Positions 1 through 64,000 are shown, counted from the stretch's first letter. The stretch: 64,000 bases of DNA from an uncultured bacterium (GCA_964499705.1 CAZCME010000002.1:310001-374000), one strand, 5' to 3'. Numbers and translations: made by a program. Notes: a model not told the origin generated them from the sequence alone.

Positions 1-966
1 TACGAACGGAGCGGCGGTTTGCTGGTGTCCGCCGGCCCCAGAAGGAGTCTGCAGCATGGTGACCAATATTGTGGATTTCGGTTCGAGCAACGATCGGATC
101 TCGACTCCGATCCGTTTCACGCGGCGATGGAGATGGGCGAGCTGGAGCTTGCCTCGAGCTATTGCCGGGACCGCGCTCAGGGCAGGGAGCTCGAGGTTCA
201 CTGCCTCGAAAGGCTCGGCCGCGATCTCGAGCATCATATTCGAACTCCAAGGATAGAGTGGAATTTCGAGTCGAATCCGGAATATCCGCTCCGAGCGCTC
301 TTGTGCTTGTGGCGACGGCAAATGCTCTCCATCGTTCCATATCAACTTGATTCTGCTCTGCTTGAATATATGAATTCGCCGGCCGTCCGCGATCTTGCCT
401 GCCGGCTGTTCGCGGCGGCAGTGCCGGAAATGGCTGCGCCGTTTTTGGCGGATCAAGCCACGGCTGAATTTCGAGGCACGATGTCCGCGCCACCCGCCAA
501 CTGGAACGAGCGCTTCCGATTTGGGGCGATGAAGATGCAGCCGCAAGAGATGTTGAAGCCGGAACTGGCGGCTGTCCACCTCGCGCGCACGCGGAGCGCT
601 TCCCACATCGAGCGTGTCGGCGATGAGATATTTCCGCATATGATCTTCGAGTCGGATTCCAAGCGGACCGATTCTATGCTCAACAGTCGACTGGATGGCC
701 TTGCGGTGTTCGCGGTGGCCGGCAGTCCGGCCGCCATCGCCGCGCTCGAGCGATGCGGCGAATCGTCCGATCCGGAACTCGGTCGTTCCGCGAAACGGTG
801 GCTCGCTGCCTGCAAATGGCCGAACGTGGCCGCGATGCTGTTCGAGATCCTCGATCGAGGTACTTACGACGCGTGGAGAGTATTCATTCATGAACTCAAC
901 GAGACCCGCGGCCCCGACGAAGTCTATGCTCTACTCGAACAGAAAAACTATCATTCAGGAATATGA
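1..966 (+). CDS. Hypothetical protein, 5'-truncated by window edge
   Basis: Frame is open from base 1 to TGA at 964-966; no family recognised; one segment is HEAT-like (AIAALERCGESSDPELGRSAKRWL). Confidence 0.55.
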   Translation, partial: YERSGGLLVSAGPRRSLQHGDQYCGFRFEQRSDLDSDPFHAAMEMGELELASSYCRDRAQGRELEVHCLERLGRDLEHHIRTPRIEWNFESNPEYPLRALLCLWRRQMLSIVPYQLDSALLEYMNSPAVRDLACRLFAAAVPEMAAPFLADQATAEFRGTMSAPPANWNERFRFGAMKMQPQEMLKPELAAVHLARTRSASHIERVGDEIFPHMIFESDSKRTDSMLNSRLDGLAVFAVAGSPAAIAALERCGESSDPELGRSAKRWLAACKWPNVAAMLFEILDRGTYDAWRVFIHELNETRGPDEVYALLEQKNYHSGI

Positions 967-1073
967 TGTCGGTGCGTGCAGCCCTCCATTGCATGAATGG
1001 ATGATTCGAAATATGGTCCGATCACGGATAAACAGAGCTGTCTCAATGACGTTAAAGGTGTATAGGGTGTCTG

Positions 1074-2189
1074 ATGGAAAATAATAAATTACAACTTTTG
1101 GAACCGCGGATTGCCATCTTCGGCATCACGAAGCACGGCGTTGGCATTGCGAAGCGGTTGAAGGCCGGGTTCCCCGAAGCGGATCTCTTCATGCCGAGAA
1201 AATTCGAGCATGAAGCGCTGCCGGATACGATTCTTTACGACAAGCTTCTCAGTAAAGTCATCGGCGAGATCTTTCACTCTTATGACAGCATCATCTTCGT
1301 GATCTCCCTGGGCGCCGTAATCCGGATGATCGCGCCGTACATGAAGGACAAGCATGTCGATCCGGCCGTCGTGGTGGTCGATGACGCCGCGAAGTTCGCC
1401 ATCAGCGTCCTCTCCGGTCACATCGGCGGCGCCAATGAGTTCACCGACCGCGTCGCGAAGATCCTGGGCGCCGTTTCCGTCATAACGACCGCCTCCGATG
1501 TAGGGAAGACCATTCCTGTCGACATCCTCGGCCGGGAGCTGGGATGGACGCTGGAAGGGGAGGAGAACGTCACGGCCGTGTCCGCCCACGTGGTGAACGA
1601 GGAGCCGGTCGCGTTCATCCAGGAGACCGGCGAGAAGACCTGGTGGACGCGCGACGTCCCGCTGCCAAAGTCGATCCGCGTTCTCTCCTCGCTTGCCGAG
1701 ATCGAGGATCGATCCGTCTACAAGGCGTTCCTCATGGTCACCGACCGCATTCTTCGCGAGGAAGCCGACGGGATTCGCGACCGCATGATCCTCTATCGTC
1801 CCCGCAGCCTCGTCGTCGGTCTCGGCTGCAATCGAGGCACGTCCTCCGGGGAAATTCTCGAAGCCGTGAAGATGACATTCGAAAAGCACGGCCTGGCCCT
1901 CGCGTCCATTCGCAACTTCGCGACGACCCAGCTGAAGGAGGATGAAGCGGGATTCCTTGAACTCGCCCGGATGCTCGATCGCAGGTTCGCCCACTACAGC
2001 AAGGAGGAACTATCCTCGTTCGCCTCGCTCCCGAACCCTTCCGAAATCGTGAAGAAGTACGTCGGCAGTCCCGGCGTCGCCGAACCCGCCGCGATGCTGT
2101 CCGCGGGCGTGACGGAGCTGATTGTTCCCAAGCAGAAGTTCACGAACGTGACCGTTGCGGTGGCGAGATGTGTCTTTTCCATCGCGTAA
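1074..2189 (+). CDS. cbiG: Cobalt-precorrin-5A hydrolase CbiG
   Basis: Motifs GAVIRMIAP..KDKHVDPAVVVVD, SVLSGHIGGAN, VITTASD, LVVGLGCNRG, GVAEPAA. Confidence 0.93.
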   Translation: MENNKLQLLEPRIAIFGITKHGVGIAKRLKAGFPEADLFMPRKFEHEALPDTILYDKLLSKVIGEIFHSYDSIIFVISLGAVIRMIAPYMKDKHVDPAVVVVDDAAKFAISVLSGHIGGANEFTDRVAKILGAVSVITTASDVGKTIPVDILGRELGWTLEGEENVTAVSAHVVNEEPVAFIQETGEKTWWTRDVPLPKSIRVLSSLAEIEDRSVYKAFLMVTDRILREEADGIRDRMILYRPRSLVVGLGCNRGTSSGEILEAVKMTFEKHGLALASIRNFATTQLKEDEAGFLELARMLDRRFAHYSKEELSSFASLPNPSEIVKKYVGSPGVAEPAAMLSAGVTELIVPKQKFTNVTVAVARCVFSIA

Positions 2190-2227
2190 GCTCGATGGGA
2201 TTTCGGTGCAAGAATGCAGGATCGGTC

Positions 2228-2554
2228 TTATTCGTCGAGCGCCAGAGCAATCTTGAGTGCCTGGTCCAGTTCACGGACCTTCACCGAAGACAACGCTCCG
2301 ACATAATCCGTGAGCGCCGCCTTTTGTATCGCCACCAGCTCATCGCAGTGGATGGACGATTCGTGTTTCAGTCCATCGTCGATCCCGACTTCAACCTGAG
2401 TATCGATTCCATCGCGGCGTGAATAGACAGGGGCGCATGTCGCCGTCGAGAAACGTGAATCAAGGAGCGCCTGGCGGCTGACGACGACGAAAACCCGGCT
2501 TTTCCTCGGATCTCCCCGGGGATGGCGCACACGATACATCTCACCGCGTTTCAC
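2228..2554 (-). CDS. PemK/MazF-family toxin (type II TA)
   Basis: MKRGEMYRV...KSRVFVVVS...[13 protein letters not shown]...[10 protein letters not shown] pattern; start overlaps the stop of the upstream antitoxin. Confidence 0.88.
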
Positions 2555-2781
2555 GGCTTGATCTGATATTCGAGCGCGTCCGCGGCTTCGCGGTTCAACG
2601 CCTCCGCATTCCTGTTGATGATCTCGATATCCCGCTGATCCCGCGCTCTCCGTCTGCGCCGAGCCACAAAATCGAGAACCGCCGCTTCGATGACACGCGA
2701 CCGGTTGGATGTCTTCCCAGCGAGAGCGTCGATATCGCGGAGCGTATCTTGTTCAAGGGTGATAGATGTCTTCACTTTCAT
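2551..2781 (-). CDS. Ribbon-helix-helix antitoxin
   Basis: KTSITL...[13 protein letters not shown] signature; C-terminal [19 protein letters not shown]; 4-bp overlap with toxin. Confidence 0.85.
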
Positions 2782-2816
2782 AGTATAAATATACTACCGC
2801 TGTTCCCGTTGGTCAA
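2782..2816 (-). promoter_or_regulatory. sigma70-type promoter and palindromic operator of the TA operon
   Basis: Minus strand reads TTGACC-17nt-TATATT-6nt-ATG; near-palindrome AGTATA-TT-TATACT covers the -10. Confidence 0.7.
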
Positions 2817-2864
2817 CGGGCGGTACCGCGTGACGCCTTCCCCGGAAGCGTGCATAATAATCCC

Positions 2865-3656
2865 ATGTTCGAAATCGTACCAGGCACCGTGTACATCGTA
2901 GGAGCAGGGCCCGGGGATCCTGACCTCATCACGATCCGCGGAGCGCAGCTCCTTGCGGCCGCGGATACCGTCATCATCACCGGTTCGCTCGTTCCTCGGA
3001 CGCTTCTGAAGCACTGCGCCAAAAATCCCGCGGTCGTCGACAGCAAGGGTCTGACGCTCCAGGAGATCATGGAGAAGACCGTCGCCGCCGCCCGCGCGGG
3101 GCAGATCGTGGTCCGGCTGCATACCGGGGAGCCGTCCATCTTCGGGGCGACCATGGAGCAGATCGACGAGTTGCGGAAGGAGCAGGTTCCCTTTGTCATC
3201 ATCCCGGGCATCAGCTCGTTTCAGGCCGCCGCCGCGGCGCTGGAAGCGGAGTTCACCATACCCGAGGTGAGCCAGACGCTCATCATTTCGCGCGCCGGAG
3301 GCAAGACGCCGGTGCCGGCCCTGGAGGAACTGACCGAGCTGGCGAAGATCCGCGCGACGGTCGTGCTGTACCTGAGTGCGCTCCTCGTGGAAAAGATCGA
3401 GCGCGATCTGCTGACGCAGTATCCGCCGGACGAACCCATCGCGATCGTCCGGCGCGCGTCCTGGCCGGATGAGCTCATCGTCAGGGGGGAGCTGCGGAAC
3501 CTGGTCGCCCTGACGAAGGAACACGGAATCAAGGATCACGCGCTCATCATCGTCGGCCCCGGCCTGAAAAGCCACGGCACGAAGTCGAAGCTGTACGATG
3601 CCTCCTTTTCACACCGGTTTCGAAAGGCGAAGTCGCCCGCGGGTGACGCGGTATGA
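2865..3656 (+). CDS. cobM: Precorrin-4/cobalt-precorrin-4 C11-methyltransferase (CbiF/CobM)
   Basis: VYIVGAGPGDPDLITIRG, VVRLHTGEPSIFGA, PGISSF, ASWPDE, SKLYDASFSHRFR. Confidence 0.93.
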   Translation: MFEIVPGTVYIVGAGPGDPDLITIRGAQLLAAADTVIITGSLVPRTLLKHCAKNPAVVDSKGLTLQEIMEKTVAAARAGQIVVRLHTGEPSIFGATMEQIDELRKEQVPFVIIPGISSFQAAAAALEAEFTIPEVSQTLIISRAGGKTPVPALEELTELAKIRATVVLYLSALLVEKIERDLLTQYPPDEPIAIVRRASWPDELIVRGELRNLVALTKEHGIKDHALIIVGPGLKSHGTKSKLYDASFSHRFRKAKSPAGDAV

Positions 3657-4456
3657 CGGCGTTCGACGCGGACGCGATTCTTCTGATCGCGCATGGCACG
3701 AGGGATCCGCTCGGCAACGAGGAGACGCTGCGGCTGGCGGCCCTCGTCGAGGCGCAGGCGGGCATTCCGGTTCGCACGGGATTCATCGAGCATGCGGAGC
3801 CGGACGTGCCGGAGACGATCGATGCGATGATCGCGGAAGGGCTGAGGAGAATCGTCGCCGCCCCGGTCATTCTCATCGCAGCGGGTCATGTGAAGGAGGA
3901 CGTTCCCCAGTTCATCGAGGCCGCGCGTCGGCGGCATCCGGACGCTTCGTTTCGCGTCGCTGACAACCTGGGCATTCATCCTTCAATCCTCGATATCCTG
4001 GATGAACGTCTGCGCTCCTGCGAGGCGGATGTGGCTGAAGTCGCCCGCGAGAACACGTCGGTCGTCTTCGTCGGCCGTGGTTCCAGCGATCCGGATGCCA
4101 ACAGTGACATCTATAAAATCTCCCGTCTCTTCTGGGAGAGCCGCGGATTCCGGTCCGTGCATGTGGGATTCATCGGCGTCACATACCCGACGATGCAGGA
4201 ATCGCTCCAACAGGCCTCGCGCATGGCACCCGCGCGGATCATCGTCCTGCCGTATTTTCTTTTCATGGGGCTGCTGCTGACCCGGATCGAGAAGATCACG
4301 GACGAAGCAAAAGCTCTTTATCCGGGTTGTGAAGTACTGCAGGCGAAGCACATGGGACCGGATATCAGATTGGCCGAGGTGATCCTGGATCGTTGCCGGC
4401 AGAACTCCGCGCCGGCGCTCGCCGACCCGTCCGATCTCATGGTCTCCCGCCCGTAA
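3653..4456 (+). CDS. cbiX: Sirohydrochlorin cobaltochelatase, two-domain CbiX
   Basis: LIAHGTRD, AGHVKEDVP, VGRGSSDPDANSD, PYFLFMG; ATGA overlap with cobM. Confidence 0.88.
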   Translation: MTAFDADAILLIAHGTRDPLGNEETLRLAALVEAQAGIPVRTGFIEHAEPDVPETIDAMIAEGLRRIVAAPVILIAAGHVKEDVPQFIEAARRRHPDASFRVADNLGIHPSILDILDERLRSCEADVAEVARENTSVVFVGRGSSDPDANSDIYKISRLFWESRGFRSVHVGFIGVTYPTMQESLQQASRMAPARIIVLPYFLFMGLLLTRIEKITDEAKALYPGCEVLQAKHMGPDIRLAEVILDRCRQNSAPALADPSDLMVSRP

Positions 4457-4465
4457 TCGGCGACC

Positions 4466-5134
4466 TCACTTCCGGATCGAATTCCCCGCGCCCGCCGCCG
4501 AATCGGGTTTCAACTGGTGCACGTAACCCTTCATGGAAGGGAACAGCCACTTCCAGTAGCCATACCGTTTCATCTCCGCGTAAGCGTCGGCCGTGCTCCA
4601 GCCCTGCCGCCGGACGCGGTACATGGCGACGATGGCCCCTGTGCGGTCAATGCCGCGTCGGCAATGGATGAGGACCGGTTGATTGCGGGTGTCGGAAATG
4701 AGGGCGAGCAATTTCGCTTCGTCGGCAGGGGTCGGAGGATCCGACGCGTGAAGCGGAACATGAAAGCTCATCAGGCCGGCCGCCTGGACGGCTGCGGCAT
4801 CGTCGGGTTCGGCGCGGAGCGAGATCACGGACTTGATCCCGATCCTCTTCGCGGAACGATAACCTTCCGGAGTCGGCTGCGCGCTGCGATAGATCGTGGG
4901 CGTGACGCGTCCGAAATTGGGCAGTCCCTCATGCTCGGATGTTGATGCTTGCGCGGGAAGGGCGGTGTCGAGGACATGAGCCGCGGGCAACACCGAGGGC
5001 CCGGTCGCGGCGCTCAGGAAGAGAAAGCCGAGCGCGAAAAGAACACTTCGCGTCAAGCCGCGCAGGCTGATTTTCAAGACATCCGGGGTGAAGCGCCGTC
5101 GAGACGAAAAAATCATCGTCATGCCATATAACAT
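4466..5134 (-). CDS. Exported Cys-based (dual-specificity/tyrosine) phosphatase family protein
   Basis: PNFGRV...IYRSAQP, P-loop IHCRRGIDRTG (HCx5R); hydrophobic N-terminal segment; start uncertain. Confidence 0.8.
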   Translation of the reverse strand: MLYGMTMIFSSRRRFTPDVLKISLRGLTRSVLFALGFLFLSAATGPSVLPAAHVLDTALPAQASTSEHEGLPNFGRVTPTIYRSAQPTPEGYRSAKRIGIKSVISLRAEPDDAAAVQAAGLMSFHVPLHASDPPTPADEAKLLALISDTRNQPVLIHCRRGIDRTGAIVAMYRVRRQGWSTADAYAEMKRYGYWKWLFPSMKGYVHQLKPDSAAGAGNSIRK

Positions 5135-5137
5135 CCG

Positions 5138-6121
5138 CTACTCCAATTCCCACATCGCCCGAGCCGATCCGTCCCGCTTCATCGGCTCCCGCTCATACGC
5201 CAGCGCGGCCGCTCCGATCATCGCCGCGTTATCCGTGCATAGTTCCTTCCGGGGCGCCGCGAAGTCGACGCCCGATTCCATGCAAAGTGCGCTCATCGCC
5301 GATCGCAGCGCCGTGTTCGCCGCGACGCCGCCGGTCAGGAGAAATCGAGTTGCGCGCGTTTCGTTCAGGGCTTTCTTCGTCTTTTCCAGGAGAGCCGCCA
5401 CGACCTCATCCTGGAACGAAGCCGCGAGGACGGCGCGACGCTCTTCCGTCAGCGGTCCCGATTTTTCCACGGCGACTTTCAACGCCGTCTTCAGGCCCGA
5501 GAACGAAAAATCCGCCTGCCCCGCCATCAGCCTGCCTGCGATCCGGACGCGATCCGCTCCGGCCTGTTCCGCGCATCGCGCGAGCGCCGGGCCACCGGGA
5601 AATCCGAGCCCCAGGAGTTTCGCCGCCTTGTCGAATGCTTCGCCCGCGGCGTCATCGATCGTCCGGGCCAGCCGCTCATAACGGCCCCATGCGGGGACGA
5701 AGACCAGCTCCGTGTGGCCGCCGGAGACGACGAGCGCCAGAAACGGGGGAGCCCAGTCCGGGCGATCGAGAAGAATCGCATGCATGTGCCCCGCGATATG
5801 GTGGATGCCATACAACGGCAATCCGCGCGAGAAGGCATAACCCTGCGCGAACGATACGCCCACGAGGAGACACCCGATCAGGCCGGGACCGGCGGTCACC
5901 GCGACGGCGCGCGGCTCGGGAGCGCCCGAAAGAGCCAGCGCCACGACGTCGGGCAGGACTTCGAGATGAAGCCGGGATGCGACCTCGGGAACGACGCCGC
6001 CGAAGATTTCATGGTCGGGGATCTGGGTATGGACAATGTTGGTTACGACCCGGTAGCCGTCATCGATGACGGCCGCCGCCGTTTCATCGCAGGACGTCTC
6101 GATGGCCAGGATTGGAGTCAG
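5138..6121 (-). CDS. tsaD: tRNA N6-adenosine threonylcarbamoyltransferase TsaD; probable CTG start
   Basis: Frame continues upstream of the track ORF with ILAIETSCDETAAAV and FGGVVPEVASRLH; also HHIAGH, VSGGHT, DDAAGEAFDK, FSFSGLKT, CTDNAAMI. Confidence 0.93.
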   Translation of the reverse strand: MTPILAIETSCDETAAAVIDDGYRVVTNIVHTQIPDHEIFGGVVPEVASRLHLEVLPDVVALALSGAPEPRAVAVTAGPGLIGCLLVGVSFAQGYAFSRGLPLYGIHHIAGHMHAILLDRPDWAPPFLALVVSGGHTELVFVPAWGRYERLARTIDDAAGEAFDKAAKLLGLGFPGGPALARCAEQAGADRVRIAGRLMAGQADFSFSGLKTALKVAVEKSGPLTEERRAVLAASFQDEVVAALLEKTKKALNETRATRFLLTGGVAANTALRSAMSALCMESGVDFAAPRKELCTDNAAMIGAAALAYEREPMKRDGSARAMWELE

Positions 6122-6199
6122 GAGGATGTCCTCTTATAAAAATGCATCGGGAGTCATAAAACAGTAATATATATGAACATGACATTCAAGATATACACC

Positions 6200-6227
6200 A
6201 TCCTGTCTATCCTGCTCATCCTGTTAA
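6200..6227. repeat. 3 x 9-bp ATCCTGnnn tandem repeat (REP-like unit)
   Basis: atcctgtct atcctgctc atcctgttaa; related copies at 10044-10071 and 10138-10156. Confidence 0.7.
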
Positions 6228-6254
6228 AATAGGGAGGTTTTGCAGCGAGGCATT

Positions 6255-7694
6255 CTAATGCCGCGCCGTGACCGCCGGCCGCGCGGCTTCCTTCTCATCG
6301 AGGGAAGAGGCTCCGTGAAGAACGTCGATCGCTTTCTTCAGCTGGCGGTCGAGGTGCGGGAGCAGGTACATCCGGTTGTCGTTCCGGCGCGCCAGTTCCG
6401 CGACGTAGCGCCGTTCGAGCAGATCGCGCGGGATGTCGATGTCGGCGGCCTTGACGAGGATCGCGAGCCGGTCGATGTCGGCCTGGGTATAATCCGCCTT
6501 CTTGCGCGCGTAGTCGCGGACGATGTCCGTGTCGTTCAACCTCTTCAGCGCTTTCAGCTCCGTGTCGGAGAGAATGGGGATCTCGATCTCCATGCCCGTG
6601 TCGGGATGGAGACCGACGCCGTGGATGGACCGGCCGGACGGCGTGAAATAGCGGGCGGTCGTCAACGCGATCTTGGAATTGTCCGGCAGGTTCTCCACGG
6701 TCTGGACGCTTCCCTTGCCGTACGTCTTCGTCCCGATGACGACGCCGCGGTGATGATCCTGGATCGCGCCCGAGACGATCTCCGATGCCGACGCGGATCC
6801 GCCGTTCACGAGGACCGCGACGGGCAGCTTCGTGGCTGCCGCCATCGGCGACGCGCTGTAGCTCGTCGTCTGGCGCGGATCGCGGCTCACGACGGAAACG
6901 ATCACGCCGGAGTCGATGAAGCGGTTGGAGACGGCGGTCGCTCCGGTCAGGACGCCGCCGGGATTATCGCGCAGGTCGAGGATGAGGCCGCGCACATTCT
7001 GCTTCGTCAGCGCGGAAATGGCCTCGTCGAGTTCGTCGGCCGTTCGCTCGCTGAACTGCGAGATCCGGATATAACCGAGATCTTCATACTGGGTGAAGCG
7101 CACGCTGTGAATCTGGATGACGTCGCGGACAAGCGGAATCTTGATGAGTTCCTCGAGACCCGCGCGCTTGACCTCGATCGTGACTCCCGTGCCGACCGGT
7201 CCGCGCAGGAGCGTCACGGCGACATCGAGGCTCATCGTGTCCGTCGCGCGCCCGTCGATCGTCATGATCGCGTCGCCGGCTTCGACTCCGCCGCGCCACG
7301 CGGGCGTGCCTTCGACAGGAGCGATGACCGACAGGCGCTCATTCTCCATGCCGATGTGAATGCCGATCCCGCCGAATTCTCCAGCCGTCTCGATCATAAG
7401 ATCCTTGGCGTCCTGCACCGGCAGATACCGCGAATGAGGATCGCCCAGCGTCTCCAGCATCCCGCGGATGGCTCCCTGGATGAGGAGGTTAGGATCGATC
7501 TTGCCGGTATCCGCGTAATCGGCCTGGACGAGGCGATAGGCTTCGACGAACGTCTGCATCTCCTTCAGAGCCGTATCCATCGAGTCCGCGCCGGCCTTTC
7601 CCGGGGTGAATTCGGAAAGCTGGAGGACGAGCAGGAGAGCGACGACGGCGGACGAGATGAGGAAGCCAGGGTTTCTATAAGGACGCGGATTCAT
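6255..7694 (-). CDS. S41 family C-terminal processing peptidase (CtpA-like), copy 1
   Basis: PDZ (GEFGGIGI, TPAWRGG), LILDLRDNPGG, catalytic SASASEI and GKGSVQ. Confidence 0.92.
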   Translation of the reverse strand: MNPRPYRNPGFLISSAVVALLLVLQLSEFTPGKAGADSMDTALKEMQTFVEAYRLVQADYADTGKIDPNLLIQGAIRGMLETLGDPHSRYLPVQDAKDLMIETAGEFGGIGIHIGMENERLSVIAPVEGTPAWRGGVEAGDAIMTIDGRATDTMSLDVAVTLLRGPVGTGVTIEVKRAGLEELIKIPLVRDVIQIHSVRFTQYEDLGYIRISQFSERTADELDEAISALTKQNVRGLILDLRDNPGGVLTGATAVSNRFIDSGVIVSVVSRDPRQTTSYSASPMAAATKLPVAVLVNGGSASASEIVSGAIQDHHRGVVIGTKTYGKGSVQTVENLPDNSKIALTTARYFTPSGRSIHGVGLHPDTGMEIEIPILSDTELKALKRLNDTDIVRDYARKKADYTQADIDRLAILVKAADIDIPRDLLERRYVAELARRNDNRMYLLPHLDRQLKKAIDVLHGASSLDEKEAARPAVTARH

Positions 7695-7747
7695 GAGGAG
7701 AGTCTATCATCCGGCGCACGGGCGCACCAGTGGGGATTGATGCGCTC

Positions 7748-9118
7748 CTATCGGATGCTGGCCGAATGGTCCGCCAGTCGTTCCGCCGCGTTCAGGACGT
7801 CGATGGCCTTTTTCAAGGCTGGATCGAGCGCGGGGACGAGGAAAATCTTGTTTTCGTTTCTTCTTGAAAGTTCCGCGATATAGCGGCGCTCTAATAATGT
7901 GCGGGGAACGTCAAGGCCGGCCGCCTCCGCGAGCCGCGCGAGCTGATCGATGTCCGCTTCCGAGTATTCCGTCTTCTTGCCGGCAAATTCACGGAGGATG
8001 CTCGTTTCGGTCAAAGCCTGAAGGATCTTCAGCTCGGTGTCCGTGGGTTCGGGAACGTCCACGAGCATGCCGCTGTCGGGCTGCAGCCCGATTCCATGAA
8101 GGAATCGTCCCGCGGGAGTCACATAGCGCGCGGTCGTCAGGGCGATCTTCGATCTGTCCGGCAATGTCTCCACGGATTGGACGGAACCCTTGCCGTACGT
8201 CTTCGTTCCGATGATGACGCCGCGCTTATGATCCTGAATCGCGCCGCAGACGATCTCCGCCGCCGACGCGGATCCCTTGTTGATGAGAACCGCCAGAGGC
8301 AGCCTCGTGGCGGCAACACCGGGCGATGCGTTGTAGATCCTCGTCTGGCGCGGATCGCGGCTCACGACGGAGACCAGGACGCCGTCGCCGATGAATCGAT
8401 TGGCGACATCCGTGGCGCTGGAGAGGACGCCGCCGGGATTATCGCGAAGATCGAGGATCAGGGCGCGCACTTTCTTCTGCCCCAGCGCCGCGAGCGCCTC
8501 GTCGAGTTGTTCCGCGGTGCGTTCGTTGAATTGCGATATCCGGATGTACCCGATGTTTCCATGCAGCGCATGGCGCACGCTGCGGATCCGGATGAGATCC
8601 CGCAGAAGCGGCAGGCGGATGACCTCATTCCGTCCGGCGCGTTTCACGTCCAGGGTGACGCCGGATCCGACCGGTCCCCGGAGATTCGTGACCGCATCGT
8701 CGAGCGTCCAGGTATCGGCGGATTTGCCGTCCACCGCCATGATCATGTCTCCCGCTTCCACGCCGCCGCGCCACGCGGGAGAACCCTCGATGGCGCTCAC
8801 GACGATCAGCCGGCCCTGTTCCATTCCAATGTGTATTCCGACGCCGCTGAATTCTCCCGACAAGTCTTCTCCGTACCAGGCGGAAAGCGCGCGTGTATGC
8901 GGATCGCCCAGCGACTCCAGCATGCCGTTGAGCGCGCCCCGAAGGAGCGTTTTCGGCTGGAGCCTGGAGGTGTCGGCGAATTTTTCGGCGATCAGGTTAT
9001 AGGCTTCCACGAATGTCCTCAGTTCCCGGAACGAGGCTTCGTTCGTCGTCTCCTCGGCATGAGCGGCGGGAAGAACGAAGAGGAGAAGAACGAGCGACGC
9101 GGAACGGAACATCAGCAT
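7748..9118 (-). CDS. S41 family C-terminal processing peptidase (CtpA-like), copy 2
   Basis: Same motifs (LILDLRDNPGG, SASAAEI, GKGSVQ); signal peptide MLMFRSASLVLLLFVLPAAHA; the track ORF is over-extended into gloB. Confidence 0.9.
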   Translation of the reverse strand: MLMFRSASLVLLLFVLPAAHAEETTNEASFRELRTFVEAYNLIAEKFADTSRLQPKTLLRGALNGMLESLGDPHTRALSAWYGEDLSGEFSGVGIHIGMEQGRLIVVSAIEGSPAWRGGVEAGDMIMAVDGKSADTWTLDDAVTNLRGPVGSGVTLDVKRAGRNEVIRLPLLRDLIRIRSVRHALHGNIGYIRISQFNERTAEQLDEALAALGQKKVRALILDLRDNPGGVLSSATDVANRFIGDGVLVSVVSRDPRQTRIYNASPGVAATRLPLAVLINKGSASAAEIVCGAIQDHKRGVIIGTKTYGKGSVQSVETLPDRSKIALTTARYVTPAGRFLHGIGLQPDSGMLVDVPEPTDTELKILQALTETSILREFAGKKTEYSEADIDQLARLAEAAGLDVPRTLLERRYIAELSRRNENKIFLVPALDPALKKAIDVLNAAERLADHSASIR

Positions 9119-9120
9119 GC

Positions 9121-9897
9121 TTATCGGAATTCGTTTCGGAGCGTGCGGAGGATCGTGAAGACTTCCGCCGGATCGTTCGGGAGCGGGCCGACCTTGGCTT
9201 CGAGCGCCCTCCGCAGGGAGGAGCTTCGAACGCGGAGAAAGGGATTCACGGCCTGCTCGATTCCCATTTCGCCCGGAACGGTCGGCCGCCCCAGCGCGCG
9301 GCAGGATTGAACGCGCGTGAACTGCTTCTGGATCGCCGGGTTGCCCGGTTCCAGTGTGAGAGCGAACCGCATGTTCCGCTCCGCGTATTCGTGCCCGCAG
9401 AAGAGGAGCGTATTCGCAGGAAGTCCGCGGAGGTGTGTATCGATTCCCAGGAACATTTCCCGTGGAGAGCCCTCGAAAATCCGGCCGCATCCTCCGAGGA
9501 AGAGAACATCGCCCGAAAATACGACATGCTCCGTGAAATAGACGAGATGTCCCGCGGTATGGCCGGGGATCTTGCGGACCGTCACTTCCGAGGCGCCCAG
9601 CTTGAACTTCCCGCCATCCTGGATCGTTTCCGTCCTCGCCTGAAATCGCGGAAGCTCGTCCGGCCCTCGGATGACGACATCATACTTGTTCGCCAGATCG
9701 GTCGCGCCTCCGATGTGATCCGTATGCTTGTGCGTCAGCCAGATTTCGTCGGGGCGCGTGCCCGTCTCCTCGAAATGCTTCAGGAGCGGAGCCGCTTCTC
9801 CGGGATCGACGACGGCGACATGTTTTCCATCCCGGCTCCGGACCACGTAGGAATAGTTGTCCTTCAATGTGGGAATGATCACGACCTGGCAAGACAT
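9121..9897 (-). CDS. gloB: Hydroxyacylglutathione hydrolase (glyoxalase II)
   Basis: DNYSY, THKHTDHIGG, PGHTAGH, FSGDVLFLGGCGRIFEG, CGHEYA, NPFLR. Confidence 0.92.
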   Translation of the reverse strand: MSCQVVIIPTLKDNYSYVVRSRDGKHVAVVDPGEAAPLLKHFEETGTRPDEIWLTHKHTDHIGGATDLANKYDVVIRGPDELPRFQARTETIQDGGKFKLGASEVTVRKIPGHTAGHLVYFTEHVVFSGDVLFLGGCGRIFEGSPREMFLGIDTHLRGLPANTLLFCGHEYAERNMRFALTLEPGNPAIQKQFTRVQSCRALGRPTVPGEMGIEQAVNPFLRVRSSSLRRALEAKVGPLPNDPAEVFTILRTLRNEFR

Positions 9898-10043
9898 GTG
9901 AGCATGGTATCACCGCGACGCGCATCCGTCATGGCCAGCTTGTAATTCCCATATCCCAAATCCGATCTTCATGCTTCGAAAGCCAATGTTGAGATACAAT
10001 TCGATTCAACCATCCCGGGTCAGAACTTCCCCATCAAATAATA

Positions 10044-10156
10044 TTAACAGGATGAACCGGATAGGCAGGATCGATTCAAGGTGGGAATAGAAGGCAATTT
10101 CGTCCTGTTATCGGGAAGCGGTTTTCATCCCTCTCAAATCCTGCCCATCCTGTTAA
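10044..10156. repeat. Inverted pair of ATCCTG-type REP-like units
   Basis: ttaacaggatgaaccggataggcaggat (10044-10071) faces atcctgcccatcctgttaa (10138-10156). Confidence 0.65.
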
Positions 10157-10238
10157 ATTTCCCGCCATCGGATGGGGAACTTCTACCCGGTGGTCGTCCG
10201 GCTTGACAAGTCCCTCCCGGTCCCGTCACTCTTGGCTC

Positions 10239-11141
10239 ATGTCGCCCCGGGCGCCAGCTCTTCTTCTCGCGGTTTTGCTCTTCTCCGGGTGCACACGGAA
10301 TCTCATCTCCACGCAGGTCGGCGACATGTTCACGGAGCTGACCACCGCGTACGCGCGGGATGACGACCCGGAGCTCATCTGGGCGGCGGCACCGTTCGCG
10401 TTGAAGACGATCGACGGATTTCTTCTCCGGAATCCCCGGGACACCAAGCTTCTTCTCGCCGCCACGATCGGATACACGCAGTATGCCTATGGCGGGCTCG
10501 TGCAGGACGCCGATCTCATCGAGAAAACCGATTACGACCGCGCCGTTCATCTTCGCCGGCGTGCGTGCCGTCTCCTCATTCGCGCGCGGGACTACGGGAT
10601 CCGCGGAGCCGCGACCGTCCTGCCCGGATTCGAAGACAAGCTGCGATCCGATCCCGCCGCCGCGTTGTCGGCCGCGGAAAAAAAAGATGTGCCTCTTCTC
10701 TTCTGGACGGCGTGCGCGTGGGGAGCGGCGATTTCGCTTGGCAAGGACGATCCGGAGCTGATGGCCGATCTGTTCATCGTGGAGGCGATCATGAAGCGGG
10801 TGATGGAGCTGGACGAGGAGTTCGATCTCGGCTCTCCGCATGACTTCATGATCTCCCTGGAGGGCGCCCGCAATGGAAACGGCGGCACGTATGAGAGCGC
10901 CGAGAAGCACTACAGGCGCGCGCTGGAGATTTCCGGCGGCCGAAGGGCGTCCGTCCATGTGACATTTGCCGAGGCGGTTCTGCTCCCGAAGCAGAAGCGC
11001 GCGGAATTTGTCGCGGAACTCGAAGCGGCGTTGAAAATACCGGTCGAGGCGACTCCCGACCAGAGGCTTGCCAACATCATCGCTCAGCGCCGGGCGCGGT
11101 GGTTGATGGATAAAGTTGATGAATTATTTCTCGAACCGTAA
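10239..11141 (+). CDS. TRAP transporter TatT-component lipoprotein
   Basis: Lipobox LLFSGC; DDDPEL..AAPFALK, YTQYAY, ARDYG.R, AEKHYRRALEIS, RLANIIAQRRARWL; precedes DctP and DctQM genes. Confidence 0.82.
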   Translation: MSPRAPALLLAVLLFSGCTRNLISTQVGDMFTELTTAYARDDDPELIWAAAPFALKTIDGFLLRNPRDTKLLLAATIGYTQYAYGGLVQDADLIEKTDYDRAVHLRRRACRLLIRARDYGIRGAATVLPGFEDKLRSDPAAALSAAEKKDVPLLFWTACAWGAAISLGKDDPELMADLFIVEAIMKRVMELDEEFDLGSPHDFMISLEGARNGNGGTYESAEKHYRRALEISGGRRASVHVTFAEAVLLPKQKRAEFVAELEAALKIPVEATPDQRLANIIAQRRARWLMDKVDELFLEP

Positions 11142-11162
11142 TGTATAATTAGTTCAGCGAAT

Positions 11163-12224
11163 ATGATCCTGCGGGGAAACAGTCCGATGAAGAACTTCAG
11201 GCGCCTCGCGAGTCGGTGGGGCCTCCTCTTTCTCATTCTTCTCATCACGGTCGAACCGGTCTCGGCGCGCGTCGTCGTGAAGATGGCGACCCTGGCTCCG
11301 AAAAATTCCACATGGCATAAGATCCTGGAAGATCTCTCATCGAAGTGGAAGGAAATCTCCGGCGGCGAGGTCGAGCTCCGCATTTACGCGGGCGGTGTCG
11401 CGGGCGACGATCGCGATGTCGTCCGGAAGATGCGCCTTGGAACGCTGAACGGAGCGGTCCTGACGGCGGTGGGAGTCTCGGAGATCGAGAAGTCGGTCTT
11501 TGCCCTGGAAGTTCCGATGATGTACGCGTCGTATGAGGAAGTGTATTACGTCCTGGAGAAGATGCGGCCGGGACTCGAAAATGCCATCGCGGCCAAGGGC
11601 TTCGTGGCGCTCAACTGGGCCGACGGCGGCTGGATCCACTACTTCACGTCGAGGCCGGTCGCGACTCCCTCCGACCTGATGAAAGAGAAGCTCTTCTCGT
11701 GGGCCGGAGATGAAGCCGCGGATCAGCTCGTCAAGTCCGCGGGCTTCAATCCCGTGCCGCTGCCGGCGACGGAGCTTGCGACGGCTCTGCAGACCGGCCT
11801 CGTCACAGCGGTCGGCGTTTCGCCGCAGGTCGCGATCCTCTCGCAGTATTACCGCCACGTTCCGCACATGACCGACGTGAAATGGCAGTTGCTCCTTGGA
11901 GCCACCGTCATCACGAGGAAAACCTGGGATGAAATCCCGGCGTCCCTGCGACCCGCGCTCATGAAGGCCGCGGCGGATGCGGGGCAGAAGCTGCGCAACA
12001 CGAGCCGGAACAGCTACACGAGCAATATCTCCGCGATGAAGACGCGGGGCCTGACCGTGGTGCCCGTCAACGACGCGGACCGCGCCAAGTGGGTCCGGAT
12101 CGCGGAGTCCACGTATCCCGGCATCCGGGGAACGATCGTTCCGGCCGCAGCCTTCGACGAGGCGCTCAGGCATCGCGGCGATTACCGCAAAGGAGCCCGC
12201 GCATCCGCAACGATTCCCCGTTGA
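11163..12224 (+). CDS. TRAP substrate-binding protein DctP (TatP type)
   Basis: KMATLAPKNSTW, YAGGVAGD..DVVRKMRLG, ALQTGLV; start may be 11187. Confidence 0.88.
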   Translation: MILRGNSPMKNFRRLASRWGLLFLILLITVEPVSARVVVKMATLAPKNSTWHKILEDLSSKWKEISGGEVELRIYAGGVAGDDRDVVRKMRLGTLNGAVLTAVGVSEIEKSVFALEVPMMYASYEEVYYVLEKMRPGLENAIAAKGFVALNWADGGWIHYFTSRPVATPSDLMKEKLFSWAGDEAADQLVKSAGFNPVPLPATELATALQTGLVTAVGVSPQVAILSQYYRHVPHMTDVKWQLLLGATVITRKTWDEIPASLRPALMKAAADAGQKLRNTSRNSYTSNISAMKTRGLTVVPVNDADRAKWVRIAESTYPGIRGTIVPAAAFDEALRHRGDYRKGARASATIPR

Positions 12225-14179
12225 ACGCATCCGTACCTTTCACGCGCATCTTCAACGTCCTCCTTGATTCGCTCCTCGTTCTCGCCATCTTCCTCGCAAC
12301 CTTCTTTCCGCTCGTGGATGCCGTCGGCAGGGTCTGGGGAGGGTTCTATATCCCGGGATCCGCGACCTGGGTCCAGCAGGTGACGCTCTGGCTGGCTTTC
12401 CTGGGAGGGCTCATTGCGACGCGCGAAGGACAACATCTCCGGCTTTCGACGGCGGAGTTTTTCGGAGAAGGTAAAGTCCGGCGCGCGGCCAACATCGTGG
12501 CGTACTCCGTCGCCGCCTCGGTCGTGGCGGTCCTCGCGTATGCCAGCCTGGAACTGGTGAAGGCGGATCGCGAGCAGGGGAAACTGCTGACCGGCGGCGT
12601 GCCGGAATGGATGAGCGAATGCGTGATGCCGGTGGCGTGGTCGATCATGTCGCTCTGGTTCATCGCGAAGGCTTCGGATCGCTGGTTCGGCCGGATCGTC
12701 GCCCTGTGCGTGGTCGTCGCCACGTTCGGCCTCGCGACGATCCAGGATCAATCCCCGGTTTTTCTCTGGCCGCTTGTGCTGGTGATCCTCTGCGGCGCAT
12801 TTCTCGGCGCGCCCGTTTTCAGCGCGATGGGCGGCATTGCTCTTCTTTTCTTCTTCCATGACGGAACGCCCGTTGGAGCGGTCTCCGCCGAGGTTTACCG
12901 CCTGATCGCCTCGCCCACGATTCCCGCGATTCCGCTGCTGACGGCGGCAGGATACATCCTCGCGGAGGGAAGATCGGCCGCGCGCCTTGTCCGATTCTTC
13001 CAGTCGCTTGTGGGGTGGATGCCCGGAGGCATGGCCGTCATGGTCGCCGGCGTCTGCGCCATCTTCACGACGTTCACCGGAGGTTCGGGCGTCACGATCA
13101 TCGCGCTCGGTGGGCTCGTCCTGCCGATGCTCATGAAAGCAAAATACCCGGAAGGCTTTTCTCTGGGTCTCGTCACCGCGTCAGGAAGTCTCGGGCTCCT
13201 CTTTCCCCCCAGCCTCCCCGTCATCTTGTACAGCGTCGTGGCGGGCACGCCGGCCGATTCTCTCTACCTCGCGGGCCTCGTTCCAGGAATGCTTCTGGTT
13301 GTGCTCGTCGCCGTTTACGGAATCTTTACGGGCTTCAGGACGAAGGAGGCTCCGCAGAAATTCGTATTCCGGGAAGCCGTCGCGGCAACATGGGGCGCGA
13401 AGTGGGAACTGTCCCTGCCGGTCCTCGTGATCGTCCTCTTCGGCAGCGGATGGGCCTCGATCGTCGAAGCCTCCGCCGCCGCGTGCGCCTACTCCGTTCT
13501 CATCTCCTGCGCGGTCACGCGGGATCTTTCGTTGAAAGCTCTCCCGGGAGTGCTGGGCAAGGCGGGCGCGCTCCTCGGCGCCGTGCTGATGCTCCTCTCG
13601 GTCGCCATGGGTCTCACCAGCTATCTCGTGGACGCGCAGATTCCCGATGAGCTCCTCGCGTGGGTGACGGAACATATCCACTCGCCGGTTGTTTTTCTCC
13701 TGGCGCTCAACGTGATCCTCCTTGTTCTCGGCAGCGTGCTCGAGATCTATTCCGCGATCATAATTCTCGTGCCGCTTCTCGTGCCGATGGGGGAGGCCTT
13801 CGGTGTCGATCCCATTCATATGGGCGTCATCTTCCTCGCCAATCTCGAACTCGGTTTCCTCTTCCCGCCCGTCGGCCTCAATCTCTTCCTCTCCTCCGCG
13901 CGCTTTTCCAGGCCCTTGACGGAACTCTACCGTCATGTCGTTCCGTTTCTTGTCATCCTCGGCCTGGGCGTTCTCCTCATCACCTATGTCCCGGATCTCT
14001 CGCTGGGAATCCTGAAGATGCTCGGTCGCTACGAGCCTCCCGTCGCGGCCGAAGCGGAGACCGAGTCATGGATGGAAGGGGAGATCGTTCCCGAAGGGGA
14101 TGCGATCCCGGAGTACGTGCCGGAGGAGATGGAAACCGCCGGGGACACGGGAGGCGCCTCACCGGATGCGGTGAAATAG
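12221..14179 (+). CDS. TRAP transporter fused small/large permease (DctQ-DctM)
   Basis: Polytopic; DctQ-like HL motif then DctM motifs TFTGGSGVTI, SGSLGLLFPPS, GVDPIHMG, PPVGLNLF; TTG start overlaps DctP stop. Confidence 0.88.
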   Translation: MNASVPFTRIFNVLLDSLLVLAIFLATFFPLVDAVGRVWGGFYIPGSATWVQQVTLWLAFLGGLIATREGQHLRLSTAEFFGEGKVRRAANIVAYSVAASVVAVLAYASLELVKADREQGKLLTGGVPEWMSECVMPVAWSIMSLWFIAKASDRWFGRIVALCVVVATFGLATIQDQSPVFLWPLVLVILCGAFLGAPVFSAMGGIALLFFFHDGTPVGAVSAEVYRLIASPTIPAIPLLTAAGYILAEGRSAARLVRFFQSLVGWMPGGMAVMVAGVCAIFTTFTGGSGVTIIALGGLVLPMLMKAKYPEGFSLGLVTASGSLGLLFPPSLPVILYSVVAGTPADSLYLAGLVPGMLLVVLVAVYGIFTGFRTKEAPQKFVFREAVAATWGAKWELSLPVLVIVLFGSGWASIVEASAAACAYSVLISCAVTRDLSLKALPGVLGKAGALLGAVLMLLSVAMGLTSYLVDAQIPDELLAWVTEHIHSPVVFLLALNVILLVLGSVLEIYSAIIILVPLLVPMGEAFGVDPIHMGVIFLANLELGFLFPPVGLNLFLSSARFSRPLTELYRHVVPFLVILGLGVLLITYVPDLSLGILKMLGRYEPPVAAEAETESWMEGEIVPEGDAIPEYVPEEMETAGDTGGASPDAVK

Positions 14180-14200
14180 GGAAGAAACGCAGTTTTTTAT

Positions 14201-14229
14201 TTGACATGTCTTCCTCATCCCTTTAACAT
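14201..14229 (+). promoter_or_regulatory. sigma70-type promoter of rplM-rpsI
   Basis: TTGACA-17nt-TAACAT, 11 nt before the ATG. Confidence 0.7.
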
Positions 14230-14240
14230 CCTTGCTCCGT

Positions 14241-14672
14241 ATGAAGACCACACTTCCCAAACCTGACGCGATCAAACGCGGCTGGGTCGAGATTGATGCC
14301 GCCGGCAAGACGCTCGGTCGCGTATCGGTCCTGGCCGCCACGATTCTTCAGGGGAAAAACAAGCCCATCTACACCCCGCACATCGACACCGGTGATTTCG
14401 TCATCGTGACAAACGCCGCCGGAATCCGTCTGACCGGAAAGAAGAAGTCCGACAAGACGTGGCAGCGCCACTCCGGTTACCCGGGCGGGCTTCGCACGAC
14501 GACGTACGGCGACCTTCTCGAGAAGCAGCCGGCCAGGATGGTGGAACTCGCCGTCCGCCGCATGCTCCCGAAGAACCGGCTCGGCCGGAAACTCTTTACA
14601 AAACTCAAGGTTTACGCCGGTGACGCCCATAAACATGCCGCGCAGCAACCGGTCAAGATAGAGGTTAAATAA
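14241..14672 (+). CDS. rplM: 50S ribosomal protein L13
   Basis: IDAAGKTLGR, KNKPIYTPHIDTGDFVIV, HSGYPGG, MLPKNRLGR, HKHAAQQP. Confidence 0.98.
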   Translation: MKTTLPKPDAIKRGWVEIDAAGKTLGRVSVLAATILQGKNKPIYTPHIDTGDFVIVTNAAGIRLTGKKKSDKTWQRHSGYPGGLRTTTYGDLLEKQPARMVELAVRRMLPKNRLGRKLFTKLKVYAGDAHKHAAQQPVKIEVK

Positions 14673-14677
14673 CCGCC

Positions 14678-15088
14678 ATGGCAACGTCCCTGAAAACTCC
14701 GAAGAAGATCGTCCCCCACACCGGCCGCCGCAAGGAAGCCGTCGCGCGCGTCCGGGTTCTGCCCGGGAAGGGCATCGTCATCATCAATGAACGCGCCCTG
14801 GACGATTATTTCAACCGCGTCGACCATCGCGCCGAAGTGATGCGCCCGCTCGAAGTCACCAGCATGAAGGATGTCTCCGATGTGAAGGCGACCGTCGCCG
14901 GCGGCGGCGTCACGGGCCAGGCCCAGGCCATCAAGCTCGGCATCGCCCGCGCGCTCTCGACGATGAACACGGAGTTCAAGCCGCTCCTGAAGCGCGCCGG
15001 ACTTCTCTCCCGCGATCCCCGCAAAGTGGAGCGGAAGAAGTACGGCCAGCCCGGCGCCCGCAAACGCTTCCAGCACTCGAAGCGCTGA
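14678..15088 (+). CDS. rpsI: 30S ribosomal protein S9
   Basis: TGRRKEAVARV, GGGVTGQAQAI, RDPRKVERKKYG..GARKRFQHSKR. Confidence 0.98.
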   Translation: MATSLKTPKKIVPHTGRRKEAVARVRVLPGKGIVIINERALDDYFNRVDHRAEVMRPLEVTSMKDVSDVKATVAGGGVTGQAQAIKLGIARALSTMNTEFKPLLKRAGLLSRDPRKVERKKYGQPGARKRFQHSKR

Positions 15089-15128
15089 CACGTTCGCGCG
15101 TTGTGCGCGCGAGCTCCCCGAAAACCGC

Positions 15129-16061
15129 ATGACGTCCCGCGATCCCATCTTCGACCGATGTCTGCAGGATGGGCATGCCGCCCGCCTGGCAGGTCGATTC
15201 TCCGAAGCCCGCAAAGCCTATATCCAATCCTTGCTGCAGTGCGTCGGGGATCAGCTTGCTCCCCGCGCCGATGCGCTCTGCGGCCTCGCGATGGTCGACC
15301 GCGCTCAATGCCGATACGATTCCGCCATCCGGAATTTCAACATGGCCCTGGAGGTTTACGAATTCCTGCGGGATCCGACGGGGCAAGCCTTCGTCTTGTA
15401 CGGCAGGGGAGGAGCGTACCGGTTCCTCGCCCGTTACGACGAGGCGAAGAAGGATCTGGAAAAAGCTCTGAAGCTGGCGCCGGACCGGGAATCGGAAATC
15501 TTCACGCGGATGGCTCTCGGGGGTCTCCTCAGGATGATGAGCGCGTACCGGAAATCTTTGACGCAGTATCGGAAAGCACGCGCGCTGGCCGGACGAAGTC
15601 GTCATCAGTACGCCATGGCCTATGCGGATTGCGGAATCGGAAACGCTCATCGGATGCTGGGGCATCGATCGGACGCGAGGAAGCACCTCGGTCTTGCCGA
15701 GAAGCGCTATACCGAAATCGGAGATATCGTCTCGCGCCCCTACACGCTCTTCGCCATATCCCTGATGGACTTCGAAGACGGTATGCCCGGGCGGCTGGAC
15801 GAAGCGGAAACTTTGTTCCGGCGGACGTCCGATGACCGCGGGATGATCCATGTCTGGCTGGCCCGCGGCGTCGCGGCGCTCGCCGCGGGTCGCACGGCGC
15901 GCGAGGACCTGGCGCGTGCGTCCAGGCTGGCCGTAAAGATCGGCCTGCGCCTCGAGGCCGCGCACGCGTCGTTTCTGCTTCGAAACTCCAGCCCCGCGCG
16001 AATCGGGTCCTACAAAGCACTCCGCATACCCGCGCCTGAATCGATCTTTCTGCTCCCGTGA
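15129..16061 (+). CDS. Tetratricopeptide repeat protein
   Basis: Several TPR-like units (A..GLA.V....RYDSAIRNFNMAL; G.YRFLARYDEAKKDLEKALKL). Confidence 0.75.
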   Translation: MTSRDPIFDRCLQDGHAARLAGRFSEARKAYIQSLLQCVGDQLAPRADALCGLAMVDRAQCRYDSAIRNFNMALEVYEFLRDPTGQAFVLYGRGGAYRFLARYDEAKKDLEKALKLAPDRESEIFTRMALGGLLRMMSAYRKSLTQYRKARALAGRSRHQYAMAYADCGIGNAHRMLGHRSDARKHLGLAEKRYTEIGDIVSRPYTLFAISLMDFEDGMPGRLDEAETLFRRTSDDRGMIHVWLARGVAALAAGRTAREDLARASRLAVKIGLRLEAAHASFLLRNSSPARIGSYKALRIPAPESIFLLP

Positions 16062-16282
16062 CAAATCCCCGCCGGACACCCTGGATCCTGAAGGAATCGG
16101 CAGGGGAAAAATGGTATTGTCGATGCGAGCGATCGATCACGCAGCCCTACTGCGACGGCTCTCATAAAGGATGCGGAATCGGTCCTATCAAGGTGATCGT
16201 CGAGGCAGGGGAGATTGCGTGGTGCGGCTGCCGCAAGTCGGGGAATTTGCCCTTCTGCGACGGGTCGCATACGTGCTTGTGA
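16058..16282 (+). CDS. CDGSH iron-sulfur domain protein (two motifs)
   Basis: CRCERSITQPYCDGSH and CGCRKSGNLPFCDGSH; GTGA overlap with TPR gene. Confidence 0.9.
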   Translation: MTNPRRTPWILKESAGEKWYCRCERSITQPYCDGSHKGCGIGPIKVIVEAGEIAWCGCRKSGNLPFCDGSHTCL

Positions 16283-16346
16283 TCCCGCAGTGCCGATTGT
16301 ATGCTCCGCGTGGAACAGCAATTACAAATTTTTCGGAGGTAGTACG

Positions 16347-16721
16347 ATGAAGAAATACTTGGGAACAGCGGGAATCGTCGCGTGCCTGGCATTAACGGCC
16401 TGCACAAGCATGGGAAGCGTGAGCCAGATGCACGACACTCGGATGCGAATGGATCATGGTAATCTCAGTAACGTCGCTCCGACAAACTATGGTTCGAGGC
16501 CCCGGGCCAACCAGACGATGGCCGCTCCGATCGACGGAAATCCTAATTCCGTGCCCGCCAACGAGAATACGACGATGCGCACGGCCAAGCCGGCGATGAC
16601 GACCCACGGCAATGCCTCCACGGTCGCGATGGAAGATGCTCCGGCGAATCCCCAGCCTGCGGCCACGAGCGGGAATTCGAATCCCCCCGCCATGGGCAAC
16701 ACCTGGAACATCGGAAATTAA
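16347..16721 (+). CDS. Hypothetical lipoprotein, Met/Asn/Pro-rich
   Basis: SD GGAGGT, lipobox LALTAC; shares MHDTRMRM...TNYG with the next gene. Confidence 0.7.
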   Translation: MKKYLGTAGIVACLALTACTSMGSVSQMHDTRMRMDHGNLSNVAPTNYGSRPRANQTMAAPIDGNPNSVPANENTTMRTAKPAMTTHGNASTVAMEDAPANPQPAATSGNSNPPAMGNTWNIGN

Positions 16722-16724
16722 TCC

Positions 16725-17471
16725 ATGCTGGAAAATCAAAAGCTTTTGAAGATTCTGGCGGGTACGTTTGCCTTTTTGATTTTTGCGGCATGTTCCGACA
16801 TGGACCGCATGCACGATACACGGATGCGGATGCAGTCCGGTGAGATATCCGGCGCCCGCGCCGGAACCAACTACGGCACGATGTCACGGACAGGCGGGAT
16901 GATGTGTCCCGCCGGCAGCGACCAGGCCGCGTGTCCGAAGAGGAACATGGCTCGTTGTTCCATGGACATGAACAAGCCCGAATGCGGAATGATGGGCGAC
17001 ATGAAAATGATGATGCCGAAGAACGCGATCGCGGTCCTTCAGCCCGCCAGCGGTTCGAACGTGTCAGGATGGATCAAGTTCACGCAAGGGACGGACGGAG
17101 TTATCGTCGAGGCCGATGTCATGGGCCTTACTCCCGGACTTCATGGATTTCATATTCATGAATTCGGCGATGCCAGTGCCGCGGACGGAACTTCCGCCGG
17201 CGGTCATTTCAACCCCTGCGAGATGGAACATGGATCGCCCTCTGCCGAAAAACGGCACGTGGGAGATCTTGGCAATCTCGAGGCGGATGCCTCGGGGCAT
17301 GCCACGCTCAGGATGACGGATAAGTGGCTGTCGCTCTGCGGTCCGAAAGGCATCTGCGGTCGCTCCGTCATTATTCACGCGAAAGCGGATGATATGGCGA
17401 CACAGCCGACAGGCAACGCGGGAGCTCGTGTCGCCATCGGAGTCATTGGCGTGGCGAAAGCCGCGCAGTAA
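16725..17471 (+). CDS. sodC: Cu/Zn superoxide dismutase lipoprotein with Met/Cys-rich N-terminal extension
   Basis: HGFHIHE, SAGGHFNP, RHVGDLGN, SVIIHA..DD, GNAGAR; lipobox FAAC. Confidence 0.9.
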   Translation: MLENQKLLKILAGTFAFLIFAACSDMDRMHDTRMRMQSGEISGARAGTNYGTMSRTGGMMCPAGSDQAACPKRNMARCSMDMNKPECGMMGDMKMMMPKNAIAVLQPASGSNVSGWIKFTQGTDGVIVEADVMGLTPGLHGFHIHEFGDASAADGTSAGGHFNPCEMEHGSPSAEKRHVGDLGNLEADASGHATLRMTDKWLSLCGPKGICGRSVIIHAKADDMATQPTGNAGARVAIGVIGVAKAAQ

Positions 17472-17488
17472 TCAGCTCGGAACGAAGC

Positions 17489-17839
17489 ATGTCCCGGATG
17501 ATTCTGAAGGATGTCAGCGAAGTGCCGTCCGAGATACCCAGGATGGACGGAGTCAAGGATGCCACCATGCGGCTGCTGTTCGGGAAACCGGACAGCATGC
17601 CGCACTTTTACATGAGAGAGTTTCTCGTCGAGCCGGGTGGTCATACGCCGCTTCACAGCCACGACTACGAGCACGAAGTGTATATCCTCGGTGGAACAGG
17701 GGAGGTCGAATGCGGCGGCGTCGTCAAACCCGTCGCGGAAGGCAAAGCCATCTATATCCCCGCCAACGAGCCGCATCAGTTTCGCAACAATTCCAGTGAA
17801 GCACTGCGTTTTCTCTGCCTCGTACCCGCCCAGCCCTAA
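17489..17839 (+). CDS. Cupin domain protein
   Basis: PGGHTPLHSHDYEHEVYIL.G and YIPANEPHQFRN cupin motifs. Confidence 0.88.
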   Translation: MSRMILKDVSEVPSEIPRMDGVKDATMRLLFGKPDSMPHFYMREFLVEPGGHTPLHSHDYEHEVYILGGTGEVECGGVVKPVAEGKAIYIPANEPHQFRNNSSEALRFLCLVPAQP

Positions 17840-17858
17840 GAATTACATTCCGTTCGAA

Positions 17859-18596
17859 TCAGGCGGCGTTGACGCAAGCTCCCTGTGAGAGCTTCTTCTG
17901 ATCCGAGGCGGAGGGGAGACCGATGAAGCGGTAGACTTCCGGCGATGCGAGCGTCGGCACAGCCAGGTCCGCGGTTGCGAGTTCTTCCACGGAATGCATG
18001 CCGGTCGCCACGCCGATGACGGCCGCGCCCGCTTCGCGAGCAGCGTCGATGTCACGCGTCGTGTCTCCCAGGACGACGCATTCTTCAGGATCGAGCCGCC
18101 CGATGAGTTCCCGTCCGCGCCGGATAGCGGCCCGGATCATTTCCGCGCGATTTTCGGAATCATCGCCGTATCCGCCGAATCGAAACCAGCGATTCAAATC
18201 GCCCGGTTCAAGCTTGATGCGGGCTCCTTCCGAGAAATTTCCCGTCCCGAGGCCCAGCTCGCAACCGGACTCTTTCAGGGCGGCCAGCAGATTCAATACT
18301 CCGGGCATGATCCTGTAACCCTTCTCGGAATTCCTCATTTCGTGAGGAAGCCGGTTCAGGTAGGTGGTTTTCAGGCTTTCATGTTCCTCGTTCGTGGGTT
18401 CGCGCTGATAGATGCGCTGGAACAACTCCCGGAAGATGAGCGGATCCGTCTTGCCGTGCGGTGAATAATCGAAGGGCAGGCGATCATGGGGCATGGAGTT
18501 GTCATGAATGGAGAGCGTAAAGGCGAGAGCGCGAATCCCGGCATGGTCGGTCAGGATGAGCGTTCCGTCTATGTCGAAGATCGCGGCTTTGAACAT
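17859..18596 (-). CDS. HAD-family hydrolase (phosphoglycolate phosphatase-like)
   Basis: FDIDGTL, GKTD, GLGTGN, VLGDTTRDI. Confidence 0.88.
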   Translation of the reverse strand: MFKAAIFDIDGTLILTDHAGIRALAFTLSIHDNSMPHDRLPFDYSPHGKTDPLIFRELFQRIYQREPTNEEHESLKTTYLNRLPHEMRNSEKGYRIMPGVLNLLAALKESGCELGLGTGNFSEGARIKLEPGDLNRWFRFGGYGDDSENRAEMIRAAIRRGRELIGRLDPEECVVLGDTTRDIDAAREAGAAVIGVATGMHSVEELATADLAVPTLASPEVYRFIGLPSASDQKKLSQGACVNAA

Positions 18597-18656
18597 GGGA
18601 GCGTCATTATACTCGAATCGGAGCCATTCCGGCAGCAATCACATCCCAGAGAGTCT

Positions 18657-18684
18657 ACTTTACATAATGTATCTTATAGGAAGT
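18657..18684 (-). other. dif-like XerCD recombination site (11-6-11)
   Basis: Minus strand ACTTCCTATAA-GATACA-TTATGTAAAGT in an AT-rich intergenic gap; closely resembles B. subtilis dif as I recall it (ACTTCCTAGAA-TATATA-TTATGTAAACT). Confidence 0.8.
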
Positions 18685-18827
18685 ATGAGTCGACAGCCCT
18701 GAAAGGATTGCTGCATTATGTAAAGTCAGTCGAGCGTCCCGAATTCGTCCACAGGATTCGTAGGATGATCACGATGAAATACACGGGGCATTGCTCCCGT
18801 CATATTCCCGTCATAAATGAATCCGCT

Positions 18828-21257
18828 TCACGCCTGCACATATAGAACGATCGGAATCGTCCGTGTCACGGCTGCAGCGCACGCGCCCTTGTCCATGCAG
18901 GGCTGGTACCGCACATTCACTTCGAACCGAGATTTGCCTTCCGGAGCGGATGAGAGTACCGCGATGTCCAGGCGGATGGTCGTTCCGGAATCCCGATAAA
19001 CTGACACCGACATACCTCCCGTCTCGATCACCTGCCCGGCCGGATATTCGGCGCTTCTCAGCTCCGCAGTCTCATTCCTCGGGATCGATGCCGCCGTCGG
19101 AATCAGGGTGTCCTCCAGCGGCGAATGGGATTGGATATGCCAGCCCCGGGCGATATCGAGAACAAGTTCCATTCGCATGCGATCTCCACGACGGACCGGC
19201 AGGGGATTCGACGATCCGGTCCATTCGCTTTTTCCTTCAGTTGACCCCGGCCCCTTCAAAATGAAGCCGCGCACGGAAACGACATTTGTTTCGGTCTCCC
19301 CTTGCGAAACCGTCGAGCTTGACGCGTTCGGATCCGGCCGCCGATCGCCCCGGTCTTCGTCAAGCGTCTCCGCGAGCGCGATGATAAAGCTCTGCATGCC
19401 CCTCATCGCGCGTCGCAACATCGAGGAGAAATGGATCAGGAGGGCGCGTGACGCTTCGAGATACTTACCATCCGGATCGTCGGTGGCGCTGTGCAGTTTC
19501 AGGAGGACGCGCGCTGCGATTCCGTTGCCGGATGGAATTGCCTTGTCGAGCGGATCTTTCCAGCGATACAAAAGCATCTCGTGGTCGTCGGACGTGAAGA
19601 AATATCCCCCTTCGCCCGCATCGCCGAACCTCTTCATCACGACATCCATCAGCGATCGGGCCGCGTCCAGCCACTCGGAATCGCCGGTCGCTTCGTGAAG
19701 ATCGAGGAGTCCGTGTGCCAGGAAGACGTAATCATCCAGATACCCGTTCAGGCGCGCGCGGCCCTGCCTTGCCGTCGACAGGAGGCGATCTCCGTTGCGC
19801 ATCGATACCAGGATGAACCGGGCCGCCCGTGACGCGGCTTCGGTATAACGGGGCTCGTTCAGCACGCGGCCCGCTAATGCGAAGCTTCCGATCATCAAGC
19901 CGTTCCATGACGTGAGGATCTTGTCGTCGAGACCCGGGCGGATCCGGGCCTCGCGCACACTCAATAATGCATCACGTGCGGCTTTCAGCCGGGCCGTGTT
20001 GCCGGCATCCCCTGCAGCGCCTCCCCTCTCGATCGGCCGGACCAGGTGCAGGATATTGGAGCCATCCGCCTGGGCCTTGTGCGGATCGACGAAATTGCCG
20101 CGGTCGGTCACATCGTAGATGCCGCAGAATAATTCTCCTTCTTCCTTTCCGAGGTGATCGAGGATCTCTTTCTTCGTCCAGAGGTAGAACTTTCCTTCCT
20201 CGCCTTCCGAGTCCGCGTCGATCGCGGAGTAGAAAGCGCCGCCGGGATCCGTCATTTCGCGAAGAACCCACTCGTAAGTCCCGACAGCGGTCCGCCTGTA
20301 ATCTTCCGATCCCGTCAGCATCCATGCCTGCACATACACCCTGGACAATTGAGCGTTGTCGTAAAGCATCTTCTCGAAGTGCGGGACGAGCCACTCGTCA
20401 TCCGTGGAATAGCGCGCGAATCCTCCGCCGAGGTGATCGTGGATCCCGCCTTCCATCATCGATGTGAGCGTCTTTTCCGCCATGATGAGAAGCGGCGCCT
20501 CCTTCGTCCGCGCGAATTCGCGCAGCAGAAGTTCCAGTGCGCCGTGGGGAGGGAATTTCGGCGCCGAACCGAAGCCGCCATGAGTGCGATCGAAGTGGGA
20601 GGCCAGATCCGCGAGGGCATCCTCGATCAGCTCGCGACTCAATTCCCCGGCCGGCTTCTCCGAAGTTTGCGCTGCCCCGGCAGTCGATGCCTCCTTCATC
20701 GCCGCGCTCAATCGTTCGGCATGCACTTCGACTTCCTGGTGCTTGGAGCCCCAATACTCGGCAAGCTGCGCCAGGATGCTTCCAAATCCCGGCCTCCCCC
20801 ACCGGTCCTCCGGAGGAAAATAGGTGCCGGCAAAAAACGGCTTCATATCGGGTGTCAGAAAGAGTGTGTTGGGCCATCCTCCGCTGCCCGTCATGAGCTG
20901 GGTGGCGGTCATGTAAATTTCATCGATATCCGGCCGCTCTTCTCGATCGACTTTAACAGGTATGAACGACTTGTTGATCAATGATGCTATCGCCTGATTT
21001 TCAAAGGATTCATGCTCCATGACATGGCACCAGTGACAGGCGGAATAACCGATGGAGAGAAAGATCGGTTTGCCTTCTTCCTTCGCCTTCGCAAAAGCCT
21101 CCTCACCCCAGGAATGCCAATCCACGGGATTGCGGGCGTGCTGCAGCAGATAGGGGCTTGTGGCGTGGATCAGGCGGTTGAATTCCGCTCCTCCGTCCGG
21201 CGGCAGATTCGCTATCTCATCCGAAGTCGGCAATGGCTGTCGTGAGACGGAAGTCAT
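18828..21257 (-). CDS. Thioredoxin-domain YyaL/SSP411-family protein with C-terminal DsbD-N-like domain
   Basis: [54 protein letters not shown]-terminal IARGWHIQS...[12 protein letters not shown]. Confidence 0.9.
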
Positions 21258-21293
21258 ATCAAAAGGATACCTTCCGGCGCTCGGCAATGCCAG

Positions 21294-21323
21294 TTGACAA
21301 TCATGCCCTCTCTCCCCTACTTT
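21294..21323 (+). promoter_or_regulatory. sigma70-type promoter, leaderless layout
   Basis: TTGACA-18nt-TACTTT-6nt-ATG(21330). Confidence 0.6.
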
Positions 21324-21329
21324 TTTTCC

Positions 21330-22619
21330 ATGACGAAACCAACCTCAACCACATTTGTTCCGGGCCCCATCAATCCACAGCGAGTCATTTCCGATCTTCG
21401 TGAGCTGGCCGCACTGACATCCACCCCAGACGGCGCGCAGCGCGTCGCGTGGGGACCGGTCTGGCGCCAGGCGCGCGAGTGGTTCAAGGGCAAGGTCAAG
21501 GAGCTCGGCCTGACCGTGGAGACCGATTCCTCCGGCAACAACTGGGTGAAGCTCCCCGGCGTCTCCGATAAAGCGGTGATCGTCGCCGGTCACCTGGATT
21601 CCGTGCCGAACGGCGGATGGCTTGACGGCTGCCTCGGCGTTCTCTCGGGACTCGAAGCGCTGCGTCGCTATGCCGGTGGAGAAAAACCTCCAGTCACGAT
21701 GTGGCTCGTCGATTGGGCGGACGAGGAAGGCGCGCGATTCGGCCGCAGTCTCGTCGGTTCCTCCGCTGCCGGCGGTTCGCTCCACCCCGATGAAGAACTG
21801 GCTCATCTCGTCGACCGCGCCGGCACGAAACTGCCGGATGCTCTGCGGGAAAACGGCGTGGAGCTCGGGTCCATGCTGAACGCACATGCGGAATTGAAGA
21901 GCCGCGGCGCGGAGGCCTACCTGGAATTGCACATCGAGCAGGGACCGGTCCTGGAGTCGATGAAGAAGCCGACCGGCGTCGTCCTTGGAACGTTCGGCGT
22001 GGAGCGGCATTCGATCAGGTTCACGGGCCAGGCTGCGCATTCCGGATCGACCCCGATCCCGATGCGCCGCGACGCTTTTCTCGCCGCGGCGGAGTTCGCT
22101 CTCGCCTGCCGCAAGATCGGCCTGAAGCATTCCGGCAAGTCGCCGGAGAAGCGGGTCGTCTCGACCTGCGGCGTGGTGAAGGTGGAGCCCTGCATCGTGA
22201 CCGCGGTTCCCGGCGTCTGCGAAATCTCGCTCGATCAGCGGGCGCTCTCCGCGAAGGTCCTCGCGAAGATGTACGCCGCCGCGAAGAAAGCCTCGAAGAA
22301 GGCGGCGAAGAAGAACAACGTCAAGGTGGAGTGGAAGAGGATCTGGCAGATCGAGCCCCGGCCGTTCGATCCGACTCTTGTCGCCCTCTGCGAGGAAGCG
22401 GTCAAGAAGGCGACGGGTTCGGCTCCGCGACTGCCGTCCGGCCCGCTGCACGATGCGGCGGAGATGGTCCCGCACATGCCCACCGTCATGATGTTCGCGT
22501 ATTCGTCCAACGGGCTCTCGCACTGCAAGGAAGAGGATACGCCGGAGAAACACCTGGCGAAGACGATCCACGCATTTCTCCTCCTCGCGGAGAAAACGGT
22601 GAACCACCTCGCGGGCTGA
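21330..22619 (+). CDS. M20 Zn-dependent amidohydrolase (allantoate amidohydrolase/N-carbamoylase family)
   Basis: [55 protein letters not shown]. Confidence 0.9.
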
Positions 22620-22624
22620 GCGGG

Positions 22625-22633
22625 TTATCCACA
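22625..22633 (+). promoter_or_regulatory. Single consensus DnaA box
   Basis: TTATCCACA exact match in intergenic DNA upstream of a dNMP-kinase-like gene. Confidence 0.45.
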
Positions 22634-22742
22634 GCGATCAAAAATTACCGCTCCAAAAGTCTTTACGCCGCATTAAGCGGACGGTTATAACAGTCTCCTC
22701 CGTGCCACGGCACTGACATCTTCACTCCAGGAGCGGACAACC

Positions 22743-23294
22743 ATGAGCGGAATCATCAAGTTCGGCATCGCCGGCAGAATGCGCACGGGCAAGACGACCG
22801 TCGCCAAATATCTCGAAACGAAGTACGACTTCCACGTCGCGGCCTTCGCGGATCCCATCAAGCAGTTCGCGCGATCGGTCGGTTGGGACGACAAGAAGGA
22901 CGAGCGAGGCCGCACGTTGTTGCAGGATATCGGAACCGTCGTCCGGAAATACGACAAGAAATTCTGGATCGTGAAGATGATCTCCGGCCTTCCGACCACG
23001 AAGAGCATCGCCGTCGACGACATGCGCATGCTCCTGGAGCACGAGGAACTGACCGCCGCCGGGTTCAAGACCATCCTTGTTCAGCGCGATCCGTCGAAGA
23101 TCGTGGACGCTCCGTCGGCGACCGTCAATCACGTGACGGAGCGGGAAGTCGACCAGATCAAGCCTTGGCGCACGGTCATCAACAACGGCACTTTCGAGGA
23201 ACTCTACGCGCAGGTCGACCAGTTGATCCGGGAATATGAGAATCCGATATCACGGGAACTGGAACATGAGAACATCTCGAGAATGGTGAACTGA
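22743..23294 (+). CDS. P-loop nucleotide kinase, phage-type deoxynucleoside monophosphate kinase-like
   Basis: GIAGRMRTGKTT, AFADPIK, RTLLQDIGT..R.....FW, VDDMR...E, INNGTFEEL; SD CAGGAG. Confidence 0.75.
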   Translation: MSGIIKFGIAGRMRTGKTTVAKYLETKYDFHVAAFADPIKQFARSVGWDDKKDERGRTLLQDIGTVVRKYDKKFWIVKMISGLPTTKSIAVDDMRMLLEHEELTAAGFKTILVQRDPSKIVDAPSATVNHVTEREVDQIKPWRTVINNGTFEELYAQVDQLIREYENPISRELEHENISRMVN

Positions 23295-23325
23295 AAGTTC
23301 ATTCGGAATTACGTATTCCGCATTC

Positions 23326-25398
23326 TCAGGTGACCCTGCTGGCTTCTCCCTTGCCGCCGCGGTGGGGATAATAGGCGTAGTAATAGTAGTAGTAATTCCG
23401 GCCCAGCTCGCCCTCGGGCCGCACCTTGTTCAGGAACGTTCCCAGGACCCTGCCCTTGGCCGTTTCGATCTTCGTCCGCGCGCGGATGAGGACATCTCGT
23501 GGAGCGCGGCCCTGGCTGTAGACGAGCAGTGTTCCGCCGGCCATCGATGAAATGATGGCGGCATCGGCGACCGGCAATACGGGCGGACTGTCGACGATGA
23601 TCGCGGAGTAGATGGTCGAGAGTTCCCGCAGCAGATTCGGCAGGCCGTTTTTGATGAGCTCCACGGGTTGCCCCGGCAGCGATCCCGTCGGGATCACATC
23701 GAGATTCTCCACCATCGTCGGATATGCGCAGACGCGCCACGGGACGAAGCCTCCCAGGGCTTCGGCGAGTCCCGCGTGCCCGGAGAGGCCGAAAATCTTG
23801 GTGACGCCGGGGTGGCGGAGATTGCAATCGAGGAGAATCGTCTTCTTGCCGGAGTTGGCGAGGCCGATGCCGATGTTGGAAACGGATGTGGTCTTGCCTT
23901 CCTGGGGCGTCGCTGATGCGATGAGGAGCACGCGGTGGCCCTCATTGAAGAATGTGAATTCGAGCGTGGACGTGAGCGCCCGGTAGGCTTCCGACGCGGG
24001 ATCGCGCGGATGGTAATGAATGATGGTCCCGGGATTGTCCGGCAGGAGTTTTCCGGGGCCGGGCTCGAAGGGCTCCTGCATCGGTTCGAGGACCACGATG
24101 GGAGCCACGCCCAGGACGGGAACGCCGACGAATTCCTCGATCTCCTCGATCGTCCTGATCGAAGTGTCCATGGTCTCCAGGAGAAACGCGAAAGCGAAAC
24201 CCAGCAGCAATCCCATGGCCAATCCCATGGTCTGATGCGTTCGTTCGTTCGGATAGATCTTGACCGGCGCTCCGGCCGGACCCTGCAGTACAACTCCGCC
24301 GCTCTTGGATTGCCGGATGATCTTCTGCGACTCGAGCCGTTGCCAGAACATCTGGTAGAGATTCCGGGACAAGCCCAGCTCCATTTCCAGATTGGCGGCC
24401 GTGACCTGTTCCTGGGGGAGCGACTTGAGATTTTCCTCGACCGCAACAAGCTGGGTCCCGATGTCCAGGATCTGTCGCTCCCGCTGCTGGATCAACTGCT
24501 CCACCCGGTCGTTGTTGAGCTGCTCGTAGGAAGCGCGGCGATCCTCAATGACCTTATCCAGCTGCTTGAGTTCATCGTTGAATTTCTGGTAGCTGGGATG
24601 ATTCTCCGTGAACTGTTCCAGCACCGCATCGCGAGACACCTTGGTCTCCGAACGCTTGCGCAGCAGTTGCATCATTTCCGGAGACTGGTCCACGCTGTAC
24701 GCGCCGCGCCGCGCTCTCATCTCCGCGATATCGTTCTCCATCGTGGCCTTCTGGAGGGCGAGATCATTGCGCATCTTGAATTGCGAGGCGACATCGGAGC
24801 TGATCCCTTTCAGGATATTCTGGCTCTTATAGGCGATGACCTGCGCCTCGGCGGCCTCGAGGCGCCGCCTGTACTGCGCGATCCGTTCCTGGAGAAAAGT
24901 AATGACCTCGTCGTCGGCGCGCCGATCCCATTCCCGCTCCAATTTCTCATACACGCGGCAGATCGCATTGATGTAAGGCGCCAGATTGTCCTTGTCGGGG
25001 CCCTGCATCGCAATCGTGATGACGTTGGTGTTCTCTTCGCCGTGAATGGACAATCTGCTGAGCACGTCGTTGACCTGGAAGCTGATCTCGTTTTCGCTCG
25101 ATTTATCGTCGATCTTCTTCAGATCCCTCAAGGCCGCCTCGATGCAGGCGCGCGACCTGATTTGCCTGATCGCGGTCTCGATGGGATGCCCCTTGTAATA
25201 CAACCATTGTTCCATTCCTTCGGAGGCGATCGCCTTCGTGACTTCGATGGAGGCGCTTGTGCTGTAGCGGGGCGGGAGAGATCGGGAATAGACGAGCACC
25301 ACGACAAAGACGGCGAGAGCGACGAAGGCGATGACCCAGGCGCGACGCTGGAGAATACGCATGTAGTCGCGCAGGCTTAAATCGTATGACTTGCTAAT
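23326..25398 (-). CDS. Polysaccharide biosynthesis tyrosine autokinase (Wzc/GumC-CpsD-like); possible ATT start
   Basis: Two TM segments flanking a coiled coil; Walker A PQEGKT, DCNLRHP, VDSPPVL; C-terminal YYYYYYAYY cluster; first ATG at 25362. Confidence 0.88.
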   Translation of the reverse strand: MSKSYDLSLRDYMRILQRRAWVIAFVALAVFVVVLVYSRSLPPRYSTSASIEVTKAIASEGMEQWLYYKGHPIETAIRQIRSRACIEAALRDLKKIDDKSSENEISFQVNDVLSRLSIHGEENTNVITIAMQGPDKDNLAPYINAICRVYEKLEREWDRRADDEVITFLQERIAQYRRRLEAAEAQVIAYKSQNILKGISSDVASQFKMRNDLALQKATMENDIAEMRARRGAYSVDQSPEMMQLLRKRSETKVSRDAVLEQFTENHPSYQKFNDELKQLDKVIEDRRASYEQLNNDRVEQLIQQRERQILDIGTQLVAVEENLKSLPQEQVTAANLEMELGLSRNLYQMFWQRLESQKIIRQSKSGGVVLQGPAGAPVKIYPNERTHQTMGLAMGLLLGFAFAFLLETMDTSIRTIEEIEEFVGVPVLGVAPIVVLEPMQEPFEPGPGKLLPDNPGTIIHYHPRDPASEAYRALTSTLEFTFFNEGHRVLLIASATPQEGKTTSVSNIGIGLANSGKKTILLDCNLRHPGVTKIFGLSGHAGLAEALGGFVPWRVCAYPTMVENLDVIPTGSLPGQPVELIKNGLPNLLRELSTIYSAIIVDSPPVLPVADAAIISSMAGGTLLVYSQGRAPRDVLIRARTKIETAKGRVLGTFLNKVRPEGELGRNYYYYYYAYYPHRGGKGEASRVT

Positions 25399-25535
25399 GG
25401 CCCCTTATCCTCCGATCTCGCTCTGCCTGATAGGACGCGCGGAAATTGTGCTCGACGATCATGAGGAAATTATCGGAAACTGGAGAGCGAAACCCGACTG
25501 TTATTTCGACTTAGCTCGATTTCAGCAACAGAAAA

Positions 25536-25739
25536 TCAACTCTGTCGGGTGATCAGTTTTCCCACGCCTAATGCGCTCAGCACGTCGGAACGAAATTCAT
25601 CCGGATCGGGTGGCTCTATCCGGAATTGCGGTTCGGGCGGCTTGCCGCCGTTGCGATTCCGAACGCCGATATTCGCTTTCTGTTCCAGTACCTCGTCGAA
25701 CGCTTTCGCGCCCGGCACGCCTGTCGCTATCCCTGGCAT
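25536..25739 (-). CDS. Small hypothetical protein (67 aa)
   Basis: Strong SD AAGGAGG before ATG and an upstream TATAAT; no family recognised. Confidence 0.55.
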   Translation of the reverse strand: MPGIATGVPGAKAFDEVLEQKANIGVRNRNGGKPPEPQFRIEPPDPDEFRSDVLSALGVGKLITRQS

Positions 25740-25884
25740 ATGCTCTCCTCCTTGAGTTCCGGGAATTTCACCCGGCAGTCACGAGCGTCCTCGTGTGCTC
25801 ATCCCATGAGAGCCATTATACGGGCACAATGGAATCATCGCCACCATTTTCAGCGCTGGAATTTCAGGAGATCAATGGGTAAGG

Positions 25885-26529
25885 CTACAAAGTGACTTGA
25901 TCCCTGAATCCATTTATTTTAGCCGCACCGATTCCGCTGACGTTATCCAGTTCGTCGATGGATTTATAGGGTCCGTGCGCTTTGCGATAGTCGATGATTT
26001 TCTGAGCTGTGGCTTCACCGACACCCTTCAAATTCATCAGATCCTCCAGCGATCCGGTATTGATGTTGACCTTGCCGGACGTGGTTGAAGATTTGGCGGG
26101 AGCCGCCTTGGGATCGGTGGTCGAAGGAGCCGCGGAAGAGGCGGATGTATCCGCGGGCAGGTTTCCAAAATCGATCCTGCCTTGCAGCTTTTCCATCATC
26201 GTGGGGCCCATGCGCGGAACCTTGTCCAGGTCTTCCATGCTGCGAAAAGGTCCATTGGCCTCGCGATACTCCACGATCGCCTCCGCCATGGCTTTGCCGA
26301 CTCCGGAGATTTTGTAACTGAGGATTTCTTCCGCGGTGACTTCGTTGATCTTGATCATGCCCTCGGCGGCGGATTCTTCCGCGACCTTTTCTGGTTCCGC
26401 CGGCTTTTCCGGTGCCGCTGCTTCTTCTCCGCCGCGCGGTGTGAAACCTCGTTCCGGCTGGGAACCGCCGCATGCGATCAGGGAGGACATGAAGAAAATA
26501 GCCGTCAAAAAAGAAAACAATCTGTTCAT
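25885..26529 (-). CDS. ComEA-family DNA-binding lipoprotein with two helix-hairpin-helix domains
   Basis: Lipobox LIAC, SD AAGGAG; two ININ...GVG..AE.I..YR...GPF.S.E.L..V units. Confidence 0.88.
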   Translation of the reverse strand: MNRLFSFLTAIFFMSSLIACGGSQPERGFTPRGGEEAAAPEKPAEPEKVAEESAAEGMIKINEVTAEEILSYKISGVGKAMAEAIVEYREANGPFRSMEDLDKVPRMGPTMMEKLQGRIDFGNLPADTSASSAAPSTTDPKAAPAKSSTTSGKVNINTGSLEDLMNLKGVGEATAQKIIDYRKAHGPYKSIDELDNVSGIGAAKINGFRDQVTL

Positions 26530-26582
26530 CGTTGCTCCTTGTCTAAACTCGACGATGCCCGCCGAGAAATGTTCCTGCCCCT

Positions 26583-27809
26583 TCACAACTCGTCCGTGCC
26601 CGGCACCGGGATGCAATCTCCCCAGGTGGTCGGATCGTTCGGCTTGAATTCCCTGTACTCGCGCCATTCCTTGGCGTGTCCCGGCTCCCATTGCTCCGCT
26701 TCGCTCTTGACCGGGAACTGCGTCCTGATGGAGAGCTTGTTGCCGTCTGTCCGGTACCATATATCACCGTTCATGTCCGTGCGCAAAAAATACTTCACGG
26801 GAGGATCGATGTAGGTCTTCCAGGATTTTACAGCATCGGCCGCGGGATGACCGAAGACGGGGGGGTGACTGGAGGACGACAGGTATTCCGGATTCACCAT
26901 TCTCAGCCAGTTCGGTTGATCCGAGGTCTTGGAGCCATGGTGAGCTGCGAAATTGATCGTGCTCCTCAGGCGCGGACCCCAGAACGCCACAAGCGACTCT
27001 TCCTCCTCCACCTCCGCATCGCCCGCGGAGAGCATGGAGATCTTCCCGCACTGGATTCTCGTCACGACCGAATTCTCGTTCGCAATCTCCCCTTCCGCAT
27101 CGCCGATCCTCGTCACCGGGCCCAGGATCTGGAAGGCGATCGTGGGATCCTTGAGCAGATCCTTGCCGATGAGAGTTCCTCCGTATTCCTCGTATTCCAG
27201 CGGTTGCGGCGCATCGGATCCCGGTTCCAGCACGCTCCGGAATTTAATCTGGTGCCGGTCGACGGCTTTCAGCAGATTATCGAAGAAGACCGCCGGCTTG
27301 GATACTCCGGATGTGACGAAGAGCTTGACGTTGCCGCCGTTGGCGTAAAGCCAGTCGATGAGATCCGCCATGCCTCCTCCGTGATCGGAATCGGGGTGGG
27401 TCAGGATCAGCATATCGAGTTCGAAGATGCCGTGCATCTCCAGAAAGGGTTGGACCACGAACTTGGCGGCGGGATACTGGCGGGAGTGATCGTTTTCGGG
27501 ATTCGCGCCTTCTCCGCAATCGATGAGCACGTTCATGCCTCCGGGTGTGTGTATAAACGTCGCGTCGCCCTGGCCCACGTCGAGCTGAACGATGGTCAAC
27601 ACGCCGTCAGGAAACTTGTCCGTGCCGCGCGGCGTGAACGTGGTGGTTTTTCCGACCATCAGCCGCGGAGCGGCGAGCCACCAGACGGCGCACACGGCGA
27701 TGGCCAGGACGGCCAGGATGAGGTTCGGTCCCAGCGCTCCCGACCGGGGGCCGGGACGGGATTCTCTGTACCGCGCGAAGGCGTCGGATTCCATGGACGT
27801 CGTCGTCAT
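26583..27809 (-). CDS. ComEC/Rec2-type metallo-beta-lactamase-fold nuclease, stand-alone with one TM anchor
   Basis: LDVGQGDA, LIDCG, THPDSDHGGG, NENSVV, AGDAE, AHHGSKTS, FGHPA, RTDMNG. Confidence 0.85.
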   Translation of the reverse strand: MTTTSMESDAFARYRESRPGPRSGALGPNLILAVLAIAVCAVWWLAAPRLMVGKTTTFTPRGTDKFPDGVLTIVQLDVGQGDATFIHTPGGMNVLIDCGEGANPENDHSRQYPAAKFVVQPFLEMHGIFELDMLILTHPDSDHGGGMADLIDWLYANGGNVKLFVTSGVSKPAVFFDNLLKAVDRHQIKFRSVLEPGSDAPQPLEYEEYGGTLIGKDLLKDPTIAFQILGPVTRIGDAEGEIANENSVVTRIQCGKISMLSAGDAEVEEEESLVAFWGPRLRSTINFAAHHGSKTSDQPNWLRMVNPEYLSSSSHPPVFGHPAADAVKSWKTYIDPPVKYFLRTDMNGDIWYRTDGNKLSIRTQFPVKSEAEQWEPGHAKEWREYREFKPNDPTTWGDCIPVPGTDEL

Positions 27810-28495
27810 CGGACCGTCACATGCGGCCGGATTTTTTCGAGCTTGGCAGGACCGATGCGTGGGACATTGTCCAGCTCATCGACGCTTTTGAAGGCTCCCT
27901 TTTCACTGCGGTATTTGACGATGGCTTCCGCCATGGAAGGTCCGATGCCGGGAAGAGCGGCCAGTTGATCCACGGTCGCGGTATTCAGATTGACGGGCCC
28001 GGTCGCCGCAGGCGGCGGCGCAGGTGCCGGCACGGGCGCCTCCTCGGATGGAACTGGTTCCGGCGGCGATTCCAGAGAGGCGGGATCGACCCCGGAGAGG
28101 CGCGCGTATTTCGGAAGGGCGGACATGAGGCTGGGGCCCAGGCGCGGGATCGGATCGAGGTCGGCGAAACTCTTGAATGGGCCATGTTCGTTGCGAAATG
28201 CGACGATCGCCTCCCCCATCTTCGGACCGACACGGGGAATCAGGGCGATCTCGTCCGCCGTCGCGGTGTTCAGATCGACCCTGATGCGCGATTCCACATC
28301 GGCGCGTTCTTCGTCGGAGAGCATGGATACCGGCTCGGACTTGATGGGAGCTCCGCCATGCGTGACGGTCTGTTGGGTGACGCGGGGAGGCGGCGCATTC
28401 TTCTCCGGTACGAAGAGCAGAACTCCGCCGCCCCCCACCAGGGCGATGATTTCTCCGACGAGAATCGATTTCTGAATGTTCGATAACGGGAAAAT
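27806..28495 (-). CDS. ComEA-family membrane-anchored protein with two HhH domains; probable ATT start
   Basis: VDLNTATADEI..IPRVG and VNLNTATVDQL..LPGIG units; hydrophobic anchor extends upstream of track start 28438. Confidence 0.82.
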   Translation of the reverse strand: MFPLSNIQKSILVGEIIALVGGGGVLLFVPEKNAPPPRVTQQTVTHGGAPIKSEPVSMLSDEERADVESRIRVDLNTATADEIALIPRVGPKMGEAIVAFRNEHGPFKSFADLDPIPRLGPSLMSALPKYARLSGVDPASLESPPEPVPSEEAPVPAPAPPPAATGPVNLNTATVDQLAALPGIGPSMAEAIVKYRSEKGAFKSVDELDNVPRIGPAKLEKIRPHVTVR

Positions 28496-28566
28496 CTGGG
28501 CATCACTCCTGAACGTTCATCACCGTGGTGCCGACGGCCTGCAGCCGGCGGCCCCGCTTCGCTTTC

Positions 28567-28989
28567 TTATCTCGGGCAGAGGCTTTCGGGCGGGAAAAAG
28601 AAGGAGATCTCCCGCGCCGCGTTCTCCGGCGAGTCCGACCCGTGCACGCTGTTGCGCTCCTTCGACTCCGCGAAATCCTTCCGGATCGTGCCCGGAGCGG
28701 CCTCCGCCGGATCCGTGGCTCCCATGACTTCCCTGGCCGCCAGGACCGCGTTGTCGCGTTCCAGAACCACCGGCATGCACGGGCCCGAGACCATGTATGT
28801 GCAGAGCGAATGGAAGAAGGGACGCTGGCTGTGAACCTCGTAAAAGGCCTCGGCCGTGGCGCGGTCGAAATGCGTCATGCGGGCCGCGACGATCTGGAAT
28901 CCCTTTTCCTCGAATTTAGTCAGTACTTTCCCGACGAGATTGCGTAAGACAGCATCGGGTTTCACGATGATGAGAGTGCGTTGAGACAA
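28567..28989 (-). CDS. ndk: Nucleoside diphosphate kinase
   Basis: RTLIIVKPD, HSQRPFF, GATDP, PGTIR, NSVHGSDS; SD GGAGG before TTG. Confidence 0.97.
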   Translation of the reverse strand: MSQRTLIIVKPDAVLRNLVGKVLTKFEEKGFQIVAARMTHFDRATAEAFYEVHSQRPFFHSLCTYMVSGPCMPVVLERDNAVLAAREVMGATDPAEAAPGTIRKDFAESKERNSVHGSDSPENAAREISFFFPPESLCPR

Positions 28990-29058
28990 GGATGTTACCT
29001 CCGATAATTTCACTCCATGATACTCCCTCAAGGCCTCCCGTGACAAGCGGATTGCTGC

Positions 29059-30186
29059 TCAGATGCGCTGGAAGAACCAGTAGGCGCCGGCGCACGAGAT
29101 CGCGATGGAACCGATTTGCACGACGAGGCGGCGACGTGGAATCCAGCGCACTCCGACCCAGAAGGGCGCCATGGCCGTCACGACAACCGCCTGGCCTATC
29201 TCGACGCCCAGGTTGAAGCAAAGGAGTGCGGCGGCGAAGGCGCCGCGGGAGAGCAGATCGATGTGGAGCGATGCGCCGAGCGCTCCGGCGAATCCGAAGC
29301 CGTGAATGAAGCCGAAAAGGAGCGCCGTTTTCCAGCGTCCGGTTGGATGTTGAAAGACGAGGTTCTCGATTCCCACATAGACGATGGTGAGCGCGATGAG
29401 CGGCTCGACGATAGAAGGAGAAAGAGAAACGGTGTTCGTGGCGGCGAGCGTCAGCGTGAGCGTATGAGAGACCGTGAATGCCGTGACGATCTTGAGCGTT
29501 TCCCGGAGGCTCGGTGAGACAAGGTGAAGCCCCAGGAGAAAAAGAATGTGATCGTATCCGGTGAAAATGTGCCAGATGCCTTCCACCGTCCAGGCCATGA
29601 CCCGATGCAGGGAGTCTTTCCACCCGCGCTCCTCGGGCGGGATGAAAGGCGCGAATCCATCGAATGCGTGGATCTGGAAATAGCCGGGCCCGCGGATATG
29701 CCCGACGGCCAGCGGAGGATAGGCTCCGAAGACATCCTCCGCGAAGAGTTCTTTCGCCTCCAGGACGATTGCTCCCGGGGTCCCGGAGCGCGCAAACGCG
29801 CCGCGCACCTGGAGGTGCTCGAACGCGAAGGACTCGGTTCGCGCCATGGCGGCGGACTCGCCGGCGAATTTCAGTCGTCTCCCCCCCTCCGTGAAATGAA
29901 AACGATCTTCGAAATACATAAATATGACCGCGCATTCCGATTCCGTCAGGCCCTCCCCCGCGAGCGCTCTGGCGCGCGGCGATTCGGTGTCCGGAAGGAT
30001 CTCGACCGGGAGAAGTTTTGACTGGAAGAGGACCTGGGTATCGGTGATCTCGATTTCCAGCGGGGCGATCTTGATCTGGTGCGCGTCAGCGGGAATCGCG
30101 GAAAAACCGGTGCTGAACAGCAGCATGAGCAGGCAAAATGACGAGGTCGATGACCACTCCTTCAGCCTCGGATTGAGATGCCGCAT
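29059..30186 (-). CDS. HupE/UreJ-family membrane protein (putative Ni/Co uptake)
   Basis: GIWHIFTGYDHILFL, TAFTVSHTLTL, VEPLIALTI, FGFIHGFGFA, FNLGVEIGQ. Confidence 0.85.
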   Translation of the reverse strand: MRHLNPRLKEWSSTSSFCLLMLLFSTGFSAIPADAHQIKIAPLEIEITDTQVLFQSKLLPVEILPDTESPRARALAGEGLTESECAVIFMYFEDRFHFTEGGRRLKFAGESAAMARTESFAFEHLQVRGAFARSGTPGAIVLEAKELFAEDVFGAYPPLAVGHIRGPGYFQIHAFDGFAPFIPPEERGWKDSLHRVMAWTVEGIWHIFTGYDHILFLLGLHLVSPSLRETLKIVTAFTVSHTLTLTLAATNTVSLSPSIVEPLIALTIVYVGIENLVFQHPTGRWKTALLFGFIHGFGFAGALGASLHIDLLSRGAFAAALLCFNLGVEIGQAVVVTAMAPFWVGVRWIPRRRLVVQIGSIAISCAGAYWFFQRI

Positions 30187-30236
30187 GAAGAATTGATTTT
30201 AGTTCTTTAGCGCATCATTTTCAACGTCGATAAATC

Positions 30237-32765
30237 GTGTCAATGGCAAGACAGAATGCGGCCCGGAACGAAGACGACGAGCGGGTCGTTAACTTTGATA
30301 AGAAACGTCGAAAAAACGAGGAGTCCGGACCCGGAGGATTCCTGACGACCGATGAACGGCGCGAAGCCGTGGGCTTCGTCCTGCTCGCCATCGCGGTCGT
30401 TCTCCTGACATCCCTGATTCTCAATCCTTCCGAACTCCGGGGAATCGCCTCTTCGGAGCATCCCTCCCCCGCCGGAAAATTTGGCCGCTGGATCGCCACA
30501 CGGATCGGCATCATCTTCGGCTTCGGCGGGCTCGTCATTCCGTTCTCCATCGGAGCCTGGGGAGCGGCGATCTTCCAGAGAAAGACCGCGAAGCAGATCG
30601 TCGCCAAGGGCCTGGCTCTCTCGGTCGCACTCATCTCCGCCTGCGCTCTGCTCGGGCTCGTGTACGAAGGCGGTTATCTCGGCGGGGCGTTGGGAGACAG
30701 GCTCGCGTACGATCTCTACCAGTCATTCGGCGTCATCTCCTTCGTCGTGGTCATCTTCGCCGGAATCATTTCGCTCGTCATCGGAACGCCGCTATCCTTC
30801 AGCGAGATCGGAGTCGCGGCGTGGCGCGGAATGGGCATCATCTGGGCCAGGCTCATGGAAATGCGCGCCGCATCGGCGGAGGCCTCGTCCGAGCGGCCAG
30901 TCCGGACCAGGAACGGAGAAACGGTGCAGGCTTCCGTGCCCGCGAAGAAGCAGAAGATTCCGGCCAGAGACAGCGAGGAAGCTCCGATCGAAGGAGAAGA
31001 TTCCGGGAGCAATATCGGCCGTGAGCATTTTGATAATGCGGAAATGAGAATTGTCACGACACCGGCGCTGAAACTGATCCAGAGCGAGCCGGTCAAGACG
31101 AAAGTGCCGGCGAAGAATTCCGTCTCCTCCTCTGATTTTTCTCCGGAAATTTCCGGAGAATCCCGCGATCCGCTTTCGCGCTCGGGGTCGCCTGTTCCGG
31201 CGCCGTCGTCCCAGGCATCGGTTCAGAAAGCCGAGCCGGTCTATGTTCCCGACGCCGATTTCACTCTCCCCTCGCTTGCGCTCCTGTCCGATCCCCCTCC
31301 GAATACGGCCAGTGTCACTGACGAAGATCTTCAATTGAAGGCCCATCGACTTCAGGCGACGCTGGCCGAATTCGGCGTGGTGTGCAAGGTCGGGGATATC
31401 CATCCCGGCCCGATCGTGACGCGATTCGAGCTTGTTCCGGAACCCGGCTGCAAGGTCTCCTCGATCACTTCGCTGACCGACGATATTTCGCTTGCCATGG
31501 CGGCCCGTTCCATCCGGATCGAAGCTCCCATTCCCGGCAAGCCCGCCGTCGGGATCGAGATTCCCAACGGGCAGGCGCAAAAAGTCGTCATCAAGCAGGT
31601 GCTGGCTTCGGATGAATTCCAGCGAGTCCGGGCGCAATCGCCACTGGCCGTGGCGCTGGGCCAGGACATTTCCGGCAACCCCGTCGTGACCGATCTCCGC
31701 CGGATGCCGCACCTTCTTATCGCCGGCTCCACCGGCTCCGGAAAATCGGTCTGCATCAATTCGCTCGTCAACTCCATACTCTTTTCCGCCCGTCCGACGG
31801 AAGTGAAGATGCTGATGGTCGATCCGAAAGTCGTCGAGCTCCAGGAATACAACGCGATCCCGCATCTGCTGGCTCCGGTCGTCACCGATCCCCGCAAGGC
31901 GCCGCGCGTCCTGCAATGGGCCGTGGAGGAAATGGACCGTCGCTATCAGTATCTCGCGCGCATGGGCGTCCGGGACATCGACAACTTCAATCGCCTCGTG
32001 CCCGAGGCTCCAGCGCAGGAAGACGCGGCGGCCGCGGACGAGTTCATCGACATCGATGAAGAGATGACGGATCAGGCTGTAGGCGTGGACGGCGTGCTCG
32101 AGCGGATGCCCTACATCGTCATCATCGTCGATGAATTCTGCGACCTCATGATGATCGCCGCGAAGGAATGCGAGGACGCCATCGTTCGCCTGGCATCCAT
32201 GGCGCGCGCGGTCGGGATTCACCTCGTGATCGCCACGCAGCGCCCCTCGGTCGATGTCATCACGGGCGTCATCAAGGCGAATCTTCCCTCCCGTATCGCT
32301 TTTCTCGTCAGCTCCAAGGTGGACTCCCGCACGATCCTCGATGTGATGGGCGCGGAGCGGCTGCTGGGACAGGGCGATATGCTCTTCAAGCCGGGAGATC
32401 GCCCCAAGCCGATGCGCCTGCAGGGCAACTACATCAGCGGCGAGGAAATCAAGGCCGTCATCAAGCACTACGGTTCCCAGGGCGCGGCCCGCCGTCAGCT
32501 TCAGCTCGAAGATACCACGTCCGAACCCGGCTCCATGAATGCCCTCGCCAACGACGATGACCCGCTTCTGCGTGATGCCATGCGGATCTGTCTCGAAGAC
32601 GGCATGGCGAGCGTTTCACGGATCCAGCGCCGCCTGAAGATCGGCCATCCCCGCGCCGCGCGTCTCGTCGATATCATGGAAGCCAAAGGCCTGGTGACGG
32701 CTCCGGATGGTTCCAAACCGAGGAAGCTGCTGTACGACGAAGCTTATCTCGGTGGCGACGCATGA
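30237..32765 (+). CDS. ftsK: DNA translocase FtsK
   Basis: N-terminal TMs; RIEAPIPGK, MPHLLIAGSTGSGKS, ATQRPSVDVITG, gamma domain SVSRIQRRLKIGHPRAAR; start may be ATG 30243. Confidence 0.96.
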   Translation: MSMARQNAARNEDDERVVNFDKKRRKNEESGPGGFLTTDERREAVGFVLLAIAVVLLTSLILNPSELRGIASSEHPSPAGKFGRWIATRIGIIFGFGGLVIPFSIGAWGAAIFQRKTAKQIVAKGLALSVALISACALLGLVYEGGYLGGALGDRLAYDLYQSFGVISFVVVIFAGIISLVIGTPLSFSEIGVAAWRGMGIIWARLMEMRAASAEASSERPVRTRNGETVQASVPAKKQKIPARDSEEAPIEGEDSGSNIGREHFDNAEMRIVTTPALKLIQSEPVKTKVPAKNSVSSSDFSPEISGESRDPLSRSGSPVPAPSSQASVQKAEPVYVPDADFTLPSLALLSDPPPNTASVTDEDLQLKAHRLQATLAEFGVVCKVGDIHPGPIVTRFELVPEPGCKVSSITSLTDDISLAMAARSIRIEAPIPGKPAVGIEIPNGQAQKVVIKQVLASDEFQRVRAQSPLAVALGQDISGNPVVTDLRRMPHLLIAGSTGSGKSVCINSLVNSILFSARPTEVKMLMVDPKVVELQEYNAIPHLLAPVVTDPRKAPRVLQWAVEEMDRRYQYLARMGVRDIDNFNRLVPEAPAQEDAAAADEFIDIDEEMTDQAVGVDGVLERMPYIVIIVDEFCDLMMIAAKECEDAIVRLASMARAVGIHLVIATQRPSVDVITGVIKANLPSRIAFLVSSKVDSRTILDVMGAERLLGQGDMLFKPGDRPKPMRLQGNYISGEEIKAVIKHYGSQGAARRQLQLEDTTSEPGSMNALANDDDPLLRDAMRICLEDGMASVSRIQRRLKIGHPRAARLVDIMEAKGLVTAPDGSKPRKLLYDEAYLGGDA

Positions 32766-32808
32766 ACCCGGCTTGGGCGGTATTCGCGATTCAACCCGCG
32801 CCCTGAGC

Positions 32809-34469
32809 ATGGCCGGCAAGATCCCCCACGTTCTCCTTTATGCCGCGGGTCTCGGAGCGGCATGGCTGGCGGAGCAGAACGGATCGAACGCGCAGTTCCT
32901 GATTCTGGCGCTCGGCGTGCCGATCGCCGCCCTGACGTCCACGCGGAAAAGCACGCCGAGCACCGCGACGCTCTGGCTCTGGGGAATTCTCGCCCTCATG
33001 CTGCTTCCGGCATCAACGGTTCGCCTGTACCCGGTCCTCTACGCATACCTCCCCGGTTTCGGAACTTCATTTCCGCCGACACGCTTTCTTTTTGTGCTCG
33101 CTCTGGCTGCCCTGTTCGCGGGTTTTCGCAGGTGGGATCCGGGACGCCTGAGGGCCTGGCATTTCGGCCTGCTCTTCCTTTGGATCACGATCTGCGCGGC
33201 CCGGTCGTTCGAAATCTACAAGAGGCTCGGCTACGGGTACGACCTGGCTCATGTCCTGAACCTCCTGGATAATACGCTCCAGGGTCGATTCCTCTTCAGC
33301 GATTATACGAACGCAAGCATCCTGTCTCATCACCTCTACTTGACGCTTCCCCTGCTGGCTCCCCTCTATTTCTTCGTGCATAGTCCTTATCTGCCTCAGG
33401 CCGTGCAGATCCTCCTCATGGCTGCCTCCGCGATCATCCTGCCCTGGGGCATCACGAAGAGATTCGGGAAGGATGCGGGAATGGCGGCCTTTTTTACATT
33501 CCTGATGCACCCGGCCTTCCAGGGACAGATTCTCCACGAATTCGACCCCGGCGTGATAGGCCTGTTCGCGGTGTCGCTTGCGATCCTCGGATTCTGCGAT
33601 CATTCGCCCCCTCTCTTCTGGACCGGTTGCATCGGCGCGGTGCTGTCGAAGGAGCATTTTGCCGCGGCCATGATCGTGATCGGGATCGTGATGATCGTGA
33701 CCGATCAGGGCAGGCGGGAGGGCAAGATCATGGTCGGCGGAGCTTTCGCGCTGCTCCTGGTGTTCATTCTATATTCGCTTCTCTCTCCCGGCACTTTCAA
33801 CTTGAAGTCCCAATGGGAGCTTCGAACCGGCGGCAGCATCATGACGCTGATAACGGAAGTATTCCGCCCGGCCAAGATCGGGTATGTGGTCCACATGTTC
33901 CTGCCGAGCGGAGGATTGGCGTTTCTGGCCTGGCCTGTCGTCCTCGCGGCGCTGCCGGAGCTCGCCATCAACGTCGTGTCGCGTTTTCCCATGAACCAGC
34001 TTGCCTCCCATTATTCCACCGTGTCCCTGCCGCTCCTGGCGCTGGCGTCCTCGCTGGCCGTCGCGCGCTGCGCCTCGAGAGATCACGAGCTGGGCCGATG
34101 GGCCGCGAAATACGTGATCTGCGCCAGCGTGGGTGCCGCGCTCTTTTCGAACCTGGGCCCCATTTCCCATTCGCTCGCCTTCTACGATGTACTGATGACG
34201 GAACGCGACTGGAAATTCCGGTATCTCGACAGCATGATAGCGCGGATACCGCCCGGCACGGTCGGTATCCGCGGCAGCCACAGGCTCCTGATCTATTTTT
34301 CCCGGCGTCGCCCTGCAATCGATCTTTCCTACATCAACTCGAGGGAGATGGTGGAGAGCAGGGATTTTCTCGTGCTCGACGAGTACTACGGCGGACCGCC
34401 CGATGGCTACACCCTGCTCGAAAGCGAAGGGAGGACATTCGTGTACGAAAAAACGCGGGTCGAAAAAGC

Positions 34470-34476
<7 letters not shown>
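32809..34476 (+). CDS. DUF2079-like polytopic membrane protein (putative GT-C glycosyltransferase)
   Basis: GYDLAH, ILSHH...PLLAPLY, LSKEH, HYS pattern and many TM helices; start uncertain. Confidence 0.65.
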
Positions 34477-35788
<1,312 letters not shown>

Positions 35789-35792
<4 letters not shown>

Positions 35793-36784
35793 GAAAGCTT
35801 CTTAGCCGGCGAGACCGGCAGGGAGATCTCGAATACGGTTCCGCCCTCGGCGCGATTGGATGCGCGGATCGTGCCGCCGTGCGCGGAGATGATGCCGCGG
35901 CTGATCGCGAGTCCCAGCCCGAGGCCGCCCGTTTTCGTCGTCACGAAGGGATCGAAGAGCGTTTCCAGGGCGGATACGGGAATACCGGATCCGTTGTCCG
36001 CGACGCGGATGATCCTGCCGGCCGGCGCGCGTTCGACCGTCACCCATGCCTGTGTCGCGCGCGCGTCCCGAGCGTTCTTGAGGAGATTATCCATTACGCG
36101 ACCGAGGAGCGTCCTGTCGCCCACGATGCCGGAGGCGTCGGATGGAATATCGAAGGTGAGGTTCAGGCCGTCCACGGGATGGAACAGCGACTGGATCTCG
36201 ATGGGCTCCGGGACGATCTTCGGCGATCTCGAGAAGGAGAGGATGGAATCCGTGATCGCCTCGCACCGCCTCGCTTCCTCGCGGATCGTCCGGAGATCGC
36301 GCGAGAGCGTTTCGTCCGGATGGCGTTCCAGAGCCAGGTCCGCGAACCCGATGACGTTCGTGATGGGATTCCGGATCTCGTGCGCCAGGCCGGCCGCGAG
36401 ACGGCCGATGGCGGCGAGACGTTCTGTGCGTTCCATCTCCGTCGTCTCCGTCTCCCTGGCCTTCTCTCCGCGATTCATCTCGTCCAGGAGAACCGCGATG
36501 CGGCGGGACAGTTCCTCGAGGTCTCCGGATATGATCCTGCCTCGCCGCGCGGCGACGGCATCGGCCAGTTCACGGATCGCCCGGCGTTCGCGTCGCAGCG
36601 CGGCGAACGGAAGAAATGTAATGACGATGATGGCCAGGGTCAAGCAGGACAGAGTGAAGATGAAGGATTTGATCTCGAGGGGACGCGGCATGTCGGGCAA
36701 CACGAAGGCGATGCCGACGGCCAGCGCGGCAAAGAGCGTGATGAGAATGACGGCGATGAGGAGTGCGTTGAACGTCCGCGACAT
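35789..36784 (-). CDS. Membrane sensor histidine kinase
   Basis: Two TMs; H-box LAHEIRNP, N-box NLLKNA, DNGSG, FDPFVTTK, GLGLGL. Confidence 0.92.
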
Positions 36785-36797
36785 CAGGAGCCTTCTC

Positions 36798-38396
36798 TCA
36801 TCGAAGATCCATGCGCCTTCTCATGAAGCGCACGTTCGCGGCCGGCTCGCCGTCGCGCTCGAGCCTTTCGAGCGCGATATTCGCCAGGGAAAATTCGAGC
36901 GTATCGCCGGTGTTTTCGATCGCGGCAAGCTGGAGAGGTTCGACGGTGCGGATAAAGCCGAGCTGATGCGAAAGACGGCGGCGCGCCTCCGTAGCGGTCA
37001 TCGTGTCGGAGTTCCGCTCGGCCTGCTCCGCCTTCCATAGCCACGCGCGCGCGAGCTCGAAGCGGATCGGGGATTCCGTGGGGGATTTTCCCACGGCGGA
37101 TTCAAAACCGCGGATGGCATCGTCGGGCGAACCGGAACGGGACGATCGCATCGCGGCGGCAACCCACGCTTCGGGTCGCTCCGATTCCAGCTTCAGGAAA
37201 TCGTCGACGGCGGTCGGCGATCGGGACTCGATCGCGATCCGCGCGTCGTAAGGAGCAAGCTCGTGCGATCGAGTCTGAAGACCCAGCGCGTACAGCATCA
37301 GGAGACCCGCCATTGAAAATTCCACGAGCGGAAACCGGGAACGCGCCGGTGCCGGGGAAAGGGGAAATGCCGAGCCTGCCGCATGGAACGCATGAAAGAG
37401 AGGATAGACCAGGCGAAGAGGAAAATAAAAGAGCGAAAGGAGGGAGACCGCTACAAGAAAGGCAGCCTCCGTCCTGTATCCCGCTGTTGCGGTGGCAAGG
37501 ATCAGGAAGAGCCAGGCCGCCAGCGCGGCGCAGGCGAGCGGAAGTCCGATCTCCATGGCCAGTTCCAGGAAATCGTTATGCGCATACACAGGCGAGCGCA
37601 TGCGGCGGATTTCGAGCGGGTCCGGCAGGAGCGCGCGGCGCGAAACAGCATCGAAGGATCCCAGTCCCCATCCCGTCCATGGTCGTTCCATGATCAGGCT
37701 GGAGGTCGCCAGATAAATCGACGAACGGTGCCATGCCAGCGGATCCGAACGCACGCGGCTGATGACTGACGGGAGGGCCGCCAGGAGAAAAAGCGCGACC
37801 AGGGCGATCTTCAGGCGCCGTCGCCCGGGGATGAGCAGGAAGAGGGCCGCGGCGGCCGCGATGCCAAGAGCGCGGGATGTCGAAGCGATCACCGCGAGCA
37901 CGGTACCGAGAGATGAAAAATGGAATAATCGGCGATAGCGAATTATCTGTGCCCGGAATCCGAAGATGCCCTGCAGCAGGATCGCGATTCCGCAATCGAT
38001 CGGTGAAACCATCCAGAGCCGCGGAGCCTCGCGTGTCAGGAGCCATTCACCGCAGGAGAGCACGGACAGGATGATGGCGCAGGCTGAAGAGATGAGGCCG
38101 CGCCCGGGCGAAGGACCTGTCCCCGCCAGATACCAGCCATAGGCTCCGGCGAGAATCCCGCAGGCTTCGAGCGACGGCCCGAGCGCTGTTCCGTACACGA
38201 GCGAAGCGATGGCTCCGAGAATGAGCGGGAGCAGCAATAAGAGAACGCGTGGAGAACGGCCGCGCGTCGAAGCCAGCAGCAGTCCTCCTGCGGCCATCAG
38301 CGTGCCAATCGTTTTGTAATGGGGCGTGGAGAAGAGGCAGGCATGCAGCGAGAGCAGCAGTTCCGCTCCGTGTTCCATTAGAAATCGCTTCATCAT
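36798..38396 (-). CDS. O-antigen ligase (Wzy_C)-family membrane protein with C-terminal TPR-like region
   Basis: STSR, PWTGWGLGSF, YAHNDFLELAMEIG; soluble tail DAIRGFESAVGKSP...RFELARAW. Confidence 0.78.
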   Translation of the reverse strand: MMKRFLMEHGAELLLSLHACLFSTPHYKTIGTLMAAGGLLLASTRGRSPRVLLLLLPLILGAIASLVYGTALGPSLEACGILAGAYGWYLAGTGPSPGRGLISSACAIILSVLSCGEWLLTREAPRLWMVSPIDCGIAILLQGIFGFRAQIIRYRRLFHFSSLGTVLAVIASTSRALGIAAAAALFLLIPGRRRLKIALVALFLLAALPSVISRVRSDPLAWHRSSIYLATSSLIMERPWTGWGLGSFDAVSRRALLPDPLEIRRMRSPVYAHNDFLELAMEIGLPLACAALAAWLFLILATATAGYRTEAAFLVAVSLLSLFYFPLRLVYPLFHAFHAAGSAFPLSPAPARSRFPLVEFSMAGLLMLYALGLQTRSHELAPYDARIAIESRSPTAVDDFLKLESERPEAWVAAAMRSSRSGSPDDAIRGFESAVGKSPTESPIRFELARAWLWKAEQAERNSDTMTATEARRRLSHQLGFIRTVEPLQLAAIENTGDTLEFSLANIALERLERDGEPAANVRFMRRRMDLR

Positions 38397-39973
38397 GTTT
38401 CGGCTGGTGCCGTCGGCGCGCGCTCCACGCGGTTTCTGCCGGACTGCTTGGCGCGATAGAGCGCCTGGTCGGCGCGCTTCAATGTTTCTTCGGGATCCTC
38501 CCTGCCGCAGGAGCTCGCGACGCCCAGGGACGCGGTGAGGGAAATCTCCTTATCGAAGAAAACGAAGGGCGTCTTCTCGATGCTGAGCCTGATACCTTCC
38601 GCCTGCGCCGCGGCGAACTCCATGTCGTCGTCCGGCGTGAGGAGCACGAATTCCTCGCCTCCCAGGCGATAGGCGACTCCGCCGGACTGCTCGCGCAGTA
38701 TGCGCGCAACCAGCCGGATCGCCGCGTCTCCCGCGTCATGACCATACGTGTCGTTGATCGTCTTGAACCGGTCGATGTCGGCGATGATGACCGTGCGCTT
38801 GCGATCGCGCGTGGATTCCAGTTCGCGCGTGCAGAGCTCCCTGCGAAAGAGCCCCGTCAGGCCGTCGACGGCGGCCGCCTGGTAATTGAGCACGCGGTCG
38901 AGGGCGATCCGGAGACTGCGGCCGAGAATTTCCGCGGCCGTCCTGGAGACCTGTTCCGGGAAGAGCGCGATGCAGCAGCTCGCAATCGGCACGATGATGG
39001 AGGTCCCGGGCAGGAGGCGGACGGTCTCGTTCTCCAGGGCAATCTCCCCTTCCGTCTCGGTTCCCGTTTCCAGGATCCGCCGCACATCATCGGAGACCGG
39101 ATGCTCATCGAGCCAGAAGGACGCAGCGCTCGAATGAAGCTGGCGGATGGAGGCGTCGACACAACGGCGGAACGCGGCCATGGAATCTCCCGCATTCATG
39201 AGTATTTCCACCGCACAGAAGAGGCGGAAGAGCTCGTTGGGCCGCTTGCCGCCCGGCACGGTACGTCTGGCCTCATCCCGCCATGCCGCGTCGCAGATGG
39301 TCGCATACGAGCAGAAGAGGCAATGACGCTCGGGTTTCGGAGCGAATTCCTTGTCCGCCTCCATCGTCGCGCAGAGCCGGCTGACGTCGCCCTCGATGCG
39401 GCGCGCGTCTTCGGCAACGATTTCATGAATTCCATCGAGCTCACCGAGCTGGATGATGCGCACTGCGGCGACGGATTTCTGGAAGATCTTCGCCACGGCC
39501 GCAGCGTAGATCTGGAGCCCCCAGTCGCCATGAACCGGCTTGTGCGCTCCGAGCGCGTAGTCGATCACGACCAGGGAGCCGTTCGATTCGTCGATGCGGT
39601 CGATCCGGCCCCGGAGTCGTGATCCGGCGAAGGGATGTTCGAAGGAGTAGGCGAAGCGGACGGGATTTCCCGAGGAAATATGCGAGAAGGATTCCCAGAG
39701 CATCCATCGCGCCTTGTGATAGGAATCCGCCGCATGCCGGGAGTCGCTGAAGAGATGCGGGTCCCAGTGCGCGGAGAGCGCCGCATCGAGCAGGGACCAA
39801 TCGCCGCCGGCTCCGGCGTGATAATCCGCCAGCGCGGCATGAATGATGTTGGAGAGGCCGAATCGCTTCGACTGTTCCTCCCGGTCCTGAGGCAGATGCT
39901 CGACGTTCGTGAAATAAAATTTGCGCGGACAGGACAGGTAGGTGTTGATGCCCGATACGGAAAACGATCTCAT
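38393..39973 (-). CDS. Fusion of PD-(D/E)XK (AddB/Cas4-like) nuclease domain and GGDEF diguanylate cyclase
   Basis: FSVSGINTYLSCPRKFY, IIHAAL, LRGRIDRID, VIDYA, LQIYA, CLFCSYATIC; then DGLTGLFRR, DIDRFKTINDTYGHDAGD, YRLGGEEF, ADQALYRAKQSGRNRV. Confidence 0.88.
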   Translation of the reverse strand: MRSFSVSGINTYLSCPRKFYFTNVEHLPQDREEQSKRFGLSNIIHAALADYHAGAGGDWSLLDAALSAHWDPHLFSDSRHAADSYHKARWMLWESFSHISSGNPVRFAYSFEHPFAGSRLRGRIDRIDESNGSLVVIDYALGAHKPVHGDWGLQIYAAAVAKIFQKSVAAVRIIQLGELDGIHEIVAEDARRIEGDVSRLCATMEADKEFAPKPERHCLFCSYATICDAAWRDEARRTVPGGKRPNELFRLFCAVEILMNAGDSMAAFRRCVDASIRQLHSSAASFWLDEHPVSDDVRRILETGTETEGEIALENETVRLLPGTSIIVPIASCCIALFPEQVSRTAAEILGRSLRIALDRVLNYQAAAVDGLTGLFRRELCTRELESTRDRKRTVIIADIDRFKTINDTYGHDAGDAAIRLVARILREQSGGVAYRLGGEEFVLLTPDDDMEFAAAQAEGIRLSIEKTPFVFFDKEISLTASLGVASSCGREDPEETLKRADQALYRAKQSGRNRVERAPTAPAET

Positions 39974-40257
39974 GGAATGAAGATCATATCCTCCCGGGCC
40001 AGAGGCCAGCGCTCGGCGTCCGGTTCCTCCGTCGCGATGATCTTCACTCCGCAGCTGAGGATGCGCGCGAGAAGCTGCTCCAGTTCGCCCGCGCGGCTCG
40101 AGGCTCCTTCCCGAAACTGGACGAAGAGCTCGATCGGGCGTGATTCGTCGCCCGTGTCTGCCGTGGAGGATGCAACGAGAGCGATGGTCGCGACGCGAAA
40201 CCGCGGCCATTCCTGCCGTTGTTGCGCAATGAGCGAGAGGACGGGTATGGGATTCAA
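39970..40257 (-). CDS. Small degenerate MNT-like (minimal nucleotidyltransferase fold) protein
   Basis: RFRVATIALVASSTADTGDESRPIELFVQF...ELEQLLARILSCGVKII...EDMIFI follows MNT spacing; ATGA overlap with next gene; TTG start inferred. Confidence 0.5.
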   Translation of the reverse strand: MNPIPVLSLIAQQRQEWPRFRVATIALVASSTADTGDESRPIELFVQFREGASSRAGELEQLLARILSCGVKIIATEEPDAERWPLAREDMIFIP

Positions 40258-40328
40258 GAGGGAGTGTGCTTGGAAAAAAGACGCGGAGAGGGAGGCGTCG
40301 TAAAATGGTTCTCTCTTCTGTCGTGCAT

Positions 40329-40421
40329 CGGAGAGGGAGGGATTCGAACCCTCGGTACCAGCTTTATACCAGTACATCGGTTTAGCAAACCGACGCCTTA
40401 AACCGACTCGGCCACCTCTCC
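40329..40421 (-). tRNA. tRNA-Ser(GCT)
   Basis: GGAGAGG/CCTCTCC acceptor stem, anticodon arm TCGGT-TTGCTAA-ACCGA, long variable arm, GGTTCGAATCC; CCA not encoded. Confidence 0.96.
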
Positions 40422-40470
40422 TTGTTCGGAAGAATTGTAGGGTTCTTTTGCTGATGCGGCAACGCCGGCA

Positions 40471-41256
40471 TCAATCCTTTCCTGTCTCGTTCAGAGCCCA
40501 GTCATAATCGAGATGTTGCACCTTCCACACGCCCCGGCGGAGATCGGACTGCGCGGCGGGATCGGAGATATACTTCGCGAGAAAACCGGGAAGGCTTCCC
40601 TCGTTCGCGATGAAGTCGTCCTTGTACCAGTCGAAGAGCCTGGAGAGGGAGAGGATCTTCTTTGTGTAATCGATCGTTGTCCGCTTCGGATCTCCGATGA
40701 ATTTCGTGGTCACCTCGATCAGATCCTGCCTGATGACGAGCCCGTTGTAGGCGCGATTGATCAGAGGTGGACAACCTTTCGCGGCGCAGACCAGAGCGAA
40801 GTGGACCCGCGCGTCCTTCCACGTCGGCCGGATGATCTTGTGCTCGATGTCGTTCAAAGAGACGTTCTCGCCGCCCACCCGCCATGTGTTCCTGTCCCAG
40901 ACTTCAGGAATGTCCTTGATTGATTTAATGGGATAAGCGTCCAGTATGCTTTTCAGCGTGATGGCATTATAGGCATTGATATAGAAAGCCAGCTTCGTAT
41001 TGCTCTGCATTCGAGCCACAGGAGCCGTCGCGAAAGAAGCGACATACAGGTCGAGCGCCTCTCGATCGGCCGGCGCTTTTTTCCAGTCGCGATACCGGAC
41101 GCGACCGTTCACCACGTATTTTCGGAGAAGCGCGTCGTATTTCAGGTGATCGAAGGATGCGGATGGCACTCGGGTCTCGCTACGACCCGGCGAAGCCGCC
41201 AGGAATCCTGCCGCCAGAGCGAGGACGATGAAACCAATGCGGGTCATTCGCTGCAT
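40471..41256 (-). CDS. DUF547 domain secreted protein
   Basis: Signal peptide; LAFYINAYNA, SLNDIEH, DARVHFALVCAAKGCP, LSRLFDWYKDDF, YDWALN. Confidence 0.9.
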   Translation of the reverse strand: MQRMTRIGFIVLALAAGFLAASPGRSETRVPSASFDHLKYDALLRKYVVNGRVRYRDWKKAPADREALDLYVASFATAPVARMQSNTKLAFYINAYNAITLKSILDAYPIKSIKDIPEVWDRNTWRVGGENVSLNDIEHKIIRPTWKDARVHFALVCAAKGCPPLINRAYNGLVIRQDLIEVTTKFIGDPKRTTIDYTKKILSLSRLFDWYKDDFIANEGSLPGFLAKYISDPAAQSDLRRGVWKVQHLDYDWALNETGKD

Positions 41257-41393
41257 GGGAGGAGTATAGGGGTCATTCTCCTACATTGCTACATTGATAA
41301 ATATGGTACTTACGACCCAGGCGAGAAGTCGTCGAAACCCGGCGTTTATATAAGTCTATAATTCAGAATGAGACAATTCTGGAGAATGACCCC

Positions 41394-42701
41394 TTGATTC
41401 GCTGGGCCGAACGCTTCATCGCGACACCTTCCGTTTCGACGGATGGGAATCTTGCGATCGCGGAACAGGCGGCGATCCTGCTGCAGGAGCTCGGATTTGC
41501 TCCCAGGATCGAGATGACTCTTCACGAGGGAGTCGAGCAGGCCAATGTCGTCGCGGAGGCGGGCCGTGGTGAAGATCCCGGTGTGCTGCTCCTGACGCAC
41601 CTGGATACAGTGCCGCCGGGCGATCATGCCGCGTGGACCGCGACCGGCGGGGATCCGTTTCGTCCCACGCGAGAGGGAGACAAGTTGTTCGGGCTGGGTT
41701 CCGCCGACGCCAAGGTGGATTTCGTCTGCAAGGCGTTTGCGCTCGCTTCGCTGGAGCCCGACTGCCTGAAGCGCCGCGTCCGGATCGCGGGAACATTCGG
41801 CGAGGAGATAGGATTGCTCGGCACGCGCTACCTGCTTCTCAGCGAGGGAACGAAGGGTTTTGGATATGCGCTCGTGAGCGAACCATCCGAGCTGTCCTGC
41901 GTTCATGCTCATAAGGGCTACAAGGCCGTGCAGGTCAGGATTCCGCTTATTGAAAATACATTACCGAAGCGAGTTACGGTGACTCGCCATGTTTTCACCG
42001 GAGTGGCGGCTCATTCGAGCACGCCTCACCTTGGAATAAACGCGATCGAGGCGGCTCTGGAATCCGTGGCTCACGGCGATATCTTCGGCATCAGGAATCT
42101 GCAGGGTGGCAGAGCCCGCAACCAGGTACCGGATCAATGTTCCATGGAAATCGTCACGCCGTCCGGGGAGGAAGGCACGGTTTCGGATGCTCCCAGCTAT
42201 GCCGTGGAGCCCCTTGTGAATTTTCACGCCACGTGGAAACATTTTCTCACACTGTTGACCGGCGCCTTCGACGAAGAGTTCGATCCCGCGTGTTCCGTCG
42301 CCAGCCTCAACCTCGTGTCCATCGAGAACGGCGAAGCGCGCATGACGTTCGATCTCCGCACGCTGCCCGGATTCAACGCGGAAGAATTCACGGGAATGCT
42401 CGATGCGGTGGGCCGCGTTTCCGTGCTTCACGCCGATCCGCCGATGGAGAGCGACAAGGACGGATTCCTCGTGCGGGCGGTTCTGCGGGCGCAGGACAAG
42501 GTCGGCTGGAGGGCTGGCCTTGCGACGAAGAGCACGTGCACGGAAGGCGGAATTTTGTCGGCGGCGGGAATCGAAACCGTTGTCATGGGACCGGGCCTGT
42601 CGAGGGGCAATGTGCACAAGCCGAACGAGCATACCCTGGTCTCTCAACTGGGGACGGCCCGGGACCTGTATGCTGAGATTCTTCGGATCCTGGCATGTTG
42701 A
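41394..42701 (+). CDS. M20 metallopeptidase, ArgE/DapE-like deacylase
   Basis: THLDTVP, GLGSADAK, GEEIG, SEPS, AAHSSTP..GINA, TEGG, GPG...VHKPNE. Confidence 0.85.
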   Translation: MIRWAERFIATPSVSTDGNLAIAEQAAILLQELGFAPRIEMTLHEGVEQANVVAEAGRGEDPGVLLLTHLDTVPPGDHAAWTATGGDPFRPTREGDKLFGLGSADAKVDFVCKAFALASLEPDCLKRRVRIAGTFGEEIGLLGTRYLLLSEGTKGFGYALVSEPSELSCVHAHKGYKAVQVRIPLIENTLPKRVTVTRHVFTGVAAHSSTPHLGINAIEAALESVAHGDIFGIRNLQGGRARNQVPDQCSMEIVTPSGEEGTVSDAPSYAVEPLVNFHATWKHFLTLLTGAFDEEFDPACSVASLNLVSIENGEARMTFDLRTLPGFNAEEFTGMLDAVGRVSVLHADPPMESDKDGFLVRAVLRAQDKVGWRAGLATKSTCTEGGILSAAGIETVVMGPGLSRGNVHKPNEHTLVSQLGTARDLYAEILRILAC

Positions 42702-43612
42702 AAACTCCTGCGCTTCTCATGGGCGATCCGGCTTATTTCTCCGTCGTGGGCGGCGCGAATCCCCATACGCGCGATCGCTGGGGACGCCGAAAGCGTGTGG
42801 ACCGGGCACTGGCGATTCGCCAATGGCGCGGCCTGCATGACCTGCTGTCGGAATTCGGGTTTCGCATCCACGTGATTCCGCCCGATCCGGCGCTCCCCGG
42901 CCTCGTCTACCCCGCCAATGCCGGCGTCCGGATCGGTTCCGACTTCATCCTGTCGAATCTCATCGCGACACGCGCGGCGGAACGGGATGTGTATGCCCGC
43001 ATTGTGGAAGCGGCAGGTTTGCGTTGTCGCACCATCGCCAGGAGATTCGAAGGGGAAGCGGATCTATTCCCGGCGGGCGGCCATTACCTTTACACCTCAG
43101 GCGAACTTCGGGACCAGAGATTCCAGTTCCGCTTCGGATTCCCGCCCTGGAAACGCGTCTACGGTTTCCGAAGCGAACCTGCCGCGATCGATGAGATCTC
43201 CCGACTCTTCCCGCCGGGCCCTACCCTGAGGTTGAAGCTTGTTGACGAACAGTTCTACCATGGAGATACATGTCTCTGTTCCTATGGTCCCCATCGTGAA
43301 TTTCTGCTCGCCTGGCTTCCCGCGCTGTCCCCGGAATCCCGCCTCCTGCTGGCGAATGTGTATGCCAAGAACCTGACGGCATTGGAAGAAAGTGATGCGA
43401 TGCTGTATGCCGCGAATTCCTTTGCATTCTCCCGGGATGATAAATTCTATCTTGTCCTGCCGAAGGGCGCGTCCCGGCAGCTCGTTCGCTCCCTTCGGGA
43501 CAACGGCATTTCCATTCTCACGGTGGATGTATCCGAATTTCTGAGGAAGGGCGGAGGGTCCGTTAAATGCATGATCGGCGATCTTGGAATCCTTCCGGAA
43601 TCGGCTCCATGA
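42695..43612 (+). CDS. Amidinotransferase/pentein-family hydrolase (arginine deiminase/DDAH-like)
   Basis: A..QW..L, LPGLVYPANAG, FEGEAD, FYHGDTC, SEFLRKGGGSVKCM. Confidence 0.85.
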   Translation: MLKTPALLMGDPAYFSVVGGANPHTRDRWGRRKRVDRALAIRQWRGLHDLLSEFGFRIHVIPPDPALPGLVYPANAGVRIGSDFILSNLIATRAAERDVYARIVEAAGLRCRTIARRFEGEADLFPAGGHYLYTSGELRDQRFQFRFGFPPWKRVYGFRSEPAAIDEISRLFPPGPTLRLKLVDEQFYHGDTCLCSYGPHREFLLAWLPALSPESRLLLANVYAKNLTALEESDAMLYAANSFAFSRDDKFYLVLPKGASRQLVRSLRDNGISILTVDVSEFLRKGGGSVKCMIGDLGILPESAP

Positions 43613-45072
43613 AAGTCGGCGGTATCGATTACAATGATGACGTGAGTGAAAATCGGCCGAGCTCCGTTTCGCCGAAGACCGTGGGGGAACGCATGCGCGC
43701 GGACCCTCTTCTCCTCAACGCCTGTGATGAGATCCGCCGCCGCGTATCGGTATACAGGAACGAGATCGCATCCGTCCGGCCGCCGCTTGATTCCCTGAGG
43801 ATGGACTACGAAACCGCCATCAGGACCTTCGAGGAGGAACGCGGAGCCGCGTTGTTTTATCCTTTCCTTGGAAGCGGAATCGGACACGGAGCGTACGTGG
43901 AACTTTCCGACGGCAGCATCAAGTACGATTTCATCTCCGGGATCGGAGCGCATGTTCTCGGGCATGACCATCCTGAGCTCCTGGAGGCTTCTCTCAAGGC
44001 GGCGGTATCGGACACCGTGATGCAGGGCAATCTGCAGCAGAATCGCGAATCGTCCGAGCTCGCGGGACTTCTCCTGAACGAAGCGGATCGCTCGGGTGCC
44101 CGGATGGCGCACTGCTTTCTCTCGTCGAGCGGAGCGATGGCCAACGAAAACGCGCTGAAGATCATCCTGCAGAAGAAACATCCGGCCAGGAGGATGCTGG
44201 CGTTTGATCGCGCGTTCGCCGGGCGGACGACGGCCCTCCTTTCGATCACGGACAATCCCGGATGCCGTGAAGGGATCCCGGTTCTCATGGATGTGGATCG
44301 CGTGCCCTTCCATGACGAGACCGATCCCGACGGAAGCAGCGCGCGCGCGGAACACAGGTTGCGGGAACTTCTGGAAACGCATCCCGGGGAATATGCGGGC
44401 ATGCACCTGGAACTGGTCCAGGGAGAAGCCGGATTTCACCCGGGCACAAGAGCCTTTTTCACGCCGCTCCTCGATCTGCTGAAGCAGCATCATATTGCGA
44501 TCTGGTTCGACGAGATCCAGACGCTCGGCCGCACGACGGAGCTCTTCGCATACCAGCACTTCGGCCTGGATGAATATCCCGACCTGGTGACACTGGGGAA
44601 ACTCTCGCCCGTCTGCGCCACGCTTTTTCGCGAGGAGTATCGACCGCGGCCCGGGCTCATCAGCCAGACATTCACCTCGTCCACGGCTTCTCTCTTTGCC
44701 TCGCTTCACATCCTCCCCTATCTCCGTAACGCAGGCTTCTTCGGAGCGGACGGCAGGATCGCGACACTGTCGCGTGTCTTTCAATCGAGGCTGTCCGAAC
44801 TGGCGGCTCGTCATCCCCGCCTTGTGCGCGGGCCCTTCGGATACGGCATGATGATCGCCTGCACGGTCTTCGACGGCGATCCCGCGAGAACAAGGACATT
44901 TCTTAAGAAACTCTTCGAAGCCGGCGTCATTGCCTTTTACGCGGGAATCTCCCCTCTTCGCGTCCGATTCCTTCCTCCTTTCGCGGTCCTCGACGAGACG
45001 GATATCCAGGTCGTCTGCGATATTTTCGAATCCACGCTTCTGACCTGCGAGGAGGAAGCCTCATGCTCGTGA
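43609..45072 (+). CDS. Class III PLP aminotransferase (ArgD/AstC-like)
   Basis: YDFISGIG..LGH.HP, SGAMANENALK, FAGRT, ELVQGEAG, FDEIQT.GRT, VTLGK. Confidence 0.88.
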   Translation: MKVGGIDYNDDVSENRPSSVSPKTVGERMRADPLLLNACDEIRRRVSVYRNEIASVRPPLDSLRMDYETAIRTFEEERGAALFYPFLGSGIGHGAYVELSDGSIKYDFISGIGAHVLGHDHPELLEASLKAAVSDTVMQGNLQQNRESSELAGLLLNEADRSGARMAHCFLSSSGAMANENALKIILQKKHPARRMLAFDRAFAGRTTALLSITDNPGCREGIPVLMDVDRVPFHDETDPDGSSARAEHRLRELLETHPGEYAGMHLELVQGEAGFHPGTRAFFTPLLDLLKQHHIAIWFDEIQTLGRTTELFAYQHFGLDEYPDLVTLGKLSPVCATLFREEYRPRPGLISQTFTSSTASLFASLHILPYLRNAGFFGADGRIATLSRVFQSRLSELAARHPRLVRGPFGYGMMIACTVFDGDPARTRTFLKKLFEAGVIAFYAGISPLRVRFLPPFAVLDETDIQVVCDIFESTLLTCEEEASCS

Positions 45073-46073
45073 TCCGGCCGGTTCTTCCCGGTGACGTGGA
45101 CGCCATTCTTCACCTCGCATCGCTGACGGGATACGGTCTCACGACTCTTCCGAACGATCGTAAGATCATCTTGCGGCGGATCCAGGAAGCTCGGCGAGGC
45201 TTCGAACGCATGGAGGAGGCTCCCCGGGGCGAGTCGTATTTCTTCGTGATGGAGGATGTATCCACGGGCCGCATCGGCGGAACGTGCGGCATCGTGTCCA
45301 AGGTGGGCGGATTCGAGCCTTTCTATGCGTACGAGGTCCGCACCGCGGTTCATGAATCGGATTCGCTGGGCGTCCGGAAGGAAATCCGAACGCTTCATCT
45401 CGTCGAGGAACATAACGGCCCGTGCGAGATCGGCAGCCTGTTTCTCGCCCCGGAATTCCGCGGCGGCGGCCGGGGACGCTTTTTATCCCTCGCGCGCTTT
45501 CTCTTCATGGCCGAGCATCCGGATTATTTCGATCCGATCGTGATCGCGGAAATGCGTGGAGTCATCGATGCCGGGGGCCGCTCGCCCTTCTGGGACGCGC
45601 TGGGCCGTCACTTCTTCGAGGTCGAATTCCCCACGGCCGATGCGCTCTCGTTCCAGAACAAGAAGTTCATCGCCGATCTGATGCCGAAGCATCCGATCTA
45701 CATACCGCTGCTTCCGCGCGAAGCGCAGGAGGTTATCGGCAAGGTCAACGACGCGACGCGGCCCGCCCTGTCGATACTCGAACGCGAGGGATTCGAGTTC
45801 AACGGCATGGTGGATATCTTCGAGGCGGGGCCGGTAATCCAGGCTCATCGAGATTCCATCCGGACAGTGCGTGAGAGCCGGCGAGCGGCCATTGTGGAGA
45901 TAAGAGAGCTTCCCGCGAATACGGAACCCATGCTGGTCTGCAGCACGGTTCCAGATTTCCGGGCCATCATGACTCCGCTTTCGACCGTGAACGGGGGCGT
46001 GCGGCTGGCGGCGGATGGCGCCGCGGCTCTGAATGTCTCCGTGGGTTCGACCGTTCGTTACGTCGCGTTGTAG
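45063..46073 (+). CDS. astA: Arginine N-succinyltransferase
   Basis: MLVIRP, GLTTLP, YFFVMED, EIGSLFL, LSLARFLFMA, IAEMRG, SPFWDALGRHFF, FIADLMPKHPIY, VDIFEAGP. Confidence 0.93.
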   Translation: MLVIRPVLPGDVDAILHLASLTGYGLTTLPNDRKIILRRIQEARRGFERMEEAPRGESYFFVMEDVSTGRIGGTCGIVSKVGGFEPFYAYEVRTAVHESDSLGVRKEIRTLHLVEEHNGPCEIGSLFLAPEFRGGGRGRFLSLARFLFMAEHPDYFDPIVIAEMRGVIDAGGRSPFWDALGRHFFEVEFPTADALSFQNKKFIADLMPKHPIYIPLLPREAQEVIGKVNDATRPALSILEREGFEFNGMVDIFEAGPVIQAHRDSIRTVRESRRAAIVEIRELPANTEPMLVCSTVPDFRAIMTPLSTVNGGVRLAADGAAALNVSVGSTVRYVAL

Positions 46074-46083
46074 CGCTTCTTAA

Positions 46084-46884
46084 TTACTTTCTATCCGTGC
46101 TCTCGAAGATCTTGTCGGCGGATTTCTCCACGAATCCCTCGAAGATCCTGCCGTTCGGGAGCGTGTATCTCCGGGCGAACTCATAGTAACAACCGGGGAC
46201 TTCGATCGTCCCTTCCTCGAACTCGACGGCAACATGCGCGGCCCGCGTGGAGGACTGCTCGAGATAGACTTCATACGATCCCTTGATCTCCCCGCCTTCC
46301 GCGTTCAGGCTGAATCCATTCTCCTTCAGAAATTCGTTGAACGATTCGAGATCGGAAAAAGTTTTCAACGCGTTGAAGCTCACCGTGAAATGATTGGCGC
46401 GGAAGCCGAAGGCCGAGAGCCAGGCGGCATACTCGCTTTCACGCCGCAGCTCCTCGTAGGTTTCGTAGGAAGGAAGCCAGGGTCGTCCGCTCACGCAGAA
46501 ATCCGGATGGAGGGGCGCGTGCATGTCCATGCCCGAAAGGAGTTCGCGGGCGAGCTCGGCAAGGCGGTCGGAACAGTCCTCCAGTTTCAACTCGCTGATG
46601 AAGACCCGCGGCAGATCGGGTGTCGGCGGATCGAAATGGCGCGCAAAAAGTTTCTTCGCGGGAAAGGAATAAGCTCCGCCCGCCTTGTACCCATGCTCCA
46701 CGAATTCGCGGGCCAGCACGTCGACGCCGACCAGAGGATGATCGAACGTGCGGAAGGCGATGTGATCGTTGACGATGCTCTCGCCGCGCTCCGATAGAAG
46801 CTCATGAATTCTTGATGCCTGGGGATTGAGACCGGAATAATCGTCCCACAACCGTTCCAGTAATGACCGCAACTCCACCGACAT
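46084..46884 (-). CDS. DUF1338 domain protein (VOC-fold, 2-oxoadipate dioxygenase-like family)
   Basis: IVNDHIAFRTF, KKLFARHF, PRVFISEL, ESEYAAW...GFRANHFTVS, LEQSST, YYEFARRY. Confidence 0.88.
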   Translation of the reverse strand: MSVELRSLLERLWDDYSGLNPQASRIHELLSERGESIVNDHIAFRTFDHPLVGVDVLAREFVEHGYKAGGAYSFPAKKLFARHFDPPTPDLPRVFISELKLEDCSDRLAELARELLSGMDMHAPLHPDFCVSGRPWLPSYETYEELRRESEYAAWLSAFGFRANHFTVSFNALKTFSDLESFNEFLKENGFSLNAEGGEIKGSYEVYLEQSSTRAAHVAVEFEEGTIEVPGCYYEFARRYTLPNGRIFEGFVEKSADKIFESTDRK

Positions 46885-46953
46885 GCCGCACCTCCCCGCT
46901 CAGGCGATATCTTATTCTACACCATCGGACGTGCCTGCGCAGGAGGCCCGCGC

Positions 46954-46982
46954 AAAAAAAAGCCCCGGGATTTCCCCGGGGC
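46954..46982 (-). terminator. Rho-independent terminator
   Basis: Minus strand GCCCCGGG-GAAAT-CCCGGGGC followed by T8, just after the 46997-47329 gene. Confidence 0.85.
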
Positions 46983-46996
46983 GTGGAACGTGCAGA

Positions 46997-47329
46997 TCAG
47001 AACTTCGAGGCGATGGCGGCCGCGATCTTCCTGGCTTCCTCCTTGTTGTCCGCGCGAACCGTGGTGTATGTCCAGCTCTTGAACTCATCGTTGCTGACCT
47101 TGATGGTCCTACCGTCCGCGTTCTTGAGCGTGAAGGATCCGTTCACGGCGCTGTGGCAATCGTCGACGATCGTGTAGCCCAGTTCCTGGAATACGCCGCG
47201 CGATGCTTCGCAGACGGCGACATGCCTTGCCATGACGATCTCGACAGCGGCCTGGTCCTCCGCTGCAATGGCCGGGACGGCGATTCCGATCGCGAGAGCC
47301 GCGATCAAGGCGATAAAGATGGTTTTCAT
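46997..47329 (-). CDS. Small secreted hypothetical protein
   Basis: Signal peptide MKTIFIALIAALAIGIAVPAIA; SD AGGAG; own terminator. Confidence 0.75.
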   Translation of the reverse strand: MKTIFIALIAALAIGIAVPAIAAEDQAAVEIVMARHVAVCEASRGVFQELGYTIVDDCHSAVNGSFTLKNADGRTIKVSNDEFKSWTYTTVRADNKEEARKIAAAIASKF

Positions 47330-47413
47330 TTTAATTCTCCTGTTGATTCCTGTGACAGGGGGCGCATGCCCCGACGTGCTACGACCGACTTTTCCTGAGG
47401 GAGGCAGGTCGGT

Positions 47414-47827
47414 TTAAATGCGGAGAATGCGGTTTTTCAGGTATACGGGATGGTCGGTATCGGCAAATGTCGTGATGCGGTGCGAGAAGATCGCCTGTTC
47501 GGCGGATGAAATGCCCGCGGGGATCATCATCGTCCCATCCTCGCGATGCATCTTCTTCGACTGGAGATGGTCCGGGATCGTCATGACGAGATCCGACGAT
47601 GCCGTCATATCACAGGGAAGTTCCTGCACGGTCACATCGGCGGGAGCCGCGGCATGGCACGATTCCATCGCTCGATCCATCGAGGAAGGGGCGCAGCACG
47701 CCATCATGCCGCTCTCGTCCGCCGCGCAGGATCCGCAGATCGGATTGAACGCTGCCATCAGGAGAGCAACGAACGCCAGCCATGCTGTGATCTTTGAATC
47801 GTGTCCGGTTCGCTTATTCATGATCAT
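47414..47827 (-). CDS. Cys/Met-rich exported leader-like protein ending HPVYLKNRILRI
   Basis: Hydrophobic N-terminus, CGSC/MMACC/SCH clusters; start uncertain (47821/47827/47833). Confidence 0.6.
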   Translation of the reverse strand: MIMNKRTGHDSKITAWLAFVALLMAAFNPICGSCAADESGMMACCAPSSMDRAMESCHAAAPADVTVQELPCDMTASSDLVMTIPDHLQSKKMHREDGTMMIPAGISSAEQAIFSHRITTFADTDHPVYLKNRILRI

Positions 47828-47947
47828 GCACATGGTAGCAGCCCGGCGCTTCCTGTGTTGTGACCTCCAGCACAACTATGTGATAAAAGTGATAAAAACG
47901 CGGAGATGGGAATGGGACCCTGCTCCGCGTCATGTTTTCGCTCTTTC

Positions 47948-48379
47948 TCAGCTCGCGTGGTGCATGGAGCCGCAGGAGCATTCTCCCTTGCCTGTGGAAC
48001 AATGTTCGCACGTGCAGTCCGGTTCGTCTTTGGCGCAGGTGCAAGCCATCTTGATATCCTTCGCCGGGCTTGTTGCCGGAGCTCCACCCGCGGACGGTTT
48101 TGCGGGCACGAGGTTCATGCCGCACTTCGGGCATTTCGCCTTCGGATCGTCCATCATCACTTCCGGATGCATGGGACACGTGTACTTCATCCCGGACACG
48201 GCCGGCTTCGTGTCGCTCATCATCGATGCCGTGTCCGTCGCCGCGGCCGGCTCCGGTTGTGAAGCAGGCGCCGGTGCGACGACCGCTTCGGGCGTCGGGG
48301 CAGGCGGCTGTGTCGAGCCGCCGCAAGCTGAAACCAGGATCGCCGAAGCGATCGCCATAACGAATAAGCCATTCTTCAT
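47948..48379 (-). CDS. Heavy-metal-binding lipoprotein with Cys-rich tail
   Basis: SD GGAGG, lipobox LVSAC; YTCPMHPEV...CPKCGMNL; tail CTC...CTCEHC...CSCG. Confidence 0.8.
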   Translation of the reverse strand: MKNGLFVMAIASAILVSACGGSTQPPAPTPEAVVAPAPASQPEPAAATDTASMMSDTKPAVSGMKYTCPMHPEVMMDDPKAKCPKCGMNLVPAKPSAGGAPATSPAKDIKMACTCAKDEPDCTCEHCSTGKGECSCGSMHHAS

Positions 48380-48408
48380 GGAAACCTCCATAGATTTTAT
48401 TGATTCTT

Positions 48409-51400
48409 TCATGCGTGACGCACTTCCGTCCGCCATTTCCAGACCAGATAAATGGCGGGGTACACAATCAGCTCCATCGCGAAGGACGTGAAGAGTCCGC
48501 CCACCATGGGAGCCGCGATTCTTTTCATGACATCCGCGCCGGTGCCGGTCGCCCAGAGTATGGGCACGAGTCCGATGAAAGTTGTCGCCACCGTCATGAA
48601 CTTGGGGCGGACCCTCATCACCGCTCCATGAACGATGGCTTCTTTAAGCTCGTCGAGCGACCGCATCTTACCGTCCTGCTTTGCTTTCTCGTATGACAGA
48701 TCCAGAAAAAGCAGCATGAAGATCGCGGTCTCCGCGTCGAGCCCCAGGAGCGCGATCAATCCGACCCAGACCGCGACGGAGATGTTGTAATCGAGCGCCC
48801 AGAGGAGCCAGACCGCGCCGATGGCGGAGAAGGGAACCGCCACGAGGACGATCATCGTCTTCGTGAACGAGCCCGTGTTCATATACAAGAGGAAGAAGAC
48901 AAGCAGGATGGTGATCGGCACCAGGATCTTCAGACGCTCCGCCGCGCGGAGCTGGAACTCATACTGTCCGCTCCAGCCGATGCGGTACCCGGGCGGAAGC
49001 ACTCCCGAGTCTATGATCTCGCTCTGCACCGCCGCTCGCGCATCCTCGACGAACGTTCCGAGATCCCTTTGCGCGAAATCAATGTTGATGTAGGCCGCAA
49101 GCGCGCCGTCTTCGTCCTTGATCATCGCCGGACCCGACGTGATCCGGATGTCGGCGAGTTGTTCCAGCGGGATCTGCGCGCCCGCCGCCGGAGCTCCCGC
49201 CATGCCAGACGTGCTGATGGCCGTTGCCATGCCCGAACCTCCGCCGTCGGCCGCGTTCGCCGCACCCCTGGCCATGATAGGAATGAGGACGCGCTTCAAT
49301 TTCTCCGGATCGTCACGGAGCTCCCGTGGATATCTCAACTGCACGGGATAGCGCTCTCTCCCCTCCACCGTCGTCGTCAACGTCATTCCGCCGATCACGG
49401 TCTCGATCGCCATGTTCACATCCTCGATTGAGAGTCCGTACCGCGCCGCCTCCTCGCGTTTGACGACGATCTCCACGTAGGGCGCGCCCAGAAGCGGCTC
49501 CGTCACGACGGATGTCGCGCCGGGTACCTTGCGAACAACCTCCGATATTCGATTGGCGAGTTCATCGAGAGTGGCGAGATCCTCGCCGTAGATCTTGATG
49601 CCGACCGGCGCGCGGATGCCGGTGGAGAGCATGTTGATCCGGTTCTCGATCGGCATCGTCCAGATGTTGGGCCACCCGGGAATCCGGCTCGCCACGTCCA
49701 GCTCCGCGCGCACTTCCTTCCAGTCCATGCGCCGCTCGTCCGGCCAGACGGAACGCATCATCGGCTCCATGAACCCGGGCACCTTTCCGCTCCACCATCG
49801 CGCATCGTGGATGAAGGGCCATTCGGATTCCTCCTTCAGCTGGATCGTCGTCTCCACCATGGTCAGGGGCGCCGGATCCGTGGCCGACACCGCCCGGCCG
49901 ATCTTGCCGAAGACCGATTTCACGGCCGGATGCGCGGCGATCATCCGGTCCTGCGCGCGGAGCACATTCGACGCGGTCGTGACGGAGGCTCCGGGCCTCG
50001 ATGAGGAAGGCATATAGAGAAACGATCCCTCCCACAACGAGGGCATGAACTCGCTGCCGAGCCGGAAATAGATGGGGATGGAGACGATGACCGCCATGAT
50101 GGCCAGCGCAATCACGCTCTTCGGCCATTCGAGAACCATCCGGCAGACCGGTTCATACAGGCGATGCAGCGCGCGGGAAATCGGATGCTCTTCCTCCTTC
50201 CGGATCTTCCCGACGAAGATCATCGTGACGAACCGGGAAAGAAACCGGGGACGAAATGTGAAATCCTTGTGGCGTGTGACGATCAGGCGGAGCGCGGGAT
50301 CGAGGGTGATGGCGAGAAAGGCCGCGAAGAACATGGAGAGGTTCTTCGTCAGCGCCAGTGGCCGGAAGAGTTTTCCCTCCTGGCCTGTCAGCGCGAAGAC
50401 GGGGAGAAAACTGACCGCGATGACAAGAAGCGAGAAGAAGGTCGGACGCCCGACCTCCTGCACCGCCTGGATGACAACCTTCTCCTCGTTCTCGACGCGG
50501 CCGCCCGACTCCCATTCCTCCAGCCTCTTGTGGACGTTTTCCACGACGACGATGGCGCCGTCCACGAGCGCGCCGATCGCCACGGCGATGCCGCCGAGGG
50601 ACATGATGTTCGAGCTGATGCCGAAGTACCACATCGGGATGAAGGAAATGAGAACGGCGAAGGGTATCGTGATGATCGGAACGAAGGCGCTCGGGAGATG
50701 CATCAGGAAGATGAGGATCACGATGGAGACGACGACCATCTCCTCCATGAGCGTGTGGTTCAGGGTCTCGATGGATTTCAGGATGAGATCGGACCGGTCA
50801 TAGACCGTCACGAGCTGCACGCCTTCAGGCAGCGTCGCCTTCAGCTCGTCGAGGCGTTTCTTGACCGCGTCGATCACGGAGAGCGCGTTTTCGCCGTAGC
50901 GTATGACGACGACGCCGCCGACGACCTCCCCTTTGCCGTCGAGCTCCGCCACGCCGCGGCGCATGTCCGGTCCGAGGACGACTCGGCCGATGTCGGCGAC
51001 GCGGATCGGCGTGCCCTCGGGAGTGGCGCCCAGGGAGATGTTCGCGAGATCCTCGACCTTCTCCACGTATCCCCTGCCGCGAATGATGTATTCCATCCCG
51101 GCCAGTTCCATCACACGCCCGCCCACATCGCGGTTGGATTTCCTGATGCGATCCGTGACGAGGTCGATGGAAAGTCCCCGCGCCGCCAGCGCGTTCGGAT
51201 CGATCTCGACCTGGTACGAGCGGACGAATCCGCCGATCGGAGCGACCTCCGCGACGCCCTCGACGCTTTCGAGCGCGTACCGCAGCGTCCAATCCTGGTA
51301 GGTTCTCAGCTCCGCCAGGTCGTTCTCGCCCGACGTGTCCACGAGCGCATACTGGAAAACCCAGCCCACGCCTGTCGCGTCCGGCCCGAGCTGAAGGTCG

Positions 51401-51807
51401 GCATCCTGCGGCAGTTGTCCCTGGATCTTGGAGAGATATTCCAGGACTCGCGAACGGGCCCAGTAGATGTCCGTGCCGTCCTCGAAGATGACGTAGATAT
51501 AGGCCATGGAAAAATCGGAGAAGCCGCGGACGACGCGAACGTTGGGCGCGGCGATGAGGGAGGTGATGATCGGGTACGTGATCTGGTCCTCGATCAACTG
51601 CGGATCGCGGCCCATCCACTGGACGAAGATGACGACCTGCGTGTCGGAGAGATCGGGGATCGCGTCGAGCGGGATCTGGCGCGTGGAATACCATCCTCCC
51701 GCCGCGATGAGAAGCGTGATGAAGATCGTGAGAAAACGGTTATGCGCCGACCACGCGATGACGCGTTCGATCACACCATTTTCATGGATGGGGCCCGCTC
51801 CGGCCAT
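48409..51807 (-). CDS. cusA: CusA-family heavy-metal RND efflux pump
   Basis: LDAIPDLSDTQV, DIYWARSRVLEYL, LGPDATGVGWV, NIMSLGGIAVAIGALVD, TDPAPLTM.ET, MKRIAAPMVGG. Confidence 0.93.
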   Translation of the reverse strand: MAGAGPIHENGVIERVIAWSAHNRFLTIFITLLIAAGGWYSTRQIPLDAIPDLSDTQVVIFVQWMGRDPQLIEDQITYPIITSLIAAPNVRVVRGFSDFSMAYIYVIFEDGTDIYWARSRVLEYLSKIQGQLPQDADLQLGPDATGVGWVFQYALVDTSGENDLAELRTYQDWTLRYALESVEGVAEVAPIGGFVRSYQVEIDPNALAARGLSIDLVTDRIRKSNRDVGGRVMELAGMEYIIRGRGYVEKVEDLANISLGATPEGTPIRVADIGRVVLGPDMRRGVAELDGKGEVVGGVVVIRYGENALSVIDAVKKRLDELKATLPEGVQLVTVYDRSDLILKSIETLNHTLMEEMVVVSIVILIFLMHLPSAFVPIITIPFAVLISFIPMWYFGISSNIMSLGGIAVAIGALVDGAIVVVENVHKRLEEWESGGRVENEEKVVIQAVQEVGRPTFFSLLVIAVSFLPVFALTGQEGKLFRPLALTKNLSMFFAAFLAITLDPALRLIVTRHKDFTFRPRFLSRFVTMIFVGKIRKEEEHPISRALHRLYEPVCRMVLEWPKSVIALAIMAVIVSIPIYFRLGSEFMPSLWEGSFLYMPSSSRPGASVTTASNVLRAQDRMIAAHPAVKSVFGKIGRAVSATDPAPLTMVETTIQLKEESEWPFIHDARWWSGKVPGFMEPMMRSVWPDERRMDWKEVRAELDVASRIPGWPNIWTMPIENRINMLSTGIRAPVGIKIYGEDLATLDELANRISEVVRKVPGATSVVTEPLLGAPYVEIVVKREEAARYGLSIEDVNMAIETVIGGMTLTTTVEGRERYPVQLRYPRELRDDPEKLKRVLIPIMARGAANAADGGGSGMATAISTSGMAGAPAAGAQIPLEQLADIRITSGPAMIKDEDGALAAYINIDFAQRDLGTFVEDARAAVQSEIIDSGVLPPGYRIGWSGQYEFQLRAAERLKILVPITILLVFFLLYMNTGSFTKTMIVLVAVPFSAIGAVWLLWALDYNISVAVWVGLIALLGLDAETAIFMLLFLDLSYEKAKQDGKMRSLDELKEAIVHGAVMRVRPKFMTVATTFIGLVPILWATGTGADVMKRIAAPMVGGLFTSFAMELIVYPAIYLVWKWRTEVRHA

Positions 51808-53219
51808 CAGTGCGAGTGACCCGTCCGGGGAGCCGGCTGCGATGCGGGCGGAGCAACGGGCGATGGAAGGACTTGCGTGTCGGCTGACGAGGAATGTCCC
51901 GCGGGATGCGCCGAGGGCGCCGGTGTCGGCGTGTTCCCGGCCCCGGCGTTCCTGATGGAGGCTTCCGAGTCGAGGAAGTAATTAGCGGTTTCGACGACCT
52001 GCTCGCCTTCCCTCAGCCCCGACTTCACGACATAACGCCCGCCGATCTGCTCGCCGATTTCCACCTCGCGCGCCGTGAACTTTCCCGGCTCCGATTCCAC
52101 ATAGACGATGTCCCGCGTTCCGGTGCGGATGACGGCGTCGATCGGAACGACAAGTTCATTACCGGATTTCCTGGAAAGAATAATCGTTCCGTACATGCCG
52201 GGCCGCAAAGCTGTGCCGGCATTGAGCAAAGTGATCCGGACCTGGTTTGTGCGCGCCTCGGCGTTCAGGAACGGAAAGATGTAATCGACCTGACCGGAAA
52301 AGTCCTGGCCCGGCAGCTGATTGATCCTGATCGTAACAGGCATTCCTTCCGAGACGCCTCTCATCTCGTTCTCGTAGACATCCGCAAGGATCCAGACGGA
52401 GGAAAGATCCGCGATGCTGAAGAGCGTCTGCGACGGCATGACCTCCATGCCGCGCCGGACCGTCATTTCCCTGACGTAACCGGAGGCAGGAGCGTGAAGT
52501 GTGATCGCGCGGCTTGCCTTGCGTGTCATCCGCAGCCGCGCCAACTCGTCGGCGGGGACGGAGTAGAGATCGAGACGCTGTTCCGCCGCGTGAAGCAGCG
52601 ACTCCGCCCGCTTCCTGGCATCCGGATCGCTCGACGTGGCCAGACGCTCCGACGCATCCATCGCGATGACATATTCCTCCTCGGAGGCGAAGAGCTCGGG
52701 AGAATAGATCGTCAGGAGAGGCTCCCCTTTCACGACCTTCTGCCCCGCGTAATCGATCATGAGTTCCTCGATCCACCCCTGCACACGCGTGTGGACATGC
52801 GCGATCTTTCGTTCGTTTTCCGCGACACGCGCGACCGCCCTGATTTCGCCTCCCGATGTATCCCGCGTGACCGGAACGGTGACGATGCCCAGGAGAGCGC
52901 GCATCTTGTCGTCCACGCTGATGACGCCGGGCTCCTCGGCTTTCCTGTAGTACAGATCCATTCCACAGATGGGGCACCGGCCCGGTTCCGCCTTATGGAC
53001 CTGCGGGTGCATCGCGCATGTCCAATAGCCTTCTTCACGAGCCGCGGCCGTATCGCCGACATTTCCCGCGGCCGCACCGCCATGAACATGGCCGCTCGTG
53101 GAGGCCGGCTTGCGGCCGGCGTCCAACCCGAACCACTCGGGTTTCCATGCGAAGGCTCCGACCAGCAGGAGAATCAGAAAGGTCAGCAGAACAAGTATCA
53201 GACCGATGCCGCGGCTCAT
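51807..53219 (-). CDS. cusB: CusB-family periplasmic adaptor with heavy-metal-binding domain
   Basis: WTCAMHPQV...CPICGMDL, GWIEEL, IYSPEL, DLSSVW, LRPGMY. Confidence 0.88.
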   Translation of the reverse strand: MSRGIGLILVLLTFLILLLVGAFAWKPEWFGLDAGRKPASTSGHVHGGAAAGNVGDTAAAREEGYWTCAMHPQVHKAEPGRCPICGMDLYYRKAEEPGVISVDDKMRALLGIVTVPVTRDTSGGEIRAVARVAENERKIAHVHTRVQGWIEELMIDYAGQKVVKGEPLLTIYSPELFASEEEYVIAMDASERLATSSDPDARKRAESLLHAAEQRLDLYSVPADELARLRMTRKASRAITLHAPASGYVREMTVRRGMEVMPSQTLFSIADLSSVWILADVYENEMRGVSEGMPVTIRINQLPGQDFSGQVDYIFPFLNAEARTNQVRITLLNAGTALRPGMYGTIILSRKSGNELVVPIDAVIRTGTRDIVYVESEPGKFTAREVEIGEQIGGRYVVKSGLREGEQVVETANYFLDSEASIRNAGAGNTPTPAPSAHPAGHSSSADTQVLPSPVAPPASQPAPRTGHSH

Positions 53220-54811
53220 GGCGAGACCTCCTCTTCGTTCATGGGGCGCCCCAGCAGCATCTCCACTTCGGCGACCGACTTATGGAATTCCGAAAGCCGC
53301 CGCGCCCGCTCTGTTTCGTACTGCTTCAGGGAGACGATGTTCGCGATGACCGTCATGAAATCGACCCGACCCGCCTGATAACCGGCGAGCGAAGCGCGGA
53401 TGGCGAACTCGGATTGCGGAATCATCGAGGAGTCGTACAGCTTGATGAGGTCGCGTGCTTCCTCCGTCATCGCGTAGTATTCCTCCAGCCACGCCCGGAG
53501 GCTCCGCCACTCCGCGTCAAAATCCGCCTTGGCGCCATCGAGATTATGTACCGCTTCCTTCACGAGTTCGCTCTGCTTGTCGCCCTGGTAAATGGGGAGC
53601 GTGATGGAGACGCCGGCGGCGACCATGGCAGGGAGACTTCCTCGCGGATAAACGCTGGCGAAGATGCCGTAATCGGGCATCCGGTTCTTCTCGGCGAGTT
53701 GGAGCGCGAGATCTTCGTGCAGGATCTTGGCTTGAAGCGCGTCCAGCATGGGATTATCCGTCCTCGCCATGTCGGCGAGCTGATCGACCGTGTACGGGAG
53801 ATCATACACGGGCTCCTCTCGGGGCCGGCCCACCGGCCGCGACGGATCATGGTCGCGCAGATCGTTCAGATGCGCGACTGCCGCGCGCTCCTCGCGCTCC
53901 AGCATCCTGAGCCGTTCGGTGGTCGCCGTGATTTCAAGTCCCGCGCGGAGGACATCCTCCTGCAGCGCGGAACCGGACGCATAGCGCGCCTCCACGCCGC
54001 TCGCAAGCTGCCGGAGGTTGTCGCGGGTCCGGCGCAGGATGTCGCGCTCCTTCATGACGCGGTAGAGATCCCAGTAATGCATCTTCAGGTCGGCGAGAAT
54101 CTTGTTGGTGATGACCTTGACGTCGGCCTCGGCATGATGCGCCATGTGCCGCGCGATTTCGCGGCGAAGACCCCGCTTGCCGGGCCCGGGGAACATCTGT
54201 TCGAGCGTGATCATGAACTGGGAATCGGGATCTTTTCCGTAGGAAGGAAAATCCTGGAAGGGCATGCCGTCCTGGTAGCCCAGCTCGAGCGTGGGATCTT
54301 CCAGCGCGCCGGCCGGCTTGATGCGCGACTGCGCCGCCGCCGCGTACGCGCGCGCGGCACGGATGGCAGGATGGCGATCGCGGCACTCCGCGAGCAGGAT
54401 GGAGAGAAACGCTGTCGGCTCGTCGGGGATTTGAGCGGAATGATGCTCGAGGCGTTGATGAAGCATCGGCGTGTCGGGAGCCGGTGACATCATGCGGGCG
54501 GTCGTATCGGGCGCTTTCTGCCCTGTTGAAACTGCCGCGACCTCCGTCTCGCCACCGGCTTCAGCAATCGGCTCCACATCGTCCATGGAATCGTGAGGAA
54601 GCAGGATCGTTGTCCCGGCCTTGATCGTGTACGGCTCGGTGAGATTATTGATGAGCGCGATCTCTTTCCAGCGCGTCACGTCTCCCATGATGTCGCGGGC
54701 GATCTTATACAAAGTGTCGCCTTCGCGGACGATATGCGAATGCGGCGCCGCCTGAGCGGCCGTTATGATGAGTGCGATTCCTACTATGACGATGGCCCGA
54801 AACTTGTTCAT
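53216..54811 (-). CDS. TolC/CusC-like outer-membrane factor with N-terminal LysM domain
   Basis: Signal peptide; LysM HIVREGDTLYKIAR...WKEIALINNL..PYTIKAGTTILLP; OEP motifs LEDP, QMFPGPGKR, PD, ITLPIY, YQAGRVDF. Confidence 0.85.
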   Translation of the reverse strand: MNKFRAIVIVGIALIITAAQAAPHSHIVREGDTLYKIARDIMGDVTRWKEIALINNLTEPYTIKAGTTILLPHDSMDDVEPIAEAGGETEVAAVSTGQKAPDTTARMMSPAPDTPMLHQRLEHHSAQIPDEPTAFLSILLAECRDRHPAIRAARAYAAAAQSRIKPAGALEDPTLELGYQDGMPFQDFPSYGKDPDSQFMITLEQMFPGPGKRGLRREIARHMAHHAEADVKVITNKILADLKMHYWDLYRVMKERDILRRTRDNLRQLASGVEARYASGSALQEDVLRAGLEITATTERLRMLEREERAAVAHLNDLRDHDPSRPVGRPREEPVYDLPYTVDQLADMARTDNPMLDALQAKILHEDLALQLAEKNRMPDYGIFASVYPRGSLPAMVAAGVSITLPIYQGDKQSELVKEAVHNLDGAKADFDAEWRSLRAWLEEYYAMTEEARDLIKLYDSSMIPQSEFAIRASLAGYQAGRVDFMTVIANIVSLKQYETERARRLSEFHKSVAEVEMLLGRPMNEEEVSP

Positions 54812-54872
54812 GGGAAACCTCCCGATAAGATGGCTCGCCTTGTGGGCGAGCATTCAACCTAAAGGAGGAGAA

Positions 54873-55286
54873 TCAGATGAGGAAAGCGCGATTAATCAGG
54901 AAGAGAGGCAGGGTTTGACGAGGAGGCGACTGGGACGCGACCGTTGGAGCGAGATGCTCGACGGGATGCGAAGTAACAGATGTGGCGGCGACGGCCACCA
55001 TCGCACCGCGCGAAGTCTCGATCGAACCGGCGACGGAATGATCCAACGGATCGGATGGCGAACACGGCATCATGCTGAAATCGCACGTTGCCTGCCATTG
55101 GGAGGCTCCGGAATTCGATTCAGCCGCGCTCTTGCAGCAGCAGGAGCCGTCATCCGAGGTTCCGCACGCAGATGTTTCGGCCGCTTCGCAGGATTGAGGA
55201 AGCAGTCCCGCCATAAGTGATAGAGCCAGCAGCAGGAGAGCAGCTCGGGAAAACGCAAGCCGTGAACGATGTCCGAGAGAAACCAT
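54873..55286 (-). CDS. Cys-rich exported leader-like protein ending PPRQTLPLFLINRAFLI
   Basis: Hydrophobic N-terminus, CCC cluster; promoter TTGACT-18nt-TATATT-6nt-ATG; first gene of the efflux operon. Confidence 0.65.
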   Translation of the reverse strand: MVSLGHRSRLAFSRAALLLLALSLMAGLLPQSCEAAETSACGTSDDGSCCCKSAAESNSGASQWQATCDFSMMPCSPSDPLDHSVAGSIETSRGAMVAVAATSVTSHPVEHLAPTVASQSPPRQTLPLFLINRAFLI

Positions 55287-55416
55287 GTGAGCAATATAGC
55301 TCCCGCGATCATGATAAGTCAAGGCGCGGCCGACCCGACGAACGTTCCAGCCCCTCGATGAACGCGTATATTTGCTCATATTTGAATGGTCGGGAAATAC
55401 CGTATGAACTTACGAA

Positions 55417-55794
55417 CTATCTTTTCTCCGCCAGGAGCAATTGAATGGCCGAAAGAAGTTTCTCCGGATCGTACGGCTTGGGCACGTAGGCGTTTGCTCC
55501 GACGGCGAAACCCGCCTCGATCTCCTTCTTCTGCGCGAGGCTGGAGAGAACGATGACGGCCAGGTTGCTCTGGGCCGGGTCAAGTCGGATCTTGCGGAGA
55601 ATCTCGAGGCCGTTACCATCCGGGAGCATGATATCGAGAATGAGGATATCCGGCTGCTTCGCGGCCAGCTCGGCGAGGCCCTCCGCGAGCGTCGTGGCGA
55701 TGCGCGACGCATAGCCGTAGCCGCGCAGGAGAATGCGGATGTTGCGGGCGAGATCCGGCTCGTCCTCGACGACGAGGATATCCGCCGGAGTCAC
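55417..55794 (-). CDS. Single-domain response regulator
   Basis: ILVVEDE, ILDIMLPDGNG, YVPKPY. Confidence 0.92.
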   Translation of the reverse strand: MTPADILVVEDEPDLARNIRILLRGYGYASRIATTLAEGLAELAAKQPDILILDIMLPDGNGLEILRKIRLDPAQSNLAVIVLSSLAQKKEIEAGFAVGANAYVPKPYDPEKLLSAIQLLLAEKR

Positions 55795-56720
55795 GAGCGT
55801 CCCTGCATCGCGGTCCGCTCCTTGCGCCGGTCGCGCTTGTGCTGGTACAGGGCGGCGTCGGCGTGCTGCTTCAGCGCTTCCGCGTCGCGGCCATCGTCGG
55901 GAAAGAGGGCCAGGCCCATGGAGCAGGCGGGATTCAGGGTCATGCCTCCTGCGAGGAACGATTCCGCTTCGATGGCGACGGAGAGTCGTTCGAGGAAGCG
56001 AGTCGCCGCCTCGCGATCCGTCTCCGGCAGGATCACCGCGAACTCGTCGCCACCGATGCGCGCGCCGCGGTCGGTGCCTCGGCAGGTGGCGATGATGGCG
56101 CGGGAGATGGCCTTGATGAGATCGTCGCCGGCGGCATGGCCATGCGTGTCGTTCACCATCTTCAGGCCGTCCGCGTCGAGCATCGCCAGGGCCATCGCGT
56201 GATGATAGCGCGAGGAGCGCGCCAGTTCCGTGGCGAGCCCCTGGTCGAAGGCGAGGCGATTCCAGAGCCCGGTGAGAGCATCGCGTCGCGATACTTTCTG
56301 GGCTTTCTCCAGTCGCATGCGCTGTTTCATGACGGATGATATCTGCGCCACGAGCTCCGCGGGTTCGAACGGCTTCGTGATGTAGTTGATCGCGCCGCTG
56401 AAGAGCCCCTGCAGGCGGTCGTCGCGAGCGCCCTGGGCCGTCAGGAAGATGACGACGGGCGGATCGTCCATCGCGTTCATCCTCTCCATTACTTCGAAAC
56501 CGCCGAGACGCGGCATGGTGACATCGAGCAGCACGAGGTCGATATCGTCTCTCTCGATGATCTCCAGGGCGATATCGCCGTCCTCGGCGATATCCACCTG
56601 GTACCCTACGGCCTTGAGGAGGATGGTCAGCACCTTGCGGATGTCCGGGTCGTCGTCGACAACGAGGATCCGCCCTCCCCCCTCGTTCATCTTCGGAAGA
56701 TTCATCGCCGCATTAACCAT
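55791..56720 (-). CDS. REC-GGDEF diguanylate cyclase
   Basis: ILVVDDD, LLDVTMP, KPF; DALTGLWNR, NDTHGHAAGD, I-site RGTD, RIGGDEF. Confidence 0.92.
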   Translation of the reverse strand: MVNAAMNLPKMNEGGGRILVVDDDPDIRKVLTILLKAVGYQVDIAEDGDIALEIIERDDIDLVLLDVTMPRLGGFEVMERMNAMDDPPVVIFLTAQGARDDRLQGLFSGAINYITKPFEPAELVAQISSVMKQRMRLEKAQKVSRRDALTGLWNRLAFDQGLATELARSSRYHHAMALAMLDADGLKMVNDTHGHAAGDDLIKAISRAIIATCRGTDRGARIGGDEFAVILPETDREAATRFLERLSVAIEAESFLAGGMTLNPACSMGLALFPDDGRDAEALKQHADAALYQHKRDRRKERTAMQGRS

Positions 56721-56770
56721 GGCCCATTATGCCGCGCTTTCGAGCGGCGTCAAACCCGAGTCTCTTCCTC

Positions 56771-58489
56771 TCATCGAAGAACCGTCTCCAGCGAGTGCTC
56801 GCCGTTCTGCTCTTTCACAAAATCCGGAGCTACCAGCGGAAGGACGACCGTGAAGCGGGCGCCGGTCCCGTCGTGAGCGGGACGGTTCTCGGCCCAGATG
56901 CGGCCGCCGTGGGCCGTCACGATGCCCTGGACGATGGAAAGACCCAGCCCGGTGCCGTGGCGCCCCATGTGCTTCTTGACCTGGTGGAACCGTTCGAAGA
57001 TCAGCGATATTTCCTCCTCCGGGATGCCCGGCCCGTCGTCCTCCACGATGATGCAGGCGCTCGTCCCGTCGGAAAAGAGCGCGATGCGGATTTCCTTCGC
57101 GGCGAACCGGAGCGCATTGCCGACGATGTTCGTCACGACCTGGACGATCCTGTCTTCATCGACGGAGATTTCGATCGGATCGTCGGGCATGTCGAAATTG
57201 AGCGCGATCCCCTTTTCCTTCGCGATGGTGGAGACGCCGTTCACCGCCCACTTCACGGGAACGCGGAGGTCCATCGTCTTCAGGTCGAGATGGAAGGCTC
57301 CGGATTCGATCCGGGAGAGATCGAGGAGATTCTCTATGAGACGCCGAAGGCGGTCGACGTTGCGCTTGATGATGTCGAGCGCTTCCTTCTGGTCGTCTGT
57401 GACCGGCCCGAGGAATCCGAACATCATGTTCGCCGCAGCGCCCTTGACCGCCGCGATCGGCGTCCTCAGCTCATGCGAGACATTCGAGACGAATTCGCTC
57501 TTCAGGCGGTCGAGCTCCAGCAGCCTCCGGTTGGCCTGCTCCAGCTCCATCGTCTGCCGCTTGATGAGATCCAGGGCTTTCTTCTGCTCCGTGATGTCGC
57601 GCGCGATCGTCGTCGCCCCGATCACGGCTCCGCTCTCGTTCTTGACGGGATAGCGCGACAGGGAGACGTGGATCGGAAGGCCGCCCTTGCGGATCCGCAC
57701 GGTCTCGACATGTTCCTCACGGTCTCCCCTCTTGATGGCCGACAATTCCTCCGCGGCTTCCCCCGGCCGGTCGGAGGGAATCAGCAGGAGCACGGACCGC
57801 TCCTCGATCTCGTCGGGCGCGTAACCGAATATCCGCTCCGCGCCTTTGTTCCAGCTGACGATCGTCCCGTTGACCGTCTGGCCGACGATCGCATCGTCGG
57901 AAGAGGCGACGATCGCGGCCAGGCGCGCGAGCGACTCCTCCGCTTCCTTCAGCTCGGTGACATCCTGGCAGGCGCCGTAGACGCGGACGGGACGGCCTTT
58001 CTCCATCACGATGTCGCCGCGGACATGGAGCGTCCTGACGGTGCCGTCGGGACGGATGATGCGCTTGTAATATTCCACGGGCGAGCAGGACTCGATGGCG
58101 GACGTCGTCGTCTGGCGAACGCGCTCGCGGTCGTCCGGGTGAACGCGCGACAGGAGCGCATCCGCGACATCCTCGAACTCGCGCTTCGGAATACCATAGA
58201 TGCGGAAGAGCTCGTCGGACCACGTCATCTTGTTCGTCAGCATGTCCCATTCCCAACTTCCGAAATGCGCGATCTTCTCCGCCTCGGCCAGCAGCTTCTG
58301 GCTGCGCCGCAGTTCCTCTTCCGCCTTGTTGCGCACCGCCAGCTCGGATTCGAGCGCGGTCGACTTCTCGATGACCGTCTTCTCCAGTTCTCCGGCGTGC
58401 ATGCGGGTGCGATTGACGACCGGAAGAAGGAGAAGAAGGAGCGTGGAGATCGCGAGGATCGATATGACGCCGATGGTCAGCATGGGCAC
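56771..58489 (-). CDS. PAS-domain sensor histidine kinase
   Basis: One TM; PAS/PAC units (GSWEWD, VHPDDR, WNKGAERIFGY); VSHELRTP, DDGPGIP, GTGLGL. Confidence 0.92.
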   Translation of the reverse strand: MPMLTIGVISILAISTLLLLLLPVVNRTRMHAGELEKTVIEKSTALESELAVRNKAEEELRRSQKLLAEAEKIAHFGSWEWDMLTNKMTWSDELFRIYGIPKREFEDVADALLSRVHPDDRERVRQTTTSAIESCSPVEYYKRIIRPDGTVRTLHVRGDIVMEKGRPVRVYGACQDVTELKEAEESLARLAAIVASSDDAIVGQTVNGTIVSWNKGAERIFGYAPDEIEERSVLLLIPSDRPGEAAEELSAIKRGDREEHVETVRIRKGGLPIHVSLSRYPVKNESGAVIGATTIARDITEQKKALDLIKRQTMELEQANRRLLELDRLKSEFVSNVSHELRTPIAAVKGAAANMMFGFLGPVTDDQKEALDIIKRNVDRLRRLIENLLDLSRIESGAFHLDLKTMDLRVPVKWAVNGVSTIAKEKGIALNFDMPDDPIEISVDEDRIVQVVTNIVGNALRFAAKEIRIALFSDGTSACIIVEDDGPGIPEEEISLIFERFHQVKKHMGRHGTGLGLSIVQGIVTAHGGRIWAENRPAHDGTGARFTVVLPLVAPDFVKEQNGEHSLETVLR

Positions 58490-58534
58490 GGCAATTCTAC
58501 GTGCACCGGGATGAATTGGAACGCGAAATATGTC

Positions 58535-59104
58535 CTATTTGCGGGATATGAAACGATTCCCTTCGATATAGAACCTCAGCGGTTTGCGAGCCCATTCGCC
58601 GGCGTATCCGACGCCGATGCGCGGCCGGGAGACGATCCGGATGCGTTCGCGGTGCTCCGGTTCGACGATATAGAAGTTGTCTCTCAGGAGATCGTGCCGA
58701 TTGAGCGATCTGTCGATGCCCATCGAACGGCAAAGAAGGCCCGGCCCGCTCGTTTTTCCGTCCAGGTTCTTCACCGGTTCGAGAGCCCGCAGAAGAACCG
58801 CCGCGCCGATTCCCTCCGGTTCCGTCACGACGTTCATGCAGTAATACATGCCGTAGATCATGTACACGTACGCATGTCCCGGCGGGCCGAACATGACGGC
58901 GGTGCGCGGAGTCATCCCCTTTGAGGAATGCGAAGCCAGGTCATTGCGGCCGAGGTAGGCTTCCGTTTCCACGATCCGGCCGATGATGTCCGTGCCATTC
59001 ACGCGATGAACGAGCCATTTGCCCAACAGCTCGCGCGCGACGGATTTCGTCTTCCGGTTGTAGAATTCGCGCGGGAGCTTCGTATAGGGGACATTCTCCA
59101 ACAT
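58535..59104 (-). CDS. mpg: DNA-3-methyladenine glycosylase (MPG/Aag family)
   Basis: VARELLGK, GRIVETEAY, MFGPPGHAYVYMIYGM, AVLLRALEP, GPGLLC, PRIGV. Confidence 0.93.
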   Translation of the reverse strand: MLENVPYTKLPREFYNRKTKSVARELLGKWLVHRVNGTDIIGRIVETEAYLGRNDLASHSSKGMTPRTAVMFGPPGHAYVYMIYGMYYCMNVVTEPEGIGAAVLLRALEPVKNLDGKTSGPGLLCRSMGIDRSLNRHDLLRDNFYIVEPEHRERIRIVSRPRIGVGYAGEWARKPLRFYIEGNRFISRK

Positions 59105-59256
59105 TCCAACATTCTATATACACGACTTGCGGGAAAATAGGGCTGATTCTCCAGATCGCTTCATGCTCAATAAATCAAGGTGCATGTTACAAAAAATACA
59201 TACCGGTCACACATAACTCTTTTCATACCAATGTTGGAATGTTGGAGAATGTCCCC
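59087..59256. mobile_element. 170-bp MITE-like element with perfect 27-bp terminal inverted repeats flanked by TA
   Basis: GGGGACATTCTCCAACATTCCAACATT (59087-59113) and its exact reverse complement (59230-59256); TA on both sides; AT-rich 116-bp core. Confidence 0.7.
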
Positions 59257-59891
59257 TATTGCATGCGGGATTCGACTCGGATGGGGTTGATGCCGTTCTC
59301 GATCAATTCCTTGTAGGCGGATGCGCTTCCTGTCCAGAGCCATTTCTCGTAGACGGAAAGTGTGCGACGGTTATTGTGCGGAGCGGTGTGCTCGCTCACT
59401 TCACCGAGGATGGAAACAAACATGGGGAAGCCTTTGGCCAGTTCGCGAAAGAGCTCGAACAGGGGCGATGGCTCGACTTCGTCCGCGAGGCGTGAATACG
59501 CGAGGCTCCCCATGCGGTGGTAATATTTCGGATTCACGTTCTTGCGCATGAGGCAATCGGAGAAGAATCCGGAGACGAAGAGCGCTCGATCTCCGAGACG
59601 GCGGAGCGTTTCCTCGCGCTGCGCGCCGGACTGGGTCTTGAGCGCAAGATACGTTTCCGCGAACGTGAGATCGTTGGCGGGATCGGCGAGGACGAGGGCG
59701 GATGAATTGACGGCGCTGGAGAGGAGCGCGACAAGGTAATACTCCGCCATGGAGCTGGGCTGGGCATTCTGCGACTTCACGGCCTTCTGAACCAGCTCGC
59801 GGAAAATCTCCTCGAGGCGTTCGGTCCGCAACACGCACGTCAGGTTTTCTCTTTGAAGTTGCGATTCGGTTGGAATGACCTCTATCATCAT
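59256..59891 (-). CDS. Conserved hypothetical protein
   Basis: YYLVALL, LRRLGDRALFVSGFFSD, YYHRMG..AY, YEKWL.TGS pattern that I recognise from uncharacterised proteins. Confidence 0.7.
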   Translation of the reverse strand: MMIEVIPTESQLQRENLTCVLRTERLEEIFRELVQKAVKSQNAQPSSMAEYYLVALLSSAVNSSALVLADPANDLTFAETYLALKTQSGAQREETLRRLGDRALFVSGFFSDCLMRKNVNPKYYHRMGSLAYSRLADEVEPSPLFELFRELAKGFPMFVSILGEVSEHTAPHNNRRTLSVYEKWLWTGSASAYKELIENGINPIRVESRMQ

Positions 59892-60051
59892 GTCCCATCC
59901 GTTTCGCGTCGCGGAGGCTTCACATCAACGACGCTTCGCGTCCCCCGCCGCGTTGTATTTATTATCGGCTGAAGCGGGCCGGAAATTTACGAGTCCTGTA
60001 CAAACTTTCGCAAAGATAATCTTCTTCCGCCGTCCCGGGTCGTTCAAACCA

Positions 60052-60079
60052 TTGACACCCGTTTCGGCGCCGATATCAT
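60052..60079 (+). promoter_or_regulatory. sigma70-type promoter of tRNA-Val
   Basis: TTGACA-16nt-TATCAT upstream of the tRNA. Confidence 0.65.
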
Positions 60080-60093
60080 TCTCGGCGTATCCC

Positions 60094-60167
60094 GGGCGAT
60101 TAGCTCAGTTGGCTAGAGTACTTCCTTGACATGGAAGGGGTCACTGGTTCGAGTCCAGTATCGCCCA
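60094..60167 (+). tRNA. tRNA-Val(GAC)
   Basis: GGGCGAT/ATCGCCC acceptor stem, TAGCTCAGTTGG D-arm, CTTCC-TTGACAT-GGAAG anticodon arm, GGTTCGAGTCC; CCA not encoded. Confidence 0.96.
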
Positions 60168-60410
60168 CGGCTAGTTGACCTCCCTTATCTTTGACGTTGC
60201 AAAATTAGATCCGGTAGTCCGAAATTAGTTTCCAGGATACCCAAGATTTTTCTTTCACAAGGCGCGGTTGCCCACTTATAATATTTCCCTCGAATTCAAT
60301 ACCCTGAAATGAAATGCATCGCGCGGCCGGGGGCAAGCACGAGAACGATCCATCAGCGCTTCCGCAGCACCGGTCATCGCAAGATAATGGTTAAGGATGG
60401 GACAAAAAGA

Positions 60411-63400
60411 GTGAGAGGACTGCCCGAAAAACAGGGTCTTTACGACCCGGCCTTCGAACACGATGCCTGCGGTGTCGGCTTCATCGTCGATATCTCGGGA
60501 AAGAAGTCGCACGACATCGTGGAGAAGGGGCTCCGGATCGTGGAGAACCTTTCGCACCGCGGCGCGTGCGGTTGCGATCCCCGCACGGGCGACGGCGCCG
60601 GAATCCTGATGCAGATTCCGGACGAGTTCTTCCGGAAGGAGTGCGCCAACGCCCACGGATTCGCGGGCGGCCGCGGCTTTGAGCTCCCTCCGCTCGGCCA
60701 ATACGGCGTCGGCATGATCTTCCTCCCGCAGATCCCGGTCGACCGCCATTTCTGCGAGGGGCTCCTCGAGGAGATCATCGAGCAGGAAGGCCTCGATCTC
60801 CTGGGATGGCGTTCCGTCCCCATCGTGGAATCGGTCATCGGCGAATTCGCCAAGGATGTCCGCCCGCACATCAAGCAGGTTTTCGTCGCCTCCAGCGATG
60901 GAAACATCGATCAGGATGCGCTGGAAAGAAAGCTCTATGTCGTCCGGAAGCGAATGCAGAACGAGGTGCGCGATAAGATGAAGCGCGCTTTCCACTACTT
61001 CTACATCGCGTCGCTCTCGACCCGCACCATCGTCTACAAGGGCATGCTGATCGCCGAGCAGATCCAGCCCTTCTTCCTCGATCTCTCCGATCCGACCATG
61101 AAGAGCGCGATCGCTCTCGTGCATCAGAGATACAGCACGAACACGTTTCCGACATGGGATCTCGCCCATCCGTTCCGCTATCTTGCTCATAACGGAGAGA
61201 TCAACACACTGAAGGGCAACATCAACTGGATGGACGCCCGCCAGAAGATGATGGACTCGAAGCTCTTCGGCGACGACATGGAGAAGATCATGCCGATCGT
61301 TCTTTCCATGGGCAGCGATTCCGCCTGCCTCGACAACGCCCTGGAGTTTCTCGTCCTCACCGGCCGGTCGCTCGCGCACTCCATGATGATGCTCATTCCC
61401 GAAGCCTGGGAGAACGACGCGGCGATGGATCTGGACAAGCGCGGCTTCTACGAATTCCACGCGGCGATGATGGAACCCTGGGACGGACCGGCCTGTGTCG
61501 CATTCACGGATGGCCGCCAGATCGGAGCCCAGCTCGACCGCAACGGCCTCCGGCCCGCCCGGTACTGCGTCACGAAAACGGGCCTTGTCATCATGGCTTC
61601 CGAAGCGGGAGTCCTGGACATCCCCGAAGCGGAGATCGAAAAGAAGGGGCGGCTGCAGCCAGGCAAGATGCTGATGATCGACACCGAGGCGGGCCGTATC
61701 ATAGGAGACGAGGAATTGAAGGGCGCGATCGCGCGTCAGAAGCCGTACAGGAACTGGGTCACCGAGCAGAAGATCGAGCTCTCGAATCTTGCGGCGCCGC
61801 CGCCGATCCAGGTCCCCAGCCGTTCGACGCTTCTCGAGCGTCAGCAGATCTTCGGCTACACGGTCGAGGATCTCAAGTTCATCCTGGGGCCGATGGCCGC
61901 CACGGGCGAGGAGCCTATCGGCTCCATGGGAACGGACACGCCGCCGGCCGTCCTTTCCGATCGTGCCCAGCCGCTCTTCTACTATTTCAAGCAGCTCTTC
62001 GCGCAGGTCACGAATCCTCCGATCGATCCGATCCGCGAGGAAATGGTGATGTCGTTGACGATCTACGTCGGCGGCGAGGGAAATCTCCTGGAGGAGAATC
62101 CGCGGCAGTGCCACCAGCTGGAGCTTCCGCATCCGATCCTGACGAACCATGAGCTCGAGCAGATCCGCCACTTCTCCATCAGCCATCTCCGCGCGATCAC
62201 GCTCCCGCTCCTCTTTCACGCGGAGGAAGGCGGTCCGCGCCTGCGGCATGCGCTCGATGAACTCTGCGAGCGAGCCTCGAACGCGGTGAAGGCGGGCTAC
62301 TCGATCCTCATCCTGTCGGACCGTAACGTCGACGCCTTCCGCGCGCCCATTCCGTCGCTCCTGGCGGTCGGCGCTGTTCATGAGCATCTCGTCCGCGAAG
62401 GAACGCGGACCCGGGTCGGGATCATGCTCGAAAGCGGCGAGCCGCGCGAGGTCCACCATTTTGCGCTGCTCCTGGGATATGGCTGCAGCGCGATCAATCC
62501 GTACGGCGCCTTCGACACGCTGACGGACATGGTTCACCAGGGATTGCTTCCGGAAAAGATCAGCGAGGAGAAGGCCCACGCGAACTTCGTCAAGGCCGTG
62601 AAGAAGGGGATCTTCAAGGTGATGTCGAAGATGGGCATCTCCACTCTGTTGTCCTACCACGGCGCCCAGATCTTCGAAGCGCTGGGGCTTTCGCGCGAAC
62701 TCGTCGCGGAATACTTCACCGGCACTCCGTCCCGGCTGGGTGGCATCGGCCTGGATGTGATCGCCGAGGAGGCCCGCATGCGACACGAGCGCGCCTTCCC
62801 GAGGACGTATGTCACAACGCCCACGCTCGATCCCGGCGGCCAGTACCAGTGGCGGCGCGACGGCGAGAAGCACATCCTCAATCCCGATTCGATCGCGAAA
62901 CTGCAGCACGCGGTCCGGAAGGAATCCTGGGAATCGTACGAGGAATACGCGACGACGATGAACGAGCAGGCCGAGAAGATGGTGACTTTGCGGTCGCTCT
63001 TGAGATTTCGCGCGGGCAAGTCCATCCCGCTCGACGATGTGGAGCCTGCGCGTAATATCGTCAAGCGCTTCGCGACCGGCGCCATGTCGTACGGTTCCAT
63101 TTCGCTCGAAGCTCATCAGACGCTGGCTATCGCGATGAACCGCATCGGCGGCAAGTCGAACACCGGCGAAGGCGGGGAGGATCCGGCGCGCTATGCGCTC
63201 CTGCCGAACGGAGATTCGCTCCGGTCGGCCATCAAGCAGGTCGCGTCCGCGCGCTTCGGCGTCACGACGGAGTACCTCATGAACGCCGATGAGCTCCAGA
63301 TCAAGATCGCGCAAGGCGCAAAGCCCGGCGAAGGCGGGCAGCTTCCGGGACACAAGGTGAGCGAGGAGATCGGACGCGTCCGCTATTCCACTCCGGGCGT

Positions 63401-64000
63401 CGGGCTCATCTCCCCTCCGCCGCACCACGACATCTACTCGATCGAGGATCTCGCGCAGCTCATATTCGACCTCAAAAACGTCAATCCCCGCGCCAGGATC
63501 AGCGTGAAGCTGGTCGCGGAAGCCGGAGTCGGCACCGTCGCGGCAGGGGTATCGAAGGCCAAGGCCGATGTCGTCCTGATCAGCGGCTACGATGGCGGCA
63601 CCGGCGCCTCGCCTATTTCGTCCCTCAAGCATGCGGGGATCCCGTGGGAGATCGGGCTTGCGGAGACGCACCAGGTCCTCGTCAGGAACGACCTTCGCGG
63701 ACGCATCATCGTCCAGACGGACGGAAAACTCGCGACCGGCCGCGACGTCGCGATCGCGGCGATGCTCGGCGCCGAGGAGTTCGGGTTCGCGACGCTGCCG
63801 CTCATCACGATGGGATGCATCATGATGCGCAAATGCCACCTGAACACCTGCCCCGTCGGCATCGCGACGCAGGATCCGGTGCTGCGGCGGAAGTTCGCGG
63901 GCAAGCCGGAGCACGTCGTGAACTTCTTCTTCTTCATCGCGGAGGACATCCGCCGGATCATGGCGCAGCTCGGCTTCCGGACCATCGACGAGATGGTCGG
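60411..64000 (+). CDS. gltB: Glutamate synthase large subunit, 3'-truncated by window edge
   Basis: Not in ORF track (no stop in window); reads [71 protein letters not shown]; start GTG 60411 or ATG 60387. Confidence 0.97.

What the first reader, a model, noticed from the sequence alone, without database searches (positions are those of the whole stretch)
38393..39973. Probably inactive Fe-S PD-(D/E)XK nuclease domain fused to an intact GGDEF cyclase
Seen: one ORF with four Cys in AddB/Cas4 iron-staple spacing (SCPRK ... CLFCSYATIC), retained H, D and Q..Y motifs, but VIDYA where the catalytic Lys (DYK) is expected; a roughly 130-aa GAF-like linker; then a GGEEF domain with metal and GTP-binding residues and no RxxD inhibitory site. 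Known: the motif III Lys is needed for cleavage in this superfamily. Inference: a nuclease fold repurposed as a DNA-end/ssDNA or Fe-S redox sensor that controls a feedback-free diguanylate cyclase.
Basis: partly seen in the sequence, partly recalled or inferred. Interest (0 to 1): 0.85.

Follow-up and report, generated by a model that had tools for sequence, protein, structure and literature searches.

The report
Dead iron-sulfur nuclease fold driving c-di-GMP synthase
One gene encodes a signalling enzyme that makes the bacterial messenger c-di-GMP and uses as its input module a DNA-cutting fold that has lost its cutting residue; the design is conserved across a small groundwater phylum and has not been studied.

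Summary
Window 38393-39973 (-) is one uninterrupted 526-aa gene with three parts: a Cas4/AddB-type PD-(D/E)XK domain (1-236), a minimal GAF fold (247-343) with a conserved helix, and a GGDEF domain.

- **Nuclease domain:** the four iron-staple Cys are invariant. The motif III Lys is missing in 0 of 14 family members, but present in 38 of 38 nearest other PDDEXK_1 domains.
- **Cyclase domain:** GGEEF and the substrate and metal residues are invariant. The RxxD I-site is absent in 12 of 12.
- **Distribution:** the family is tiny, about 14 sequences among billions. It occurs in 5 of 5 genomes held for the phylum, always as the first gene of the same four-gene row: Wzy_C/TPR membrane protein, histidine kinase, sigma-54 response regulator.
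- **New here:** a wider unstudied class of PDDEXK_1-GAF-GGDEF proteins exists in Elusimicrobiota and in another small phylum. These keep the intact DYK nuclease motif and an RxxD site, so this family is a derived, nuclease-dead, feedback-free branch.

Best reading: a pseudo-nuclease sensor module controls an active diguanylate cyclase that feeds an envelope-polysaccharide and two-component operon. Whether it senses Fe-S cluster state, a DNA end or something else is unresolved. I rate it a new variant of a known kind, interest about 0.6.

The parts
38393..39973 (-). Whole gene, 526 aa plus stop: PD-(D/E)XK - GAF - GGDEF
39266..39973 (-). Residues 1-236: Cas4/AddB/AdnA-type PD-(D/E)XK fold
   Evidence: Pfam PDDEXK_1 E 1.2e-30. 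AF2 model pLDDT 93.1. AdnA nuclease domain Z 18.7, rmsd 2.5, 216 residues aligned. Foldseek: ACE1 at E 6e-8, plus AddB, Dna2, Cas4 and Exo5.
39929..39931 (-). Cys15, first iron-staple ligand (SCPRK)
   Evidence: Invariant in 65 of 65 rows of A2 and 14 of 14 family members.
39293..39322 (-). Cys218-x2-Cys221-x5-Cys227, the other three iron-staple ligands
39554..39562 (-). Motif III remnant D138-Y139-A140 (Lys replaced)
   Evidence: 0 of 14 family members have Lys, against 38 of 38, 29 of 29 and 2 of 2 relatives that do. AdnA alignment.
39236..39265 (-). Residues 237-246: variable tether with lower model confidence
   Evidence: pLDDT 61-75; mean pairwise identity 0.21.
38945..39235 (-). Residues 247-343: minimal GAF fold
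   Evidence: Pfam-detectable GAF sits at the same place in P0164, P0217, P0142 and G017.
38876..38944 (-). Residues 344-366: conserved helix joining GAF to GGDEF (SRTAAEILGRSLRIA...)
   Evidence: Helix 344-364 in the model. Mean identity 0.53, with R344, E348, R352 and R355 invariant.
38423..38875 (-). Residues 367-517: GGDEF domain
   Evidence: Pfam E 1e-32. TIGR00254 128.5 bits against a cut-off of 37.4. PleD 1w25 E 1.4e-26.
38648..38662 (-). GGEEF active-site motif; no RxxD five residues upstream
36798..38396 (-). Next gene: Wzy_C (O-antigen ligase-like) membrane protein with C-terminal TPR. Its longest ORF overlaps the target's stop by 4 nt.
   Evidence: Follows the target in 5 of 5 genomes.
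35789..36784 (-). Histidine kinase (HisKA + HATPase_c), third gene of the row
34470..35792 (-). Sigma-54-dependent response regulator (REC-AAA+-HTH_8), fourth gene
   Evidence: rpoN is present in the genome.
32707..34476 (+). Convergent DUF2079 membrane protein, a conserved neighbour in 3 of 5 loci
40329..40421 (-). tRNA-Ser(GCT) directly upstream on the same strand
   Evidence: The 3' end of the same tRNA is seen about 90 nt upstream of the gene in L086.

Best explanation
The gene encodes a cytoplasmic diguanylate cyclase. Its input module is a Cas4/AddB-like, iron-sulfur-stapled PD-(D/E)XK fold that can no longer cut DNA.

**Shown**
- The three-domain anatomy.
- Family-wide loss of the motif III Lys, with strict retention of the four Cys.
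- Purifying selection on the dead domain.
- An intact GGDEF active site and no I-site.
- A fixed place at the head of a four-gene row: Wzy_C/TPR membrane protein, membrane histidine kinase, sigma-54 response regulator.

**Inferred**
- The pseudo-nuclease takes up a signal and passes it through the small GAF domain and the conserved helix 344-366 to the GGDEF domains of a dimer.
- Because product inhibition is missing, c-di-GMP output follows the input directly.
- The messenger acts on the co-transcribed envelope-polysaccharide and two-component functions.

**What is sensed is open.** My split:
- State of the Fe-S cluster (assembly, oxidation, iron supply): about 35%.
- A nucleic-acid end or nucleotide held but not cut in the vestigial cleft: about 20-25%.
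- Another ligand or a protein partner on the family-specific surface (Y85-H86-x2-R89-x3-W93, W59, D63, W151): the rest.
For: **Anatomy**
- Pfam and NCBIfam domain calls.
- AF2 models with pLDDT 93.1 and 93.8.
- AdnA nuclease domain Z 18.7, AddB Z 15.6, Cas4 Z 11.5-12.3.
- GAF Z 10.0.

**Dead nuclease**
- Lys at motif III is found in 0 of 14 family members. It is found in 38 of 38 of the best-ranked non-family hits (38 of the 142 listed were examined), 29 of 29 Elusimicrobiota-type fusions and 2 of 2 in G017 and G151.
- No conserved Lys or Arg replaces it nearby.

**Domain still needed**
- 23 of 236 columns are invariant and mean pairwise identity is 0.42. GAF is 0.36 and GGDEF 0.51.
- The four Cys are invariant.
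- The family forms a 100* clade on a long stem of 0.99.

**Active cyclase**
- D399, D401, K404, N407, D416, R436, GGEEF, K509 and R513 are invariant and align with PleD.
- RxxD is present in 0 of 12.

**Operon and distribution**
- The same order and strand are seen in 5 of 5 genomes.
- The family is single-copy in its own genome.
- It is present in 5 of 5 genomes of the phylum. In 146 other genomes, 0 have a match reaching past residue 257.

**Real fusion:**
Against: - No biochemical evidence of any kind. Cluster binding, lack of nuclease activity and cyclase activity are all inferred from sequence and models.
- Some PD-(D/E)XK enzymes work without the canonical Lys (for example BamHI; recalled), so inactivity is probable, not proven.
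- The iron staple of AddB and Cas4-type nucleases is considered structural and fairly oxygen-tolerant (recalled). This weakens the redox-sensor sub-reading.
- H45, D/E138 and Q153 are not kept in all members (9, 11 and 7 of 14). This weakens the DNA-cleft sub-reading.
- No c-di-GMP receptor domain was found in the operon proteins, so the link from the messenger to the neighbouring genes rests on synteny alone.
- No conserved sigma-54 promoter was found upstream in the 5 loci.
- The genome has 29 GGDEF matches, so this is one cyclase among many.
Confidence: 0.6

Rival explanations
1. DNA-sensing cyclase. The dead nuclease still threads or clamps a single-stranded DNA end, like a natural Lys-to-Ala substrate trap. 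Occupancy switches the cyclase, linking DNA damage or incoming foreign DNA to c-di-GMP and envelope polysaccharide. It would be a c-di-GMP counterpart of DisA or cGAS.
For: - The window protein keeps H45, D125, D138, Q153 and Y156 and lacks only the Lys.
- The best structural matches are DNA-end-processing nucleases solved with DNA: AdnA, AddB, Dna2, Exo5, MGME1.
- Relatives with the same three-domain order keep a fully intact nuclease site in 29 of 29 and 2 of 2. This suggests that DNA engagement is the ancestral input.
- RecC chains, which carry a dead nuclease-like domain that guides ssDNA (recalled), appear among the Foldseek rows.
Against: - 5 of 14 family members lack the metal-binding His, 3 of 14 lack the motif III acid and 7 of 14 lack the Gln. 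The cleft is under relaxed constraint.
- Net charge and pI of the domain do not differ usefully from relatives.
- The conserved neighbours are envelope and two-component genes, not repair or defence genes.
Confidence: 0.22
2. Bifunctional enzyme. The N-terminal domain is still a working nuclease that uses another residue in place of the Lys, for example the family-invariant R89 or the His or Arg found at position 140 in some members.
For: - The acidic metal ligands are mostly kept: D125 in 12 of 14, with one Glu; D/E138 in 11 of 14.
- R89 and R126 are invariant.
- Lys-less PD-(D/E)XK enzymes are known (recalled).
Against: - Position 140 is A, V, E, T, H, R or S, with no pattern.
- The His ligand is lost in 5 of 14.
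- The long stem branch fits release from catalytic constraint.
Confidence: 0.07
3. Relic scaffold. The dead nuclease has no sensing role and serves only for folding, dimerisation or localisation. Regulation comes from a small ligand in the GAF pocket or purely from transcription of the operon.
For: - GAF domains commonly bind small ligands and precede GGDEF domains. A bacteriophytochrome cyclase (5llw) and other GAF proteins are among the matches.
- The cyclase lacks feedback control and could simply be dosed by expression.
Against: - The GAF core is the least conserved folded part: 4 of 97 columns invariant, identity 0.36. The nuclease fold has 23 invariant columns, including a family-specific helix motif.
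- A mere relic would not be kept at full length with all four Cys in 14 of 14 members across genomes that share only 26-47% identity.
Confidence: 0.12
4. Assembly or annotation artefact: two genes joined by a chimeric contig or a frameshift.
For: None found.
Against: - Contigs of 4 runs from 2 studies cross both junctions without indels.
- 13 further full-length relatives share the architecture.
- 5 of 5 genomes have no stops inside.
Confidence: 0.01

Closest known systems
PDDEXK_1-GAF-GGDEF proteins of Elusimicrobiota/Endomicrobiia (P0217, P0265-P0288, P0164, P0168, P0138) and of a second small phylum (G017, G151). Database entries are named only 'diguanylate cyclase' or 'hypothetical protein'.
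   Same: Same domain order, the same four Cys, a GAF between nuclease and cyclase, and GGEEF.
   Different: - They keep H, D, DYK and QxxxY in 29 of 29 and 2 of 2, and have an RxxD I-site in 26 of 27 and 2 of 2.
- Their GAF is larger and often Pfam-detectable.
- They are 557-619 aa long.
- In G017 the neighbours are a 5'-nucleotidase, a B12 radical-SAM protein and serine dehydratase, not Wzy/HK/RR.
- In the tree they do not sit next to the family. A single origin is not rejected (p-AU 0.141).
Fe-S 'iron-staple' RecB-family nucleases: AdnA and AddB nuclease domains, Cas4, ACE1, Dna2, Exo5
   Same: Same fold (Z 18.7 to 10.6), Cys spacing and motif II Asp.
   Different: No motif III Lys, drifting His and Gln, a family-specific conserved helix 78-94, and no helicase or cas partner. 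NCBIfam cas4 scores 44.4 bits, below the cut-off of 65.
RecC inactivated nuclease-like domain (recalled from the literature, not read here)
   Same: A RecB-type nuclease fold that lost catalysis and was kept for another job. RecC chains appear among the Foldseek rows.
   Different: RecC has no Fe-S cluster and is part of a helicase-nuclease machine, not a signalling enzyme.
GAF-GGDEF and phytochrome-GGDEF cyclases; PleD
   Same: A GAF fold followed by a long helix and a GGDEF (5llw, 5lly). The GGDEF domain is 40-50% identical to PleD-type domains.
   Different: An extra N-terminal pseudo-nuclease, a trimmed GAF core of about 97 residues with few conserved positions, and no RxxD.
DisA (DNA-scanning c-di-AMP synthase) and cGAS (both recalled)
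   Same: They would work alike only if the DNA-sensing reading holds: a cyclic-dinucleotide synthase governed by a DNA-binding module.
   Different: Unrelated folds and messengers. DNA binding by this protein was not tested.
Fe-S cluster sensors such as NreB (PAS with Fe-S; search listing and start of abstract of PMC13478379 seen) and FNR (recalled)
   Same: A Cys-ligated cluster in an N-terminal input domain of a signalling protein.
   Different: Different fold. In those sensors the cluster is the proven sensing element; here it may be only structural.

Membership tests
PD-(D/E)XK, RecB/Cas4/AddB-type Fe-S nuclease | Core fold of the family | tested here: met
   Pfam PDDEXK_1 107.7 bits against a cut-off of 22. 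AdnA Z 18.7, rmsd 2.5, 216 residues aligned.
PD-(D/E)XK, RecB/Cas4/AddB-type Fe-S nuclease | Four Cys in C...CxxCx5C spacing (iron staple) | tested here: met
   C15, C218, C221 and C227 are invariant in 14 of 14. Actual cluster binding is not testable here.
PD-(D/E)XK, RecB/Cas4/AddB-type Fe-S nuclease | Motif II Asp and motif III acidic residue | tested here: met
   D125 and D138 are present in the window protein. In the family, D125 is kept in 12 of 14 (plus 1 Glu) and D/E138 in 11 of 14.
PD-(D/E)XK, RecB/Cas4/AddB-type Fe-S nuclease | Motif III catalytic Lys, (D/E)xK | tested here: not met
   Ala140 in the window protein. 0 of 14 in the family, against 38 of 38, 29 of 29 and 2 of 2 relatives.
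PD-(D/E)XK, RecB/Cas4/AddB-type Fe-S nuclease | Nuclease activity | not testable with these tools
   Needs an enzyme assay.
CRISPR-associated Cas4 | Equivalog score and cas gene neighbourhood | tested here: not met
   - TIGR00372 scores 44.4 bits, below the cut-off of 65.
- None of the 12 neighbouring genes annotated is a cas gene.
- PADLOC gives only generic Cas4-domain hits.
GGDEF diguanylate cyclase | GGDEF domain above curated cut-offs | tested here: met
   PF00990 scores 113.6 bits against 23.8. TIGR00254 scores 128.5 bits against 37.4.
GGDEF diguanylate cyclase | GG(D/E)EF motif and the metal and GTP-binding residues | tested here: met
   GGEEF at 438-442. D399, D401, K404, N407, D416, R436, K509 and R513 are invariant and aligned to PleD. 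The roles of the PleD residues are recalled.
GGDEF diguanylate cyclase | c-di-GMP synthesis | not testable with these tools
   Needs an enzyme assay.
GGDEF diguanylate cyclase (product-inhibited subgroup) | RxxD I-site five residues before GG(D/E)EF | tested here: not met
   0 of 12. The PleD RAID aligns to a gap plus SGG.
GAF domain | GAF fold | tested here: met
   - VIA wide: best Z 10.0, rmsd 3.5, 117 residues aligned. Nearly all of the 50 rows shown are GAF domains.
- Rows for residues 242-365 score Z about 9.
- The best Foldseek E is only 0.03.
GAF domain | Match to the Pfam GAF profiles | tested here: not met
   0 of 12 members match even at E up to 10. Relatives P0164, P0217, P0142 and G017 do match at the same place.

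The most novel reading that the evidence does not exclude
The Cas4-like fold has been turned from an enzyme into a receptor. It holds, but cannot cut, a single-stranded DNA end, or it reports the redox or assembly state of its cluster, and so switches a feedback-free c-di-GMP synthase.

This would make it the first nucleic-acid-gated (or iron-staple-gated) diguanylate cyclase, a c-di-GMP counterpart of DisA or cGAS. Lys-bearing relatives in Elusimicrobiota would represent the still-catalytic ancestral state.
Probability: 0.25. Interest if true: 0.85.

Novelty: new variant of a known kind. Interest (0 to 1): 0.6.

Why it matters
Diguanylate cyclases are known with many input domains. In five full-text searches I found no paper describing one with a Cas4/AddB-type iron-sulfur nuclease fold.

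- **A natural experiment.** Nature provides both versions. One has an intact nuclease site and product inhibition (Elusimicrobiota and a second phylum). The other has a dead site and no product inhibition (this phylum, 5 of 5 genomes). Comparing them could show how an enzyme fold becomes a sensor, and whether c-di-GMP can be tied to DNA ends or to Fe-S status.
- **A functional handle on an uncultured group.** The fixed operon with a Wzy-like membrane protein, an intramembrane-type kinase and a sigma-54 regulator gives a testable lead on envelope or biofilm control in an uncultured groundwater phylum.

Tried and rejected
**Locus scans that gave no family loci**
- The search for related loci on genome contigs with A1 chose GGDEF motifs as patterns and returned only unrelated GGDEF genes (80 of 80 kept loci match residues from about 258 onward).
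- A 5-row alignment then found 140 pattern matches but no relative.
- A scan with P0003 again returned only GGDEF-domain hits.
- Synteny therefore rests on the 5 genomes alone.

**Searches and tests without a useful result**
- The search for homologous proteins on residues 1-240 found only 4 family members because of its word filter.
- Homodimer of residues 241-526 (complex prediction): score 0.18, below the mark of 0.42; no verdict either way.
- Sigma-54 promoter upstream of the operon: a TGGC-N7-T-N-GC-like site at -236 in the window, but nothing comparable in all 5 loci. Dropped.
- Terminator after tRNA-Ser: a GACGC...GCGTC hairpin with a T-run is visible by eye at about 40274-40299. The scan tool called no terminator.
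- Net charge and pI of the nuclease domain: family 7.10, Elusimicrobiota type 6.26, other PDDEXK_1 7.48. Uninformative.
- Hydropathy count of the Wzy_C/TPR protein could not place the TPR part inside or outside the cell.
- PDB sequence search with the linker profile gave only chance-level hits.
- PDB sequence search with the nuclease domain gave one weak AdnA hit (E 0.86), useful only for the motif alignment.

**Tree tests**
- The AU test on the 88-row tree did not finish in three runs.
- A 40-row set gave p-AU 0.141. It held 8 of 14 family rows, 8 of 29 fusion rows and 24 others, picked by hand after seeing the first tree, with a simpler model. This neither shows nor rejects a single origin of the fusion.

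**Not available**
- No RNA holder was listed among the sequencing runs.
- No paper was read beyond search listings and abstract starts. Supplements were not consulted.


Full report
**1. What is there**

Window 38393-39973 on the minus strand is a single open frame of 526 codons. The frame stays open upstream to an ATG at 40210 (605 aa). However, 11 of 12 aligned homologues begin at the column of the Met at 39973, and the protein database holds the identical 526-aa product.

Pfam finds PDDEXK_1 at residues 3-228 (E 1.2e-30, 107.7 bits, cut-off 22) and GGDEF at 367-515 (E 1e-32, 113.6 bits, cut-off 23.8), with a weaker Cas_Cas4 hit. NCBIfam gives the GGDEF domain model 128.5 bits (cut-off 37.4). 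The cas4 equivalog scores only 44.4 bits, below its cut-off of 65.

- C15 (SCPRK) and C218-x2-C221-x5-C227 (CLFCSYATIC).
- H45, D125, D138, and Q153 with Y156.
- D138-Y139-A140 where relatives have D-Y-K.
- GGEEF at 438-442.

**2. The family and its conservation**

A search of 5.8 billion clustered proteins gave 12 full-length relatives and one fragment. All are 512-537 aa, 37-69% identical, and carry PF12705 plus PF00990.

An exhaustive HMMER pass over 1.84 billion representatives used residues 1-365 as query. It found only 7 full-length representatives and one fragment that match through the linker. It also found 972 hits in all at E up to 0.001, which otherwise match only the nuclease domain.

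In the family alignment C15, C218, C221, C227 and Y139 are invariant. Position 140 is A, V, E, V, T, V, H, H, A, R, T, S, A, V, so Lys occurs in 0 of 14. The 38 best-ranked non-family hits (38 of the 142 listed) all have (D/E/Y)-(Y/F)-K there.

Other catalytic-site positions are only partly kept in the family:

| Position | Kept in family |
|---|---|
| H45 | 9 of 14 |
| D125 | 12 of 14 (one Glu, one Ala) |
| D/E138 | 11 of 14 |
| Q153 | 7 of 14 |
| Y156 | 11 of 14 |

The domain is nevertheless under constraint. It has 23 invariant columns of 236 and mean pairwise identity 0.42. The GAF part has 0.36 and the GGDEF 0.51. It also has family-specific invariant residues: W59, D63, Y85, H86, R89 and W93.

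The cyclase residues that align with the PleD active site are invariant. The RxxD I-site is absent in 12 of 12.

**3. Structure**

An AlphaFold2 model of residues 1-365 has mean pLDDT 93.1 and pTM 0.75.
- Residues 1-230 superpose best on the AdnA nuclease domain (Z 18.7, rmsd 2.5 A, 216 residues, 22% identity). Next come ACE1 (16.3), AddB (15.6), Dna2 (12.7), Cas4 (12.3 and 11.5) and Exo5 (10.6). Foldseek agrees.
- The linker alone (241-368) models at pLDDT 93.8. No Pfam profile sees it (0 of 12) and the best Foldseek E is 0.03.
- The Foldseek-independent search gives a best Z of 10.0 (117 residues aligned), and nearly all of the 50 rows shown are GAF domains.

That helix is the best conserved stretch outside the GGDEF domain (identity 0.53).

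**4.

Among the nuclease-domain hits, 4 of 10 proteins scanned have PDDEXK_1 plus GGDEF, two of them with a Pfam GAF between. A fifth has PDDEXK_1 plus GAF.

A search seeded with one of them found 24 of 60 hits with PF12705 plus PF00990. Four of these are named by their sources as Elusimicrobia, Elusimicrobiota or Endomicrobiia.

All 29 such proteins examined keep the DYK Lys, and 26 of the 27 that have GGEEF carry RxxD.

Two genomes of a further small phylum (2 of 2 held) encode 583-595-aa versions with H, D, DYK, QxxxY, four Cys and RxxD.

The window's family is therefore a derived branch that has lost both the nuclease Lys and product inhibition.

**5. Phylogeny**

In a tree of 88 nuclease domains the family is a 100* clade on a long stem (0.99 changes per column). 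The rows were 14 family, 14 of 29 fusion rows with near-duplicates dropped, and the 60 best of 139 others. The Elusimicrobiota-type fusions lie elsewhere, inside a 95* group.

Holding both fusion groups together costs 23 log-likelihood units, with p-AU 0.141, on a reduced 40-row set. One origin of the fusion is therefore neither shown nor rejected.

**6. Context and distribution**

The own genome has one copy. All 5 genomes held for the phylum have one, at 26-47% identity over residues 1-365 and without stops.

Among 146 genomes of other phyla, none has a match that runs past residue 257. Three have nuclease-domain matches at E up to 1e-10.

In all 5 genomes the gene is followed on the same strand by three genes:
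- a Wzy_C (O-antigen ligase-like) membrane protein with a TPR tail,
- a histidine kinase,
- a sigma-54-dependent response regulator.

In the window the stop of the target overlaps the first ATG of the next ORF by 4 nt. The ORFs also abut in 3 of the other 4 loci.

A convergent DUF2079 membrane protein and FtsK follow in 3 of 5 loci. rpoN is present in the genome. The kinase has two N-terminal hydrophobic segments and no recognised sensor domain; this is my reading of the sequence, with Pfam. The genome has 29 GGDEF matches. PADLOC gives only generic Cas4-domain hits, and no cas gene is among the neighbours.

**7. Integrity**

The stretch is held by groundwater metagenome runs. Contigs from 4 runs of 2 studies cover both domain junctions, with no inserted or deleted letters and no joints. 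One of these studies may be the source of the assembly, so this is at most one independent confirmation. The conserved architecture in 13 other sequences is the stronger argument.

**8. How it most likely works**

*Shown*
- The anatomy, and the family-wide loss of the Lys.
- Retention of the Cys staple and of the fold.
- An intact cyclase site and no I-site.
- A fixed operon.

*Inferred*
- The dead nuclease is the input module.
- The signal passes through the GAF and the helix to a GGDEF dimer. GGDEF enzymes act as dimers (established knowledge, not tested here).
- The messenger serves the neighbouring envelope and two-component genes.

*What is sensed*
- The cluster is the only 'chemical' feature kept in every member, which favours Fe-S state (about 35%). 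In this nuclease group, though, the staple is regarded as structural (recalled).
- The window protein looks like a natural Lys-to-Ala substrate trap, and its Lys-bearing cousins argue for DNA as the ancestral input. The drift of His, Asp and Gln in a third to a half of members argues against a conserved DNA cleft (about 20-25%).
- The family-specific helix motif suggests a new surface for another ligand or a partner (the rest).
- A still-active nuclease (about 7%) and a mere scaffold (about 12%) are less likely. An artefact is excluded.

**9. Comparison and novelty**

- It works like other sensor-GAF-GGDEF cyclases and is a member of the GGDEF family.
- It has the fold and Cys staple of RecB/Cas4/AddB nucleases but fails the (D/E)xK test. 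I therefore file it as a pseudo-nuclease, not a nuclease, and not as a CRISPR Cas4.
- The nearest precedent for a dead RecB-type fold kept for another job is RecC (recalled).
- The nearest functional analogy for the boldest reading is DisA or cGAS (recalled).

Five full-text searches found no paper on a PD-(D/E)XK or Cas4 domain fused to GGDEF, or on an Fe-S diguanylate cyclase. Only listings and abstract starts were seen. The library lacks most subscription journals, so this is no proof that nothing is in print.

I rate it a new variant of a known kind, with interest 0.6.

Noticed in passing
window 55791-56720 (-): A second c-di-GMP gene in the window: a 309-aa REC-GGDEF response regulator (Response_reg E 6.6e-29, GGDEF E 2.5e-39). 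The genome has 29 GGDEF matches in all.
   Followed up: partly
window 12089-14179 (+): A 696-aa fused DctQ-DctM TRAP transporter permease. It lies in the 12-14 kb bin with the strongest AT skew of the window (-0.258).
   Followed up: partly
window 41394-45072 (+): Three overlapping or abutting genes: an M20 peptidase (ArgE/DapE-like), a DDAH/amidinotransferase-like protein and a class-III aminotransferase. They look like an arginine or ornithine-type amino-acid module. None is conserved next to the target in the other four genomes.
   Followed up: no
window 40329-40421 (-) and L086 about 90 nt upstream of its gene: tRNA-Ser(GCT) sits directly upstream of the target on the same strand. The 3' end of the same tRNA is printed upstream of the relative in L086. 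A sigma-70-like promoter lies upstream of the tRNA at 40462-40434. Whether tRNA and operon share a transcript is unknown.
   Followed up: partly
L089, the 120 nt before position 9173: The most distant family member (G001) has a long CT-rich tract of CTTCC/CTTTT units directly upstream of its start codon (sequence printed).
   Followed up: no
window 35789-36784 (-): The operon's histidine kinase has only two N-terminal hydrophobic segments joined by a loop of about 10 residues, and no recognised sensor domain. It looks like an intramembrane-sensing type that may depend on a partner such as the Wzy_C/TPR protein (my reading; Pfam).
   Followed up: no
L177 6444-8195 (+) (G017) and L179 (G151): A second small phylum (2 of 2 genomes held) encodes Lys-bearing PDDEXK_1-GAF-GGDEF proteins. 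In G017 the gene lies between a 5'-nucleotidase/metallophosphoesterase and a B12-binding radical-SAM protein.
   Followed up: partly
window 40471-41256 (-): A DUF547 protein with an N-terminal signal-like segment lies just beyond the tRNA. It is not conserved beside the target in the other genomes.
   Followed up: no
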